Shown here: piece by piece, positions 1 through 64,000 of the stretch
Layout: the number at the start of each line of letters is the position of its first letter
Position numbering within the stretch: the stretch's first letter is position 1
NCBI GenBank assembly: GCA_008632985.1
Contig: QPGO01000008.1
Coordinates: 662,979 to 726,978, forward strand
Source of the DNA: Psammoneis japonica
Lineage: Eukaryota
Direction: 5' to 3'
DNA: 64,000 bases
Notes under the pieces: generated by a model
Databases searched by the model: none
Told to the model about the DNA's origin: nothing
The model's input: the letters and a program-made list of their open reading frames with translations, nothing else
Made by a program: the position numbers and the translations under genes

Positions 1-90
1 CCGCGGCGAGGCGTTTTCCCAACGAACTTTGGAACTTGCAAAAGCTGCTTTTGATTGCGCATTCCTCTTGTGTTTTCTTCTTGTTCCCCA

Positions 91-900
91 ATGATGTCTC
101 CATCAATAAGTCCCGGTGATAGAGACCATCCTCTTGAAGTTGGTGTGGTATTTGAATCGGTGACGAATAGCAAGGGGTGTGCTCACGAGTTCCGACTCGA
201 CAAGCTCGCAATGTACCTTGACGGAACAACTTCTGCTGGTTCTGCAATGAATCGACACGACCAATGTCTTGAATGTCGAAGAAACATTTCCATGGTCTGT
301 GATAAGGTTGTTGCTGCGTCGTCCGCCAGCGAAAGCATCAGAGTAGTTTCGTTTCGATACGGGAAGCAAGTGTACCGACTCGCCGTGGATGACAGTAACA
401 AGTGGTGGTGGCAGCGTGGGGGGATGACGGCACAAGCTAGAATAGCGGATTCCCTGAGAATGAATGCAAAGAGTGGTATGAAGGTGAGATTTTTTCTCCT
501 TTTCTCCCCCCCCCCCCCTTGGATCCTTTGCCACATCCATCATTCTTCACTTTGCTCCTTTCTTGATTTGCTCGGTTAGATTCTCTGCAAAGGGAAGGTC
601 ATTTATCCTGCTGCAAGCGGATCATATCAAGAAGTATCTAACAAAATATTGGAAATATGTCAGATGGATTGGAGTATGTCTAAGAAGCCCTCTTTGGTTG
701 TCATGGGCACCAGGTCTGGACAAGAAGTTCGAGAGCAGTCGAATGTTTTCAAGATGGTTTATCAGGTCTCGGTTCATGTAGCTCAGTGGAGTTTCGCTGT
801 GGCGCTCCACATAACTCAAAGCGCTTTTGAAATCATGTTATGGCCATTGAGATCGGCGGGATATCTCGCCCCATCACGCAGAGAAGGAAGAGAAGAATGA
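91..900 (+). CDS. Hypothetical protein, two exons (91-483, 580-900), possible ubiquitin-like C-terminal region
   Basis: ORF 55-579 splices in frame to ORF 649-900 via a GTGAG...TTAG intron at 484-579. The junction reads SGMK|ILCKGKVIYP, reminiscent of the Ubl KLIxKGK motif. Confidence 0.6.
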
Positions 901-1189
901 GAAGTTAATGCTCTCGTGCTTACCGTAGATTGCAATCTCTTTCGCCCTTCCGCACGTGATATTGCGGTTTCCTTTATGCCTTTGGTCTACCGGTCTACCA
1001 TTACGATATTTGTTCTCTCTAGAGAGAGTGCTAATGAGCAGTTTGTAGTTAGCTTTTCCTGCAGAGCTGCTCTCTAGAGTCCTAACTTGAGAGTCTCTCA
1101 GCTTCTTCGATCAGTGCTCTAGCTACTTCTACGAGCGGCTGTGACAAGCATCAGTTACAACTCATCTTGGAGATGGCTGCGCAGAATAT

Positions 1190-3285
1190 TTCAATTCCAC
1201 GGTGCTTCTGTGACTAAACAAGGGTGACCTGCACACTGCTGCTGACAGAGACTGCATGCGTCAGTGTTGTTGCGGAGAACTTTTGCCCACAAAGCAGAGT
1301 CCCTGATGGGACAATTGATTTGCCTGCAACAGAAAGGCCATGCAACAATCAATCACCCCCTGGCATTGCTTTGAGCAGGACATCCCTGTCCTCTGTTGTC
1401 TGATGCTGCTCTCCAGCCTCCTCATTCTTGAACCAATCAAAGAGTCAAATGCCATCATCAGTGCTGATTGCACTTGTGTGGCATGAAGTTCACACATGTT
1501 CTGAGCCTGAAATTTGTCAGGCTTCTTGAAGCCAATGAACAATCCATGTTTTCCAACACTGCAGCCCTTGCATTTGATGCTCGCATTTGCTTTGTCAACA
1601 CAGCCATTGACAGAGAGTGCAGCGCTCTGATCAATGGTCTCCCTGGAAAGGTGGGAGGTCATGTGCTGTCTGGCAGGTGCTTCATTGACCAGGAAACACT
1701 GCAACAACAAAGAGCCCATGCTGCACAACTGTGATTGGGTTGAAATGGAAGTGTGACAATGCATGTGAAGAAACTCAGAATTGGTGGTGGAGCCATCTTT
1801 CTGAAGCCACCAGAGCCTGCCATTTTGTGGGGCAGTTGACAAAGAGCTCCGCACAAAAGAAATTGTGATGAATTTTGGAGCTTCTGCAGGGCTGGGCCTT
1901 GCATGGCAATCAGAGAACAACAAGACAATCTTTTGGACATGTCAGCAAAATGATCAAGAATGCCAACAACAACCTGCTGTCAAGAGGGCTCCCATCTTTT
2001 GATGGGGCAATCTTGTCAACTTGGCTGGCTGCACACCAGCATGCTGCAGAGAGACAGAAAAGCTGTTCCTGGGGCAGCCTGGATGTCAGCAGATCTGCAT
2101 CTGTGCACAGGCAAACATGAAGACAAGAGCAAGAAACAGCCTCCTCAAACATGTCAGCAAACTCCTTTTGAGAAGCAGCGCAAAAAGGCGCGCTGCTTGG
2201 CAAGATGGCTTTGATGCAAAAAAGCCAGGGATCTGCACTGAAGCTGACAGTGGATGGCTTCATGGGAAAGCAAGGGAGAGCACACAAAGAATCACCCTGA
2301 CATGCTGTGACAAAAAGAGATTGGAGAGATTTTTTTCAGCAGAGTCTGCTTGGTCATGAGTTTGGGTCATTTTTGTGCAGCGCAACAGCAGCCAGTTGTG
2401 AAGCACTGCTGTCGCTTCAGCAACAACACTCACAAAAGGTCAGAGAACCCAGCTCTGCAGCAGTTTTTTTTTTGCAGTGGGGGGCAAGGCAACAACAACA
2501 ACCACCGTGGAAGCCCGCAGGAACACAAAGCAGTGGCGCAGCAGATGTGGCAACATGGGGCCAAGAAACATGCGCGCTGTGGTGTTTGGCATTTTTTCGA
2601 CATTGTCCTTTGCTCCCAGCAATGATGACAACAATGCCAGTGCAGTGCCAAGCACTCCAGAGAGTCTGCCGGGGTGTGCAACATCAAGCACCCCTCCCTG
2701 GCAGCAGCTGCAGCCCCCCGAGCATCGTCATGAGTTGAGATGTGGTGTGGCTTGTTGAGAGTCTGAAAAGAAGGTGCTTCTTGCAGCAACAATGTCAAGA
2801 AAAGCAGTTGCCAACAAAACCTTCCCAGTGGACTAAAAGCAGCACATTCTGAGCTGCTCAAATGGGTGGGTCACACCCTCTCCCTCTCTCTGGCGGTGTG
2901 CGGAAAAAAAAGAGCTCTCTCCACAGCACACGGCAGCGACCACCCAGGTTGTGGCTGCCAGCATGAGCAAGCTTTGAAAACAGAAGGTGGTCATGGCCAC
3001 CAACAGCATCTTTTGTGCTCCCATCACCAGAGCAGCCATTGCTGGTTTTTTGCGCATCTTGCTCGCCCCGTTCGTCATGGTGGCTGGGCAAGGCGGGCAA
3101 AAAAAAGTGGCGCACTTCTTGTGCTCAGCTTGTGTGTGTGATCACTTTCTCTGCCTCCTCTTGTCATTCAGAGACACACATGTTTGATGCATGTGCGTCA
3201 TCAAAGCTTTCCAGCAATTCTTCATCCAAAAGATGTGTGCAGTTGGCTGTTTGAGGCTTTGTGTGAGATGTGTGCAGGACACTCA
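1190..3285. other. TpA/CpG-depleted, TpG/CpA-enriched domain 1 (degenerate element or gene relics)
   Basis: Only two TpA seen in ~2.1 kb (1215 and 2834, both TAA). ORFs lack Tyr (e.g. 1261-1923, 220 aa, no Y) and are rich in C/H/Q. Flanks have normal TA/CG content. Confidence 0.9.
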
Positions 3286-3600
3286 TCTATCTTCCGCACG
3301 ACGTCAAGACAACGAAGTGGAATTGTCCGTCCGCGAATCTTGCAGAGGTCTCACCACGTGCTTACCTATAGGTTTTGTATAGATAATAGAGAGTACGCTA
3401 TCGGTACGTACCGGCAAGGCCTTTCGGCATAACGCGGATTCCAGATTTTTCGGATTTGGCGTTCGCATCTCGCATCATCAGCTGACTGCCATCACAGCGT
3501 ACTGTAGTCACAAAAAGAAGACAAAACTACGGAGGCGTGTGTGTCGATCATCTCTATCATAGAGCTTCTTTCAGCCATCGTTATTGATTCGTTTGCCATT

Positions 3601-4580
3601 ATGAAACTGCTTCTTTCCCTTGCTTTGTCGGTTGTCTGTGCTTCGGCTTTCTCTCCTCTTGCTGGTCAATCGACTTCTCGAGTTGCGTTGAAGAGTACGT
3701 AACATGATTCGCATTTGAAACTTTTCTCTCGCCCGAATGATCTAACGCATTCCTCCACTGAATTCTCTTCATACGGTTACAGTGGCATACGTTCCAGATG
3801 GAATGACGCCCCAGCAATGGAACAAGCTCAAGAACAAGGAGAAACAGGACAGGAACAAGAAGAACTGTACGTTGGATCTTTGTGTTTGTCTTGTCCCAAC
3901 CTTATGTCATCCCTCCCACTTAGTTTTGTTTCTATTTCTATAACTGCAGTTGCAGCCGTTGGTCCACAGTCTTTTAAATCTCGTTCCCTTCAGTCTTTCC
4001 AGGTGAGAGAGAACCAAGAATTCTTCTCGTGCGTGTGCCAAGGCTACTAACTCTCCCGCGCTAAAAATGCTTCTCTTGTCCTCTCTGCAAAATGAATTTC
4101 AGGAAGATATGGAAAAGGGGAAGGCCAGTCACTTGATGCCAGTCATGTTTGCGAAAGACAGGGTCAATAAGGGAGAACTTAAACAAGAAGACATCCCTTA
4201 CATGCAGAGGTAAGTAGGAGAACCCCACTTTTCTACTGTACGCCGAAGGGCGGAGCACGGTCCTGACTTGCTGCCTCGCCGTTTCTCTTGCTTGCATTAT
4301 AGGCTTGGTTCTTGGGATAACAGCGACGTGAAAGGCGCCAAAAAGACGGTAAGTGTCATTCTGACCTTTTCGTTCTCCTCGACCCGCATCGACCGCCGTA
4401 TTAATACTAATTTTCGCTGCCCATTGCTTCATCGTTTCCCAGAAATGGAATAAAACAGATGAAAAATACGAGAAGGGATTAGGTCATTTTGCAACCATGA
4501 CGGATAAGACAGCAAAGAAACCCTCCCAGAACCAAGGAAAGCCTGAGAAGAAGGGATTCTTTGGTGGCCTGTTTCCTTAA
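3601..4580 (+). CDS. Plastid-targeted hypothetical protein, 6 exons (3601-3694, 3783-3866, 3950-4002, 4103-4209, 4303-4348, 4443-4580)
   Basis: Begins with MKLLLSLALSVVCASAF-SP (signal peptide plus ASAFAP-type motif). Five GT-AG introns join in frame to AYVPDGMTPQQW...FKSRSLQSFQ...HLMPV...GSWDNSD...KKGFFGGLFP*. Confidence 0.8.
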
Positions 4581-4938
4581 AATTGTCTGTATAAGAGAAA
4601 GCAAGGAGACGAGTCAAGCTAACATTACACTTCTAACGAGGAAGTCGTCAACTTGCGAGAGGCGAAGCGCAGCTGAAGCTTTCACATTGTAGATATGAAT
4701 AGGGGGGCTTTAGAAAGTAGCAAAACAACACCAAAGCAAACTGCAAATAAACTGAAGAAGGCAAACACAAGGACAAGGACCAATGAAAATATATATTATA
4801 TTAGCGTATGGATATTAATGTATATCAGTTTTCATATATATCAGTTTTCATAGAGTATGCATGATTATATCAAATATTTTAACTTTCAGATTTGCGTAAT
4901 TCAACAGGAAAAGCCTCGTGTGCCTACCGATAGTACCG

Positions 4939-4954
4939 TACCGTAGGGCCCTAC
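4939..4954. promoter_or_regulatory. Palindromic TACCG(G)TAGGGCCCTA-type motif upstream of the lipase gene
   Basis: GTAGGGCCCTAC perfect palindrome at 4943-4954. Related motifs occur at 7186-7205 and 40266-40283. Regulatory function is inferred only. Confidence 0.3.
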
Positions 4955-5073
4955 AGTACCTGTTTTGATGTTGGATGTTCCTTCTCTGCATTCAGCCTCA
5001 CATCACAATGGGACGGTAAAGTCGTTGCAGTGCGGACGCAGACTCAGAGTCCGTGCCCACTTCTGATATTGCA

Positions 5074-6723
5074 ATGCCGCTACCGGTGGCATTAGGACCC
5101 GCTGCTGTGGGTGTGAAACATGCCGTTCTTCATGCGGCTAGTGTTTCGGATCTTTCTTATCTCTCGTCAGCGTCTCTTGCAGCGGTATTGGCGAGAATGG
5201 CTTGGAATCGTGTGCCTGATTGGATAAAAGAAGATGTAGCATTTCGAAGTGTAAAAAATGGAGAGGCAAAAGAAATGGAAAGGCTGTCCTCTGTTATTGA
5301 AAAACTTCAGGCTTTAGCTGATGTGGGTTCTTCGAAACTCGCGAAGCCGGTTCCCTATTTGCATGCTGCGATTTTGGCCTACGTGCAACTGTCGGCTCAG
5401 CTCAAGCTGTCGGGATCAGAGTTTCGAGACAAAACATACCAGGAATTCGGTGGAGAATACACGAAAGAAGAACTCTTGGAAATTAGGCAAGCTTTAGATT
5501 ACGCCACATGGGCGTACTACGTCGACGACAAAAAACTATTAGCTGGTTACCTGGAGGAGGTTGGGTTTAGCTTGCTCCACAATTCACTTCCGTCAAGACC
5601 TGGATACGTTGGCCATTACGTGGCCACATCACTCGATGAAAAGATGTTGCTTATTGGCGTGAAAGGAACATCTTCTCTGGAGGATCTGCTGACGGATTGT
5701 TGTGGCAGAGCTGTCGCCTATGACAGTGGTCTTTCGCGCGATGTGACTCGCATAGAAGTACGTGCCCGAGTCCCAGAGGTGGTTTCAGCCTCCGAAGATA
5801 CAGTAGAGGTCGCAAGTGGGCACGAAAGAATATGGGTGGAGTATGGGGAAGATCTACACATTCGCTGTCACGAGGGAATTGCCGTTGCAGCTAAAAGGCT
5901 GGCAGACGAGGTGCAGCATCATGTGCAGCGAGCGGTTTTAGAGTCTGGTTATAAGCTTGCTATTGTCGGGCATTCTCTTGGGGCGGGAGCGGCCAGTCTA
6001 TTGGCGCTCATTCTGCGGTCGCGTTTGCCAGAGTTGTCTGATCAAAGTATGCAAGTTTATGCAATTGCACCACCACCTGTGTTGGACCATGATACGGCGG
6101 CGGCGTCTGCACCCTTTATAACATCTGTTGTCAACAACTCCGACATCATCCCCAGATCTAGCCTCGCGAATCTTGCCGCCTTCTTAGAGTTTTTGCGGTC
6201 GGTCTCGCTTCGTCTCAAAGAGCTGGGGTTGAACCCAGGCGGCCCGCGGTCTACCGCGGCATTCCTGCAAAAGCTGTCTCAGGGAACCGAGGGAGAATCT
6301 ATCATGTCATTAGAAGAAGTCATGCGTGCAATGGGGAAGGCACACGAGAAAGTAGAGTTGATTGACCCAGTGAGTGACACAATGCAAAGCTTCGCATGTA
6401 TTTCGACTGACTATTCTCCATCTCACCTGCTTTGAATTCGTTCTTACTCTTACTTTTGTTGGTTCCATAAGGATCATTTGTATATCCCGGGACGGGTTTT
6501 TCTCATGTACGAAAGCTGGAATTCACAACGCCCTGTTGATAAAAGCTCGACCAATGGAATTGCTAGTGGTAATTTTTGTTGTACAACTTCTTTCGGAACA
6601 GCTACACCATTCCGAACGTTCGAGATTGATGGTTACCGTATGATGTCCGACCATATTACGGCCTCCTATTATCATGCACTTGATGAATTGATTCAGAAAT
6701 TATCTCCTGAGGACCCTACTTAG
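5074..6723 (+). CDS. Class 3 lipase (DAG-lipase-like), exons 5074-6369 and 6472-6723
   Basis: Motifs GVKGTSS..D..TD, CHEG, VGHSLGAG (nucleophile), VNNSDIIPR, LYIPG and SDH. GT-AG intron at 6370-6471. Confidence 0.9.
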
Positions 6724-7293
6724 AGTAGTCTCTCCTCACTTGTTTGCCAGCAGACACAACTGCATGCGAGAATTAGACTCATTCTTGCCGCTTGAATAGT
6801 CGGTTATCATGTGGAAGCACCGCTAGGGGAGAAATGCAGGGCTTGAGCACGTACGTGTGACTCTTGAACGAAGCTGTGGTGAAGGTGAACTCTCAGTAGT
6901 GCACTCTGGAGGCCTAGCTAGTCTGCCAGTGATCAAGATTGCCCAACATCACCCTTATTGACAATACTTGGTGCACAAGTGTACTAAATGTACGTTACCA
7001 TACGTCTCCTGTAGGGTATACTCTCTAGCTTCTGAACCCTGTAGAGAGAGGAGGGTGCTGCATCAATGTTGCATTTTTAAAACGATGTGGTCTCATCCAT
7101 AGTTTTCGAACTTGGGTTAGTGACATGGTGGGCCCCTCACTAGCAGTAGTTAGTAAGGCCCTCTACTCTTAGCTTAGCAGTAGAGTACCGGTAGGTGCCC
7201 TACCGTGCGTACTGTACAATACAAGGAAATAATGACCAATTTATCTGCGACCAAGACTCAATCGAGACTGGCAGACTGGCAACCTCGAATTGG

Positions 7294-7900
7294 ATGTCAG
7301 AAGAAAACAATGATCAACAGTGCAATGACGACGACGACGATGACCACAACCACAAAAGCCAGGACACCGCAGATGCCAAAACCTCGAGAAACACGTCCTC
7401 TGATGGGACAAGCTTTTCATGACTAAGATTTAGATGCAGCCAGACTTCACAGCACAGCACTCTTTGTCTGGATCCATGACTCTCCCGCACCCTTGCTCCC
7501 ATTTTTGACAATGCCTTTTAGAGACAAATGTTGAATGCACAGACAACAAGTGACGCTTTTTAGTGGAGGGCCTCTTTTGCAAATGATGGGTTGTGCATGG
7601 GTTTAAAACACCCAGTGCTTCAGAGTCTGTTGTGTGCAATGTCAACCCCCAGAGCTGCAGTCTTTTGCAAGTGACAAACTTTGAACCACCAGCTCTTGGT
7701 TGATGCTGCAAGTTTGCAGTGCTTCTCTGCCCACAGCTCTTCACAGCACATCTCTGATGGGGCCTGCAGCAAAGAATCAGTGCAAGTCTGGCACACCCTG
7801 CCAAGATCTTCCCAACTTGTGCAATTTTGAGACTGCACACTTGATGGCCACCTCTTCAGACTTGAGCATCCTCTTGCCCTGCTTGTCAAGGATTGAGAGT
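7294..7900 (+). pseudogene. Gene relic running from unmutated sequence into the hypermutated domain
   Basis: An ATG-started acidic N-terminus (MSEENNDQQCNDDDDDD) ends at TGA 7420. A protein-like frame from 7434 to ~7900 is interrupted only by TGA codons (expected from CGA) and contains no Tyr. Confidence 0.4.
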
Positions 7901-7906
7901 GCTCTT

Positions 7907-7930
7907 TGTGTGTGTGTGTGTGTGTGTGTG
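7907..7930 (+). repeat. (TG)12 microsatellite
   Basis: Direct reading of the sequence. Confidence 0.9.
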
Positions 7931-10900
7931 CAGTGGAAACAAGAGCTGCTTTTTTGTGAAGTGAGTGACCCCTGTCATTGCATGGTCTGCCATTCAGTGC
8001 CAAAAAAGCAAGGCTGCTGAGGATGCACTGTGTGCTGCATTTGCCACCATTGACAGCTGGCTTGAAGAGCCAGGAGATTTTTTGCCAACATGGCAAGTGC
8101 TTGTGATGGTGAAGCCCTTGAGTGTCATTCATTTGATGGTGCACCATTTCTCTTGCCAAGCACTTGTTTCTTTGTTGGTTTTTTCATCTGCGGCATTGCC
8201 CTGATCCAGCCACAAACTTCAAGAAGAGCAGTGAAAAATTTCCTTTAAGAAGCCCTTTCACTGACATGAGAAGAGAGAAACCCCAACAACCTCAAATGAC
8301 AGTGTTCTGCAGCATTGCTTTGTGCTCACTTTTGTCGTTTTGCTGTCATTCCACTCAGCACTGAAGGGAAAAAATGCAAAAATGGCGGGCATTGTCACCC
8401 AGTTTGTTGGTGGCTTGAATGTGACAGCTCAGCTGCTGTTTTGGAAAGAGTGCAGGTTTGTGTGACAATGCATTGTTTGGAAACCAGCCCAGCCAAGGGA
8501 CAGTTTTCTGCTGGAATTTGTGAATGATCAAAGCCATGTGGCACCACAGCACTGGCACCTTCAAGAACTTGGTCAACCTTGACGAGTGGCTGGGCATGAC
8601 AAAGTTGGCTCACATGCTGGACACCAGCAGCGCAAAAGATCAAGCTGGCTTGTGCATGAAATGAGCTCCCAGTGTCCAAATGAGCACATTGTTCATCTGT
8701 TGTGAAGCTGGCTGCATTGACTTGAAAAGAGCAGTGCTGAGTGCCCAACAGAAAAATGTCAAGCACGTGCAAAGGTGGGTTTAGAGAAATGCAGACAGGA
8801 GTTGATTGCCACAAACCCATCGCCATCTCTGAGCTCATTGCTGCCAGACTTGGAAAAATCATCTGAGGCATCACTGTGGCAGGCATTTTCAACCCTCTCC
8901 TGCATGTGTTGGTGCTGGAAGAGCAGGTGATCATTGCTGGGAACAGCAGTGACATCTGGTGGCAATTCCAAAGCTGGAAAAGGTTGGATGAGATCAAAGT
9001 CAGCCACAAAGAGGAAGAGATGTTGCAGCAAAGAAACTGGAAGGCCCTCTTTTACAGTCACCCTGCTGGCATTTGTTTTGTCTTGATGAAAAGAAAACAG
9101 GCTGCACTGCAGGTCTGAAACAAACTGTGCAACAGCTTGATTGAAAATCTGAGCTCAGGGGAAAATGGACTCAAAAGGTGCAGATTCTTTGAGCCAAAAG
9201 CAAACATCCTCTTCAAGGTGTCCTTGGAATTTTAGAGCATTTGCCATGACAACTCTTCTGCGGGAGTTCTTTGGACATGGACATGATCATGTCAGAGTGC
9301 GCATCACCATGATCAAGGTGGCCTGTCTCACAGTGAATTTTGACCCTCTTCACAGGTGAAATTTTCACACCATGACAACCAGTTGTGTGCATGGCAAAAA
9401 TTTGTCAACCGTGACAGATGAGTTTTTCCTTGTGAGAGTGCCCAGCCACCCTCCATCCCTGCAAAACCTGTGTTGTCAATGTGATGCTTTGTTTCATTGC
9501 TCAACTTCAATTTCAACAATTCAACGCATGCGGCATGGTGTGCACAACAGTTGTCATCAGTGACCGCCAATTTGGTGCTTTGCCATGTGCTGCATTTGAT
9601 TTTTGCAATTGGATGGGCCACATCAAGGTGCGCCATTCCTTTGCCAGACTGCTGTTGTGTTTTGTGCCAGCTCATCTTTGCTTGAGCTGTCTTCTTCCTC
9701 ATGGTCTTTTCCTTTTTCCTCTTCCAAGTCATTCTCATCATTGCCAGAAAGCTCCAGAGCATTGCCAGCATTTTTGCCACCCTCTGCACTGGCTTTTTTT
9801 GTGATTGTGGCACTCTTGCCCTTTTCATTGCTTGGTTTCTTCTTGCCATTGCTGTGCCCCATGTTGAGCTGCACACCTGGCTCACTTCTTGATCTGTCTT
9901 CCTCAACATCTCAGCATTGCAGAGCTTGTTGAATTCCTCTGTTCCTGCATCTCCCCACAAGTTGCACTGTTTTGTGGGGTTGGTGTGAGCAGGCACAGGG
10001 TTTTTTTGTTTCCTTTTCCCCCCTCATTTGCAGCTCCCTGCTGGATTTTCTTCTCCTTCGCTGCCTTGCATTTCCAAATTTTCCAGCAGTTTTCCAACGT
10101 TGACAGCCCCATGACCTCATTGCTTGCTGCAGCCATCTCTGTGGCCTTGCTGTTTCCCAACTCCAATTTCCTCTTTTTCCATGCCACAGTGCTCTTGGAG
10201 AATTTTGGCACATTGTTGCAGAACCAAGAGCACGCTTTCTTGTTGGTCTGCTCTTCACTCACAATGGTTTCCACAAGCTTGTCCTGTCAAATTGGCATGA
10301 GTGGTTCTTCAATGGGCCTCATGTCCTTCTTTCTCTTTTTTGTTTTGTTTTGTTTTGTTTGGCTTGTCCTCTTGCCATTGATGGGCTCCCACCACCCTGG
10401 TTTCACCCACACATTTCCTGAGCTTGTTCTGTTGTCAGCACAACTTGTGCAAATGAGTGCTGTGTTGGCAGCATCATCTTCAAACACCTTTTGGCAACAT
10501 TTTCTGCACAACTTGCTGCTCATTGCATTCTTCATTGTCACTTGGGTGACGGCATTCCTTTTTGCGCTGACTGCATTTGGGGCACACTTTTTTGCCCAGT
10601 CTTCCCATGTCCCCCCCAGTCTTGCTTGCTGAATTTGCCACTGGCTGTGTTCTTGCACATCAGGCATGACACCTTTCCACCACTCAACACGTCTGCCTCA
10701 GTGAGGAATTTTGCTTTAAGAAAGAGTTCTCATCTCTGAGCCACCTCTTCAACTTTCATTGGTGTCCTCCACTTGCTTCTGTCCACTCTCATGATGCCTC
10801 TCTAACCTTGGGCTGAGTGGCCCTTTTCTCAGGCTTGTCCTTCCTTTGCTTCAGCAGCATTCTTGGCATGCTGGTTTTGCAGGTTCTAAGTTGTTGATGA

Positions 10901-12024
10901 CTTTTGTTGCAGCAAATGGGTTGCAGGTCTTGTCAAAACTGCCTGCCATTTTCATCTTAATTCAAACCACTTTTTTCCCTGAATTTGTGAAGTTTCAAGA
11001 TTGAATGTTCAGCTCAATCACACCACTCAACTGCCTGAAAACATGCAAAATTAATCAAATTACACACACGTGAGCATTTTGAACCACAAAAGCACTCATT
11101 TGTCAATGAGTTCAATGCACACATGTTTCCTGCCACAGCTGATTTCTTGCGTCATGTCTCACTGACATCATGCCACTGGGGAGTTGCTTCTGTTTAAAGA
11201 GCAGCTGTGGCTGAGATGGCTCATTGTGCTCCCTGTGCATCACACACAGAGTCTCAGTTGGAGCTTGCATGTCATGCAGTTGCACCCACACTGCTTGCTT
11301 TTTGCTGTCTCCAGTGATGGCAATTTTTTTTTGTGCCACAGTGGTGGACATGGGTTCTTTTTTGCACATGTGGGCTCCAGCTCTTCTCTTCTGTTTTCAT
11401 GTTGTTTTCTTCTTCTTTCAGCAACCTCTCACAGCCAAGTTAAAAACTTCCCTTCCACCAACAGATGCATCAGTTTCTCTGAAGCCTTGCATGACCTCTC
11501 AGCCTGTGTGTTTCTGTTGAGAAAAATGCACCTTTTCTGCTTGATGATGTCCATGAGCTCTGTCAGTCAAACAAAGGGCCCTTGGTCCTGGAGATCAGTG
11601 TGAGCAGCTCATCCTTTGCTGGCACCTTGATGTCCTCCATGTCTGTGCACATGCACCACTTTAGTGCACACTGCAAAGGCACCACAGATCGGAGGTCCCA
11701 CAGCTTCACAGGTGCAGCTGCAGTGTCCACAATGTGTGTTGCCAATGTGAGAACAATTGCCACAATTCCCCTTTGCCAGAACCAAATTGTTCACCACATT
11801 CTCTGTTGCCCCAAACTTGATGAGGCAGCAAAGAACATGCTTTTCCCACAGATGCTTGTGTGCTTTGTCCTTGTGCAGGTGAGCTCTCTGTGCCACCAAT
11901 TTGTCTGGGTTCAGATCATGGCACAAGTGATCTGGAAAGCTCGCGTGGCATGTTTTGCACAGCAGTCTCAAGACCAAAATGTGTGCCACAAATGGTCACA
12001 TCCCCAACCACCAGAGCTGTGCTG

Positions 12025-12240
12025 TCTCCCTTGCTTTCCACTTGCTCATGTGCCAAGTGAAAAATTGACGGCACAGTGTGAGATGCTCAAATTGTCTGGC
12101 AAACCCAGAACTGGATGATGAGTGCAAATCTTTTCATCCTGCATTGCTTCTCCCCTTGCTTTCCACTCATTTGTGCTCCAATTGAAAAATTGATGGCACA
12201 GTGTGAGACAATCAAATCATCTGGCAAACCCAAAATTGAA
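12025..12240. repeat. Diverged direct duplication, ~90 bp unit, ~125 bp spacing
   Basis: TTGCTTTCCAC...TGAAAAATTGA.GGCACAGTGTGAGA...TCAAAT..TCTGGCAAACCCA starts at both 12031 and 12156. Confidence 0.9.
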
Positions 12241-15200
12241 ACTTGCTTTTCACTTCATGCAGATGACTCAAGCTTTGTGGTGGTTTGTCCATCCTCAAAA
12301 TCATTGATCACAGTGCACGCAAAATCATTGTCACCTGCAAAAGTTTTCATTCATGCAATGAAAACAATGCAACCCATTCTGTGCCCTTTTTGTGTTGTGT
12401 TTCCAGCACTGTTGTCTGAATTCACCCACTTTGCATGACCAAACCAAGCAACAATGCCACCTCCATTTTAGCTTCATGCAATGCACAACAGGCTCTTGTC
12501 ACAACATGAACAATTGAATGACTGACCAAAGGAAAACAACCAGCCCATCATGTTGCAAAGAACAGACATTCTTGTGCACACTCAGCTGCTTCCATTGCAA
12601 TCCCCATTGTGACTCTGTGGCTTGTGAGAGGGTCAGCTCATTTGGTCCAGCACCAGCTGTGCCATTGTTGCTGCATCTTGGTGTGGTTGTGGTGGGTTGA
12701 ACTTTTTCAGCAAGGAGCAATGGTCATTGAAGCAGCAGAGAATTGGAAGAACTTGGCATGTTTTTTCAGCTGTCACAAACATCCGACTGGCTTTGTCAGG
12801 TGTCAAACAAGGCTGTTGGGGTGCACCTGAGTTGCCCCTGTTTGAGGATGCGGCGAGCCTCCGCCAACACTGACACATTGCCAGATGCCATGGGAGGAGC
12901 TGGGTTCGAAGGAGCAAAGATCTTGGCCTTCTTGTGAGGGACAGTCAAAGAAGGCGCTCTTGTGGAACAAAGAAAAAAGCAGAAAAAAGCAATTCACAAC
13001 AAGACTGAGGGACATGGGCATGCTCAGGTGAGCAAGTGTGCTCACCAGCATCACACAAACAGGTGCCATCTTCATGCTTCCTTCTGGCCCCATGTTCAGG
13101 TTTTGATTTGCAGCCTCATTTGTGTTTGTCTTCAAAGTGGTCAGCACTCTGGTCACGCATTCTGCATCAAAGCATTGTGAGCTGCGCTTGTTGCTGCACC
13201 CGGGGTGGGTGCCGGGATGCTCCTTTGGACAAAATGCTTCCCAAATTCTTGCTCCATGGCATTGCCATCCTTCATCACCAGCACCCAGGTCCTTTGTGTC
13301 ATGTGCTTTGTCTCCCCCAATGCATGCCTCAGTGGCTTCCTCCTCTGACTCAACTTCATTTGACTCACGAAGGACAAGAAAGCTGTTGAAAAATGTGTGC
13401 CACCCCTTCTGGGTGTTGGCCTTCCAAACAATTTGCAAGAGCCAACAACTTGTGTCCTTTTGCTTGCATGCCATGCAACACATGACCATTCCAGTGACAA
13501 AGCAGGCACCATGAATGTCATGAATGTGCTTGGTGGTCATCATTCAAGGTGCAAAGAGATTGACACACTTCAAAAAACAGAAAAAAGGTGTGCCTGTTGG
13601 CGGGGCATTGCACCATTGGCACACAAACTCAACCATTGCCTTGATGTTGCAGTGGAGGTCACAACAAAGCTGCCTCTCGTCCTTCCCCATCTCAACAGGT
13701 GTTGCAAAGAACTTTGGAGCATCCTCCAACTTTCTGTGTCAAAGAACACAGTCACCCTTTGCTTGGCGGGATCTGTTCATCCCCAAACCACAAGCATTGA
13801 TGCAGGACCACATGTCAGGACATTGGAGAGATTTCCTTGCAGTGTTGTTGGTGCACACATGACTTTCACAACACGTGGAACACAGCAAAGCTTTGGCTTG
13901 TGGCAAAGGAAGGGAAGAGCCAGGAACTCTGGAGAGGGCACCCAATTTGCAAAAAGTGCTTTTTTTAGAGGCACACACTGCAATTGCTTTTGAGCTTCAA
14001 TCAAAACAACTCCATTCCAAAGCCATTGGCAAGGTGTTCTGTGTCATCAAAATCAACACTTGTGTCATTGAAGACAAGTGAGGGATTGGGGTTGACCTCA
14101 TTGGCTGGTGGGGCAAAGTTGTTCACTGCTGTGGCCAGTTGTTGATTGGGGACAATGTGCAGAATGCACACAAATCACAAGAGTTCACACTCTTGCCTTT
14201 CAATGTTTGGGAAGAGAGGAGGTTGTGCTGTCATGAAGTGCACGCAAATTGCACATGTAAAAAAATTCAGAAAAAGCCATGGACCAACATGCTCTGCAAA
14301 TCTGGGAAGAAGGAAAAAATGAGTGTGCGCACTGCTTGGTGGCAGCAATTTGGGTGTGCAGGGGCAATGTGATGAGTGCACAAGAGTGGGAAGGACAAAG
14401 TCAAAACCAAGTTAAGCTGAAAAGCAACAAAGAAACTGGTGCAGGCATCACAAAATGGCAACTTTGCAAATGGAGTTGACCGTTGCATGTGCACCGCTGA
14501 AGCCTGTGGCTGTTGGGAAAGTTGACATTCAGACAAACAATGAAGCATGACAAACAAAAGCACTCATTGTTCTGTGCTGTCACTCTGCTTTCACACATTT
14601 GATTGGCAATTAAATTTGACAAAACTTGTGCAAATGATTGCAAATGAAAGTGAAAACCCCTGTGCCACAACCTCTGATGGCATCAAGTTTTCCAGCATCA
14701 TGCACCCAACAACTCCGGATTTTGTGGACCATGGCAGTGGCTGCAGTTTCTCCATTGGTTGAACAACACTGCTGAAGATGACTTCCCACATTGCATGATG
14801 CACGCACACTGCAAAGAGGCTCAGAGTGCACCACACCAAGATCTGTGACACTCAAAACAGCAAGCGTCATCAATCATTTCTTCACAATGCTGTGGCAACA
14901 AGCACAAGGCTCTGAAGCAGATTTGGCACAACAGCTGCCATGCATTTGACCACACAAAGGTCCTGGTTTTGTGTGAACAGCAGCTGACCCAAGCAAGAGG
15001 AGATGATCTGGTGCTGGCAGAGTGCTGCTTGCTTTGAAGGATTTTCTGCAGACATGCACACCATTGTCTTTAGCTTCAATTCAAAATTGGGGATGACCCC
15101 AGAGAGAGATGGCTGTTTCTGTCAAAGGTGCAAAAAATGCTCCAAATTCTTGATGCTCATGATGAGTGAAAGTTGTCTGCAAAAAACAACACAAGTGTGC

Positions 15201-15689
15201 TGAGTGCCAAATTGTTGAGACATTGTTTGCACTTTGTTGCATCAGTGTCTGACAGCCCACTTGTGCTCTCTCATCCCCTCATTGTTCTCGCCATGCCTGC
15301 ATTGCAGGTGAAAAAAAAACACCAACCAACTCTCAACTCAGAGACCCCTGAAGTTCCTCTCATTGAGGGAGCTGATGCAATGCAGTCTCTTGCACAACTG
15401 AGCTCAGCAAAGATGTGTGTTTGAGACACCTTCTTGTCAACAATGTGTCAGCTGCAGAAAAAGACCAAGGTCATCTTCTCTGTCATGCACGCTCTGCACT
15501 GGCACACAAGATCAAGGCTGCCCAGAATGGGGGCTGCAAGAAACTGTGCCTGGTGTGCACAGGAGAGCACCCGCTTGATGGCAACCTGGTGTTGACTGAC
15601 AAACCACCATGCATCAAGCCCCCCCCCCAACTTTTGTCAATTCTCAAAGAGAGAGGCTGCTGCACACATGCCCAACTTCCAGGGAGAGA

Positions 15690-17460
15690 TCAAGGATGTT
15701 TGCTTGTGGTTTGAGAAGGAAATGTTCCATCTGAGTGTGGTTTGTTGTTGTGAACTGAGATTTTCAACTGGGCAATCACAGCTGGTCTCAAATCCATTTC
15801 ACAGCCAGTTGTTTTCACCATGACAAGATGAGTGCAAGGCAAGAACTGGCTGTGAAAGAGGGGCTGCCAGTCTTGTCACTCTGTCCACCAAGCCCCTTGA
15901 GCTTTTTTGTCTCACCCAACCTTCATCAGCTTCAACATCTCTGGATGATGTCGCTGTGCAATCTCAGATGATGATCCCCACCACTCTTCTTGTGATGGGC
16001 AGGAGAGGAGTGAAGAGCCCTGCACAGCAACCCAAAAGATCAGCGGAGTTGGATTGCAACAAATTTGACCATGGCAACAGTTTTGTGGCAGTCAATTTGG
16101 CCAATGTTGCTCAACAGTTGCCTCTGAGTGCACCTCATGTTGCTCATCAGATTCTCAGCATGAGTCCTTCCAAGCCAATGCAGCCAATTTTGCTGAGGAG
16201 GATGAGCAAGAGCATGTGCAGCTGGACACTGGTGCAGACATTTCATGTTCACCTGAGAGCTTTTTCTGCCAAGATTTTTCCCATGCTCTCTCAAAGCCAA
16301 CCCAGCTCTTGATGGCACAAGTGCTTCTGTGCACAGCATGGTTTTGGACATCTGTGAGGTCTGGTGGAGAGCTCGCTTGATTGGTTGCATCAATGTTTGG
16401 ACATGTTGTGATCCATGTGATTGCTCAATGCAGACTTCACAAAAATGGCAGTTGGCTCAAGGGCTGCAGTTTAGAGCACATTTGGCACCTCCAAGTTTGT
16501 TGCATGGCATTGTCCATGGAAAAGTCAGGGTGTTGCCATTTGCAGGCAACTGATCAATGGGAAATGTTGTGCTGACCCTTTCACACCCCCAACTTCAGTT
16601 GAGACACTTGCTGATTTGATTGGCAGATCAAAAGAGCAGGGCCTGCTGTCCTTTGGCAAAGCGCGCAAGGCTGTCCTCATCACTGTGGGCATGGCTGAGG
16701 TGCATCATGATGATCAACATTCTCTCCTTCATGAAGAATGCAAGGACTCCTGGCTCCTTGAGTGTGTCAGAGCTGTCCTTTTGAAGAGCTCATAAAAGCA
16801 AGCTCCCCAGTCCAGCCCCTCAAGACTGGTGCCAAACACCTTCTTTGGCATCAGCAACTTGGTGTTGTCCAAGTGACTGCTCTTGCTTGTCTGATGCTCG
16901 CAAGGATGTTGACGGTGCTCTCAGTGGGTTTTCAGTTTGCTTGCGGCACTTTGCCTTTGGACTGACAATTGTTGCCCTGCTTGTGCCCACACCAAGGAAA
17001 TGAAGGAACCTCTGCTTGTCCCAACACTGCCATGACTGCCATCCAACCACGTCAAGGCTTTGCTGCAGATTTTCTCTTTTGTGGTGTCAGCAGTTCAAAG
17101 GACTTGGAATGCATGGAGGATTTTGTGCTGGGTTGAGCGGCAAAACTTGTTGGGCAATTGTGCACAATGACTGCCATTCAAAAAACAACTTCAGGAGGAG
17201 GCAGCAAATTGCACCCTCACAGGCTCAGCAGCTCTTCAATGGTGGCCATCATTTTGTTGCACCACACCACGCCCTTCTCTGGAAAGAATGTCTCTGGCCA
17301 GAAACACCCCATGCTGGAGGGCAGTCATTTGCCCGTTGGCAGGAGCACTGTCTGCTGAGCAATGCTCATGGGCAGCTGATTAAATTTTGGCTGTGTGCTT
17401 TTCATTGCTGCTGTTTTCACATCAGAAGCACAGTTCCTTCCCAGTGCATTCTGCGCCCCC
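15690..17460 (+). mobile_element. Degenerate Ty1/Copia (CoDi-like) LTR retrotransposon gag-pol fragment: protease, GAG-pre-integrase, integrase
   Basis: Motifs occur in Copia order: possible decayed zinc knuckle ~15696-15738; QLDTGADISC aspartic protease 16219-16248; LLWHQQLG 16840-16863; CPAC 16973-16984; PRQGFAADFLFCG (first catalytic D) 17047-17085; FWLCAFH 17385-17405. Many frameshifts and TGA stops. No RT or LTR recognised. Confidence 0.8.
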
Positions 17461-18155
17461 CCCCTCCCATGCACAGAAACAACAAGAGAAGTCAGACAGC
17501 TGTTTCTTGGCACAAAAAATTTGCAGAAAATTGCTGGGACAGAAGGGCCATTTTTGGATTGTGCTTTTGGCCTGGCCTTTGCTGCTGCTGATGACTTGTG
17601 CGTGCCGCCGACCGCTGGTTTGTCAGAAGTTGAGCACGTGGCTGGCACTGGCACGCTGCATTGTTTGGTTTGCTGAGGGCTGCCAGAAATAAAACACTGG
17701 GTGCATTTGTCACACCTGCCAATGGGGTGAATTTCTTCAAGGCCAGTGATGCAGCAAAAGAGCCACAACAAGTTTGTGGCTGTCCAGGTGCGCCGAACTT
17801 TGAGAGACTCTGTGTGCTTGTGCTGGGGCATCGTTCTCGGAAGAATTGCAAAAGGTCAAGATCCCAAATTGAATCTGCACAAAGCTCAGTCAGATGCCCA
17901 CAAAAATGTGTGAGGCAGAAGTTGTGTTCTTGAAAGTCACAGCAGCAAGAAGTGTTTCATTCACTCTTGTGTGCCGCGAGGTGTGCGAACCCTTAGCATG
18001 ACCACAGGCTCAAGTTCAAGCCGAATCTCATACAGTGCGGTACGAGCTCCGAACTCCAAGATTTGATCCAATACATCTGCGTGCAAGCACGCGCTTCGCG
18101 CGAAAACCAGCTCAAGTGTACGAACGAAAACAAAAAATAATTGAGAAATGGAAAG

Positions 18156-19123
18156 ATGGAGCAAGAAGAAGACGTCTTCCTCCATGAAAACCTGGCGAGA
18201 GCTGGATCACGCTTTCAACGTGGGTATCCTTATCGTCAACGAGATAAAGGCTACTACTATGAGGAATCATCAAGAGATCCCTTTTATTTCAAAAGCCTCC
18301 AGTCCAAGTTCTCCTCGCTTTGGCCAGAGGTGAATTTTGGGGGTAATTTTGCTATTCTTACTGCTTTTTTAGTCATATGTATTTTTCAATTTCGAGGTAA
18401 GTCGCGTTGCGAAATTCCGTATTCAAGTCTGTGACGTGACATCATGGTCATCATGGTAGGTCGTGGATGTGATTCCTTGCCAACATCAACATGCTAACAC
18501 TTTGTTCGCTTCGTAATGGACCGTGCGATGCAACAGGAGCTATTATTCCCAGGCTGAAAATAGTGCACGAAAACTATTTGTCAGGGTACTGGCTGGTTGA
18601 TTGGCTGCTGGATCTGTTTGACTACATTCGTGCATATGTGCACATAGCTGCGGATGTTTTGCGAAATCTTCGCTTCCTTATAACTTCACCCTCCGGTTCC
18701 TTGCTAGAAAGCGATGCGGATGCCTCTCTCACTCGACCAGATCAGAGCGGGAAGAATCGAAGGAGACGGAGATTTCGGGAAAGCACCTCTGCGGCGATGC
18801 CAGCATTGGAGGACGTCACGGAGCACAGAATAGATGCAAAAACCGAAAGTGTTCCCGCCGATCAAGGAGACTCAGTCACACGGGATTTTGATTCTACATC
18901 ACTTAATGCAGCAATTGATCAAGCTGAACATCCTGGGTATCACGATGAAATAGAGCCCGCGTTCCTGAACGAAGAAGATTACCCTCCAGGGTGGATGGTA
19001 TACCACCCTGTTCTTGGAGTTGTAGCCAAACAAGAAGCAGATAGATATCGCCAGGAGAAGGAAATACAAGTATCTCATACGATATTCCCGGTGATGACGT
19101 CTCCTGCAATCGAAGCATCTTAA
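18156..19123 (+). CDS. Hypothetical membrane protein, exons 18156-18396 and 18537-19123
   Basis: GTAAG...CAG intron at 18397-18536 joins two ORFs in frame. Hydrophobic segment FAILTAFLVICIF. Confidence 0.65.
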
Positions 19124-19572
19124 ACATCTAAGTTCACCGTGATCTTACGCGCACCTACAGTACTACTATACTCCTTTTTTCATCGTTGCACGTCTGCAGA
19201 CCTACAGTATGATTACCTTGCTTGATGGTGTTGTTTAGTAGAACTTGCAAAATAGAAGTAGCCGAGAGTGGCGGGGACATGACCATGACGGCCGGCAGGG
19301 GGTGGTTCTGGCGGTTCTGGGGCGCAGGCGGGGTGCAGAACACGACGGACGAACCTCCAAACCGGCGTGGTCGGACTAAACAAACGCAAAACGCTTCGCA
19401 AACCGCCATCAGCCATCAATGGCCAACTTGAAACTTGCCAAGGTTGCTTTGTTTCTTGTCTCCCGTCGACCGTGGCCTCCACACCAGTTATTGCCCAGAA
19501 TTGTTCTGAGGCTGGAGCAGCCGTATCAAATTGTTCAAATTAGATAACAAAGATTCGAGAGATACAGTTCTC

Positions 19573-20955
19573 ATGACGAAACTGAAGGCCAAATACGATT
19601 TTTCGAGGGGACATCCAAATCCATCGCTTCTCCCGGTGAAGGAGATGAAACAAATAATGGCAGCTGTCGCAAACGGGAACACTAGCATCGATGGTATCGA
19701 AAAGGCTGACGACGAAAATGATAGGTCTACATTGTGTTTGAATTACGGCCACGAAGCAGGCTCGCCAGATTTGTTGAAGGAGATTCGATCTTTTCTTGAT
19801 AGGCAAACAATAAGTAGCGACGAGTATGATGGAGTAGAAGAATTCGCCGAAAACCAACTCTTTGTCACCAATGGTGTATCCCACGGAATTGAGCTCATTT
19901 GTTCAACCTTCACCTCTCCCGGAGACGTGGTGTTTGTAGAACGTCCCACCTACTTTCTTGTAGCCGACATCTTTCGAAGCCACGGGCTCAGAGTGAGTGG
20001 CCTGCCAATGGTCCCAACCGAGAACAATGCTGGTGCTGGTGCTATTGACGTATCGCGTCTGGTGGAGATGGTGGACCATGGGGAGCTAAATGCGCCTTCA
20101 ATGATTTATCTGATTCCCACACATCAGAATCCAACGGGGCATACTTTGTCTGTGAAAGATCGAAGGATCCTTTCAGACTTCTCGGAAAGACACGGCGTAT
20201 TGCTGGTCGCTGACGAAGTTTACCATCTATTGGATTGGCGAAATGAACAGGAGAATGGACGAAGGCCGGCAAGAATGGCAGCTTTCAACAAACCTGGAGC
20301 AAAAGAGACGTGTGGCTCCGAAAAGCGGCAGGGTTGCTGTCTATCTGTGTCCTCCTTTACGAAAATCTTTGCGCCTGGTGTTCGATGTGGTTGGATAGAA
20401 GCTCCAGCATCCATAATATGCTCCATCGTGCAGCACGGTTATATTCAAAGCCAGGGAGGTGTAGCACCTTTTGTTGGGGATCTACTCATGTTTCAAGCTT
20501 TGAAGATGAGATTGGTGGACGGCTTTCTTCGCAAGCTTAGGGAGCGCTATTCAGAGCGCGCTCATCGCCTTTGCGCTACTCTACAACTTGATGATCGAAT
20601 AAGTCTTCCAAATGGACCCCCCACTGGTGGCTACTTTCTATGGATTGAATTTCCTCGTTACGTTGATGCGGAAGATTTCCTTCGGTATTGCGAAGAAGGC
20701 GATGCTTCGAAAATGGGGCTGCGATTTCGGCCAGGGACAAAATGCGATGCGTTTGCTAATGAGACCCAAGGAAAGAGCCAGGTCGAAAATGATGCCGTAA
20801 GTGCCGTTTCAATGTCCTCTTTCCGGTCATGTGCAAGGTTATGCTTTGCTGACCTTGACGATCAAGATTTGATAGAGGGCGGCCGTCGACTTGTCCGGGC
20901 ATTCGGGATGTACATGAAAAGTTTGCCTGATAAAGACAAGTCAAGCTCCAACTGA
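19573..20955 (+). CDS. PLP-dependent aminotransferase class I/II (2-aminoadipate transaminase/MocR-like)
   Basis: Motifs GHPNP, LFVTNG, ERPTY, IPTHQNPTG, ADEVY, SSFTKIFAPGVRCGW (PLP lysine), GGYFLW and RLCF. Confidence 0.92.
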   Translation: MTKLKAKYDFSRGHPNPSLLPVKEMKQIMAAVANGNTSIDGIEKADDENDRSTLCLNYGHEAGSPDLLKEIRSFLDRQTISSDEYDGVEEFAENQLFVTNGVSHGIELICSTFTSPGDVVFVERPTYFLVADIFRSHGLRVSGLPMVPTENNAGAGAIDVSRLVEMVDHGELNAPSMIYLIPTHQNPTGHTLSVKDRRILSDFSERHGVLLVADEVYHLLDWRNEQENGRRPARMAAFNKPGAKETCGSEKRQGCCLSVSSFTKIFAPGVRCGWIEAPASIICSIVQHGYIQSQGGVAPFVGDLLMFQALKMRLVDGFLRKLRERYSERAHRLCATLQLDDRISLPNGPPTGGYFLWIEFPRYVDAEDFLRYCEEGDASKMGLRFRPGTKCDAFANETQGKSQVENDAVSAVSMSSFRSCARLCFADLDDQDLIEGGRRLVRAFGMYMKSLPDKDKSSSN

Positions 20956-21398
20956 CTTTTGGACATTGTGCGCTACTCTGAGGATGCGATCATCGTGAAG
21001 AAAACAAAAGAGAAGAAGACTCTAGCCAATTTCGCAAAAGCTTTCCCTGGAGAACCCGCATGCTCTAAAGCCTGATTTCCTGCGACGTAGAAGCAAACCG
21101 GTTTTCAGGCTTGCTGTTGTCGTTGTTTCTTGGCGTACGAGTACTGCAGATGGCATCGATACAAATAGAAGTAGTTAGTACTAACAGATGTGAGGATGCC
21201 GTTGGTCGCACGAAGAATCATCTTACAAAGTGGTCCTCTGCTAGCGCGAGACGATGCGATGACGTCAGCTCGTCCAGTCAGCGCACGTCGCGGTTTCAGT
21301 TCGGAGATGTTCATTGTTTTGGCGGGAAGATGTTCTGTTATCTTCAAAAGCAAGTTGTTACTGCGTTGTACACAATTCGAACATTTGAATAACCTACT

Positions 21399-22076
21399 AT
21401 GGGTACTATTTTTGGTAAAGTATCCGTGGCAGAACCGGCATTTGATGTTCTCTTGACTCGTAATGCGCAAACGTCGTATGAAGTTCGTCGATACGGCGAA
21501 CGATTTGCGATTGAAGCTGCGTATGATGGTACGGACGACGGAACTCCGTTTCGATTGCTTGCGGGTTACATTGGTGTATTTGGTAAACCGCAAAACGATG
21601 GCGGTGAGACGATTGCGATGACTGCCCCTGTAATTTCGGAGAACAAATCCAATGGAAAGAAGATTGCCATGACAGCCCCTGTTGTATCGAAGGAAGATAC
21701 CGAGGGAACCAAGAAGGTAATGCAGTTTATCCTTCCTGCTGAGTACGATGATATCGACAAGATTCCGAAACCAACAAATCCGGCGGTGAAGATTAAGGAA
21801 GTCCCGCCTGCTACAGGCGTGGTTCATCGATACAACGGAAACTTTGAGGATTCGAGATGCAAAATTATGGCTACGGCTTTGACGCAACAACTAAAGGAAG
21901 ACGGGCTCAAGATTTCTGAAGAAGATGCTTTAGACAGGCATCAATGCTGGGGCTATAACCCCCCATGGACAATCCCTGCTCTGAAGAGAAACGAGGTGTG
22001 GATTGAGCTGAGCGACGAACAGGTCCACGACATCCTGAACATCTTTGGCGAAGAATCGGAAATCACAAAGAACTGA
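21399..22076 (+). CDS. SOUL heme-binding family protein
   Basis: Motifs YEVRRY, FRLLAGYI, IAMTAPV (twice), MQFILP, YNPPWT and RNEVW. Confidence 0.92.
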   Translation: MGTIFGKVSVAEPAFDVLLTRNAQTSYEVRRYGERFAIEAAYDGTDDGTPFRLLAGYIGVFGKPQNDGGETIAMTAPVISENKSNGKKIAMTAPVVSKEDTEGTKKVMQFILPAEYDDIDKIPKPTNPAVKIKEVPPATGVVHRYNGNFEDSRCKIMATALTQQLKEDGLKISEEDALDRHQCWGYNPPWTIPALKRNEVWIELSDEQVHDILNIFGEESEITKN

Positions 22077-22286
22077 GATTTGAAGCGAATCAGTTGGACC
22101 ATTATATCAGAATTATTCCTATCATTTCTCTTAGATGCTTTCAGAGGCCGTTCTAAAATATTGAATAGTCTTGTTGTTAGTGACAACTAGATGCAGAGTA
22201 GTTGTCGTTACGTATGGTAATGTACGGTGCCCTACAAAATACTAAAGTTATGCATTCCTAGCCCCGCGAAACCCTCGTTGAGCTCG

Positions 22287-23246
22287 TCAATTCTCTCCCA
22301 AGAAAAGCCCCAGACGCTTCGCCGGCTCAAAGCTTTCCGTGTCTGCCGCCACTGCGCTACGACGAGCGCCTTCGTTCTCACGCGAAATGATGGCACGTTC
22401 CGTTTGAGACAGTTGCTCCTCTCCTCCTTTCTGACGGGCTATCGATTCTTCAATGGTTTGAACGGTTTCCTGTAGATTCTCCATACTTTCGGGGATGTCA
22501 TTTTTCATTTTGTGAAGAGACGACAAGCAGGAAGCAAGCTGCTTTTCCATTTCGACTAGTTTTTCGCTCTTTGCATTTTCGTCGGTAACCTCGAGCTGTC
22601 GGAACTTGGGCTCAAACTGGTCCGGCTCAAACGTGTCCTCCACAGGAAGCTGTGGCCCAACGAGAAGTTCAACCTCCTCTTTGGTAATGGACACAGTGGT
22701 TTCTGTTACTGCAGCACGCAAGGCCTTTACACGTGCGGCGGTATCGCGTACTTTGGACCGGAGTACTTTGGCATGTTCAATTGATTGCTTGTCCTTTACC
22801 TCCGTTTCCTCGTCAAATTCGTTCTGCCACTCCTCCACACTTTCTTCGTCCGACGACTCTTCTTCTTTGTCTTGATCCATAACGTTGCGACGTGCGTAGG
22901 AAAAATACTCCTCATCGCTAACAGGTTGAACGAGACGCTTAATGTCATTCGATAAGCTTGTTTCCATCCCAGACAAGAGCTTTTCGAGCTGCTCACAATA
23001 CTCTTCACTGTACTGCACTTCAGCAACACCAGTAGGTGACCCTGCCTGGTTTACTCCTTCTTCTTGGGTACTTTTCGCCGGTTTCGCAGCATTGACATCT
23101 TTCTTGAGTTCACGAAGGCAGTTTTCAATTCCCCGTAGCGCTTGATGCAAGTCGCCCTCAGCCACGACATTGTTCTTGATGTCGCTCATGCCTGAGGTAT
23201 GAGATGCAGCGTTTTCATCTTCGGAGGAGCTTCGAGCGGTCGTCAT
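22287..23246 (-). CDS. Acidic coiled-coil hypothetical protein
   Basis: ~320 aa uninterrupted ORF with normal protein composition and heptad-like stretches. Family not assigned. Confidence 0.7.
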   Translation of the reverse strand: MTTARSSSEDENAASHTSGMSDIKNNVVAEGDLHQALRGIENCLRELKKDVNAAKPAKSTQEEGVNQAGSPTGVAEVQYSEEYCEQLEKLLSGMETSLSNDIKRLVQPVSDEEYFSYARRNVMDQDKEEESSDEESVEEWQNEFDEETEVKDKQSIEHAKVLRSKVRDTAARVKALRAAVTETTVSITKEEVELLVGPQLPVEDTFEPDQFEPKFRQLEVTDENAKSEKLVEMEKQLASCLSSLHKMKNDIPESMENLQETVQTIEESIARQKGGEEQLSQTERAIISRENEGARRSAVAADTESFEPAKRLGLFLGEN

Positions 23247-23583
23247 GGTGCAAGTCAAATTGCAATCTCTGTGCTCGCAACAACCGAATGGAATTCAAAT
23301 CGTATCAACATTATCAGTGCTGAAGGATCATTACTCTAGTATTATCACGTGAAGCCTACAGGTGAACATTTAACGGCTATTTAGAGCGAAAAAAATGGCT
23401 TACTTTGACTTCGAGTGGCATCGGCGATGACGCGAGGGTGGCGGTTCGGGGGTTCGGGCACTGAGCACTGAGTTTTTCTGCACCCCACTTTTTTCGGAAG
23501 AGAATGGCGGAAGAACATCAAGCAGCGAGCGGTTGATTCGTATTATACCAGAACCTGCACGTACCGTGTATTCTTTCGAAATC

Positions 23584-25207
23584 ATGGCTACAACGATGGC
23601 ATATCTAATGTTTGACGAGCGAATGTTGCTTCACAAGCCGTGCGGTTGGCCGGGACTCGAGTATGGAAAGTGGCCACAATGTTCTGAAGATGTACCAGAT
23701 GGCTACCCATTTGAAAATCCAGAGCGAATACGTCACATTTGCAAAAGACTTCTGGAGACAGAGCGGCGGTTGTGTGCAGACGGACAAAGGCGGTTCATGC
23801 CCTTGCAGTGCCAGCCCGTCCAAAAAGAAACAGCTCTTTTGGTGCATTCAAAGACTCATTTCGAGAAACTTGAACAAACTTCAGTTGCAACAGACGAGGA
23901 GTTAGACAATCTTTCTCAGCTCGACGAAGATATTTACTATTGTCGAGACACGTTCTTAGCAGCAACGTTGGCTTGTGGTGGTGTAGTCTCGTGTGTTGAT
24001 GCCGTCACACGTAGCGAAGTTGAAGGTTCGGACAATGTCACACGCGCCATTGCTGTTGTCCGACCGCCGGGCCATCACGCATGCCAAGGAGAAGCCATGG
24101 GTGAGCTTTATGGGAAAAGTCGCGCAATGGAAACAGAAATATAGGTTGCCAGCAGTCTCACCGATTTCATTGAACTCTTCGTCTCTTTGTTTAGGTTTCT
24201 GCTTTCTAAACAGCGTCGCGGTTGCTGCCAAGCACGCTCTTTCAACTGGTCGAGCAAAACGAGTGGTTATTCTGGATTGGGATGTACACCACGGAAATTC
24301 CACACAAGATCTAACCTATGATGATCCCAACATACTCTACATGTCCCTCCATCGCTTTGCCCCGCCTGGTGAATACTTCTTTCCTAGCACGGGCACTCAC
24401 CGGGAGATTGGAACTGGCAGTTCGCTCGGGACCAACATCAATATTCCTTGGACAAGTGGTGTCGGCAACTGCGAGTACGCAGCAGCGTTTAGCAGCATTG
24501 TACTTCCAGCATTGGCTAGCTTCTCACCTGACTTGGTTCTTGTCAGCTGCGGGCTTGATGCCGCGAGAGGCGACCTGTTGGGGGGTTGCGATCTGACTCC
24601 CGACATGTTTTACGCCATGACACGAAGTGTATTGGAAGCATCTGGTCCTCAAGTTCCGATTGTTGTAGCTCTGGAAGGAGGTTACAATATCGACGTAATT
24701 GCAGAATGCATGGAAGCAGTGTCAATGGCCTTGTTGGACGAGAAATGCTTTCAGGGCGAACTGCTCGATCGAGACGCGAGCAGTACTGGAGATGCCCTCC
24801 ATGTCGTTTCTGAAAACGACGCACCAGTAACCAATACTCTGACCGAGGTGCAATTTGATACTAAGGAACATGAACCTCCTACACCCCCAACGGATGAATT
24901 TGTACAAGAAGTAAAAGGTGTTGCCGAGAGAATACAAACAGGCCAACAGGTCCTTTCTCCGTATTGGCGAAGCGGCATCTCACGAAAGAACGCATGCATC
25001 ATCAATAAAACTATTGATGCTCTTGAAAAGGCCCCATTTTGGACTGAGAAACAAGTCTTTCAGAAAGTTGCTTCCACTCCCACACCGAAAAACTCTGATG
25101 GTGGCTCCTCAAGAATATCGAGAACTACCAGATCGAGCAGCAGGAACTCCAAAGACAAGGACGACATGGACAGTCTAGACGATGTGTTTCAGAGTCTAAA
25201 CTTGTAA
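23584..25207 (+). CDS. Class II histone deacetylase (HDA1/HDAC6-like catalytic domain), exons 23584-24100 and 24195-25207
   Basis: Motifs ENPERI, RPPGHHA, MG|FCFLN, ILDWDVHHGN, SLHR, SCGLDAARGD and LEGGY. Intron at 24101-24194. Confidence 0.93.
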
Positions 25208-25347
25208 ATGCCCAAACCAAATGTTTGCCGGTAGCCCTAGCTACTAGACGTAGATTACACATCTTGTCGACCAAAAGGCTACATACTATACTTCTAGTCT
25301 CCTAATACACAGGCTTGTCAATTATCATCTGCATCTACAGTATCAAA

Positions 25348-26265
25348 TCAAGTTTCCATATCCTGGACCCCATCATCATCCTTGGTTTCCTCTTCCTCCT
25401 CGGCATCATCTTCATCATCTCCCCCCTGCTGCAATTCAAGACGGTCCAAGTAGGGTTGCAAATCATCTCCTTCCAAGAGCGTGAACTTTTCGTCCTTACC
25501 CAGAATGGCAATACTTCCATTTTCCTTAGTAAGCTCGTCATCTCCTGAGACACAGCCCACAAGCGCCTGAAGGGCGTGCACAATGAGATCTTCTCGTGAG
25601 CAAGTCTCGTATGCATCCGCGTGCTTCTCGAGATACGTACGGGCACTTTGACTGCGTGCTCCAATAGCACTCGCGTAAAATTCATAAAGGTTACCCGACG
25701 GACACGTCTGGTATAGATGAGGCGTTCCGGTTCGTTCATCCACAGACGCCACCAAGAGTCCGACACCGTAGGGACGTCTCACGTAGGTCTGCGTGCATCG
25801 CTGGTGCTTGTCTGACAAGTCCGACATGAGAAGATGTGGAGGATGGGCCGTCCCGTACACGTATTTGTGGTTGAGACACTCGTTTCGCATATACTTGGCT
25901 AGTGACCTTGCGTCTGCCGTTAAACCCGCCATGGCCATGCCAATGTGGTCGTCAATCTCGAGCAACTTTTTCTGATGCGAGCTCAGCTCAGATACGGACC
26001 TCTTGATGGCGCCCAGTACTGCGTGACTGGAGGAGCGAATGCCGACACAAGCAGATCCCTGCTTTACCGATTCCATGGCGTATTCGACCTGAAGATTAAA
26101 CGTAGCAGTAGGTGGGAAAGACAGGTTAATTCAACAGATTGAAGCACAAAAATACCCTTGTAGCCACGGCGGAGGCAGCACCACGCAACAACGAAGAATT
26201 ACCTGTAGCAGACGTCCCTCTGGACTCCATACCGTCACATCGGTATCATACTGATTACGAAACAT
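25348..26265 (-). CDS. PSMA1: 20S proteasome subunit alpha type-1 (alpha6), exons 26265-26203 and 26088-25348
   Basis: [43 protein letters not shown] and [14 protein letters not shown]. Confidence 0.95.
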
Positions 26266-26616
26266 GGTCAATTATAAGTGAAGGGACAGGCGAGACTGAT
26301 GATGATATGAGAACAACTTCAACAGGTGCGGTTGCCAAGCCTCGTCTTTGTCATCGCCGCCAGCAGGATCGCATCCGCCCGAGCTTTTCGTTTCGGTTCT
26401 GGACTCTTCCTGGTCCGTCCGTCGTCAAACCCTTGTAACCTGCTGATCAGTAATAAAACGTATATAAACTTGAATACAAATATAATGTTTGTGGGTTCGC
26501 CCACCGCGAACCGCGCGACTGTTGGATGCAACCAAACCAAACCCGAGAAATCAAAATGGCGTCAGTTTTCTTTTTGCATTAGATAGAGAACCCAAACTAT
26601 CACTGTGAAGAGAAAG

Positions 26617-29072
26617 ATGCCCGCCCTGTACCTGTTTGGTCATCGGACGATCGCAGCAGGCGACGATTTGCGCGTCAATAGCATTTCAATTATTCTCTTT
26701 CGAGTGTTTCAGCTTTGTCTCATTGTCGCGCTCTTGGTGCGAGCGTTGGATTTCGAAAGGCAGAAGTTCGAAGAGTGTCGGGGCTCGGGGAAATATGGTT
26801 CCTTGGTAGAGAGTGCAAGTGCCATGTTCTACACGTATTGGTGTTTTTCCGTTGCTCTGATGATTCTGAGCGTTGTGGTAGAAGTGGGTATATGGAGAAC
26901 AAGCGTTCAAGGAACTCCGACTCAGCCGGAAAAGAGACAGCGGCTCGTTCCGCTTTGCAAGATTAAATTCATTGTCACTACGATCTTTAGAATAGTTCTG
27001 TGTACCCTGGGGCTGATTCTATTCACGATCGCCAAGGATTATTGCGATTGTGTTGCAGAATCTCAAGCTCAGCAAGATGCGGCGAGGTTCTTGGTTGATT
27101 TTCAGAAGGAGTGTGCAGACTATGACAACCTTTACACGGTCTTGGCCGTTCTGGTTTTTACACACTTTTTGGAGTTGTGTTTCTCGGGCGTACTCGTTCT
27201 TTGGCTCTTGTTTTCTACCGTGCGACCAAGACATCGAGCCGGGGCACTGCTCGGTCAATTCGTACCCATGTCGAGTGAACAGCGTTGGATGCATATATGC
27301 CGGTGCTGCTGCACATGCACGTCTCTCCTCACCTGTTGCTTGTTTGGAGGAGGGGATACATTCAATGACGATTTTTCAGACATTTCCATTGCGTTGGCAC
27401 ATTACTTTAACAGCGAAGTTGAAATGGATGTTACTGTGTCTGACATTGTTGTGGGCCTCATCATGTTGCTGCGCATGCAAGAGCAACGAAGGCTGGATTG
27501 CACCAAGTCTCTACTAGGAGAAAGAGAGACGCTGGACGAAGACAACCAAGACAAAGATTTGCCTCTGCTGGAGGAGGGGGCTCTGGAAGTGGAATACGGA
27601 GATAGTCAAGAGGACGTCGATGACGACGGGGAAAGTAGCAGCCAACAAAGAGCAAAGACCCGAAGGACAAACACCTACTACAAACGACGACCAGAATCGG
27701 GGCTTGAATATGAACCCTTTGTTCGAAATCTACTTTCTCATCATAATCAAGAGGACGTATCGACGATCGCAGAGGGAGCTCGTTTACTTGATTTTTCAAT
27801 TGCAATCTATGCTTGGATAATGTACTTCAAGAATCACACATGCTCCGCACATTTTACCTTTGTTGGATCATGGTTGTGGGACATGCTTCGCTGCTCTCGA
27901 TATTCATGGAGATGTGAGTCGAAGCCCGGGATTATTGGGGACAACTACTGTGGTTGGAATGAGACTGCCCTTGCAAAGGAAGCAGGAATCGAGGATTCTG
28001 ATATTGCCTATGCGCAGTTTCGCGTCGGTGTTGCAGTGACTCCGTATTGTATCGCGATTGACCATTCGTGCAAATCCATTGTGCTTGCCATCCGAGGAAC
28101 GCTGTCATTAGATGATGTGGCTGCTGACCTTAACATAACGCCAACAGCGCTCGCAAACGTGGGACAACGCTGCGGTTTTGATGGTGAAGACGACTACTGC
28201 CATGCCGGTTTTCTTGCTTGTGCAGAATGGATTTACTCGGATCTTGAAAGGTAGACGAGGCTGGAAGTCTTTGAATGTTGTTTGTCATCTCTAGTGTATT
28301 TTTCTCACTTTCTTTCGATATCCCTCTTAGCCACAAAATCCTTGACGTCCTGCTCTTGGGTGACGCACAAAAGTATCCAGGGTACAAATTCCGGCTTACT
28401 GGCCATAGCCTTGGCGCTGGGATTTCGTCAGTCCTGGCTTTAATGTTGCGCAGCAAATACCCTGACTTGCGTTGTGTTTGCTTCGAGCCACCTGGTTGTG
28501 TCTTGTCAATGAGATCTGCAAAGGCGTGCAGTAATTTCGTTACGTCGTTTGTGCACGATGCGGATATTATCAGTCGATTGTCACTTCACTCGATGGATAA
28601 TCTGCGGAGCGACGTCCTTGAGATGATATCACGAATAAAAGTGCCAAAGCATAAGGTCTTAGACAGCCGCTTTGCTTTGCGACGCAAAAGCGTTGTGGAG
28701 CTTAATGACGAACAGCTTCATAGAAGGCAAAGCACGCCAGAGTCCGAGTTTACTAGACAACTTGCCCAGTTCAAGGAACATCAATTGAACAGCAGAAGGA
28801 ATCGCGAGATAGACGTTGCTTTGTATCCACCTGGGAAGATTGTCCTCATGTTCCGAAATGAAGAGCCAAAGTCTTCTCTGCGACGCATGTGTGCACCTCC
28901 AATGCAATACACAGCTCAGTGGTCAATGAACGATGATTTGAACGAAATCCTCGTGTCGTCGCATATGATAACCGATCACGATGGCTCAAACGTCCGTTTC
29001 GCTCTTGGGCAGCTTGCATCGGAATTCGGTTTGGAGCCACCTTACGTAGTCGATGAAAGTTTGAGACTTTGA
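26617..29072 (+). CDS. sn1-specific diacylglycerol lipase (DAGL-like), 4 TM plus class 3 lipase, exons 26617-28250 and 28331-29072
   Basis: MPALYLFGHR..AGDD N-terminus, four hydrophobic helices, AIRGTLS, CHAG, TGHSLGAG, LYPPG and TDH. Intron at 28251-28330. Confidence 0.92.
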
Positions 29073-29097
29073 AATGCTGGTTGTGCAGATAATAGTA

Positions 29098-29713
29098 GAT
29101 CGACAGCGTAGATCACACTACGAGTGTTTTCTAACAACGATAATAACGACATAAAATGGGATAAAGCATTCAGAAACAGCTGGCTTCGAGTTACTTCTAG
29201 AATAGTTGCTTTACCCCCACCCAGCCAATCACAACTTCGATGCTAAAGATCACGAGGCATATCTATGGAACCCTGTTTGTCAAAGAATATAATGTCCATA
29301 AAAGTGATCGACAGCGTAGATCACACTACGAATGCTTTCTAGCAACGATAAAACGGCATGAAAAGAGATAAAGCATTCAGAAACAGCTGGCTTCGAGTTG
29401 CTTCTAGAATAGTTGCTTTACCCCCACGCACCCAATCACAACTTCTATCCAAAAGATCATGAGGCATATCTATGGAACCCTCTTTGTCAAAGAATATCAT
29501 GTCCATAAAAGTGATCGACAGCGTAGATCACACTAAGAATGCTTTCTAGCAACGATAACGACATGAAAAGAGATAAAGCATTCAGAAACAGCTGGCTTCG
29601 AGTTGCTTCTAGAATAGTTGCTTTACCCCCACGCACCCAATCACAACTTCTATCCTAAAGATCATGAGGCATATCTATGGAACCCTGTTTGTCAAAGAAT
29701 ACCATGTCCATAA
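29098..29713. repeat. Tandem repeat, three copies of ~207 bp
   Basis: GATCGACAGCGTAGATCACACTA begins at 29098, 29306 and 29513. The units are highly similar throughout. Confidence 0.95.
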
Positions 29714-30569
29714 CGTGGTTTTCGCTGCTCTGAGTAGATTCCGGTCGCACGTACCATAATTCTTTCTTTCTTCCCCTACTCTGTCGCGACAGTACAGGCA
29801 TCAGGTCACCGTTTGAACTGCTCGTAGAGCAAACCAAACGATTCGGATGCCACTTTCTTTGATCAGGTATCGAATTGGTGTCGTTTACTTCGTTCGCGTT
29901 GGAGTCGTTTCCCGGTGTATCGATTTGTGGTTTTTGGTACCTGGCTTTCTCGCTAGTGGACCTTGGGAAAGGTGAAAAATCAGTTCCATCCTGTAGTGAT
30001 TCCTCATTTGTGTCGAGTTTTGATCTAGTAGAAGAACAGATTAAGCGTCCTGGTGCCCAAGATCTTGAAGATGGGAGGTCTTCTTTCAGTTCCTCTGGCC
30101 AGTCCGGTGACCATTGCTGCTCTGCCTCTGCGTTCTGGAGTCTCTCACGATCAACATTAAATCTGTGACCTTCAAGGGTCACTTCCTGTTCAGGCTTCGA
30201 GCTGTCAATCATTGCTACGTCATGCGATTGCTGACTAACCGTGGCTGCAGTGAAATCGTCGCCATACACATTTCCACTCAACGGGTTGATACAAGCCAAA
30301 CGCTTTGGATTCCACTTGCGTGAAAGCTTGTCAGGCGAGGTTCGTTTGTCTCTGTGTGATTTACCATTATCGTAGCTATCCCCGGGAAGTCCTAGGGACA
30401 CTGACGCCAATGCCCGGGGTTCGTTCGGTCTGCTGGGTCCAGCATCATAACTTCGAAGCAGGTCCGACGACGCCTCTTCACTTAAATCTTCACTTAAACA
30501 ATGAGAAAAAAATGTTTCTCTGAACTGCTTCTCACCACTGACTGGGTGGTAATTGTACCTGCTTGACAT
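29655..30569 (-). CDS. Hypothetical low-complexity protein with three WxPxRLxC motifs
   Basis: 304 aa ATG-started ORF containing RKWNPKRLAC, RSWAPGRLIC and RKWHPNRLVC. Confidence 0.7.
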   Translation of the reverse strand: MSSRYNYHPVSGEKQFRETFFSHCLSEDLSEEASSDLLRSYDAGPSRPNEPRALASVSLGLPGDSYDNGKSHRDKRTSPDKLSRKWNPKRLACINPLSGNVYGDDFTAATVSQQSHDVAMIDSSKPEQEVTLEGHRFNVDRERLQNAEAEQQWSPDWPEELKEDLPSSRSWAPGRLICSSTRSKLDTNEESLQDGTDFSPFPRSTSEKARYQKPQIDTPGNDSNANEVNDTNSIPDQRKWHPNRLVCSTSSSNGDLMPVLSRQSRGRKKELWYVRPESTQSSENHVMDMVFFDKQGSIDMPHDL

Positions 30570-31323
30570 TGTTGTTCTCCTGAGAAGTCAATTCCTTAGC
30601 AAGAGAAGCGAGCTTGCGTTGTAAATTATACTACTGGGTGGTAAATTCAAGAGCCGCCTGCCGTCTGACAACTGCAAAAGGTAATGCCGTGTAGCAAAGA
30701 TGTTCGATGTTCCTGAGCCCTAAGCTCCTGAGCTCCTCACAATGAAACAAGCTTCCCGCGCACCACACCTGCTTGAAATGGCAACAGTGATGTCTCTTGC
30801 TGAAAGACGAAACGAACAGAGGTGCTATCAGGCAATGACGAAATACACCCCAAGATGAACAGGGTGGAATAAATGGCAACAACGCAGAGATAGAAGAATG
30901 AAAAATCGAAAATTTTGGACGTCATCATAATATATATCGCATCCATGCACATATAATGCTATTTTATTCAACATACTAAAAAGACCTATTTTTAGAATAT
31001 TAATTGATAAATAATAAATATATTAATATTATATTTATTATTCGGAACATGGAATGTTCACAAATTCCGATAGTAAGCATGCCGCCGCCCGCGCTTTTTG
31101 GCGTCTGCTGCCTTTGCGCTTCATCTCGATCGATCATCGTGCCATCAAATTATTTGTGTTTTGTGGTTTGTCGATGACATTCGACATTGCCACGGTGCGG
31201 TGTTATCAATGATACTCTCTCTCTACTCTACTCTCTAGAAAGAGCCGACACTTGTTCGTTGTTAGTTCGTGGTTCTATTATACAACATCCGAAGCGTTCT
31301 AGAAGTACCTGATATTCATCACA

Positions 31324-33423
31324 ATGTCACGAAACAATGCAGACACAATTTCGCCTCCTTCTACCGATAAATCCAAAGCTTCCTTGGATCAGGAAGTGCA
31401 AAACGTTCTTTCATTAATGATGTTGCGACGGAGAGGAGAGGCCAGCGACGAAGCGGTGGAGGCTGCGGTAGGGAGTATGTTGGCAAGGTCGAATATTTCG
31501 GCTGCACCGCAGAAAAGGCCTGCGTTGAAGCAGAAGGAAAAGGCGAAAAAACACGAAACGATAGTGATGGATAACGAAATGTACGATGACCTCGACGCTG
31601 ATGTCGGACCTGTGTCTCAAACGAGGGTTTCTGACACAGCTCAAGATGACGATAAGGCACCCTCTCTAAAATCGGCATGGCAGGGAAAGACGTCCACGGT
31701 TGAGTCGGTTCGAAAGCAGATAGATGACTCGCCCGAAGATCCTATGGATGAGATTCCTCTTGGCAAACTGGGGGCACGTATGATGATTGCCTTTGGTGAT
31801 GGCAGAAATCCGAAGCCTGAGGCTGTGTCTGCTACACTCTTGGTACGTCGGTACCTTATTTCATGCTGCATCAGATCTTGTCGATAGCTCTGCCACCTTT
31901 GGCTAACACATGTTCTTTCACTACCGGTAGGGTGCTCGGCGGTGTCTACAAATGGCCATTAAAGATGCGCGGGCACTTAGACGTCAAGCGAAATCGGAAT
32001 ATCTTCGAGCACGAGCGGTTGTCAAGCAAGGAAAGCAAAGTCTCAAAAAATCAGATCTGGAGTTAATGGCTAGCAATCACGAAGAAGTTGCGCCTGAGGT
32101 GCTATATCGAGCCATGAATGGATATGACCGATTGTCGTATGATCCAAGGTGTGGCTTTGACTTTCAGCAGCTTCAACAATTGTTCCCAGAAGAAATGAAT
32201 GCTTACGAGCGATGGACAAAGGTATGTTTTGCATGTGTATGCTTCTGCTTTATTTGAAGAAAAGGATAGGACTTGGTGCAGCTGTACTGTGTCTCAGTCA
32301 GTTTTTGTTTCTAAGATGCACAAGTCATACGTCGAGAGCAAAGATACAAATGCTATCTCATCGACATCAGACATCCAGGAAGATCCAAAGAATAATGACG
32401 ATGGCGGGGGCGAAGCGAAGAAAAACCAAGCAAGGCATTCCCCATTGGTGGAGGGACATCTTACGGATCGGCTGGCTCAGTTTGACACTCGGACGGAACA
32501 AATGAAGAACGATTGGTACCTAAAGTTCTCCGAGATACGACGAGGCTCCTTCTTACCAACACGCGGCAAGAAAACGGTCGAAGGCAAGAAATGGGACGAA
32601 CATCGGAAACAAAACAAGAAACGTGGTCGACAGCCTTCGTCTTGGGAAGCACTGCCGGCTTCGATGGTTCAGTTTCTTCATTGGATCGGCTTTGATCATC
32701 GTTCAGCATTGCCTCCACCTAACGAAGAAACCACACAAGCCTTGGGATTCTTGGCGCACGATTTCTTTGGCCGAATTGTAGAAAAGGTAAACCGACATGG
32801 ATGTGTTTATGCGCTTAGCTGGTTGTTGACGTTCCATAACCATTTGGCTTGTTTTGAAATAGGCGATCTATCTACGAAGTATAAAAAATCACGATCCTTC
32901 TGATGAAACCAAGCTAGTTTTGGAGCTGAAGGACGGGGAACAGTTGGACGCTGAAGATATTGAGAGGTAAGCACAGTTGTCGCGATGTTGTTAGTTTGAC
33001 TGTAACTGCTCTGAGCATTTCTGCTGCTTTGAAAATGTTTAGATCCCTGAATGACACCACAGTAAAGCCGATTCCCTTGTATGGTTCGTCTGGAAACTCT
33101 CAAGTAGCAGCACAGCTATATTTTGGGCCTGGATTTGAAAGTCGGCTTGAAATGGAAATTGATGAGTGAGTAGGTGCGCGACTTCCTTTACTTCCGATTT
33201 GAGGAAAGCTGACTTGTGTTTTCCTTTGTACAGACTGGTTTCTAGACAGCAACAAAAGAAGAAGAAGAAGAAGAAGGTGGAATTGCCGGAAGCCGAAAAA
33301 CTCGTCCGGGAAAAAGAAGATGAACTATTTGAACGATTGAAAGAGCCGCCGGTACTTGGCGGCTACAGGAGCATAATGGAAGATGATAACATATCAGAAA
33401 GCCATGAAAATCCTAGCGAGTAA
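31324..33423 (+). CDS. Spt3/SUPT3H-like SAGA histone-fold subunit, 6 exons (31324-31842, 31931-32221, 32316-32786, 32863-32966, 33043-33165, 33234-33423)
   Basis: ARMMIAFGDGRNP (TAF13/Spt3 N-terminal fold), DRLAQFDTRTEQMKNDWYLKFSEIRRGSF and ALGFLAHDFFGRIVEKA resemble conserved Spt3 blocks. All introns are GT-AG and in frame. Confidence 0.7.
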
Positions 33424-34725
33424 GAGATTTTATTTTTCATTAAAAAGCGATGAGTTACCGGTACCGTATCTATCGTGTCGGTTCGGAAAAAAGATCGAGG
33501 GACAAAGTGTTGTAGTAACTTGTTGGTTTACTAGAGTGGCTTTGCGTCACCTGCTGGCTAGAGAGAGGAACTTGTTCCCTGTAGCTCTATCTAGTTTTTT
33601 AGAGAGAGTAGAGCTACAAGAGAGCAATACTCTCTCTAGTAGTAGTAGAGATAAGTGGCTATCCATACTGGACCAACTGAAGGTTCCAATTTCCAATGCT
33701 GCACCGCGAAACACACTCAAGAGACAACACAAAACACGTCACATGACGAGCTCGCGCACTTCGCGCCAATGGAGTGGCGTACTTTCCAAAATTGCGGTGC
33801 GCAGTACTCGTCTACATACGGACAAATAGTACTAGACTCTACGCACCGAACACAACAAGATTTCACTTCATTACGACAACAGCACGGGAAGTCTATCATG
33901 TCGGGTATATCGACGTTATTGCGCTTCTTGCGTATAAAAAATACATCAATCCACTAATATTACGCATGCGAATTGGATGGGATACAGGATCTTGCAAATC
34001 TGGTGAAAAAATCGTCCCCCCGTGCTTCACCGTGTTAAAAACCCCGTGCTAATCCTCCATAATGAATGAAAATCCAACTTTTCGTCAAAATCTGTTGTCG
34101 CGTGCTCACTTCAGTGCTTCATCAATGCGATCGACCGAGAAAACACAAAATACACCCCAAAAAAGTGAAAAACAACAGTCCCACCGCGGCCAAAACCTCT
34201 ACGTGATTTCAGTACCAAGTTGTACGTGCCAAAAACCCTTCGTCACCAATGGCTCAACCAGCTCCCAAAACAACTCGATCATTGTCATTTGACATTGATA
34301 TCTCATTTCTTATCATATCAGTTGTTGTCTCGGTGCATCATAACCTCCCAGTCCGCTGTCGTTGTTGTGTGCGTCCATTGCCGATGTCGCGGCGTCGTTG
34401 CCGTGATGTTTGTGTGTGAAGTGAATTCAAATAAACATCTCTACGAATTTTGTAGTACATTTTTACGTACGTATATTTTGTGTAGATCAGGTATGCGCAC
34501 CGAATTTTTGAAAGTACGCCACTCCATTGAACAGGGCATCTTGTTGCTCGTGCTCTTCACAATAAGTACGTGAAGGTGCAACTTTTATCCTCAATAGAAA
34601 ATGCCATGATTCCTAATTCCTCCTCCGAACTGCGCTTTCAATGGAACATCATCTTCCACCGCACAGTTTCCGACCAGCTTCATCACATCATCGGCTTTTG
34701 CGTGCATCGCTCAAGCTTGCCATTG

Positions 34726-36126
34726 ATGACACGCAAGATGGTCTTTGCAGCTCACAAACGATTCATTTGTCTTCCATTGCTTTCCATATTATCACTGTTG
34801 GCTTCAAATGTAGTGGCGTTCAGGTGAGCTTTTGTTTTACATCAATCATTGCATTTTGTTGCGATGTCACTGTCCATCCGTCAGCCGCACACGCTTTCGT
34901 TGAACTATCAAGATTCGGATATGGTGCTGCTTGCTCATTTTTTGACATGTGGCAATGCCAAAAGCAAGAGCACTAGGCCTAGAGGAAAAGTCGATGACTT
35001 TCTTCCCTCATCGCTTACCATTGTTTGCTTCACTTTCTTCCAACACAAAATATGAGTAGTTCGTCTGCATTTCTCGGATGCTCCCGCCAGTCAGGAACAC
35101 TCCTGCGACCAGCAGTGCATTTGAGTGTACCTCAATTTTCGGGACACCGTTCTGTCTCGAGCTTGCAGGCGGGGAAGGGGGGTCTTAAGGAGAGCACTGA
35201 GAGCGATGGAAGACCTTCATTGCCATGGCAAAGCGTAAAATACCTTACCGCAGCTGCTGCACTTGCTGCAGCAGTCGCAGTTGCATCTCCTTCCGCTTCC
35301 GAGGCTTCGGTGATTCTGTCAGACTCCTTGAACTCTATAACGGGGGGTGCCAGCTCTTTAGCAACGACGACTTCATCGTTAATCGATAAGCTGTCTGAGA
35401 CAGGGTTTTACCAAGCATTCAGCCTTGTTTTCTTGAGTGAAATTGGTGACAAGACATTTTTTATTGCTGGTCTGTTGGCTATGAAAACTTCAAAACTGAT
35501 CTCCTTCATTGGATCGATTGGCGCTTTGGCTGTAATGACGGTGATTTCGGTTCTCATCGGTCAAATTTTTCATCAAGTTCCTGCCGGAATAGCTCAGGGA
35601 ATTCCTCTGGATGATGTTGCTGCTGTTATCGCGTTTGCTTTCTTTGGAATTAAGACCTTAAAAGACGCTATTGAAATGGATGAAGGGTCAAGCGTAATGG
35701 ATGAAGAGCTGGCAGAAGCTGAAGAAACTGTGGAAGGCAGTGATACCATCAAAAAGGTCACAGGATGGTGAGTAGAGTGCACCGTCGATGCCTCCGTTGC
35801 TCGGACTGGTGTAACGCTGATTCCGCCTCATTTCTACCTGCTGTTCTTGTTTCGCTTCACCTAGGGCTCAGATTGCCAGTATCTTTGGACTAGTGTTTGC
35901 GGCAGAATTTGGAGACCGTTCCTTCCTTGCTACAATCGCTTTGGGAGCAGCACAAAATCCGTTTAGTGTTGCAGCTGGGGCAATTGCTGCCCATGCAATT
36001 GCGACGGGAATTGCGGTAGCAGGTGGCTCATATATAGCCAAATACATATCCGAGAAAGTCATTGGATACATTGGTGGTTCTCTCTTTCTGATATTCGCTG
36101 CCACAACAGCATTTGGCATCTTCTAA
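34726..36126 (+). CDS. GDT1/UPF0016 (TMEM165/PAM71-like) Mn2+/Ca2+ transporter, probably plastid-targeted; exons 34726-34823, 35060-35767, 35865-36126
   Basis: Two ExGD(K/R)(T/S) motifs (EIGDKT, EFGDRS). The upstream exon encodes a signal peptide ending VVAF. Confidence 0.9.
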
Positions 36127-36681
36127 ATCGCGCTACGTCTTACGAGACAATTCATGCATACTTCTTATATCGCTTCACCAGCTTGGTTGCCGGATTGATT
36201 CAGTCTATTGAGAATAGGTCATTCCTGGAACCGCACAATGTACCAAATGAAAGGCATACTTACTCTATAGTACTGTAGGGCGTAGTCTCGACAATATTCT
36301 CTCTACTAGTAGCTCTAGTAGCTAGAGTTTTTTCTTCGTCGTGAAGTGCAAACGAAGGATCTGATGTGTGATGTGACACATGAAATAATGTTGGTACTTA
36401 TACGGAATCTGGAGTTTTGGGTTTCGAGTTCGCTATGTCAGGATTTTGCTGTGCGCGCTTCACGCGCGTGGACCACGTCTTCCCTTCCCCGACGTCGATT
36501 TGACAGCACGCCCAAGTCGTGTTCGCAACCAAACAACGACAGTACTGACTCCTGTACAATTCTACGTGACACGTACGCACTCCACACGCGCTTCCAAATC
36601 GCCCTAATCTTTGGTCACCAATTCACGAAGACGTTGTTGTCGCTGCTTCCTCACATATCTCTCAAATTCGAAGAAACGACG

Positions 36682-39515
36682 ATGAAGTTCCGCAGAGCAA
36701 CACTTGCCCTTGCCTTATGCCTTGGCTTTGCCGCAGCCTTCACGTGAGTTTGAAGTTTGCGTTTGACTGTCAATTTACACGATGAGACGTCTACTAGAGT
36801 AGGAATATGATTCGGTGATCCTCGACTTCGCGGAACAAAAACACGCAGCGTGTCAGTCGCGTACATTGTGAAACCTTTGTGAAGGCGGAAGATTCTGTGA
36901 AGTATCCAGATTACTTGTTGCCGACTTATTCGTACTCACTTTCTCAGATTGCTGTAATCACTGCATCGCTTCCAGGGTGCCTTCTTTTGGTAGCCGCCAC
37001 AATGCAGCCGTCGCATCTAGCATGCTCATGTCAACAACAGCAGAAGTGAACGGAGTCGAGACTGTGAGTGGTTTCATGATGGATGTTTCACATTTTTCTT
37101 TCAGATAGAGACTTACATTTGGTTCTTTATCTCACCTTTGTTTAGGAAACGGTCAAAGAGACTCCTTCTGTCATGAGGCCACCGATTGACATGCCTTGGG
37201 GAAGCATCTCGGAGCAAGTAAGTGCTACTTAAGTTTAAAAGATGTTTTGGCGATTTCTGTGTGCTTAAAATTATTTTAATTTTATTCTCAATCAACAGCT
37301 TCAGGAAAAGTTTGGCTACAGTGCTGAAGAAGTTGCAGCATACAACGACGAACTTGAAGGCGACAAGTATGCCTTGTTGAAGCTGTACAAGGCGATGACC
37401 ATGGCGAGAGGCTTTGAAAACGCCTGTAACCAGGCGTACATGCAGGGAAAGATCAGAGGTTTCATGCACTTAGACAACGGTCAAGAAAGTATCCCAGGAA
37501 TGGTGGATTACGCCATCAAGAACGATGACAAGAAGTACTCTTACTACCGCGAACACACCCACGCGATTGCAAGCGGCGTAGATGCGGGCGCCGTCATGGC
37601 AGAGCTCATGATGAAGGATGGGGGCACATGCCGCGGTGCCGGTGGATCCATGCATATCTTCGACAAGGAGACCTACTTTCAGGGAGGATGGGCCCTTGTA
37701 GCGGAACAACTGCCATATGCTGGCGGTGCAGCCAAGTCTATTTTGCTCGACCGGAAGCTTGGTCTTTCAGACGACGAGAAGATCAACAAGCAGAACGTTG
37801 CCCCTCCTGAAGATGATGACCGCATCTCGGTTGTGTTTGTAGGAGAAGGAGGATCTCAAAACGGTCGCATGGCTGAGTTGCTCAACTCTGGTGCCAAGGA
37901 TAATCTTCCACTTCTCATCATCACCATCGACAATGGACGTGCCATCAACACTTATACACCGGATATCGCCCAGAACAGCTATGTTTTTGAGCAGGGGTCA
38001 CATTATGGCGTCCCGGGTTTGCTTGTCGACGGTTTGAACGCTGCAGATGTTGCAAAAGGTGGAAAGGCTGTCATTGACTACATTCGCAAGGGAAACGGAC
38101 CAGCTATTCTACAGGTACACACTTATCGTTTCAACGGGCACTCCCCGGCCGACCCTGAGCACGAACGTGGCCGCAAGGACGAAAAGGCGTGGGCTCGTGC
38201 AGAGCAGGATCCTTTGAAATCCTTCGAGGACCAGTACATTTCAAAGGGTGTTTTCACCGAAGACGAACTCAAAACGGCAAGAAAGGAAGTGCTCGCTGAA
38301 GTAAAGGAAGCCGTCAAATTCGCTGACAGCTCGCCAATGCCCCCAGTTGAGCTGGCCAAGGAACTTGAGTACCCAGATGTACCTGACACTGACTACAATC
38401 AGAAGCCAGCTCCCGAATTCGCTGCTGAGGTCAATGCTCGTACCATCAGCCCGGAACAAATGGCCACCGTTACCGCTCATATTGAAGACCTTCGCGCCAA
38501 GGCCGAGGCCGGCGAAATTTCCATCGGCGATGCCATCAACCTTGCCATTCACGAGGAAATGCTTCGCGATCCAACCACCACCATTCACGCCGAAGATCTC
38601 CAGGCTGGTTCTTCATACGACATTCCCAAGCTGACACAGCAGACCTACGGTCAGATTCGTGCTGCAGATGAAATCATCGACGAAGGTCATTTTATTGGTA
38701 AAGCTTTGGGCGAGGCTATGAACGGATACCGCCCAATTGTTGAGTTGATGAATACCAACTTCGGAATCTACGGTATGGCAGAGATCAGTTCTGCCGGCAA
38801 TACCTATGCCACCACTGGTGGCCAGTTCGACATGCCCATGACAATTATTGGCGCTGGTGGAACCGCTCCTAACCAGGCGCTCGGTGCCGAGCACAGTCAG
38901 CCTTTCCACGCCTATGTGATGGGTATTCCCGGACTCAAGATTTGCACGGCGGCTTCCCCTGACGCTGCGTACGGTATCACCAAGAGTATGATCCGCGACA
39001 ACGGCCCATGCTTTCTCTTTGCCCCTGTAAAGATGATGAAAGAAAGCAAGGGTCCTGTTGATCTCGGTCAATGTATGCCACTCAACAAGGCTGCTCTCTT
39101 GCACAAGGCGTCTGAAGATACTGTCAAGGCCGGGAATGCTGTCACTGTGTTGACCTACCTGCACGGTGTCAAGGAATGCCAAGCTTCAATTGAAGCCATC
39201 CAAGAGGAAGGATTCGACATTGACTTGATCGAACTTCGTACGTTGAAGCCGTTGGACATGGACACAATTTCCACAAGTCTTGCTAGGACCAACAAGCTTT
39301 GCATTTTGGACGAGTCCACCAAGAGTGGAGGAGTTGGTGCGACGATCAGCGCTCGAGTGTCTGAGGAGCTGTTCGATCTCCTAGACTCGCCGGTAAAGAG
39401 GCTTTGTATGGACGATGCACCAGTTCCGTATGCGTCCAGCATGGAGGAGGCTGTTGTGAAACGGGGAAGTGATTTGATCGAAGGCGTTTTTGATCTTTGC
39501 TCTGGAAACTGGTAG
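36682..39515 (+). CDS. Plastid-targeted pyruvate dehydrogenase E1 alpha-beta fusion, copy 1 (three short 5' exons, long exon from ~37299)
   Basis: MKFRRATLALALCLGFAAAF presequence. Alpha motifs GKIRGFMHL..GQE, YREH, GGSMH and TYRFNGHS.AD. Beta motifs RPIVE, AEHSQ, LRTLKPLD and PVPYA. Confidence 0.93.
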
Positions 39516-39729
39516 AAAATTCAGTGTGTTTAGAATGGTATCTTATGATGCTAGCTCAACGAGTGACATCCGCTAGCCCTATTTCCATAATATTATAGAA
39601 GTTTTTCATACTGTTGTAGCTATCTGTGGCATCAACTTCAAGCCTCTGGAGCACCACTGGAAGGTCGGAAGCTTCCGCAAAATTCGTACCGGTGACAGAC
39701 GTGTGGAGCAGGGAACAGGGCGGTAGGGG

Positions 39730-39870
39730 GGCTCTACTCTAGTAGTAGCTAGAGTAGAGAGTAGCTAGAGCTACTACCAGCTAGCTCTAGAGAGGGCCCT
39801 CTTTAGGTAGAGGTAACGATGCATGCATCCTGCATGATGCAGGCATGCTATGTCACAATTCGCGATCGCG
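39730..39870. repeat. Cluster of short perfect inverted repeats/palindromes
   Basis: CTCTACTCTAG/CTAGAGTAGAG (39732-39759), CTAGAGCTA/TAGCTCTAG (39765-39790), AGAGGGCCCTCT (39791-39802), GATGCATGCATC and CGCGATCGCG (39861-39870). Confidence 0.85.
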
Positions 39871-40402
39871 TATCGACAACACTTGAGCAAACTGTTGAAA
39901 CTACATCTACTATCTATCAGGTCTGGACTCTTCAACTCACAGATCCCCATCTAGTAGATCGCTGGATATCCTGAGTGTCTTCGTCGGATAGATTTTCATT
40001 TTAGAATAAGCTGTTCTCATCCTTTGTATTCCCTGCTTCCCCGCAATTTCACCGCTATCTTGACTTATAAAGCGAACAATTGGTGTATCAATATTGTTCG
40101 GATCTTTCTTCTTCTCGTTCTCGATTCTAGAGTGCCGTTTCCCTTCTGATTATTCATCGGATTTTTTCTTGTGACCAAATCATAATATTCGGCATTTCAC
40201 TCCAGGTTGGTCGCGGGTAAATTCTGTCTTCAATTCCGAGTGAACGCGAGTCGTCCGGGTAAACGCCTACCGGTAGGGCCCTAATTAGTTTGTCTCGTTC
40301 TGCAAGCCACAGTAGAATAAATAAACCTCATCCCGTGATACGCAATACGGTAGGTCAAGCCGCAAGTGTTCGTTCAACGTGCAACGTCGGGCAGTTGGAA
40401 GG

Positions 40403-41278
40403 ATGTGGCTTCGGTGGTTTCTTGTTTTCTGTGTTGTTGGCGTCTGCCTGAGGACTTCACTTGCCATGGCTGGGCCATCTCGTATACAACGAACCTTGTT
40501 CCAACACGCAGCTACAGTACGCGAAAAGATTTCTGGGATTCCAGAGCCTACGTATGAGGCGTTGGCATATCAATCTTGTTACGAGAGAAATGACGGAAAG
40601 GGGATGCGAGGTTTTTGTAATTGGCTAATCCCTGGTTTGCTCATGGTGGGTCAGTACCCGGGCCTTACTCCAGAAAGCAATGGACCGAGTTATTGTGACG
40701 TGAACAATCACATCCGCTCTATCATTCAAGATGGCGGAGTTTCCTTGTTTTGCTCGCTTCAATCCGAGGTTCCTTCTCAGCTTGATGAAGATTTGTGGGA
40801 ACGCTCAGGAGGGAAAGTTTATTTACCAGCATCGGATCGAAAGTACTTTCCTCGGCCGTTCACGCAATATGCGCCGCTGGTAGAGTCAATATCAACAGAC
40901 AAGAAGCCTGCGTTTCTTCACTTTCCTATTCCCGATTTAAACGAACCATCGTCGCAGCCTCTGCAAAATCTGCTTTCGCAACTTTTGCGGGGTATGGATG
41001 AAGATGAGCACACTGTCTATCTTCACTGTTGGGGTGGACGGGGACGTGCTGGTCTTGTCGGCGCCTGCCTGGTATCGCTCATTTATCCTCAGCTGGAACC
41101 TTCGACTGTTTTAGACTTGGTGCAAGCTGGATACGAAACTAGAGATGGAGCCGAATCAATGCCCCCGCAACTCTCTCGCTCCCCCCAAACAACTCGACAG
41201 CGGGAGTTTGTGAAAAACTTCATACTGGAGCACAGACGACTCCAGCGATACAATAAGCAATGGCGTTCTGTTTCATGA
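40403..41278 (+). CDS. Cys-based protein tyrosine/dual-specificity phosphatase-like protein with N-terminal signal peptide
   Basis: VYLHCWGGRGRAG (CX5R loop), FPIPD and SPQT. Hydrophobic N-terminus. Confidence 0.88.
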   Translation: MWLRWFLVFCVVGVCLRTSLAMAGPSRIQRTLFQHAATVREKISGIPEPTYEALAYQSCYERNDGKGMRGFCNWLIPGLLMVGQYPGLTPESNGPSYCDVNNHIRSIIQDGGVSLFCSLQSEVPSQLDEDLWERSGGKVYLPASDRKYFPRPFTQYAPLVESISTDKKPAFLHFPIPDLNEPSSQPLQNLLSQLLRGMDEDEHTVYLHCWGGRGRAGLVGACLVSLIYPQLEPSTVLDLVQAGYETRDGAESMPPQLSRSPQTTRQREFVKNFILEHRRLQRYNKQWRSVS

Positions 41279-41436
41279 AGGTGTTGGAGAGTTCGCTAAA
41301 ACATCATTATCTCTGCTCGATCAACCTCTGCGTTACTTCTGAGCAACAGCATTCTGTTTCTTGATGTGAGAGGAGTGAATCGCTTACTTGGAGAGTACGC
41401 TTTAGAACAGTATTATCTGTTTTCAGGTTTATCTGC

Positions 41437-44148
41437 TCATACAACCTGTGAGTTTCTTCTAGAGGATGATTCTCCAATTTCCGTCATCTCCGTTTCACCC
41501 ACAACTTCTTCAGAGCGACGGTCGTCCCTATGCGTTGGCAAGCTGAAGTACCGCGAAAAGCGACTTCGTCGCCGACTTCGCACTTCCTGCTCATCATCTT
41601 CCTCATCATTGTCTGCAGGGGTATCGCCAGAGCTCCTCGTCGGTGCGACATCGCTGTGACCCGAGAAAGCGTCATCGTCTTCCACGCCAAACCACCCTAA
41701 CTCTCTCCAATGTAGCACTTGGGCGAGCGTAACAGGCGGGATCATGGAGGGGGTGCCTACAGTTTGATCCACCCTCCATATTCCATCGCGGTCAGACTCC
41801 CCTGCCTCGTTGTCAGGCAAGTTGTTTGACAACGAGTGTCGACAAGCAGGACAAGAAGCATTATTTTCTAACCACGAATCGACGCAAACTTTGTGAAACT
41901 CGTGGTTGCACGGAAGCAGACGCAATTCATCTCCTGGTTCGTATTCAACCAAGCATATAGGGCAACATTCTTCTTCGAGGGCTACGTCTGAAAGTCCACC
42001 AGAATCTAATTCACTCTCTGTGTTAGTTTCAGTGGAACCAGGGGAAGATTCGTATGTCTTGACTGGGAGCGCATCGATTGTTTCGGGTGACAAGCCTCGT
42101 CTCCGACCCAAGATGCCCATGTTTCCGCCTCCGCCGGCAGCCTCGTTTTCGATCGCTTGTCGCCTTAATGTGCCGTACAAAGCCGTGAAGAAAACACTCA
42201 TTAACAGCATCACAGCCACTAGCATGTGCAAGGCTTCTAATTCCGCTTCATAGGCCTCTAAGCCATCCGGAGGTGCCTCCTCAAAGTTAACAGTGGAATC
42301 CGCATTAAATAAATCTAGGCTCCACATTCCATGAATCTGTGTGACCGTCTTAAAACGTCCGCCCCACACATACATTGAACCGAATTTATCTAGAGCAGAA
42401 GTGTGCTCAAGGCGATTCGACGCGCTCAAGTCGTACAAAGTTCCTCCTTCTTTATCATCAACCGCTTTCCACCATGTTGGATCGTCCGGGCGAGAAACCA
42501 AAGTGTCGGAGAAGACAAAGGCAATGGGCTACAAAGAAATAAGAAAAGTAAACGTTAGCGCCTTGGCTCTAGAAGACGATCGCTTCGCTTGAGAACCATC
42601 AAGGGACAAAGAACTCACCTCTCCAGATATTGTCCGCGCTGTTCTAAAACCGCCAAACACACCAAGAGAGCCATCTTTCCATCCCACCATCGTGTGATAA
42701 CTCCTTGAAAGTGATGGCGTCATAAATCGCTCACTCCATTTCCGCCTAACTAAATCAAACACCCAGACGTCTGGAAGTTCATCCCATAATCCTATATCTC
42801 CTACTCCCCGATTTGTCGACCATGCAGAAGACGTCATGCCACCGTATACAACGAGAGAATTTCCCACCACAGTGGCCGCGTGGGCTGTGCGTGCAACGGG
42901 GAACCGACCCCACTCATCTCTCTGCTCAATCGGTGGCGGGTACGGCGAAATCTGTTCCATCGTTTCTGATGTGTAATTGTACAGCCAAATGTCGCCCAAC
43001 GCTACATCCTCTGGCTTATCCTTGTTGTGGCCGCTGAGCTGGTGTTTCACATGCAATCCACCGTAGAACACAAGGGCAGATCCTGAAGTCCAATGCCCCC
43101 CTCGGCATTCTCCTCTGGTCAGTGTCATATCATTCCAGTGGCTAGGACCATTGTATGAGGAATTGCTACTGTTCGGCGGGGGTTCTTCATCGTGAAGGTC
43201 TCGGTAGTACTTGACCGTTGGCATGATGCGCTCCCACTCTAGAACGGATGCATTTGGAAGCGATTCGTTTGGGGTATTGAGCTTGTGTTCAATCTTGGTT
43301 TTCCATACGTACGGAGCTTCCTCTACGACAAAGGCTTTGTCCCTCCAAAGCATGCCACCAAAGACATGCAAAGCACCGTCGTGCAAAGCACTCACGTGGC
43401 CAACACGGCCAGGAGGCCACAGCAAATTGTCTGTGCTGCCATCTTGTCCTTCAGGTTGAGTCTCGGCTCCGACGCTTAGCCCAGACAAGTCCATCCACTT
43501 CGAATGCCGGCCGATACTGGGTTCTCCCATGTCAAATGCCCATACAGGAAAGCTGGTCCAGTCTGTGTCTGTAAAGCCACCAGAGACAATCATGAACTCC
43601 TGCTTAATGTCACCAACTGGCGGGACGTAGGATGGAGAGAAGTTCGTAGGATCAATGTTCGACGGAAGTGGTATTGGATTTCCAGGTCGAACTGTCTCGT
43701 CCGCGTTCGATGATGTAGAAGTTTCGTTTGAGTCTGTTTCGTTAGAATATGCGGAAGAATTCGTCATCGTTGCATTATTTGAAGTCGAATTGGAAGCTGC
43801 TTCCTCCGAAGCAGAGGAGGCACTATCGCCTCTAAACCAATCCGTCCAGAAAGAATCTCGTCGGCGTCCTCCACCATCTTGTTTGAATATCTGGTAAACA
43901 ACACTGTCTAAGCTTCGACGCGATGCTGGACCGGACGTCTCGCCGTAGTCTCGACGCACCCACCAGGAACGATCATGCCCATCGCCTGCCACAGCAATTC
44001 GATGATTACGGAGCATATAGGGTTTACCCGGAGGACCACTTCCGTGTGTGTTCAAAAGCGAAGCATTATGGGTCGTTGGAGGAGGCACAGAAATATCAAA
44101 GTCGCTTTGCAGAAACGGTACCAACGAAGTCAAAACGGCATGTTTCAT
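41437..44148 (-). CDS. Kelch-repeat, single-TM, RING-H2 E3 ligase; exons 44148-42619 and 42528-41437
   Basis: Repeated GG motifs with R..H (GRVGH, ARTAH, SRSYH, NRLEH). TM segment LHMLVAVMLLMSVFFTALYG. RING-H2 CPIC...LPCNHEFH..CVDSWL....CPAC. Confidence 0.88.
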
Positions 44149-45064
44149 TCTGCAACTGTAATGTGAAAGCTTGTACGTATGTTGTTGTCAGCAGCGTTGC
44201 TTCAATCGAGTGTCTCAGTCCTTACTAGCTAGTAGCAATTAAAAACAGTTGGTTTCAATTTTTGCGCTTGTCAGTCGTATCAGTGTAGTGTGCAGACTTG
44301 CAATGTCATGAGCGGGACAACGCTGAACATGTTGACGCGAACGCACGAACGAACGTGCTTTCGTTTTTTGCTTTTTTTTTTTGCTCTTTTCTCAACGCTT
44401 CTCCCTTGCGAGCTCGTACAGCAAATCAATACCACCGTTACTGAAAGAGGAGGGGAAATATTCGATACGATTCGTGACACTTGGGGTCATACTATTGTCA
44501 TTTTAGTTACCATACATAACGCCACAACGAATCAATTAACGGTGGACTTGGAAGCCTCAAATTCTCCCCCCAGAAAGAGCTCGCCAATGAGTTGGTCGCG
44601 TTTTTCTCCTTGTTTTGGGTTCACGATGGCATCACAACATGTGTATGGGTTTAAAAACATTTCCATGTTGTATTTGTTGTCTCTCTATTTGGTAGTACAG
44701 AGAATCTCTAGAGTCTGTACTGAACCTGAACCTGAACCTCAATCACCACCTACAGCACTCCCGGCTTGGGAGGTCTGCACCTACAGTATAGAGAGAAGAG
44801 GCGCAATCAATTTCAAAGATTTTCTTGGGGACTTCTTGCTTCACCATTGAGCAGTGAGCTTCAGGCTTCCGCACAAGAGATGAAGCGTACTCGGCACGCA
44901 GTGCTCGTGTGGCTATGTGGAACCCATACCCCCTCTCACTCACAATTTGGTACAATATCGAGTAATTAGTGCCACAAGCTAAAGCAGGAGGGTTGCTTTG
45001 CATACCAATACATTAAAATAGTAGTACGGCTGAAAGAGCCGTTTCCAAGGTGCTGGGACTTTGA

Positions 45065-45995
45065 TTATCTATCCTCATCATCAGTCGTGAGTTTTCCAAG
45101 TGTTCGCAACGTGGCACCTCCAAAGTCAACCGTCTCTTCCAAGAAGGATGCACCACTTCCGGTTTTGCATACTCCTCCACGAAGGTTCGGCACGGTGACA
45201 CCACTCGAAGGAAGTGCCTTTAACGTATGAGTGTCGCAAAATAGAAGGGAACAGTTGTGCGTCTTCAGAGTTTCCAAAGTCGCAGCAGCCCGTTCGGAAG
45301 GTACACCGCAACCTTGAATACCACCGACAGCAGGCAAGACAATCGTTGCTCCCGTCGTCAACGCCGCACAGACAGCTGAACCGATTCCAAATGGATGGCA
45401 CAGCGTGATTGAGACACAAACCTTGTCATCTTTTTGTCATGCTTAGTTCTGTTGCGGCGTCTGCTCCATGCGCTAGTGCCTGACGATTCGTGTATGCCGT
45501 AGTCGTATTGTAAAATCCATGCGCAGAGTCTGGCTGGCCTTGATCGAGCAAGTCCCCGTCATCATCTTCCTCCAGTAAATCTGGAGATTCTTCGCCAGCT
45601 CCGTTCGCAATTAAATCAACTAAGAAATCTCCACTCAGGACTGGCAGTGGTAAATTAGTCTCCGCTAGAAACCCCGTGCCCTGACTCGCAACTGCTCCCC
45701 GAACGGAGGGAAATTGAGCCATGTTCGGCAACGACTTGGCCGTGCCGTATCCTACGCCTAAGCGATTGCAAGCCAACTGCAGTAAAAGATTTTCAGTGAT
45801 ATTTGGCAAGTCGCTAACGAGCAAGTCTTTCTTGGCATATCCATAACGGGCCAGCCACACAGCCAACGCGTTGCTTTTCTCAGAAAGATCGCGGTATGTC
45901 AGCACGTGATCTTGATATGGCGACACGAGCGCAAGATGCTGTGGCGTTCTATGAGCAACGACATCGACTGTCGCGGCAATCGTTCTAAGTGACAT
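45065..45995 (-). CDS. Short AMP-binding (adenylate-forming enzyme-like) protein, frameshifted at ~45431
   Basis: Motifs LTYRDL...NALA..L, DLPN..E and ACNRLG. Removing one base from the T5 run at 45431-45435 joins MTK|DDKVCVSITLCHPFGIG to ORF 45065-45361. Confidence 0.65.
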
Positions 45996-46272
45996 GGTTG
46001 CATATCAACGCCATGAAGCAAGGGACGTTGGGCACGTTGGGGCTGCGAGCTGCGAGCTGCGATGTGATTGATGTTCGTTCGGCGAAGGTCGGTCGTGGGT
46101 CGCGGTGGTCGAGGAGGTTGAGATGCAAGGACAGACCTTCGTTGGACTGCATTTATTTATTTTTGAGAGAAAGATGAGACACTCTCTACTAGAGTAGTAG
46201 CTAGACGTTGAGAAAAAATTGGAAGGCTCACACCGGTGATACCCTACTTTCCAGCTGATCCCTTTAGCCTCT

Positions 46273-47927
46273 CTAGAGGACTCCGCACCAGTCACATGTG
46301 AACGGGCAAGTCACTGCTACATCTACAAACTGACATAAATATCTGTAGCTGCCGTTGACACTGAGCCATTGACAGCTTCTGTCTCCTGCAACGCTATCAA
46401 CATATACTGTGAGTTCGGTGTCGACACAAGCAGCAATAGGATCTTGGCTACTGACTGGTGTAGGAGAAGGTGTCACTGGTTGAACTGTTGGTCGTTGTAG
46501 CGTGGGGGGTACGGTTGACTGATTACCTGAAGACGTTGGCGCTGACGTACCGGTGGCAGCTCCTGGCAAAATGAAGGTTGTGACATCAGATGATTCATAG
46601 GCTGCCCCACTTGCGAGAGTTTCTCCGACAGCAATCACCTCGTAATATCCGGGGCTAGAAAGCCCGTCACCATATGAATCGGTCATCACAAAAGTGTACT
46701 CTCTCCATGATTCAAGGTTCAACGTCCTCGAAAAGCGCGTGTACGACTTGGTGAAACTACCCGAAGACACCCTCTCTACTTCTTTGCCCGAGTCATCCAA
46801 GATATACCACCCCGTTTCTCTAGGAAAATTATCTGTTAGAACTGAAATAGTCAATGCAACCTCCCCTTCCGCAGGAGGGGGTGTGGGCGGCGGCGGCGCT
46901 TGTTCAGGACAGTTGCCTGGTTTGTCATCAGAGAGGACACAGATCTGGTTTTGTATCCAATCTATGGCTGAGCTTATTTCTGCGTAGACACCAGGAAGAT
47001 CAGGTCGCGCACAACCCTCACCCCAAGAAACGACGCCCACTTGTTTGTCGAAATTGCCCGAAGACGTTGTGCTAAATATGGGGCCTTCCGAGTTGCAAGA
47101 AAAGGTGACGGTGAGTCGTGTCCTTTCAAATCTCATAGACAATACTTTAGTCGAAGCATCAACACACTAATCATCCATTTACCCCCCGAGTCGCCCTGGC
47201 AAGCATCCTTCCCCCCTACATCCATTCCGGCACAGAACATAGCATCGTCGACAATCCCGTCAACGTATTTGCCATTGCAATCAGAGTCCGACAACGTCTG
47301 AACAGTTACCTCTTGCAGGGTGTCAGGTTGAGAACCACCCTCTCTAACAGCACCCAGGCCAATTACAGTTAAGTTTTGACCTCGTTGAGGGACTGCGGTC
47401 ACATCATTTAGTTGGATTGGTGCAATCGAATCAACTGTTTCGTTTAGCTTGAGCAGGAGAAAATCATTTGAGAAATCATAGCTGTTGTATTCGGGATGTC
47501 TGACAAAGTCAGTAATAGAACGGACCACTGCTCCCCGCGTGCTGGAGTTCCCAAATTTGTAAGCACCAATAGTCACAGTATCTGAGACAGCCAGAGCTGG
47601 AATACAGTGAGCAGCTGTAAGCACAAGGTCGGAGTGGATTAGGCTTCCACCACAATAGTCGGCCCAACTAACAAAAAACGGGTATTTGTCAGGACTAGCT
47701 ACCGTGGTGCCACCTACGATCTTTGGATTGGGATAGCTATTCAGTGAATCGATCTCGCTTTCTCTTCCTAAAGGCGCATTGGGTGCCGAATATGCTTCAG
47801 GCAATACCTTGTATCTCCCTGCAACAGCACCACCGAGTTTGGCGGTCGCGTACGGTGAACTTGAGAAGGAGCTAAAGAGTAGTATGGCCCATAGTCGAGC
47901 AACTGAATTCATTTTCTTTTTGCTCAA
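46273..47927 (-). CDS. Secreted trypsin-like serine protease with C-terminal beta domain, P/T linker and Cys-rich ShK-like tail (paralogue A); exons 47927-47183 and 47084-46273
   Basis: Signal peptide, IVGG, LTAAHC, NDFLLLKL, DACQGDSG|GP and GVVSWG. Confidence 0.92.
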
Positions 47928-49025
47928 GTCTTCGGTACGGGAATATTTTTATGAGATTCGACTGAAGGAATGTCTAGGTATATGAGATTTGAAACGACAC
48001 GACTTAGCGTCACGTTGTTCGTGGGAACACTGTGTCTTGCCTTCAAAGCTCCCGGAACGAGCACGAAGCCCAAGCAATAATGACATATCAAATTTCCCAC
48101 CGTAATGAGAACGTTCCTGGAACGTCCAGAGTTCTCGCATCTCTTTTGCCGAAGGCAATCTTACAGTGCGTTCTTCAAATACCGGGACGAAGTTACCAAC
48201 AGGAGCATGGTGCCGAGCATATTCATATGTCTCCACGACAATGTCAAAATCCATTATAAGGCATTTGGAAGGCCACTTGCGTGAATGAAGGATGGATAAG
48301 GTAACTAAAGGATGGACATGTCAAACTCAACGCCTACACCAAACATTCAACGCCAACACTGGACACAGGAGACCGGAGATCTTTTTTTTCAACAGCAACG
48401 CATTTTCCTCGTTGGCATTTGGTTCTTTCGCAAGCTCTCTTACTCGATTCGTTTTTACCGTATGAGGAGAAGGATCGAACCGCTTGGTGGTTAAGATCTT
48501 GACAACAGCGTGCGGGACCGAAAGTTGTCGTCGCAACTCCACTGTCCTCCTCTCGATTCTTCTTCGCGGATTTTTCGCGGCCATTTTGGGCCATTTTGAA
48601 ATTTCGGTGTTCGTTCATAGCTTATACAATACAGTATATGTAAATAACAGCAATATAATTATCAGAATAAAGTTTGTTACGTGAGAAAGGAAATACACCT
48701 CTTCAAACTTGAATAACATTGTAAGTCTCTTTTCCGTTGAGATGACGTGCCAAAATTTCAAAACTGTCTGGCTGTGGGTTGTGGCGGAAGAAAAGAAGAG
48801 AGGCGAACAGAGGAGCACGCACCGTGATCACAACTTGCCACTCGCTCGCTCAGTACCGCGAACGAAACAGATTCGCCGCGACAGGTCGTACCAAACAGAT
48901 AGTCAACAGACGCAAGATTGACGCTGTTCATTCACCGGAGCACAAAGCGGTGCGCTACTTCTAAACGCGACTGACACTAGGCTGAACAGGAAGCTTCGAT
49001 TAGTGAACAACACTGAACCCACAGA

Positions 49026-50656
49026 ATGAAGTTCGACTGTTCCTCGTTTCTTCTGGCACCACTTTTCATTCGTGTTGTGTTTGCCAGAATAAACCCAAGT
49101 CGTGGTGCGACAGAAGAGAAATCCCATCATGTTGACAAGGTGGCGTTGCCCCTGCCAAAAGCAATCCAAGACGGTTTCAATGTCGATGATGCGAGGAGCA
49201 CGTTGGGATTTGAAACACGAATTGTCGGTGGTCGTCCAGTTTCGAACCCTCAAACCTATCCCTTCTTTGTCAGCTGGGGTGGACAATGTGGTGGAAGTTT
49301 GATAAACTCCGACATTGTTCTGACTGCAGCTCATTGTGCTGATGTATTTTCCAGTCGAGTAACCGTGAATGCTTACAAAACCGGTGACCCAAACACACCA
49401 GGAGCTGAAATTCGCTCCGTGGTGGAAAAATCACCACATCCTGATTACAACACTGTCACACTAGCCAACGACGTCATGGTGCTTAAGCTGAATAGTCCAG
49501 TGACATCCGCTTCCCCGATCAAGTTGAACACTGATACAAGCATTCCTAGGTCGGGCCAAAACGTTACAGTTATCGGCCTAGGGCTTACAAGCGAGAACGG
49601 CCCACAAACGACATACCTCCGGGAAGTAACTTTGAACACGCTTTCTGACCGGGATTGCAACACCCTTTACGGTGGAGCTATTAGAGGAGAAAGCATGTTT
49701 TGTGCTCGTACAGAGGGCGGGGACTCTTGCCAAGGTGGTAAGTGGATGATTTGTGGGTTGATATGTCTACTGAAGTATACGACTCACCGTAACTTTTTTT
49801 AAAAGATTCGGGAGGGCCTGCATTCACGATGACCCCTTCTGGCGCGTTCGACAAACAAATAGGTGTTGTTTCTTGGGGATACGGCTGCGCGCGACCGACT
49901 TACCCTGGTGTTTATGCTGACGTGAGTTCTGTCAGTGATTGGATATCTGCGGAGGTTTGCAGACTTTCTGTTGACAAGCCCAGTGACTGTGAGGGAGAGA
50001 CGCTCCCGCCAACCCTAAGACCTCCCGAACCGGATGAATCACGAGTTTTGATCAATATAGTCACGGATCGGTTCCCGTCCGAGGCGGGCTGGTACATCTT
50101 AGACGCGTCCGGATCTACGATAGAAAGCGTAGCAGCGGGAACATACGATAAGCCAGAAACCTTGTACACGAAAGAAGCTAATCTCGTGAAGGGTGCGTCG
50201 TACACGTTTGTCATGACCGACAGTTCCGGTGATGGAATGTGCTGCCTCTACGGCAACGGTGAATACTACGTTGAGGCAGATGGCAACGTTTTAGTTAGCG
50301 GGAGCTCTTTCGGCAGTTCCGAAAGCACCACGTTTACGGTGCCTCTACCAGGGACACCGCAAGACCCGCCCACCAACCCTCCTATCGGCACAACAACACC
50401 TTCAACACCTCGTCCAACGCCTCGTCCAACCCCTAACGTTGATGTTGACACACCAGCACCCACTCCATCGTTATCAGGGCCATCGAACGGTTCATGCGAG
50501 GATTCATCAGGAACAATTACGTTGGACGACACTGCAGAGAAAAAAGATTGCAGCTGGCTGGGCGTCAACAAGGACCGATACGGGTATCTATGCCAGTTTG
50601 TCGATGTTGCGGCCCTTTGTCCGGCCACATGTCAAATGTGCTCACTCTTTGGTTGA
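49026..50656 (+). CDS. Secreted trypsin-like serine protease (paralogue B); exons 49026-49737 and 49806-50656
   Basis: [28 protein letters not shown] and GVVSWG. Same C-terminal architecture as paralogue A, arranged head-to-head with it. Confidence 0.92.
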
Positions 50657-50866
50657 AAGATTTTTCAGTTGGCTAAAAAAACAATAGATGATACAGTTCT
50701 CTAAAAAAAAAGGACAAAGTGCATATTATAAAAAGGAGATAGCAGATAGCTGTACGGTAGAAAGTCTGCTTTCTGAGTACGAAAAAGTTATATCCTAATT
50801 GTGGAATGTAGGCTAACGGGAGCCGCATCAGATGTTGACATTGCAGGATATGACACGAAGACCTCT

Positions 50867-53609
50867 CTACCAGTTTCCAGAGCAAAGATCAAAAACGCCT
50901 TCGATCAAATCACTTCCCCGTTTCACAACAGCCTCCTCCATGCTGGACGCATACGGAACTGGTGCATCGTCCATACAAAGCCTCTTTACCGGCGAGTCTA
51001 GGAGATCGAACAGCTCCTCAGACACTCGAGCGCTGATCGTCGCACCAACTCCTCCACTCTTGGTGGACTCGTCCAAAATGCACAGCTTGTTGGTCCTAGC
51101 AAGACTTGTGGAAATTGTGTCCATGTCCAACGGCTTCAACGTACGAAGTTCGATCAAGTCAATGTCGAATCCTTCCTCTTGGATGGCTTCAATTGAAGCT
51201 TGGCATTCCTTGACACCGTGTAGGTAGGTCAACACAGTGACAGCATTCCCGGCCTTGACAGTATCTTCAGACGCCTTGTGCAAGAGAGCAGCCTTGTTGA
51301 GTGGCATACATTGACCGAGATCAACAGGACCCTTGCTTTCTTTCATCATCTTTACAGGGGCAAAGAGAAAGCATGGGCCGTTGTCGCGGATCATACTCTT
51401 GGTTATACCGTACGCAGCGTCAGGGGAAGCCGCCGTGCAAATCTTGAGTCCGGGAATACCCATCACATAGGCGTGGAAAGGCTGACTGTGCTCGGCGCCG
51501 AGCGCCTGGTTAGGAGCGGTTCCACCAGCGCCAATAATTGTCATGGGCATGTCGAACTGGCCACCAGTGGTGGCATAGGTGTTGCCGGCTGAACTGATCT
51601 CTGCCATACCGTAGATTCCGAAGTTGGTATTCATCAACTCAACAATTGGGCGGTATCCGTTCATAGCCTCGCCCAAAGCTTTACCAATAAAATGACCTTC
51701 GTCGATGATTTCATCTGCAGCACGAATCTGACCGTAGGTCTGCTGTGTCAGCTTGGGAATGTCGTATGAAGAACCAGCCTGGAGATCTTCGGCGTGAATG
51801 GTGGTCGTTGGATCGCGAAGCATTTCCTCGTGAATGGCAAGGTTGATAGCATCGCCGATGGAAATTTCGCCGGCCTCGGCCTTGGCACGAAGGTCTTCAA
51901 TATGAGCGCTAACGGTAGCCATTTGTTCCGGGCTGATGGTACGAGCATTGACCTCAGCAGCGAATTCGGGAGCGGGCTTCTGATTGTAGTCAGTGTCAGG
52001 TGCATCTGGGTACTCGAGTTCCTTGGCCAGCTCAACGGGGGGCATTGGCGAGCTGTCAGCGAATTTGACGGCTTCCTTTACTTTTTGACGGATTTGTTTC
52101 CTTGAATCCTTCAACTCTTCCATCGTGAAAACGCCTTTTGAGACGTAAGCATCTTCAAAGCCTTTGATAGGGTCTTGCTCGACACGAGCCCATGCCTTCT
52201 CTTCCTTGCGGCCACGTTCGTGTTCAGGGTCGGCCGGGGAGTGCCCGTTGAAACGATAAGTGTGTACCTGTAGAATAGCTGGTCCGTTTCCCTTGCGAAT
52301 GTAGTCAATGACGGCCTTTCCACCTTTTGCAACATCAACAGCATTCATGCCATCTACGAGAAGGCCCGGTACACCATAGTGCAATCCTTGTTCGAAAACA
52401 TTGCTGTTCTGTGCGATATCTGGTGTATAAGTGTTGATTGCGCGTCCATTGTCAATGGTGATGATGAGAAGTGGTAGATTATCCTTGGCACCCGAGTTGA
52501 GCAACTCAGCCATGCGACCGTTTTGAGATCCTCCTTCTCCAACAAACACAACCGAGATGCGGTCATCATCTTCAGGAGGGGCGACGTTCTGCTTGTTGAT
52601 GTTCTCATCGTCGGAAAGACCGAGCTTGCGATCGAGCAGAATAGACTTGGCTGCACCGCCGGCATATGGGAGTTGTTCCGCTACAAGGGCCCATCCACCC
52701 TGAAAGTACGTTTCCTTGTCAAAGATATGCATAGATCCACCAGCACCACGGCATGTGCCTCCATCCTTCATCATGAGCTCTGCCATGACGGCGCCCGCAT
52801 CTACGCCGCTTGCGATTGCATGGGTGTGTTCGCGGTAGTAAGAGTACTTCTTGTCATCGTTCTTGATGGCATAGTCCACCAGTGCTGGGATACTTTCTTG
52901 GCCGTTGTCCAAATGCATGAAGCCTCTGATCTTTCCCTGCATATAAGCTTGATTACAAGCGTTTTCAAAATCCCGAACGAAGCACATGGACTCATATAGT
53001 TTCAATAAGGTATTTTTGTCTTCTTCTAGCTGTGTGTTGTAAGCTTCGACTTGGTCGGCGCTGTATCCAAAGGCTTTCTGAAGCTGCAGCACAAAATCGT
53101 AAAAAGGCTAAGCATTTCTTACAACCTTTATAATGAAACTCTGCAACAAGACGAGAGTTACCTGATTAGCAATATTGTCCCAGGGTAAGTTGATTGGTGG
53201 TCGCATCACGCTAGCTTCCTCCTCGCTCGTCTTCTGCTTTCAGAACAATAAGATTATTCGAGATGGATGAGACCCACACAAGGAGAAAGTCGAGCGACAA
53301 ACATCAAAACTTTACCTACCAACACTTCAGTGCCACTAGTGGTATCCTTGTCGAGCGACACAAAGACCTCTGAATTTGTTCTTGCAATGGCATGTCTTGG
53401 TATATTCGGTGGGCTACTGCAACAACAGGAAGTTACCAGGAGATGAGTCGATTTCCGAAAGTTTTCAGACACAAAGCTCAAATAATGGATAATGGACAAT
53501 CGACATTTTTCGAACTAACTTACACAAACGCTGAGCTGAAAGGATTCAACAATATCAACACGATTGTCAGCGTCATTGTCGCGAAGAATGCGTTGCTTAT
53601 TCTTGACAT
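50867..53609 (-). CDS. Plastid-targeted pyruvate dehydrogenase E1 alpha-beta fusion, copy 2 (short 5' exons, long exon from ~53085)
   Basis: MSRISNAFFATMTLTIVLILLNPFSSAF presequence from 53609. The body is near-identical to copy 1. Confidence 0.92.
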
Positions 53610-53775
53610 TGTCGTCAGATGATGATGATGGATGATGATGGATGAATGCGAGAAAAATCTGTGTCTGCTTGTCTGAGGAGTCGTCGTTGTGTTTGGCAGT
53701 TTTGAGAAAGATCGCCAGCGATGGAGCGGTGAGAGGTGAGAGTGAGAGAACATTCCAGCAGCGGTGTGCTCGACA

Positions 53776-56075
53776 ATGACGGCAGGTAGCAACGCACGCA
53801 CAACGCCTCAAGGCGACGACACGAATGATCCGTACTTGTGGCTCGAAGATGTCTTGGAGAGAAGCAGCTCGAGTGGGTGGAAGCTCGGAACGCGGATTGT
53901 ATTGGCAAATTGGGCGATCCCAAAGAGACAGAGGTGTACAAGAAAATTCTGAGCATTCTCGACTCCAAGGACAAGATTCCCAATGCATACCTCATTCCTG
54001 GCACTGGCTATTATTACAATTTCTGGCGAGATGAAGAGCACGTACAGGGCATCTGGCGTAAATGCACCTTGGAGTCGTTCAAATCGTCCTCGCCAGAGTG
54101 GAAAACAGTCATTGATGTCGACGCTCTGCCTCCTCCCGAAACTGGGACGGCGAAAACGTGGGTGTGGCATGGGTCGACTCTGCTCGATGAAGGAATCACC
54201 GGTAAGGTGTGCGATCGGGCTTTGATTCGATTGTCACCTGGTGGATCCGACGCAGACATTTGTAGGGAGTTTGACTTGCTCGCGGAACAGTGGGTGGAGC
54301 CACAAGATGGTGGCTTCGTCATTGATACTCCAGCCAAGACTAGGATTCGATACCGCTCGCGGGATGAGTTGCTGGTGGGTACTGATTTTGGCAATGACGG
54401 GTCAACTCTCACGGATTCAGGATATCCTCGTCTTGTGAAATCGTGGAAACGCGGAACACCGCTCGAGGAAGCTGTCACAGTCTACGAGGCAGAACAGGCG
54501 GACATTTCGGCAAACATGTATGCCTATCATGACCGTGGCTTTGTTCACGAGTTTCAACTACGCAGTATCACATTCTACACAAGCACTTATTATTATCGAG
54601 CACTCACGTCTGATGCGTTATCCACCGTGGCAGCTAGTGAAGAAAAGACACCTTTTCAAAAGGTTCCCATACCAGAAGATGCAGAGCTTGGCACATTTGC
54701 CGATTGGGCCCTCGTGACGCTCAGGTCAGATCTGCCCTCGCCACCCGGGATGGACTCTCATACGTTTCAGGCAGGTGCTCTTGTGGCGGTGCCCTTCTCA
54801 GAACTCATGGCAAACGACTGGTCGAATGCCCTCGAACTCTTTGTCCCATCGCCAACTCGATCCCTGTCGGCAACGACCGAGACTAAGGATTATTTGATAC
54901 TCAAAATCCTACAAGACGTGCGTACGGATCTTGTCTTTTGGAAATACGATGCGTCCAGCAAAACGTGGGCAAAACAAAAAGGTACCACAGAGGAGGGTGC
55001 TGTTGCCATTGGCCAAGACGTTTCTGTTCACTCTCATTGTCGTGATTCGGAAGCTGACAATGTCTTGTGGCTGTGGCGTGATGGTTATTTGGTTCCAGAT
55101 ACCCTGGAAATGGCGTCTGCCGAGGACAACTGTACTTGTACTCAAACCGTCAAGTCCAAACCAGCAATGTTTGATGCTACCGGCTTGTGTGTGGAGCAAA
55201 AGTTTGCCACCAGTCTCGACGGAACATCGATTCCCTTCTTTGTCATTCGCAGAGAAGACGCCAAGTTTGACGGATCCAATCCAACCCTTGTGGATGCTTA
55301 CGGTGGCTTTGAAGTCTCCATGCTTCCGTACTACTCTGCCGGTGTTGGAGCTGGATGGTTGGAACGAGGTGGGATTAAGGTCGTTGCAAATATTCGAGGA
55401 GGAGGAGAATATGGACCGAGTTGGCACCAAGCTGCACTCAAGGCAAATCGAAACAAATGTTTCGAGGACATGGAGGCTGTTGCGCAGGCACTCATCGATA
55501 GTAGACTGACGTCCCATGAAAAATTGGCGTGCATTGGAGGTTCCAATGGAGGTTTGCTCGTTGGCAATTTGATAACTCGTCCCATTGCATCGACTTTGTA
55601 CGGCGCAGCTGTCTGCCAGGTCCCGCTTTTGGATATGAAGCGCTATTCTCACTTGCTAGCAGGATCCTCGTGGATGGCGGAGTATGGTGATCCTGATAAG
55701 CCTGAGGAATGGATGTTTTTGCGCAAGTATTCACCCTATCATTTGTTACGACATGATAATCTCGGCCTGCCGGAAGTTGCTGAAGGGACAAGCAGACACG
55801 AGGTCGACGCGGACAAAGCTTCTGTGAACCCCTCTTGGAAGTGTCCGAAGGTCCTGTTCACCACGTCAACAAGAGATGATCGCGTGCATCCAGGACATGC
55901 GCGCAAAATGGTGGCGTCCCTCATAGAGGAGGCGGGGCCAGACAAAGCGCCCATGGTGATGTACTGGGAAAATACCGAGGGGGGACACGGCGGTGCTGCA
56001 GACAATTCTCAACGAGCATCCATGTGGGCTTTGACGTATACGTTTTTGGTTCATGCCCTGGGTTCGAGTGTTTGA
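53776..56075 (+). CDS. Prolyl oligopeptidase (S9A), with a 1-nt frameshift at ~53856
   Basis: DPYLWLED lies in the upstream frame. Then YGGF, ANIRGGGEYG..WH, GGSNGG (Ser), DDRV (Asp) and GGHG (His). Confidence 0.92.
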
Positions 56076-56200
56076 AAAACGGAGAAGGACAGCCGGACAG
56101 TAGTAGCGCCTTTGCAGCAATGCGATAACCCCCTAAATCAACACCTATTTGAAGCACGTTAGCGTCGTATCATTAACAAAATTAGGAACAACTGCTCCTT

Positions 56201-57754
56201 TTACCTCACGATTGCCAGCTTGCCGACTTCCACGTTTGCTCGAACGTAGCTCAACATAGTCAAGTCGCATATAAAATCACATTCTTCGTCCACCAAGGAT
56301 GGGAGTTTGGAAACTTGGCACGATGCGTGAGAAGGATCTGTCCTAAGCGTCTCCATTATTCTTGTCATTGCATCCTTCATTCCTTCTTCTCGGACGTGAA
56401 TTCCTGGTAGAGACGCCGCAGGATCGAGATCCATTTCCTCTGGCGTGCTAGCCCGAACGTAGGTATTTAACATGACTGTGTCAGCTGCAGCCTTTCCTAC
56501 CACATTGGATTTGTCAACATTTGCATCTGCTCCTGCTCCCGCACGAGCTTGACTGATCCGTGCAAGCCGTTTGGGTAAGGCTCGGTCGTTATGCAGTTCG
56601 TGCTTGCGTCGTAGGTTGTGAGATATTGCTTCCGCGGTGATTTGCCTCTTCACCAATTCCAGCGCATCTTCCACTTGTTTTTCCAGAGCATCGACCTCAT
56701 GTCCTGGAATGGAATCGAAGTCTTGCATCCCAAACGACGTGGGTACGGCCATTCGATATTCCCTTTCCCCATCCAAAGTATGCCGTACAGCAGACGTTAA
56801 AATGCCCGTCAACGCCCAATCAAACGTTGGAAGAGCAATGGTGACGTGAAATGAAGGCTCTGATGCATAAGTGTGGGCTTCGTGAACCTCGCCACGAGGT
56901 ATGTAAAGCACATCACCGGGCCTCAAGATTGAATCAACAGAAAGGGGACCATTCAATACTTCTTCGGGAATTGGAAGACCGTTTTTTCCAACTTGTTCAT
57001 GTTGGTACGGGTACGGAATTGGGATGTTTTCGTACACTCTCCAATGCTTCTGCCCATAGAGCTGAATAACGAACACATCCCGATCATCGGCATGAGCAGG
57101 GACCGCTTGAGACGCAGGAGGGGTTAGATAAGCATTGGCATATGCATGTGGGAAGGATTTCTGCAGATCCAGACAAGCTGATGCAATATAAGGACAAAGC
57201 TCGTCGGCGTGGTTCAAAACAACACTGCACCCATCCACGTAAGCGGCAAATAAACTATTTCCGTAGTCCCCTCGCACCTCTGGCAGTTGCAACATTTGTC
57301 TACTACGGTAAACGAGCGGAAGCAACATTCTCCAGTCCCCCACTGGGTTATCAAGGCACCCACGTGCTTCCGACAGTAAAGACACGATTCCACCCATTCC
57401 CATGTGGACAAGCTCATGAAAGGGGTCCTCGTCAACTCTTGCGTCGTCCCACCTATGTTGTCTCTCGAGCAAAGATAGCTTCAATTGTGACCGATAGATT
57501 CTTGACGATTTCTGCCAAGTGTCTCGAAAAAAATCTTCGGAGGATTGTCCAACGATCGATTCCAACACCTTCGATCCCTCGACACGATTTCTCTCGCTTT
57601 TATTTACATCAACATTTTCCCGCAAAGATACTGTGGTGGCGACGATCTTTCTGAATTGTCGTTTTTGAGTCGGGTAAACATAAAAGAATGGCGCTACTAC
57701 ATCATAGAGTTGAAAAATGAATAGAAAGCAGAGTTGGTGACGAAGCAACGCCAT
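56201..57754 (-). CDS. JmjC/cupin 2-oxoglutarate oxygenase (RIOX1/NO66/ROXA-like) with hydrophobic N-terminus
   Basis: ANAYLTPP.SQ...HAD..DVFVIQ..GQKHWRVY, LRPGDVLYIPRG.VHEA and SFHVT. Confidence 0.9.
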   Translation of the reverse strand: MALLRHQLCFLFIFQLYDVVAPFFYVYPTQKRQFRKIVATTVSLRENVDVNKSERNRVEGSKVLESIVGQSSEDFFRDTWQKSSRIYRSQLKLSLLERQHRWDDARVDEDPFHELVHMGMGGIVSLLSEARGCLDNPVGDWRMLLPLVYRSRQMLQLPEVRGDYGNSLFAAYVDGCSVVLNHADELCPYIASACLDLQKSFPHAYANAYLTPPASQAVPAHADDRDVFVIQLYGQKHWRVYENIPIPYPYQHEQVGKNGLPIPEEVLNGPLSVDSILRPGDVLYIPRGEVHEAHTYASEPSFHVTIALPTFDWALTGILTSAVRHTLDGEREYRMAVPTSFGMQDFDSIPGHEVDALEKQVEDALELVKRQITAEAISHNLRRKHELHNDRALPKRLARISQARAGAGADANVDKSNVVGKAAADTVMLNTYVRASTPEEMDLDPAASLPGIHVREEGMKDAMTRIMETLRTDPSHASCQVSKLPSLVDEECDFICDLTMLSYVRANVEVGKLAIVR

Positions 57755-58149
57755 TGCGAGATATCATTAGTGCGACAGTGCGACACACAGGGCGAGGTGC
57801 GAGGTAGGTGCGAGGTAGGTGCGACGTGTTCAGTGTGCTACTGTTCACGAGAGTGATTCGTGATTCAAAAATTCTATCTCCCTCTCCTTCGTTTTCCAGC
57901 CGAACAAAGAACCTCTACTGTACTCTACCCTAGTTCTGGCGATACTTTACTGCAAATGCTATTTATTTGAATGTCCGTTTTCAATTTGCTCTAGAGAACA
58001 AAAAAGTGTAGTGTACAGCACCGCTAGAGAGCCGTTGTCTCTAGAGAGAGAGTTTATTTGAGTACGTTGATGTGTATCGTGACAAAATTCGTCTACGCAT
58101 GGTATCTTTTGCTTTCTTGCTAGAAGGAAACCCAAGCAAGGGTGAGGTA

Positions 58150-59639
58150 TCATGCCTGGCCGTGCCTTTTTCTATACATCCTTGACAACTTAAAAAATCC
58201 TTTACGTCTTTTCACTTGTTGGGCCTTCGTCGCTCCCCTCTGGTTGATTTGTTGCCGGTCTGTTCCTGAGCGCTCAGCAGCCCCTTGCTCCAGCATGCGC
58301 GCTTCTTCCTCACCCTTGCGATGCGCCACTTTGATTGCACGCTCATCATCCTTGGAGGTCGACTTCCACAGAGAACACTTGCCACAGGACTTGTGATTAC
58401 AGTGTGGAGTTTGACAAAAGTGACTGTATCCATCAATTTTTCTCTTGCACACATTGCACAACATCCACCCACACGAACAGGTTAGCTTGTTGCACCCCCC
58501 GTCTTTTATCAACTTTTTCCCGCACGTAGGATTTGGACAAACTCGCAATAACGCGGCTGTCATTGCTTCCTCCATTCGATGGCGAGACTTTTCTTTTCTC
58601 TTCTCCGCTGTTTGCAAGCAGCTCAAAGGAGAGTGCGCCTCACCTCGGCATTCCCTGCAAGATCCATATCCGCATCCACCATCACTAGAGGGGCACCTAA
58701 AGACTTGTTCTGTCTGAGGAAGAACTGCTTTGAACCCGCATTTGGGACAAGAACTGCTCATAGCAAAGAAACGTTACAAGAGAAGGTGAGTTAAGCGACC
58801 TGATCAATTTCGTTCATGACAATCAGAACAACCAAAAGCGCTCACCATAAATCCTTGATATTCGCCTTTGCGAGATTCAGGCTTCCTTGAAGTTCTCCAT
58901 ACCGTTCATAAACTTTCTGGGGCAGTGCCTTTTGCAAATGATGTTGCCTAAAGGACGATGAGCATCCGTCTGCAAAGCACATCAGCTCAATGGCAGGTTC
59001 ATTGGTGTTGCTGTTCGTTCCCAGGTCGCCAAGACCAAATAGCCTCTCCTTTGCATAGCGATGAACGCAATCTTTACAGTAGATATGTCCTTCGTCTCTG
59101 CATGAAACCATGTCTTCAATCGCCTCGTTCTGGAAGCAACACGGACATTCGACTTTTTGATCTTCTAACGGAGTTTGATCTGAGGGGTAGTACACTGTCA
59201 TCAAGTCGTTAACAACGCTTTCTATCGAGGCTACCATGTCGTCATCGAGTTCATCTCCTGAGATTGGATTCTCTGGATGTGTTACTCCCGCAGTTACAAG
59301 AAGATCGCATGCATCGGTGTGGCTGATAGCCGGAATGATTTGTGTTATTTGTTCAGCGGGCACAATCATAAAAAATTCTGCATCATGAGCGATCTTGCTT
59401 TCTGCCTCTTCGACTAGCTGTGGTACGTCCGTTTTGTTCTGGTTAACAAGCTTGATGTTGTTTCGAAAAGAACAGAAACGATGTGCAAATTCGTTGACGG
59501 ATGCACGAATGGGATGTTTGCGAGTTCCTTGACGACGTTCAACGACGCTTTGCAAAGCTACTAGCAAAAGAAACACTGCAGCAGCCGCAAACGCGTCTTG
59601 AATTCTCACAAGCATTTCATTTTCGCGGTCCAACGTCAT
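58150..59639 (-). CDS. RBR (RING-IBR-RING) E3 ubiquitin ligase, RNF216/TRIAD3-like; exons 59639-58846 and 58753-58150
   Basis: ECPCCF...C...H.YC..C, CPKC...FRCP...C...SC..C...AH, CP..CG..LIKDGGCNKLTC.CG...C..C and YSHFC. Confidence 0.9.
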
Positions 59640-60005
59640 AATCTACGTTTCGGCCTGGTTTGTTTTTTTGCTTTACCGAGCGAATGGCTGAAGCTGACCC
59701 TCGTTGGGTTTGTTGTTCACGGTCAGCTCGATCGCGGGTTTTGGTTTCATTCGCTCGCGCGATCGAGTGTTGGTGGTACTTTTGAGTCGTGGATTGAACC
59801 TCAGTACAGGCTTTCCGTAGATCTCTACGGGTTGACCAATCCGTCGCCCCGTCGCCCCGTCGCCCGTCGCCCCAAATCCAAATCCAAAACAAAAAGTCCC
59901 ATCAAAAACATTGCGTGGTTATTACTGACCGCTCCGTTGCTAGTTTCATACAGCCATGCGTTTAGCGTTTCATCTATGTCACTAACTATCTGTTTGGCGA
60001 TCTTT

Positions 60006-61978
60006 CTACACAGCATCGAGCAATCCTACTGAAATGGTGGAAGTGTCCGCGTCGTTGCACTCATCAGCATGAGAAATCAGCGACAACGGATTCGCAATCC
60101 CGAGTACCTTTTGCGCACAGAGAAGTCCGCCTGCCATAGCATTTGCAAATCCATCCCCTGTAACATCTTGGCCCGTCATGAATAGACCAGGCACCTCTGG
60201 AACTTCCGGCCGAAGTCGCAAGAAGAAGTTTTTCGGCCGGAATCTCTCTAAATCCATTTCGAGGCCATATAGCGACCCTTGCTCCGCTTGATAGTAATGT
60301 GCAAACGATAAGGGGGTGCCTATTTCAAATTGATCAACATCTTCGAGCTTCTGTGGGAGCTTGGCGCCTGATGCCACTAGAACCTCCACCACCTACCGAT
60401 ACGAGTAAACCATTGGGTTAGTCGGCACAAGATTTGAATTCACACGAAAGAATCGTTCAAATTCCAACTTACTCTTGCCCACACCTTTTCTCCAAGTTGA
60501 AGCTTCACCGACTCATACTCAGGGCCGTGTGATTTAGCTTTGTTGTCGAATGCTGCGTAATCTTTGAACCAATGATAGGGCGTGAACGTGATGATCTCGA
60601 GACCCGTTTTGTCACGGTGTTCTTGAGCCCAAGATTTGTCTTTTGTAGCGGGAATCCCCACAAAGATCGGGCTCAAATCCCTGGGCTTCATATTCAACGC
60701 ATCATCGATAGTCATCTTAGCCAATTTTTGCGTGGCGGCCGATAGGTCGGTTGATGGATAGATCCAATATTGGCTTTCGGGCAAGCCGAGAGTCTTGTAG
60801 TCGCCCTTGAGACCAACAAAGAGATTCAAAGCTGATCCCGAAGGATGGAGTCTACCATATGTGGCTCGCATATCCTTTGAAAATTCGATGTTGATGGTGT
60901 CTGGCGGTAGGAGCTTGGTCGCTGTGTTGACAAAACCAGCGTCTGAGACAACAGTCTTGGCTTCGATTTTTTCGCCGTCCGCCATTTCGACTCCCATTGC
61001 GTTTCCATTTTTCTCGTCTAACAAAATTTTTTTGGCAGGAGCCGAAACAAGAACCTTGCCGCCGCAACGGTTGATGGTTTTTATTACCCTTTTGGCAATC
61101 TCCGAAGGTCCGCCATTCGGATAGTACCCACCATTCTGGTAATGCATCGCTGCGTACAGCTGGGCGAAGAAAGGCGATCGATCCGGGGCGACTCCGTAGT
61201 CCCCCCAGTTGTACGCAAGCAGAGCCTGAAGCTCCTTGTTGTTTGTCAACTTCTCGAGTGCTTGCTGCACCGTACGTTCCGTCCACTTGTGAAGCCCGCG
61301 GTCAATCAGGCGGTGGACGCCAGTCCAAGTTATAGCTCTCGCCAAATTCAGTGGAAGGGCTTTGAACAAGGACGCCCTGGACACTGAGCGTCTCGCTCTC
61401 TTGATGTACTCATAAAATTTTTCAATTGCCTGTTTCTCATCTGGAAATCGAGAAATCAGCTTTTGCTTCTGCTCCTCTTCACCAGATACGATCTCGTGCC
61501 GACATGACGGATCTCCGAAGATCACCGTCTCAAAGGGATCGCTCATTTTGTCCCAGACGACTGGATCATTCGGCGGTGTAAGTGAGTCTAGCAGCTTCTT
61601 TGCATTGTATTCATTCTTGCTAACTTTTCCGTCGTCCTTTCCCATTTCCCCGACGTAATGAATTCCTGTCGCAAAACGATACCCGCCTTTCGACCTGAAG
61701 GTGTGCATTGCTCCTCCGGCTACGTAGTGCTGCTCTAGTACACAAACCTTTTGACCCTGTTGGGCCAACAGGCATGCCGTCGTCAATCCACCGATTCCGG
61801 ATCCAATCACGACGGCGTCGAACTCTTCTTGAACTTTGTCGCGACGGTAGACGTTTTTGTCAATGTTAGTGTCCTCCTTGGTCAGCCTGAGAGAGGAGGA
61901 CATCCTCTGACTCAGGGGAGGAGCAAAGGCAATGACATTGGCCAACTGTGTTGCAATAATAAGGACGGATGTCTTCAT
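60006..61978 (-). CDS. FAD-dependent all-trans-retinol 13,14-reductase / carotenoid isomerase-family oxidoreductase, plastid presequence; exons 61978-60473 and 60392-60006
   Basis: ANVIAFAPP presequence, VVIGSGIGG, LEQHYVAGG..HTF, GIHYVG, GGYYPNGG, GTPLS and GLFMTGQD. Confidence 0.9.
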
Positions 61979-62290
61979 TGTGAATCAATGCGGCATCATC
62001 AGGATGAGAACCCATCAAGCAAGGGCACAGATTCCCAAGATGGGCCACGTGCGAACGAGCACGCTCCCCACTGCTCTGCGCGCGAAACACGATTGAGGTG
62101 TCAAAAGGACCGGTTCGGACACCGGTTCTCATATTTTTCACGGAAGGAACTCTTTTTTCTCGATCCTCTTCCAACCAAAACGCCCCGATGCAAACATCGG
62201 TCCCGGCGAACTTCCGTCAACATTGTCGTCATTAATTCATTCGTGCTGACTTCACAATGTTCCAAAAATATCCAAGAGAACGAAAACGAC

Positions 62291-63227
62291 ATGAAATCTG
62301 TCCACGGTGGTACAAAGAATCCTTCACTTGTCAAGTCGCGGTTGGCAGGCGCAAACGCAGCATTTGCCAACCTCGCGATCTTGTTTTTCATTCTGGTCGT
62401 GGCAGGAAATGAGTTTCGGTGGCTTTCTCGCGAGACAAGCCTACAATTCTGGACCGTTCTGCCTCTCATATTGCTCAAAATATGGATGTGCCATTGGCGA
62501 CAATGGGACTGGTTTCTATGGTTGAAGCTCTTTTCCGTAATACCCTGTGCCGTTGTTGCTATCGACTTGTCTCGATTTGGAGACTGGGACCAGCAAATCA
62601 TGCAGGTTGAATGGTTCACACTCCTTTCAATCAACATAATGGAGGCAGTCATCAAGGACCTTTGCTCGGACAATGCCAGAAGCATCTGGAGTCCAATGAA
62701 TGCGTTTGTTGGAATTTTTCTGATACTCACAGAACTCTCAAGTCTACACACTATCCGCATCAGTGAGAACGAAACTCACGACTTTCTTTGGACTTTCGGA
62801 ATTCCTTGGATACTTGGTAAGAGAACGAGGCGTATTGTTTTCAATCGGTGACATTCAGTACGTGCTTGCTGAACCATACCTTACTCCGCTCGCGACTCCG
62901 TGAACAGCTTACACCATCTGGAACTGGACTCTAGTCTATAACAACTACCCTTACGCCATCGGGCGCCATACAGCGCTGTTGCTCGCACCGGTCGTTTTAA
63001 GTCTGAATCATGGATGGGACGTGTGGTTTGAAACAAGGGTGTACACGTTAGCATTTTACGCCTTGCTTCGGAGTACATTCTACTATCGCTTTCGCCAGCT
63101 GATGGACGTGTCTGACCCTTTCCCATCTAGGCAGAGCAAACGCAATATCCAAGCCCTCGTCTTTTGTTGCAATTTGATTTTGTTGAGCGCTCTAATCGTC
63201 ACGAAAGGTTGGCAGTATCGTAGCTAA
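62291..63227 (+). CDS. Polytopic membrane protein (DUF5692-like); exons 62291-62816 and 62908-63227
   Basis: Several TM helices with WFLWLKLFSV, LSINIMEAV, NAFVG and WIL|AYTIWNW.LVY. Family assignment is from memory of these motifs. Confidence 0.65.
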
Positions 63228-63599
63228 TCTGTTTCTGATGGCGACAATTCCTTTGATCAAATGCTGAACGGATCCTCGTTTCAAGCATGGGAGTTAAAGA
63301 ACCCAATGTTAGGATAGTAAAGGACCCAGAATGCAATGTTGCTTCATGCTGCAGCCTCGTCTATCAGTGTTAACTAATTAAAGTATAGGTGTGCACGACC
63401 AAAATAGCAAGCGTCGTTTAGCGTTGTGAAGCTCCCGGCGTTGAACTTCCATGCCGGTCGATGGCTGCCAACCCTTGGTAACCACGGGAGAGTTTGAGGA
63501 CAAAACAACTTTGGAAAAGGTGGCACCTTGACTTTCTTGAACTCTTCATCACGGTGAAGCAGCCAACTAGATTGTTGGTCCTGGGCCACTCGATCTTTG

Positions 63600-64000
63600 A
63601 TTCTCTTCCAAAAAAAAAGGGTGTCAATCATGTCTTGCAGTCTTTGTTTGTCACTGTGCTTGCCAGCAGTTAGTTTTACATGAAAAATTGACTGACAAAA
63701 CCTGCAAAACACTGAACCTCAGGAGATTGTCTCAATTTGCTGAGGTGGCCAGATGATCACAAACACCATCAGCTGACTGTCAGCCAATTGCTGTCAACTC
63801 TCTCTCTCAGGTCCTGCAAGTGCCACATGCAACACTGTCAGATGACAACAGCCACACCACTCCTCCATCTTCCATGCCACTCACCCAAAGTGCAAAACAC
63901 AACAGCCACAGGTCTGAACTTGTGAGCATTTGCAAAGTGCAGTGAACAAACACAATTCTGATAAAATGTCCGCACCGCAACAAACCTGTGTCAAGATTCC
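63600..64000. other. Start of TpA/CpG-depleted domain 3 (continues beyond the window)
   Basis: After ~63600 only three TpA remain (TTAG, TTAC, ATAA) and only two CpG. TG/CA-rich like domains 1 and 2. Confidence 0.75.

What the first reader, a model, noticed from the sequence alone, without database searches (positions are those of the whole stretch)
7425..17990. Candidate new RIP-like genome-defence process: joint erasure of TpA and CpG to TpG/CpA in TE-containing domains
Seen: across ~10.5 kb TpA falls to ~25-30 occurrences (several hundred expected), CpG is sparse, TpG/CpA dominate, and the borders are sharp (~100 bp) against normal genes. The same signature recurs at 1190-3285 and from 63600. 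Known: CpG->TpG/CpA is the 5mC deamination footprint, diatoms methylate TEs at CG, and fungal RIP converts CpA->TpA and so creates TpA. Inference: near-complete TpA loss is not explained by 5mC decay and is the reverse of RIP. It needs a targeted A:T->G:C process at TpA, such as adenine deamination to inosine, decay of a modified adenine, or error-prone repair confined to silenced chromatin. It would destroy Tyr codons, while the CpG arm creates TGA stops, permanently inactivating TEs. I know of no described system with this dual signature but cannot exclude a prior report.
Basis: partly seen in the sequence, partly recalled or inferred. Interest (0 to 1): 0.93.

Follow-up and report, generated by a model that had tools for sequence, protein, structure and literature searches.

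The report
Diatom DNA blocks stripped of TA and CG
In this diatom genome, sharply bounded blocks of silent DNA have had nearly every TA and most CG steps changed into TG or CA, which points to a targeted point-mutation process unlike fungal RIP or ordinary methyl-cytosine decay.

Summary
In 7425-17990 TpA is 27 observed against 724 expected and CpG 80 against 596, while CpA and TpG are about 1.8-fold over-represented and G+C is unchanged. The same holds at 1216-3287 and from 63678 to the window end.

It is not a long-read or assembly artefact: contigs of a DNA run at about 59-fold word depth carry the sequence with 0-1 differences.

It is a mutation footprint, not an intrinsic composition.
- Normal window DNA converted in silico reproduces the block's word spectrum (r 0.96 against 0.73).
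- Copies differ by adjacent TG/CA swaps at homologous sites.
- A second genomic copy of a piece of a normal aminotransferase gene has all 6 of its TA/CG sites converted and nothing else changed in the stretch listed.

It is not classical RIP. A 2.2-kb gene duplicate is untouched, single-copy DNA inside the block is converted, and TpA is destroyed rather than made.

No transposon protein was found, only multi-copy pieces. The enzyme is unknown. Nine literature searches found no report of this in diatoms. The host is a Thalassiosira-like centric diatom.

The parts
1216..3287 (.). Converted block 1 (2.07 kb) lying between stretches covered by spliced RNA-like contigs
   Evidence: Within 1190-3285: TA 2 against 130 expected, CG 31 against 131. 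Within 1216-3287 only 1 TA remains. 3-mer word spectrum: r 0.908 with in-silico converted normal DNA against 0.675 unconverted.
7425..17993 (.). Converted block 2 (10.6 kb), the finding itself
   Evidence: TA 27/724, CG 80/596, CA and TG about 1.8. Contigs of run X1 at word depth about 59 carry it with 0-1 differences. No Pfam family in any of six frames.
63678..64000 (.). Start of converted block 3, cut by the window end
   Evidence: TA 1 against 22 expected, CG 2 against 16, TG o/e 2.72, CA 1.54.
7243..7424 (.). Left transition zone of block 2: no TA, but 10 CG
   Evidence: TA and CG positions; sequence.
17425..17993 (.). Right edge of block 2, where CG partly survives (14 CG) while TA is gone (1 TA). 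The same is seen at 2716-3287 (13 CG, 1 TA).
   Evidence: 500-nt bins; positions.
9339..10672 (.). Piece present in several diverged copies elsewhere in the genome
   Evidence: Summed word depth 121-242 against about 59 in the flanks. Many contigs are 85-95% alike.
12674..14674 (.). Multi-copy piece with a core at about 13888-13938, at roughly 150 times single-copy depth
   Evidence: Depth 208-679 per bin and 8787 at 13903. Loose ends at 13888, 13920, 13938 and 13949.
12028..12238 (+). Old tandem pair (86 nt, spacing 125) whose copies resolved the same sites differently
   Evidence: 16 differences in 86 nt: 4 adjacent TG/CA swaps and 1 CG/TG. Random placement gives a mean of 0.42 swaps, P = 0.00018.
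19803..19835 (+). Stretch of the intact aminotransferase gene (19510-20955) that has a converted second copy elsewhere in the genome
   Evidence: A second X1 contig (depth 37.4 beside 52.8) differs at 19812, 19815, 19818, 19821, 19826 and 19835. These are TA>TG twice, TA>CA twice and CG>TG twice, which is all 6 TA/CG sites of the stretch and no other listed change.
37296..39516 (+). Negative control: one arm of an inverted 2.2-kb gene duplicate (other arm 50866-53086) that is not converted
   Evidence: 165 differences in 2221 columns, 117 of them at third codon positions. TA o/e 0.52-0.56 and CG 0.88-0.91 in both arms.

Best explanation
The blocks are ordinary nuclear DNA of a Thalassiosira-like diatom. 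They hold repeat fragments and unique non-coding sequence lying between expressed genes. After arriving at their present places, they went through a context-specific hypermutation.

In that process each self-complementary pyrimidine-purine step (TpA and CpG) received one transition and ended as TpG or CpA, a dead end that is no longer a target.

Shown:
- The conversion itself.
- Its near saturation.
- Its restriction to TA and CG.
- A random choice of strand at each site.
- Its occurrence after duplication of the affected sequences.
- Its action on a copy of a host gene.
- Its absence from gene space, even where gene space is duplicated.

Inferred:
- The target is a chromatin state (silent, CG-methylated, non-transcribed blocks whose edges lie next to active genes), not sequence duplication.
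- The chemistry is hydrolytic deamination on either strand of duplex DNA: C or 5mC to U or T at CpG, and A to hypoxanthine (read as G) at TpA.
- The activity prefers TCG over GCG and is poor on TTAA and TTAG.
- The CpG arm may be plain or enzyme-assisted 5mC deamination. The TpA arm needs an activity not yet described for nuclear DNA.

Expected consequence, from the genetic code and from common knowledge of signals:
- Tyr codons become Cys or His, and CGA becomes TGA.
- TATA-type promoter and AATAAA-type signals are lost.
- TA and TTAA transposon target sites are lost.
- Whatever lands in such a block is therefore disabled for good.
For: 1. Magnitude and borders.

2. Conservation of pyrimidine-purine steps. 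CA+TG+TA+CG is 2512 in the block against 2538 expected at the normal rate. The gain of 885 CA+TG matches the loss of 911 TA+CG (arithmetic).

3. The window's normal DNA with every TA and CG changed at random to TG or CA reproduces the block's word spectrum.
- For 3-, 4- and 5-mers, r is 0.957, 0.941 and 0.919, against 0.733, 0.694 and 0.647 unconverted.
- On TA/CG-free words alone, r is 0.894, 0.850 and 0.801 against 0.648, 0.610 and 0.557.

4. Independent resolution in copies.
- The tandem pair has 4 TG/CA swaps (P = 0.00018).
- Against dispersed copies there are swaps at 9679-80, 14069-70 and 14087-88, plus CA/CG at 10186 and TG/TA at 12902.

5. The converted copy of the aminotransferase gene piece: 6 of 6 TA/CG sites changed, 0 other listed changes, and 4 TG/CA steps shared by both copies.

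6. The order of TG and CA along the block is random (runs test z = 0.12), so there are no strand-coordinated tracts.

7. Single-copy and multi-copy parts are equally converted (TA o/e 0.047 and 0.018; CG 0.125 and 0.158).

8. The survivors are context-specific. 23 of 28 remaining TA lie in TTAA or TTAG, against 12% of TA in normal DNA. Remaining CG are enriched in GCGC (4.65-fold) and depleted in TCGA (0.19-fold).

9. Duplicates in gene space are untouched.

10. Loose-end consensus sequences of other copies elsewhere in the genome hold 0 TA in 135 nt (my count on table 7).

11. Literature context.
- Repeats of Thalassiosirales are heavily CG-methylated, in blocks up to 30 kb with a binary pattern (PMC5124317 and PMC11842555, passages read).
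- Diatoms carry DNMT4, a relative of fungal RID, of unknown function (PMC9998398, passages).
- Stramenopiles carry deaminase-SAM-Tudor proteins (PMC3239186, passages).
Against: - No genome was available, so the genome-wide extent and the link to repeats or chromatin could not be measured.
- The only run that holds the DNA may be the source of the assembly, so the read support is not independent.
- The direct gene-copy evidence rests on one contig of about 95 nt. Differences within 30 nt of its ends are not listed.
- The direction of change could not be confirmed from homologues, because the stretch is a variable loop.
- The tandem pair also carries 7 ordinary differences in 86 nt, so that pair is old and says nothing about speed.
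- Adenine deamination of nuclear DNA as a natural process is not established.
- The CpG arm alone would need no new process.
- No transposon gene was recognised, so 'defence' is inferred from the effect, not from the target.
Confidence: 0.6

Rival explanations
1. Two unrelated passive decays in very old methylated heterochromatin. One is spontaneous 5mC deamination, which removes CpG. The other is a weak, general instability of TpA that had time to reach saturation. No dedicated machinery is involved.
For: - The CpG arm looks like 5mC decay. CG survivors sit in G+C-rich contexts (GCGC 4.65-fold, TCGA 0.19-fold), as expected if local melting limits deamination (general knowledge).
- TpA is already low in the normal genome (o/e 0.60).
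- The tandem pair is old (7 ordinary differences in 86 nt).
Against: - TpA loss (96%) is more complete than CpG loss (87%) and persists where CpG survives.
- No spontaneous process known to me makes TpA as mutable as methylated CpG.
- In the converted gene copy, 4 of 4 TA and 2 of 2 CG changed while none of the other 21 central positions did. This implies roughly a 20-fold or greater rate ratio (my estimate).
- The easily melted TTAA is the best survivor, the opposite of a breathing-limited chemical decay.
- The rest of the word spectrum is still that of normal DNA.
Confidence: 0.15
2. Classical RIP-type process: duplication is sensed by homology and both copies are mutated, here with a different dinucleotide preference, perhaps through the RID-like DNMT4.
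For: - Parts of the block are multi-copy.
- A duplicated gene piece is converted.
- Centric diatoms carry DNMT4, related to RID (PMC9998398, passages).
Against: - The gene copy in the window is untouched although its duplicate is converted.
- A 2.2-kb inverted duplicate at 92.6% identity lying 11 kb apart, and a 208-nt tandem triplet, are not converted.
- About 7.2 kb of the block is single-copy at 85% likeness or more, yet equally converted.
- RIP makes only C:G to T:A changes and creates TpA (PMC2621366, start of the abstract in the listing). Here A:T to G:C changes are needed and TpA is destroyed.
- The random strand order differs from the strand-coordinated tracts of RIP (recalled).
Confidence: 0.1
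3. Intrinsic composition. The blocks are foreign or mobile DNA (a virus, or an element under selection to avoid TA and CG words) that arrived already free of TA and CG.
For: - Sharp borders.
- No similarity to anything in the protein libraries.
Against: - The word spectrum equals converted host DNA.
- The three blocks share no sequence.
- Copies differ by TG/CA swaps, which need a TA or CG ancestor.
- A host gene piece shows the same conversion.
- There are no terminal repeats and no coding periodicity.
Confidence: 0.05
4. Editing at the RNA or cDNA stage of retroelements (ADAR-like A-to-I, APOBEC-like C-to-U), followed by integration of the edited copies.
For: Both are deaminations. Multi-copy pieces exist.
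Against: - There is no strand asymmetry. CA and TG are near equal in every 500-nt bin and their order is random.
- No reverse transcriptase, integrase or LTR was found.
- The tandem copies resolved sites independently in place.
- AA is not depleted (o/e 1.31), although ADAR also edits A after A (recalled).
Confidence: 0.04
5. Sequencing, base-calling or polishing artefact caused by modified bases in these blocks.
For: The blocks are likely to be heavily modified DNA. The only run that holds them may be the source of the assembly.
Against: - Contigs of 7422, 6512 and 4981 nt at word depth 59-68 match with 0-1 differences across both blocks and their normal flanks. Such exact words at that depth indicate accurate reads (inference; the library type is not on record).
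- Unrepaired lesions would give mixed TG/CA or TG/TA calls, which are not seen.
- Errors would not leave one clean transition per site.
Confidence: 0.03

Closest known systems
Repeat-induced point mutation (RIP) of Neurospora and other ascomycetes
   Same: A permanent, dense, transition-only hypermutation confined to defined DNA segments with sharp edges. It ruins coding capacity and shifts dinucleotide frequencies.
   Different: RIP changes C:G to T:A, mainly at CpA, and so creates TpA and lowers G+C (PMC2621366, start of abstract). Here TpA is destroyed, A:T to G:C changes are needed, and G+C is unchanged. RIP is triggered by duplication and hits both copies. Here gene duplicates are spared and single-copy DNA is hit. 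RIP is known only from fungi.
CpG-directed RIP-like hypermutation of basidiomycete transposons (TpCpG targets; Horns et al. 2012, PMC3318451, listing and start of abstract only)
   Same: C-to-T changes at CpG in repeats. TCG is also the most efficiently removed CG context here (TCGA survival 0.19).
   Different: It has no TpA arm and is described for transposon copies, not for whole intergenic blocks that include unique DNA.
Decay of methylated CpG by 5mC deamination (vertebrate genomes, methylated repeats)
   Same: CpG goes to TpG or CpA, symmetric on both strands, in methylated silent DNA. Diatom repeats are CG-methylated.
   Different: It does not touch TpA. Here TpA loss is the stronger and sharper arm.
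Editing of retroelements by APOBEC3 or ADAR, fixed in genomes (recalled; no paper read)
   Same: Enzymatic deamination used against mobile elements. A-to-G clusters can become fixed in DNA.
   Different: It acts on single-stranded cDNA or double-stranded RNA and so is strand-biased and tied to retrotransposition. Its context rules differ (GG/GA for APOBEC3; A after U or A for ADAR). Here the conversion is strand-random, limited to TpA and CpG, and made in place.
Very-short-patch repair and CTAG depletion in enterobacteria (recalled; no paper read)
   Same: A TpA-containing word is lost by T-to-C conversion linked to the handling of T:G mismatches at methylation sites. TG- and CA-containing words gain.
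   Different: It is genome-wide, limited to one tetranucleotide, weak, and bacterial. It is not domain-confined or saturating.
Polymerase-eta WA-motif mutagenesis in somatic hypermutation (recalled; no paper read)
   Same: A-to-G changes at TA arise as collateral of processing deaminated cytosines. This would link the two arms.
   Different: The WA motif includes AA. AA is not depleted here (o/e 1.31 against 1.14 in normal DNA), and no other substitution types are enriched.

Membership tests
RIP (repeat-induced point mutation) | Only C:G to T:A transitions; G+C falls | tested here: not met
   TA>TG and TA>CA changes are A:T to G:C. G+C is 47.5% inside against 48.0% outside.
RIP (repeat-induced point mutation) | CpA/TpG consumed, TpA produced | tested here: not met
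   CA o/e 1.85, TG 1.81, TA 0.04. This is the reverse.
RIP (repeat-induced point mutation) | Triggered by duplication; both copies mutated; unique DNA spared | tested here: not met
   The 2.2-kb duplicate at 92.6% identity is unconverted. The window's gene copy is intact while its second copy is converted. Single-copy bins are converted. Older duplicates below 85% likeness cannot be excluded.
RIP (repeat-induced point mutation) | Depends on a RID-type DNMT and a sexual phase | not testable with these tools
   No genome is held. The literature says only that centric diatoms carry DNMT4, related to RID.
Passive 5mC-deamination decay | Loss confined to CpG; products TpG and CpA in equal amounts | tested here: not met
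   Met for the CpG arm (CG 0.13; CA 1161 and TG 1244). But TpA is lost as well, and more fully.
Passive 5mC-deamination decay | The region is CG-methylated | not testable with these tools
   There are no methylation data for this organism here. Related diatoms methylate repeats.
Retroelement editing (APOBEC- or ADAR-type) | Strand-asymmetric clusters within a retrotransposed copy | tested here: not met
   Runs test z = 0.12. CA is about equal to TG in all 500-nt bins. No RT, integrase or LTR.
Polymerase-eta type error-prone repair | A mutated in WA (both TA and AA) | tested here: not met
   AA o/e is 1.31 in the block against 1.14 in normal DNA.
Transposable element | Transposon proteins, terminal repeats, or multiple copies | tested here: inconclusive
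   Multiple copies: yes for 9339-10672 and 12674-14674. Proteins: none. Terminal repeats: none. RNA-gene origin: none.

The most novel reading that the evidence does not exclude
Centric diatoms have a chromatin-directed DNA editing defence. A deaminase-type activity is recruited to silent, methylated blocks and deaminates adenine at TpA as well as cytosine at CpG, on both strands of nuclear DNA, until no TA or CG is left. Candidates are the stramenopile-restricted deaminase-SAM-Tudor proteins noted by Iyer et al. 2011, or a DNMT4/RID-like enzyme with a partner. This would be the first natural adenine-directed hypermutation of a eukaryotic genome, and a defence that marks territory by chromatin state rather than by sequence repetition.
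Probability: 0.3. Interest if true: 0.95.

Novelty: new variant of a known kind. Interest (0 to 1): 0.86.

Why it matters
Targeted point mutation as a defence against selfish DNA is known only from fungi, and only as cytosine-to-thymine change. A second, independently evolved system in diatoms, with a different chemistry (it needs A:T to G:C change at TpA) and a different trigger (a chromatin block, not a duplication), would matter in several ways.

- It would widen the known ways in which eukaryotes disable DNA for good.
- It could explain why a large share of the repeats in big diatom genomes cannot be classified. One relative is reported to have 40% 'unclassified repeats' (PMC5124317, passage).
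- It would point to a natural enzyme that acts on adenine in double-stranded DNA, which is of direct interest for base editing.
- It would give diatom biologists a simple sequence signature for silent chromatin.

There is also a practical point. TA-free DNA has only TGA as a stop codon, so gene finders will call false long reading frames in such blocks.

Tried and rejected
**Genome**
- Whole-genome analysis: no genome is held.

**Protein and RNA identity of the blocks**
- Pfam on read-through translations of all six frames of both blocks, at E<=0.1: 0 families.
- Pfam on nine sub-frames at E<=10: only three chance-level hits (DUF5134, YrhC, DUF309).
- Word-based protein search with the ORF 13364-13993: none of 211 candidates scored.
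- phmmer of a 1000-residue read-through frame (12400-15399, minus strand) against 1.84 billion representatives: 0 hits. Only this one frame was tried there.
- My impression of a copia-type integrase tail around 13700-13950 (minus strand) was a recollection. No search supported it, so I dropped it.
- Rfam gathering scan and tRNA scan of 1-20000: nothing.

**Hidden repeats**
- blastn self-comparison, a purine/pyrimidine-alphabet comparison that ignores transitions and the repeat finder found only the 86-nt tandem pair inside the blocks.
- The three blocks share nothing.

**Other copies in public data**
- A degenerate 30-nt pattern from the high-copy core found 0 matches in metagenome contigs.
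- The aminotransferase query gave one distant, irrelevant locus, L001 (40% identity over 63 residues).

**Direction of change from homologues**
- In an alignment of the first 40 of the 120 listed homologues, the converted stretch falls in a variable loop (Tyr column: G in 34 of 40). This is inconclusive.

**Expression**
- No RNA holder was listed.
- Run X2 behaves like RNA: it has GT..AG joints, and its contigs lie on the flanking genes. It has no contig on either block. This blank is not used as evidence.

**Other checks**
- Coding periodicity is weak in the blocks (at most 3.8, against 5-7 in the lipase gene).
- No shared motif was seen by eye at the block borders.
- Earlier notes of this scan: nothing on this genome or on this sequence. 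The word search returned only phage cases with other patterns.

**Literature**
- Nine searches were run. No listed title or abstract start describes joint TA and CG erasure in diatoms or other algae.
- The library holds open-access papers and bioRxiv only, so a report elsewhere cannot be excluded.
- No supplements were opened.


Full report
**1. The observation**

Counts, for 7425-17990 (10,566 nt):
- TpA occurs 27 times against 724 expected from base composition (o/e 0.04).
- CpG occurs 80 times against 596 (0.13).
- CpA and TpG are raised to 1.85 and 1.81.
- G+C is 47.5%, the same as outside (48.0%).

The same signature is present at 1190-3285 (TA 2/130, CG 31/131) and from about 63678 to the window end (TA 1/22, CG 2/16). 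The rest of the window is ordinary (TA o/e 0.60, CG 0.97).

With a simple rule (TA<=1 and CG<=4 per 200 nt), 55 of 61 windows inside the blocks are flagged and 0 of 254 outside.

Borders:
- The right edge of the main block is abrupt. There is a TA at 17690, then normal density from 17994.
- The left edge has a zone (7243-7424) with no TA but normal CG, followed by a few TA up to 7604.

**2. Is the sequence real?**

No genome is held. One public DNA run, X1, holds 99% of the sampled words of 8400-18399.

Laid on window 1-20000, its contigs of 7422, 6512 and 4981 nt, at word depth 59-68, cover both blocks and their flanks with 0-1 differences.

Exact 31-letter words at that depth indicate accurate reads. 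The library type is not on record, so this is an inference. The run may also be the source of the assembly, so it is not independent.

Even so, an artefact limited to these blocks would have to mimic one clean transition at each TA and CG and nowhere else. I rate that at about 3%.

**3. What the host and the surroundings are**

The flanking open reading frames are long and eukaryotic:
- a class-3 lipase;
- a class I/II aminotransferase;
- two fused E1 dehydrogenases;
- a Kelch protein;
- an S9 peptidase;
- a JmjC protein;
- an amine oxidase.

The peptidase is 69-75% identical to proteins named from Thalassiosira and Skeletonema species.

A second run of the same sample, X2, behaves like RNA. 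It has GT..AG joints skipping 83-140 nt, and its contigs lie on the flanking genes.

**4. What the blocks contain**

Nothing recognisable as a gene or element was found:
- No Pfam family in any of six read-through frames.
- No homologue for an ORF or for a 1000-residue frame in 1.84 billion representatives.
- No Rfam family or tRNA.
- No terminal repeats.
- Weak coding periodicity.

The three blocks share no sequence, even in a purine/pyrimidine alphabet that ignores transitions.

Two parts (9339-10672 and 12674-14674) are multi-copy in the genome. Summed depth reaches 121-679 per bin and 8787 at 13903. Of 167 contigs laid, 139 are below 95% likeness.

So the blocks hold repeat fragments plus about 7.2 kb of DNA that is single-copy at 85% likeness or more. 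Both kinds are equally stripped (TA o/e 0.047 and 0.018; CG 0.125 and 0.158). 'TE-containing' is thus only partly borne out.

**5. Mutation footprint or intrinsic composition?**

Four lines of evidence point to mutation in place.

(a) The pyrimidine-purine steps are conserved.
- CA+TG+TA+CG is 2512 in the block against 2538 expected at the normal rate.
- The gain of CA+TG (885) matches the loss of TA+CG (911) (arithmetic).

(b) Converted normal DNA reproduces the block's word spectrum. I took the window's normal DNA and changed every TA and CG at random to TG or CA.
- r is 0.957, 0.941 and 0.919 for 3-, 4- and 5-mers, against 0.733, 0.694 and 0.647 without conversion.
- On words that contain no TA or CG, r is 0.894, 0.850 and 0.801 against 0.648, 0.610 and 0.557.

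(c) Copies differ in the way expected if each resolved the same ancestral TA or CG independently.
- The 86-nt tandem pair at 12028 and 12153 has 16 differences. Eight of them form four adjacent TG/CA swaps and one is CG/TG.
- Random placement of the same differences gives a mean of 0.42 swaps (P = 0.00018).
- Against dispersed copies there are swaps at 9679-80, 14069-70 and 14087-88, a CA/CG difference at 10186 and a TG/TA difference at 12902.

(d) The clearest case lies outside the blocks, in the intact aminotransferase gene (19510-20955).
- The gene is covered without difference by an RNA-like contig.
- A second X1 contig (depth 37.4 beside the main 52.8, so another locus or haplotype) differs at six listed places.
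- These are exactly the six TA/CG sites of 19803-19835: TA>TG twice, TA>CA twice, CG>TG twice.
- The four TG/CA steps of the stretch are shared, and no other position is listed as different.
- Read from gene to copy, this is complete conversion by one simple rule. Read the other way, it would be a partial, two-product change of 6 of 10 TG/CA steps.
- At the protein level it gives Ile>Met, Tyr>Cys and Val>Ala.
- Homologues could not confirm the direction, because the stretch is a variable loop.
- Differences within 30 nt of the ends of this contig of about 95 nt are not listed, so the evidence is short but clean.

**6. Properties that constrain the mechanism**

- The order of TG and CA along the block is random (runs test z = 0.12), and CA is about equal to TG in every 500-nt bin. 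Each site was therefore resolved on either strand independently. This argues against processive single-strand events and against RNA- or cDNA-stage editing.
- Each site takes one transition and then stops, as expected if the target is the self-complementary step itself.
- TA loss is stronger and extends further than CG loss. Near the right edges CG partly survives while TA is gone (17425-17993: 14 CG, 1 TA; 2716-3287: 13 CG, 1 TA).
- Of the 28 remaining TA, 23 lie in TTAA (10) or TTAG (13), contexts that hold 12% of TA in normal DNA. None lies in ATAC, ATAG, ATAT, CTAG, CTAC or GTAC, which hold 63%.
- Remaining CG are enriched in GCGC (4.65-fold) and CCGC (2.2-fold) and depleted in TCGA (0.19-fold).
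- The easily melted TTAA is the best survivor. This speaks for an enzyme with sequence preference rather than chemistry limited by DNA breathing.
- AA is not depleted (1.31 against 1.14). This rules out a polymerase-eta WA-type repair signature.

**7. The trigger**

- Duplication as such is not sufficient. The inverted 2.2-kb gene duplicate (37296-39516 and 50866-53086, 92.6% identical, 11 kb apart) has normal TA and CG. Its differences are mostly at third codon positions (117 of 165).
- A 208-nt tandem triplet at 29089-29713 is also normal.
- Duplication is not necessary at the level I can see, since single-copy DNA is converted.
- The blocks fill the space between stretches covered by RNA-like contigs and end within a few hundred bases of them.
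- Relatives have large, sharply bounded, heavily CG-methylated repeat blocks next to unmethylated gene-rich DNA (PMC5124317 and PMC11842555, passages read).

My inference is that the target is a chromatin state, not homology.

**8. Most likely mechanism**

All changes are loss of an exocyclic amino group: C or 5mC read as T at CpG, and A read as G at TpA.

The simplest account is deamination on either strand of duplex DNA in silent blocks, by one dual-specificity enzyme or by two activities. The CpG arm may be ordinary or DNMT-assisted 5mC deamination.

Candidates known from the literature are leads, not tests:
- the stramenopile-restricted deaminase-SAM-Tudor proteins and the LmjF36.5940-like deaminases (PMC3239186, passages);
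- the RID-related DNMT4, found in 23 centric and 8 pennate of 60 diatom species, function unknown (PMC9998398, passages).

An alternative chemistry is oxidation of the 5-methyl group of T and 5mC followed by mispairing. It is possible but has no support here.

My confidence levels:
- about 0.85 that this is a real, in-place, context-specific conversion;
- about 0.6 for the whole statement, including chromatin targeting and a dedicated TpA activity;
- about 0.3 for adenine deamination in particular.

**9. Comparison with known systems**

- It works like RIP in outcome: dense, permanent, transition-only inactivation of bounded segments. It fails every testable defining feature of RIP, namely base change, dinucleotide, effect on TpA and G+C, and dependence on duplication (see the membership table).
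- The CpG arm matches 5mC decay and the TCG-directed hypermutation of basidiomycetes (PMC3318451, abstract start only).
- The TpA arm has no counterpart that I know of or could find.

**10. Novelty**

Nine full-text searches returned only fungal RIP papers and diatom methylation papers.
- The Cyclotella methylome paper contains neither 'deamination' nor 'mutation' in its main text.
- The Thalassiosira rotula paper has no 'TpA'.
- The library is limited to open-access papers and bioRxiv, and no supplements were opened, so a prior report cannot be excluded.

I file the finding as a new variant of a known kind (targeted hypermutation of silent DNA). It has a 0.3 chance of being categorically new, as adenine-directed editing of nuclear DNA.

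**11. Verdict**

It is not established on transposon content, on likeness to RIP in its trigger, or on mechanism.

Interest is high because the signal is extreme, is internally validated by copy comparisons, and opens a directly testable question.

Noticed in passing
window 37269-39515 (+) and 50867-53107 (-): Inverted duplicate of a gene for a fused E1 dehydrogenase (alpha and beta parts in one 746-748 residue protein). The arms are 92.6% identical over 2221 nt, and 117 of 165 differences are at third codon positions, so both copies look functional.
   Followed up: partly
window 7425-17993 and 1216-3287: With almost no TA, the only stop codon left is TGA. The blocks therefore carry many chance open frames of 120-254 codons on both strands, which a gene finder could mistake for genes. 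None has a homologue.
   Followed up: yes
window 29089-29713: Tandem repeat of about 208 nt in three copies, 90-94% identical, with normal TA and CG content.
   Followed up: partly
window 3694-4442 and 18394-18535: Run X2 is labelled 'DNA?' but behaves as RNA. It shows five GT..AG joints skipping 83-100 nt in a gene at about 3.3-4.8 kb and one skipping 140 nt at 18394-18535. These give real intron positions for the flanking genes.
   Followed up: no
window 7141-7242, 3363-3409, 63362-63386: Just outside three of the block borders lie very TA-dense stretches, for example 19 TA in about 100 nt at 7141-7242. I saw no shared motif by eye. They may be terminator or promoter DNA or a boundary feature.
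   Followed up: partly
window 12020 and 7808: The run's own contigs differ from the window at 12020 (C in the run, T in the window, which is a CG/TG site inside the block) and by an 8-nt deletion at 7808. This may be polymorphism or an assembly error. The first is of the kind the process would produce.
   Followed up: no
window 7908-7930 and 10327-10373: A (GT)n microsatellite and a second simple stretch inside the block, where the contigs of the run break.
   Followed up: no
window 9743-11242: This part of the block is strongly pyrimidine-rich on the + strand (for example 181-182 T and 76-85 A per 500 nt), yet CA and TG stay balanced there.
   Followed up: no

Follow-up and report, generated by a model that had tools for sequence, protein, structure and literature searches.

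Domains of near-total TpA loss in a diatom genome keep their last TA steps only beside T or A

What removes almost every TA dinucleotide from sharply bordered stretches of diatom DNA, and why do the few that remain all lie in TTA or TAA? The question is raised by three domains in a 64-kb stretch of the Psammoneis japonica genome, referred to here as the window. A sequence-only reading had proposed a strand-symmetric target of roughly V-TA-B, that is, TA with neither T before it nor A after it, with A/T tracts protected, and had claimed that VTAB tetramers are missing from the domains yet plentiful in the flanks. Exact counts bear out the latter claim: all 1319 VTAB tetramers of the window lie outside the three domains and none lies inside. 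VTAB-free intervals delimit the domains better than the limits first given for them (1201-3200, 7515-17995 and 63601-64000; 12,881 bp in sum). Three such gaps stand out, one of 10,811 bp (7220 to 18031), one of 2,101 bp (1187 to 3288) and one of no less than 433 bp that begins at 63568 and is cut off by the window end; gaps elsewhere in the window reach 284 bp at most. The three correspond, with no strand assigned, to domain 2 (D2; 7221..18030), which is VTAB-free over 10.8 kb, non-coding and has a TA observed/expected ratio (o/e) of ~0.04, to domain 1 (D1; 1188..3287), VTAB-free over 2.1 kb, and to domain 3 (D3; 63569..64000), the VTAB-free start of a domain that continues past the window end and contains three TAs, all in TTA or TAA.

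The domains are depleted in two dinucleotides, and their borders are sharp. TA o/e is 0.04 inside compared with 0.60 outside (~25-fold depletion), and CG o/e is 0.15 compared with 0.96 (~6-fold). G+C content is unchanged at 0.46-0.50, the same as in the flanks, while CA/TG reaches an o/e of 1.82-1.83 across the 10.8-kb and 2.1-kb domains. Per bp, the loss of TA plus CG between outside and domains amounts to 0.0850 and the gain of CA plus TG to 0.0841, and the fraction of pyrimidine-purine (YR) steps stays steady (0.2386 inside, 0.2396 outside). When flank TA and CG were converted at random to CA or TG in a simulation, the resulting CA/TG o/e was 1.9 (observed, 1.83); the same simulation misses other values, giving AA/TT 1.14, GC 1.09 and AT 0.93 compared with 1.30/1.24, 1.33 and 0.77 inside the domains. 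The domains also hold microsatellites.

Duplicated DNA within D2 bears on these changes. A transition-tolerant local alignment identified an old inverted duplication with arms at 8669..9211 (plus strand) and 15692..16232 (minus strand); the alignment scores 91.5, whereas the null never exceeded 23, and consists of 316 identities, 145 transitions, 64 transversions and 34 columns with gaps. Among the aligned YR steps, 23 are CA in both arms, 29 are TG in both and 27 of the 79 differ as CA<->TG, whereas the other double-transition classes number 2 to 7 each. A direct duplicate pair on the plus strand (12020..12240, copies at 12020-12115 and 12145-12240) is identical at 75 positions and differs by 17 transitions and 4 transversions, with 4 CA<->TG doubles, and three TG->CA doubles, at 9679/80, 14069/70 and 14087/88, separate D2 from other copies in the genome. 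Such doubles between paralogs imply either an intermediate TA or CG state or TA/CG steps that were resolved independently. The comparison of paralogs indicates that the TA/CG depletion arose by mutation, after a duplication; a direction of A->G or T->C at TpA is suggested indirectly by mass balance, the YR fraction and the CA<->TG doubles.

We then consider the residual TAs. Within the limits first given (12,881 bp), 32 of 32 are TTA or TAA, compared with 772 of 2091 (36.9%) outside the domains (Fisher p = 2.2e-14), a rule that rests on 31-34 surviving TAs in 13 kb of one window and on an outside reference of mostly coding DNA, so that relative survival figures are approximate. All TAs that had been named individually, at 7519, 7561, 8246, 8782, 9053, 9233, 10803, 14258, 16793 and 17690 in D2 and at 1215 and 2834 in D1, were found in the context described. 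The sequence-only reading had also proposed counting NTAN tetramers; run within the window, this count shows that VTAB does not survive at the rate of TTA/TAA (0 and 32 inside, respectively). The rule is no by-product of domain composition, because V..B contexts make up 3282 of 6232 YR steps in the domains (52.7%, both strands counted) and none of 31 TAs, a result with a chance of ~1e-10 if TAs were random over YR steps. With none found at ~1641 V..B YR sites, VTAB is depleted at least 100-fold. The survivors comprise 10 TTAA, 14 TTAG/CTAA, 4 TTAC/GTAA and 3 TTAT/ATAA.

The dependence on flanking T or A is real, though it is graded by tract length and not all-or-none as the sequence-only reading had implied. 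Inside the domains, TA/(TA+CA) is 18/533 (3.4%) behind a single 5' T and rises to 14/133 (10.5%) behind two and 10/35 (28.6%) behind three, compared with ~31% outside (576/1880, 180/593 and 56/177). Thus, with a single flanking T, TA is still ~9-fold depleted, while after three T the TA:CA ratio is normal; the far-side base also grades survival, alongside the length of the T/A run. The proposed strand symmetry is imperfect, since TTTAG occurs nine times on the plus strand of D2 and never on the minus strand (its CA/TG forms number 41 and 32), which a strand-symmetric rule does not predict. A single-strand V-T-A-B requirement is its own reverse complement, so that a demand on one edited strand would yield the duplex rule of T before or A after. 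Between the E1 gene paralogs, which lie outside the domains, 9 of 11 TA<->CA/TG differences are VTAB, and ordinary gain and loss of TA is accordingly not limited to T/A flanks. The context dependence most plausibly belongs to the process that removes TA.

Some survivors can be considered one by one. Eight form a local cluster (10717..11441, no strand), all TTA or TAA. Only two fall in the aligned inverted arms of D2: at 9053 the paralogous arm has CA, and at 8782 it has TT, which is uninformative. At 13966 the consensus of four other copies is TTTTTGG, and the TA at this position may be derived. Retention of splice signals as the reason for the TTTAG/CTAA survivors was rejected, given the lack of exon or ORF structure, a single GTAA in D2 and no longer common motif. 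After T runs inside the domains CA is scarcer than TG (24 and 76 at run length 3); this deficit could also come from a flux TTTCA->TTTTA->TTTTG.

The loss of CG follows a different course. In the CG-depleted core of D2 (7395..17599, no strand), CG is found 67 times against 563 expected and TA 27 times against 417. To the left of it (7243..7394, no strand), TA is absent (6.2 expected) while CG is normal (10 against 8.4), and to the right (17600..17995, no strand), two TAs remain of 16.2 expected while CG is only about half depleted (13 against 21.9). D1 likewise has a core at 1274-2380 with no TA and 6 CG against 61 expected, followed by a right part at 2381-3287 with one TA against 37 and 22 CG against 50 (~44%). 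Over these three margins, TA is gone or nearly so, whereas CG is kept at 44-119% of expectation. The context rules differ as well: a count of NCGN tetramers, also proposed by the sequence-only reading and run within the window, did not reproduce the TA rule. CG survives best in GCGC, GCGG/CCGC and NCGC and worst in TCGA and ACGA/TCGT, and T runs do not spare it, as C is found 0 times and T 78 times between TTT and G. Because TA loss reaches past the CG-depleted core, these data suggest that TA loss and CG loss are separate processes. CG depletion in the domains goes together with an excess of TpG/CpA, as in decay of methylated CpG, and we infer that cytosine methylation lies behind it.

What kind of DNA was affected? 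D2 is real, single-copy DNA: separately built contigs of run X1, which may be the assembly's own source, cover 6001-19364 (13.4 kb) with one substitution and one 8-bp gap, at a depth over D2 of ~60, equal to that of the flanks. Part of it (9421..14129, no strand) is dispersed-repeat sequence, with 85-95% matches in many further contigs from the same sample; summed depth over these contigs is raised at bins 9601-10950 and 12751-14550, at least one other copy passes over the segment 10655-12871 (joint 10654 to 12872), and the loose ends of further family members contain 0 TA in 135 nt. Comparisons at the nucleotide level, in purine/pyrimidine space and by transition-tolerant tiling revealed no similarity of D1, D2 and D3 to one another or to normal DNA within the window. 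A six-frame Pfam search of D2 and D1 (stops as X) returned no family. The D2 frame with the fewest stops (12803-14149, minus strand, one stop in 300 codons) was read with table 4 and gave no protein match at E <= 0.01 among 1526 word-sharing candidates, none among 1.84 billion representative proteins and none in viral contigs. Viral or transposon proteins were thus not recognisable in the domains by six-frame Pfam, two protein searches or viral contigs. Likewise, a phage collection gave no DNA match, tRNA and Rfam scans of the window were empty, and a 25-nt pattern of the most repeated segment had no match in metagenomes. A search for an orthologous locus with the flanking lipase yielded only two short contigs (2.9 kb, 49% identity), whose flanks were not useful. 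A second run of the same sample, X2, is transcriptome-like, with contigs that cover both flanks and skip 6370-6471 and 18395-18534 (GT..AG); no X2 contig lies in 7351-17700, which carries no weight on D2 expression.

Based on these findings, we consider it probable, at roughly 0.6, that two locally confined transition processes, TpA hypermutation and CpG decay, have long acted on silent, non-coding, partly repeat-derived domains. In this model, a TpA-specific process would convert TA to CA or TG, through T->C or A->G changes that may fall on either strand, while CpG would become TG or CA, most likely via deamination of 5-methylcytosine. The TpA process would prefer a tetranucleotide close to V-TA-B; a 5' T, or equivalently a 3' A, would protect TA, the protection rising with tract length and becoming complete at about three, which would leave TAs only in TTA and TAA. 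Presumably an enzyme carries out the TpA change, and its targeting would serve as a defence against repeats or foreign DNA. A candidate chemistry is deamination of adenine at TpA, as proposed for the alga Bigelowiella natans (Mettrop et al., bioRxiv 10.64898/2026.01.13.699255), or else modification of thymine. ADAR-type RNA editing followed by retrotransposition was rejected, as AA is enriched and not depleted and TA loss enters the adjacent unique margins.

The context rule would have another origin if TA loss were context-blind and the survivors were recent arrivals from C->T changes beside T (TCA->TTA, or TGA->TAA for the other strand), which might stem from UV damage at TpC, from an APOBEC-like preference for TpC or from 'dislocation' (run-extension) errors in T/A tracts. 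C->T changes restricted to TpC would produce exactly an all-TTA/TAA rule, and several observations fit: the deficit of CA relative to TG after T runs, a mild scarcity of C behind T runs that holds also where C or T follows (0.33-0.37 inside, 0.46-0.53 outside), the TTTTTGG of four other copies at 13966 and the CA in the paralog at 9053. We nevertheless regard this origin as unlikely. Uniform fast loss should deplete TA after TTT, where the ratio is normal, and the gain bias would have to offset exactly a loss of at least 100-fold; moreover, gene paralogs outside the domains differ mostly at VTAB. UV damage also strikes CpC and predicts CTAB, but CTAC, CTAG and CTAT are absent while CTAA is seen four times. 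About equally doubtful is a single dual-specificity process directed at both self-complementary YR steps, such as a deaminase acting on the C of CpG and the A of TpA. It would explain why TA and CG are lost in the same domains, both into CA/TG and with G+C unaltered, and, according to the preprint cited above, A and C are both substrates of ADAT2-type enzymes in amphioxus and Trypanosoma. The footprints differ, however, in that TA-free margins keep much of their CG; T runs shield TA and not CG, which fares best in GCGC and worst in TCGA; the depletion is unequal (~25-fold and ~6-fold); and the main text of the same preprint is without a CpG effect in B. natans.

Two further explanations do without a mutational process in the domains. 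Composition might be selected or intrinsic, as in an element or RNA that avoids CpG and UpA or in foreign DNA that arrived poor in TA and CG, and the TA-free loose ends of other repeat copies could be taken in this sense. CpG and UpA are described as jointly suppressed in many RNA viruses; such suppression is a moderate depletion in expressed or coding RNA, whereas the depletion here is near-total, in DNA without coding signal or homologs. An o/e of 0.04 and the absence of VTAB over 10.8 kb look far beyond suppression of the RNA-virus type, the domains are without coding capacity or protein homology, paralogs differ by CA<->TG doubles, and TA loss runs into margins of normal CG, which together make a selected or intrinsic composition highly improbable. 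Least probable of all is a sequencing or assembly artefact such as systematic miscalls at modified bases. The DNA is known from one sample, possibly the assembly's own source, but the X1 contigs reproduce it at the depth of its flanks. Miscalls would not create old paralogs with transversions and indels, microsatellites or a diverged repeat family, and miscalls on both strands would not be expected to give a clean CA or TG at each site.

Two mutational processes thus being our preferred reading, the domains suggest that a TpA process, or a similar one, operates in diatoms and can near completion. Its footprint is simple and countable, as VTAB-free intervals with the remaining TAs only at T/A tracts, and such intervals offer a cheap genome-wide detector of these domains for any assembly. 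The V-TA-B preference supplies a concrete specificity for testing candidate enzymes. Since TA and CG losses differ in borders and context rules, the TA signal is separable from methylation-driven CpG decay. Protein homology is no longer recognisable in DNA altered like this, so that homology searches would overlook old insertions of viruses or transposons. More tentatively, and at somewhat less than even odds, we propose by analogy a DNA-editing genome defence of diatoms that would be the mirror image of repeat-induced point mutation (RIP): a putative V-TA-B enzyme would turn TpA into TpG/CpA in silenced repeat or foreign DNA, would be blocked by T/A tracts, would work alongside cytosine methylation with its own wider or faster footprint, and would be shared across SAR lineages. 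If true, the TpA chemistry measured in a rhizarian alga would belong to a system common to SAR lineages, and the context rule of the residual TAs would be the first read-out of the enzyme's sequence preference.

How do the domains compare with known systems? The scarcity of CTAG in E. coli is attributed to very-short-patch repair and resembles our case in that a context-specific process replaces a word containing TA with its CA/TG counterparts. Unlike that bacterial, genome-wide and repair-driven loss of one tetramer, all nine VTAB classes are lost here, and in domains only. Fungal RIP turns CpA into TpA, enriches TA and lowers G+C. The diatom pattern resembles it as an apparently transition-only, dinucleotide-directed and local mutation of repeated or possibly foreign DNA that wrecks coding capacity. 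RIP acts on duplicated sequence; D2 has inverted and direct duplications as well as other genomic copies, while D1-D3 are mutually dissimilar. The direction, however, is opposite to that of RIP, with TA removed, CA/TG enriched and G+C kept.

As in 5mC-driven CpG decay of silenced repeats, CG is low and TG/CA high in non-coding, repeat-derived DNA, and CG is retained more often when its flanks are G+C-rich (GCGC) than when they are A/T (TCGA); for diatoms, reports of 5mC cover four species (PMC9998398, introduction). Unlike here, where TA is lost and G+C unchanged, 5mC decay leaves TA alone and by itself would lower G+C.

The closest parallel is B. natans, in which TpA->TpG/CpA hypermutation affects NCLDV and virophage DNA integrated in the genome (Mettrop et al., bioRxiv 10.64898/2026.01.13.699255). 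According to that preprint, 230 of 231 de novo mutations in two integrated viral regions were A->G or T->C, all at TpA as stated in its text, at a rate ~1000-fold over the rest of the genome, and the large NCLDV region is transcriptionally silent. Our literature search found no report of TpA depletion in diatoms, and TpA-specific hypermutation only for this one chlorarachniophyte, in one preprint, whose main text mentions neither diatoms nor CpG nor flanking context. TpA depletion with CA/TG excess, as in B. natans, extends here over 10.8 kb and 2.1 kb, and the two cases appear to share the TpA target and the CpA and TpG products, in sharply delimited regions adjoining normal genes. Unlike the chlorarachniophyte, the host here is a diatom (a stramenopile); depletion is near-total (o/e 0.04, zero VTAB) compared with a milder rho of 0.45 in the B. 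natans NCLDV region; CpG is depleted and a flanking-base rule with T/A tracts applies, neither of which appears in the preprint's main text; and viral genes are unrecognisable, the diatom pattern being read from sequence and that of B. natans from de novo mutations. By this analogy, we read the diatom domains as probably of the same kind as the TpA hypermutation of B. natans, in a new form.

Per-kilobase counts showed that TA and CG collapse in three stretches of the window, here called domains 1 to 3, in which G+C content remains steady at 0.46-0.50. Within the limits 1201-3200, 7515-17995 and 63601-64000 (12,881 bp), 32 TA and 111 CG dinucleotides were left, corresponding to observed/expected ratios (o/e) of 0.04 and 0.15, and CA (n = 1436) and TG (n = 1495) rose to 1.83 and 1.82. 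The remaining 51,119 bp, a reference that is mostly coding DNA, gave ratios of 0.60 for TA, 0.96 for CG, 1.16 for CA and 1.14 for TG. The tetramer VTAB, in which TA is preceded by a base other than T and followed by a base other than A, occurs 1319 times in the window and never inside the domains, as the sequence-only reading had claimed. The resulting VTAB-free gaps extend from 1187 to 3288 (2,101 bp), from 7220 to 18031 (10,811 bp) and from 63568 to the window end (at least 433 bp); the largest other gap in the whole window measures 284 bp. All counts are based on this 64-kb window and one sequencing sample, and cover 13 kb of domain DNA with 31-34 surviving TAs.

The depletion appears to be mutational and to have proceeded via transitions. 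Per bp, the frequency of TA is 0.0409 outside and 0.0025 inside the domains, and that of CG is 0.0552 and 0.0086, so that the two together lose 0.0850; CA plus TG stands at 0.1435 outside and 0.2276 inside and thus gains 0.0841. Because gain and loss match, the fraction of pyrimidine-purine (YR) steps is unchanged between domains and outside (0.2386 vs 0.2396), whereas loss through transversions would have reduced it. Random in silico conversion of all flank TA and CG to CA or TG yielded a CA/TG o/e of 1.9-1.95. An old inverted duplication in domain 2 (8669-9211 vs 16232-15692), which ordinary blastn did not detect, was found by a search in purine/pyrimidine space; its transition-tolerant score of 91.5 compares with maxima of 23.1 in 100 shuffles and 22.8 in 20 other domain 2 segments. 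In the alignment of the arms, 316 positions are identical, 145 differ by a transition and 64 by a transversion, and 34 columns contain gaps. Among their aligned YR steps, CA faces CA 23 times, TG faces TG 29 times and CA faces TG 27 times; the count for any other type of adjacent double transition is between 2 and 7. The same pattern, with four CA/TG doubles, was observed in a direct pair (12020-12115 and 12145-12240), and three TG->CA doubles set domain 2 apart from other copies in the sample. Such doubles are expected if, once duplicated, each copy converted its ancestral TA or CG sites to CA or TG on its own; they would arise equally from ongoing turnover that passes through TA or CG. Further o/e shifts inside the domains (AA/TT 1.30/1.24, GC 1.33, AT 0.77, GA/TC 0.93) were not reproduced by the converted flanks (1.14, 1.09, 0.93 and 1.07, respectively) and could reflect ancestral composition or additional context-dependent mutation.

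All 32 surviving TAs lie in TTA or TAA, a context that holds 772 of the 2091 TAs outside the domains (p = 2e-14, Fisher test); this bears out the rule first noticed in the sequence. Domain composition does not account for this rule, since V..B flanks surround 52.7% of the YR steps in the domains (3282/6232, strand-wise) and yet none of 31 TAs. With strands pooled, TA/(TA+CA) inside the domains was 3.4% after exactly one 5' T (18/533), 10.5% after two (14/133) and 28.6% after three (10/35); outside, it was about 31% for all three run lengths (576/1880, 180/593 and 56/177). Protection thus strengthens as the tract lengthens, becoming complete at a length of about three. The base on the far side of TA influences survival too, with 10 survivors in TTAA, 14 in TTAG/CTAA, 4 in TTAC/GTAA and 3 in TTAT/ATAA. 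V-T-A-B reads as the same motif on the opposite strand, so that a single constraint on whichever strand is edited (5' not T, 3' not A) would give the duplex rule "T before or A after" and would need no dimeric enzyme. In domain 2 (7432-17995), TTTAG occurs nine times on the plus strand and never on the minus strand, with no longer motif common to the sites; the CA/TG counterparts, TTCAG plus TTTGG, number 41 and 32, so this bias is not what strand-symmetric targeting would lead one to expect. A V-TA-B target with T/A-tract protection stands as the best reading, with the protection graded and the enzymatic nature of the process a proposal.

It is unlikely that TA was instead lost uniformly and that the rule arose from biased TA creation, by C->T after T or by run extension. 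Uniform loss predicts that TA after TTT is still depleted, which was not observed, and ordinary substitutions outside the domains mostly create or remove VTAB (9 of 11 TA<->CA/TG differences between two E1 dehydrogenase paralogs). In favor of some contribution from biased creation, CA is short relative to TG after T runs inside the domains (24 vs 76), C after T runs is mildly low in other contexts, and the survivor at 13966 reads TTTTTGG in four other copies. Whether a given survivor is ancestral or derived is of little consequence in non-target contexts, where turnover runs at its normal pace.

TA loss and CG loss are best read as two separate processes. Runs of T shield TA and not CG: after TTT, C and T precede G 0 and 78 times inside the domains, and 107 and 151 times outside. 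The NCGN census suggested by the sequence-only reading was run on the window and placed CG survival highest in GCGC (42/522, strand-wise) and lowest in TCGA (6/442). The two losses also differ at the margins, where 1 TA (37 expected) and 22 CG (50 expected) were counted in domain 1 (2381-3287), 0 TA (6.2) and 10 CG (8.4) at the left of domain 2 (7243-7394), and 2 TA (16.2) and 13 CG (21.9) at its right (17600-17995). TA removal is either faster or farther-reaching than CG decay.

Contigs built from sequencing run X1, which may be the assembly's own source, span 6001-19364 and depart from the window sequence only twice over these 13.4 kb, by a T>C substitution at 12020 and a deletion of 8 bp at 7808, each inside domain 2. 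Their depth is about 60, equal to that of the flanks, so the locus is real and single-copy. Of 165 matching X1 contigs, 153 are less than 99% alike, and because they pile up only in domain 2, chiefly at 9.4-14.1 kb, its center is part of a repeat family whose copies are dispersed and diverged; at least one contig joins 10654 to 12872. Six loose-end consensus strings from other copies contain 0 TA and 3 CG in 135 nt, which hints that these are also TA-poor. Read contigs break at a (GT)n microsatellite (7906-7930) and a (TTTTG)n-like run (10327-10373) within domain 2, both made of "allowed" dinucleotides only. No coding signal was found in the domains, where each of the six frames has about 0.028 stops per codon and only mild local minima. 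Six-frame Pfam searches of domains 1 and 2 gave no family, and the least-interrupted frame of domain 2 had no homolog among the proteins and viral contigs searched. Nor did the window contain tRNA or Rfam matches, or the domains detectable similarity to one another or to normal window DNA in nucleotide, purine/pyrimidine or transition-tolerant comparisons.

The window genes are long, intron-poor and eukaryotic, and include an aminotransferase, a histone deacetylase, a JmjC protein, lipases and a prolyl oligopeptidase (53829-56075) whose nearest proteins are from Thalassiosira and Skeletonema (69-75% identity), which marks the source as a Thalassiosirales-like diatom. Two fused E1 dehydrogenase genes (E1_dh + Transket_pyr + Transketolase_C) form inverted copies at 37269-39515 (+) and 50867-53107 (-), about 11 kb apart and 92.6% identical over 2.2 kb of nucleotide sequence; CG<->TG predominates among their YR-step differences (26, vs 5 CA<->CG). 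Directly downstream of a second Lipase_3 ORF (28275-29072), a repeat of about 208 bp occurs in three tandem copies (29089-29713; 91-94% identity). Contigs of run X2, from the same sample, leave out 6370-6471 and 18395-18534, the latter with GT..AG ends; X2 thus behaves like a transcriptome, and these segments probably represent introns in the genes on either side of domain 2.

Among known processes, RIP acts in the direction opposite to the TA loss seen here, and selection against CpG/UpA in RNA causes far milder depletion; the latter also does not agree with non-coding DNA carrying a paralog CA/TG signature. A literature search turned up no description of TpA depletion for diatoms, and the term "TpA" is absent from the accessible text of a diatom methyltransferase paper (PMC9998398). 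The closest known case is TpA hypermutation in Bigelowiella natans. According to the available part of that report, of 302 nuclear mutations in mutation-accumulation lines, 231 fell in two integrated viral regions, one NCLDV and one virophage, 230 of these being A->G or T->C, all on TpA according to the text, with an ADAT2-like adenine deaminase as the proposed cause (Mettrop et al., bioRxiv 10.64898/2026.01.13.699255); CpG, diatoms and flanking bases go without mention in its main text, as far as accessible. Judged from that part, the two systems appear to have the TpA target, its products and confinement to local regions in common. Lineage and degree of depletion set them apart (o/e 0.04 here, rho 0.45 in B. 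natans), and the diatom domains combine TA loss with CpG loss, display a tetranucleotide rule and lack recognizable viral genes. The domains are best read as the product of a variant form of this recently described TpA hypermutation, together with CpG decay.

Follow-up and report, generated by a model that had tools for sequence, protein, structure and literature searches.

Targeted hypermutation of unwanted DNA is known in fungi, where it shapes genome structure. Ascomycete RIP preferentially changes CpA to TpA and so creates TA. Methyl-CpG decay of the vertebrate type turns CG into TG or CA symmetrically and site by site, and leaves TA untouched. Deaminases of the ADAT/TadA type act in RNA loops on an A that follows U or T, where A becomes G, and fungal mRNA editing favours UAG. 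In repeats of Puccinia and Microbotryum (Pucciniomycotina), C-to-T hypermutation that prefers TCG has been described (PMC12730594). DNMT4, which is related to RID and whose function is unknown, occurs in 31 of 60 diatom species (PMC9998398). Our literature searches, which were of limited depth, returned no report of a joint loss of CG and TA, or of RIP-like mutation, in diatoms.

We examined a stretch of 64,000 nucleotides (the window) that is read as diatom nuclear DNA, since the proteins of its flank ORFs are eukaryotic (histone deacetylase, RING finger, Kelch and JmjC domains, lipase, aminotransferase) and since its E1 dehydrogenase alpha-beta fusion has its top matches, at 89% identity, in the genomes and transcriptomes of diatoms. 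A search of the whole window for tRNA genes and Rfam families returned no tRNA and no Rfam match. Embedded in this otherwise normal DNA are two blocks from which CG and TA have been purged, and the larger of them carries a short tandem copy. Overall, with a probability of roughly 0.55, we read the locus as a ~125-nt tandem copy in a partly repeat-derived stretch without recognisable genes under saturating transition mutation of CG and TA. The purged stretches are as follows.

1216-3287, no strand: second, smaller purged block, with 1 TA in 2072 nt and CG reduced to 14.5 per kb.
7243-17993 (10.7 kb), no strand: main purged block, its limits given as positions of single TA/CG steps.
7243-7500, no strand: edge zone of the main block, TA purged (only TAs of the TTA/TAA class remain), CG intact.

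At 250-nt resolution the two blocks extend over ~1250-3250 and 7250-18000. In the main block TA stands at 2.2 per kb, versus 39.9 in the flank, and CG, which is purged from ~7400-7500 onward, stands at 7.5 per kb, versus 55.8. The differences per kb between block and flank are -48.2 for CG, -37.7 for TA and +83.4 for TG plus CA, and GC content is the same in both. In 2-kb bins over 8001-18000 the observed/expected ratios are 0.10-0.20 for CG, 0.01-0.07 for TA and 1.7-2.05 for TG and CA; over 18001-64000 they are 0.82-1.08 for CG and 0.41-0.73 for TA. A flat simulation applied to the flank lowered the dinucleotide RMSD to the block from 35.1 to 10.0, an improvement that is mostly forced by the removal of CG and TA themselves. 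The conserved YR total (237.8 versus 240.2 per kb) was dropped as evidence of conversion, being near-automatic for any sequence. The block shares with RIP of Neurospora and other ascomycetes (RID) its saturating transitions, its confinement to limited stretches, the involvement of both strands and the untouched flanking genes. The two differ in the fate of TA, however: RIP raises TA, whereas here TA is nearly gone and CA and TG are enriched.

The left edge of the main block is sharp and falls between 7221 and 7243. CG in the edge zone is near-normal, at 42.6 per kb, and even its sensitive contexts are kept (TCGA three times, ACGA four times). The zone includes a GACGACGACGACGAT run, which in one frame reads as poly-Asp. 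Two further zones keep CG and have no TA in a sensitive context, namely 2450-3250 (CG 25 per kb) and 12700-13900 (CG 12.5 per kb). Either TA loss is faster and further-reaching than CG loss, or the DNA of these zones came TA-free and then lost CG. Farther in, a (TG)12 microsatellite lies at 7907-7930. Over 7605-17994, GC steps rise to 74 per kb, versus 59, and TGCA rises threefold, which a context-dependent model explains only in part.

Several palindromes are enriched in the block over the flank, including TGCA (16.0 versus 5.1 per kb), CATG (9.9 versus 4.1), AATT (6.1 versus 4.0) and AGCT, and TTAA is barely depleted (0.87 versus 1.35 per kb). This enrichment, the spared TTAA and a rate of TG/CA swaps that equals or exceeds the single-transition rate rule out a general avoidance of palindromes or restriction sites. 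The share of TG in TG plus CA along the block is 0.518, with no autocorrelation at lags 1-10 and a dispersion of 0.99 relative to the binomial. The choice between TG and CA is thus about 50/50 and made site by site, so that the two strands were hit to the same extent. This speaks against long strand-specific tracts, and also against an RNA or cDNA intermediate that was edited in single-stranded form.

The tandem copy at 12020-12262 allows individual sites to be followed in two related sequences. By gapped alignment it consists of about two units of ~125 nt each, with an ungapped core of 86 nt.

12020-12144, no strand: unit 1, with ungapped core 12028-12113.
12145-12262, no strand: unit 2, with ungapped core 12153-12238 and a 9-nt indel relative to unit 1 near the end.
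12043-12094, no strand: span of unit 1 that holds the four swap sites and the retained CG at 12069, with partners 125 nt downstream.

The cores differ at 16 of 86 positions, by 13 transitions and 3 transversions, and over 96 columns the units are 95.8% identical in purine/pyrimidine space. Half of the 16 mismatches fall in four double differences in which one unit has TG and the other CA (12043/12168, 12047/12172, 12084/12209 and 12093/12218), and a CG/TG difference lies at 12069/12194. The remaining 15 aligned YR steps are alike in both copies (8 TG/TG, 7 CA/CA). An initial annotation of this region had reported the four TG/CA differences and the one CG/TG difference, and pairwise alignment confirms them, with a chance probability of 1e-4: when 13 transitions and 3 transversions were placed at random, at least four swaps arose in 20 of 200,000 trials on copy 1 and in 21 of 200,000 on copy 2. 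The swaps are also far too many for independent double hits: two independent transitions at the local rate would give 0.1 swaps in the 19 sites, where four are seen (P = 2.4e-6). The aligned minus-strand codons that it listed (CAA/TGA, CAT/TGT, CGT/CAT and ATG/ACA) are correct in one frame, but coding in that frame is unsupported because the 125-nt spacing is not a multiple of 3 and no protein relative of the region was found. No homologue covering 12025-12240 was found among the contigs of run X1 at 80% likeness or in protein searches.

A duplicate in the normal part of the window serves as a control.

37296-39516, plus strand: E1 dehydrogenase normal duplicate, with its inverted partner at 50866-53086; 2221 nt ungapped, 92.6% identity.

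The two E1 copies differ by 165 mismatches, 95 of them transitions and 70 transversions, and their CG and TA are intact, with 104 CG sites and 61 TA sites common to both. Two swaps occur among 502 aligned YR sites (2 in 460, with 0.63 expected), a fraction of 0.004 that is a tenth of the single-transition fraction of 0.037. Compared as swapped to same sites, the tandem copy (4:15) and this control (2:293) differ with a Fisher P of 1.4e-4. Between the E1 copies, CG/TG differences are strongly one-sided, with 26 CG/TG versus 5 CA/CG. As this 2.2-kb duplicate, whose copies lie 11 kb apart, is untouched, duplication alone is no trigger. RIP is triggered by duplication and mutates both copies of a duplicate; parts of the block have diverged copies elsewhere, the block holds two internal repeats, and the 92.6% E1 duplicate is unmutated.

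Because transitions keep purine/pyrimidine identity, the window was recoded into these two letters and the block was searched against the recoded window. The search recovered a second, larger repeat within the block.

8628-9268, plus strand: arm A of an ancient inverted repeat of 640 nt, visible only in purine/pyrimidine space.
15639-16271, minus strand: arm B, the partner of 8628-9268.

The inverted repeat scored 96, versus at most 40 in shuffles, and 228, versus roughly 64-106, with laxer scoring. Its 566 aligned positions comprise 323 identities, 178 transitions and 65 transversions. At 88 sites both arms have a YR step; 52 of these agree, 32 show a TG/CA swap and 4 are partial. Independent transitions at a rate of 0.30 would give 7.6 swaps in 84 sites, as against the 32 seen (P = 6e-13). 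Extension of the repeat outward and inward did not rise above shuffled controls.

The swaps bear on how the dinucleotides were lost. In the inverted repeat the swap fraction is 0.38 (95% interval 0.28-0.49), versus an ordinary transition fraction of 0.30 (P = 0.07), and in the tandem copy it is 0.21 versus 0.07 (P = 0.04). Since swaps in the block match or exceed single transitions in frequency, CG and TA behave as short-lived, hypermutable intermediates that are left almost at once and to either side, and since these intermediates were converted rather than eliminated, mutation rather than purifying selection is indicated. The data thus support, as the best reading, post-duplication mutation of both strands by way of palindromic CG/TA states. 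The initial annotation had drawn this conclusion from the tandem copy, and it holds up, with swaps present in the purged block and not in the normal duplicate, and with the larger repeat in agreement. It had also set a CG or TA ancestor at each swap site. Passage through such states stands, but the presence of CG or TA at the very moment of duplication is not established. A homologue with TG or CA at these sites, which had been named as a refutation, would leave the hypermutability standing, because hypermutable CG/TA lets TG become CA through a short-lived CG or TA.

As to timing, one-off resolution of ancestral CG and TA predicts a swap fraction of 0.20, which fits the 0.21 of the tandem copy and is below the 0.38 (0.28-0.49) of the inverted repeat. 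Continuing turnover predicts a swap fraction near the transition fraction, and is not clearly rejected (P = 0.07 and 0.04). Probably one-off and continuing resolution are mixed, and the swap data separate neither.

The ancestry of the CG-derived sites is seen most directly in two parts of the block that have relatives elsewhere.

9339-10672, no strand: block part with diverged copies elsewhere, summed contig depth 150-320 versus ~58.
12674-14674, no strand: block part with many diverged copies elsewhere, summed depth 245-764, CG 12.5 per kb.

The extra contigs over these parts align at 80-95% likeness and represent diverged copies elsewhere in the genome. Near the second part, no TA occurs between 12470 and 13965. 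A highly repeated element lies at 13880-13940, with a depth above 9000 at 13903 versus ~58, and its copies diverge beyond 13617 and 13938. Transitions dominate the differences between the diverged copies and the block (A>G 37, C>T 42, G>A 40, T>C 36), with 3-12 of each transversion type. Among 40 listed differences, out of 219 in total, 12 show CG restored at sites that read TG (5) or CA (7) in the block. These restorations establish CG ancestry for the repeat-derived parts of the block.

The loss of CG follows a neighbour rule. Relative to flank density, survival is 0.018 for TCGA, 0.05-0.12 for contexts with one T side and 0.46 for GCGC, and all ten CG classes fit additive per-strand rates, with loss ordered by the 5' base as T, then C or A, then G slowest. 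Swap sites were assigned with these context rates and the flank frequencies of NCGN and NTAN. The model favours a CG ancestor at 12043 (likelihood ratio 3.4-6.4), 12047 (6.4) and 12093 (6.4), because these three sites have a 5' T, where TA would almost always become TG and both products would seldom be seen. At 12084 the modelled CG/TA ratio ranges over 0.9-6.4, depending on the copy whose 3' base is taken as ancestral. The choice between CG and TA, which the initial annotation had left unseparated, can thus be narrowed in part: CG is directly seen at 12069 and is favoured by the context model at three swap sites, but not clearly so at 12084.

The CG rule resembles the hypermutation of Pucciniomycotina in that C-to-T change is confined to CG and strongly prefers a 5' T. 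The targets there are repeat-rich, whereas the block has extra depth only over 9339-10672 and 12674-14674 and is otherwise single-copy at 80% likeness. As described for that group, which belongs to another kingdom, the process acts on cytosines only; in the block TA is erased too, more completely than CG and under a context rule of its own. We know of no diatom enzyme for hypermutation of the TCG type. Methyl-CpG decay is alike in its symmetric CG loss without strand tracts, but the preference for TCG is unlike it, and the block also loses TA.

The rule for TA is stricter. All 23 surviving TAs in 7605-17994 lie in TTA or TAA (TTAA 9, TTAG/CTAA 9, TTAC/GTAA 3, TTAT/ATAA 2), which has a chance of 5e-8 if they arose at random from TG/CA sites of the block and of 9e-11 under the context mix of the flank. 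The other six NTAN classes hold no TA, versus about 263 expected at flank density. The survival values of 0.64, 0.25, 0.06, 0.04 and 0 agree with a rule acting per strand, by which T on the 5' side prevents the change. The products were compared in a test that took rates from survivors only and applied them to the mostly coding flank in place of the ancestor; for TG/CA trinucleotides the RMSD fell from 7.85 to 5.52 with the TA rule, to 5.54 with the CG rule and to 4.9 with both. With the context rules the misfits of GCA, TCA and ATG are repaired, and CAA and CAC fit worse. In its presumed change of A to G after T, the loss of TA is like the action of ADAT/TadA-type deaminases, which are a candidate mechanism only; they act in RNA loops, whereas the strand symmetry of the block points to double-stranded DNA. 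Unlike the targets of fungal mRNA editing, TAG and TAA are poor targets here.

What the block is can be described largely by exclusion. It is positioned between expressed genes. Run X2, whose label is DNA followed by a question mark, has GT..AG joints and thus transcriptome-like behaviour, and its joints at 3694-4442 and 18394-18535 mark introns in the genes flanking the blocks; it covers the flanks and leaves 1335-3335 and 7338-18009 without cover, an absence that we do not count as evidence. Elsewhere in the normal DNA, 29089-29713 holds a tandem repeat of period ~209 nt, with about three copies at 91-94% identity. Six-frame Pfam searches that read through stops as X returned no family in 7250-18000 (E <=0.01) or in 1100-3400 (E <=1). 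A protein search with 12142-12698 (minus strand) gave four candidates, none of which scored. The 246-aa ORF at 12806-13543 (minus strand) had two hits among 1.84 billion representatives (E = 8e-6 and 1e-4), which were judged spurious, as internally repetitive unrelated proteins. A hexamer coding model in purine/pyrimidine letters scored 76 of 420 block windows above 12, a weak signal in patches, and to this model the strands are indistinguishable (median 25 versus 21 in known genes). Searches for LTRs and TIRs in nucleotide, YR-canonical and purine/pyrimidine space found no terminal repeats, the only long pair being the internal one at 8628-9268/15639-16271. A transposable element, which should have terminal repeats and encode a transposase or RT/integrase, was considered and set aside, as neither feature was found. 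When metagenomes were scanned with a YR-degenerate pattern of 37 nt, taken from the segment with the most copies, no match appeared. Across 80 diatom metagenome loci around E1 homologues (446,938 bases) there was no TA-free run of at least 350 nt except one 75%-GC stretch, and these loci, gene-dense and many of them transcript-sized, have little bearing on block frequency. The description that suits the block best is that of an old insertion, composite and derived from repeats.

Could the pattern have been written by the sequencing itself, through misread modified bases or a conversion-type library that turned CG and TA into TG and CA? The per-site 50/50 choice of TG or CA could resemble strand-dependent misreading. 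Run X1, however, contains 0.99 of the words sampled from 8000-17500, and its contigs, aligned at 80% likeness, cover the block at a depth of 58-68, as in the flanks, with 0-1 differences; X1 is perhaps the source sample, and so no independent confirmation. Single X1 contigs bridge both block edges (501-7893 and 14384-19364). Cover at flank depth excludes an artefact of consensus or polishing, and strand-dependent conversion would have left two half-depth versions and changed duplicate copies alike, hence without swaps. We therefore consider a technical origin very improbable. The X1 contigs break at (TG)12. A 6.5-kb X1 contig (7939-14412) differs from the window solely at 12020, by T versus C. 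This TG/CG site stands where the duplication begins, and the difference, of the type under study, may be segregating or strain-specific. Selection offers a biological alternative, in which the block, for example an integrated virus or element, gains from lacking CG and TA, perhaps by escape from a nuclease or from methyl-directed silencing. The sharpness of both block edges would suit this idea, but selection against intermediates should make swaps rarer than single transitions, and they are as frequent or more so. Nor is anything recognisable encoded, given the absence of Pfam families in six frames of both blocks and of real protein relatives. TTAA is spared though GTAC, CTAG and ATAT are absent, RY-centred palindromes are enriched, and CG density is uneven within the block. 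Selection is thus an improbable explanation, if a less remote one than artefact.

A closer competitor holds that only CG was hypermutated in place, by a methylation-driven or RIP-like process with TCG preference, and that the DNA arrived TA-free. The diverged copies speak for it in carrying CG and no TA: among the same 40 of 219 differences, 12 restore CG and one restores TA, as half of a CA-to-TG swap, and beyond this half-swap no TA was seen at TG/CA sites of the block among those 40. By our own count, the loose ends of these copies (six consensus strings, 135 nt) hold 4 CG and no TA, with ~5 TA expected at flank density, so that TA-freeness may predate the diverged copies or belong to the repeat family. 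The zones without TA but with intact CG, the preference of the context model for CG at three, or all four, of the swap sites, and the four swaps in 19-20 sites, of which CG-only resolution predicts ~2.3, are likewise compatible. Yet an intrinsically TA-free family would still require a cause, the block is for the most part single-copy at 80% likeness, and both the strict TTA/TAA rule among survivors and the product bias of the TA rule look mutational. The swap fraction of the inverted repeat exceeds the 0.12 expected from one-off CG-only resolution. Moreover, with the arms 30% diverged by transitions, TG and CA should have given rise to TA again in every context unless TA is still being removed, and no TA occurs in the sensitive contexts. 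We infer from these points that TA was probably lost by mutation rather than absent by inheritance, and judge CG-only mutation of TA-free DNA to be rather unlikely, though it deserves more weight than either artefact or selection.

For the reading of joint CG and TA mutation, a sequence of events can be proposed. In both blocks, CG would become TG or CA, and TA would likewise become TG or CA, on either strand and site by site. CG would be lost fastest after T (TCG) and slowest after G, and TA completely unless it has a 5' T or a 3' A, with TTAA almost spared. The swaps would then be the footprint of CG or TA resolved on opposite strands in the two copies. Such a process would presumably act on the double-stranded DNA of a silenced domain. 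Loss of CG could proceed by cytosine methylation and deamination, and loss of TA would require a second activity that changes A:T to G:C at TA. For the latter, candidate chemistries are adenine deamination on DNA, thymine oxidation by an enzyme of the TET/JBP type followed by mispairing with G, and error-prone patch repair begun by cytosine deamination. Tentatively, a two-armed, defence-like hypermutation, with a cytosine arm that prefers TCG and a TA arm that spares TTA and TAA, may erase CG and TA from silenced DNA; under that proposal, and held as loosely, the TA arm might be in outcome the mirror image of RIP. In kind, the process behind the CG arm is known and only the instance is new; the TA arm, with its strict neighbour rule, is unmatched in the literature searched.

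Comparison in purine/pyrimidine space recovers repeats that transition mutation hides from ordinary alignment. If the proposal is true, a mutational activity that removes TA under a strict neighbour rule, acting on A:T pairs of double-stranded DNA, would be new. As purged stretches are easy to spot, diatom genomes could be mapped for the process and candidate enzymes linked to it.
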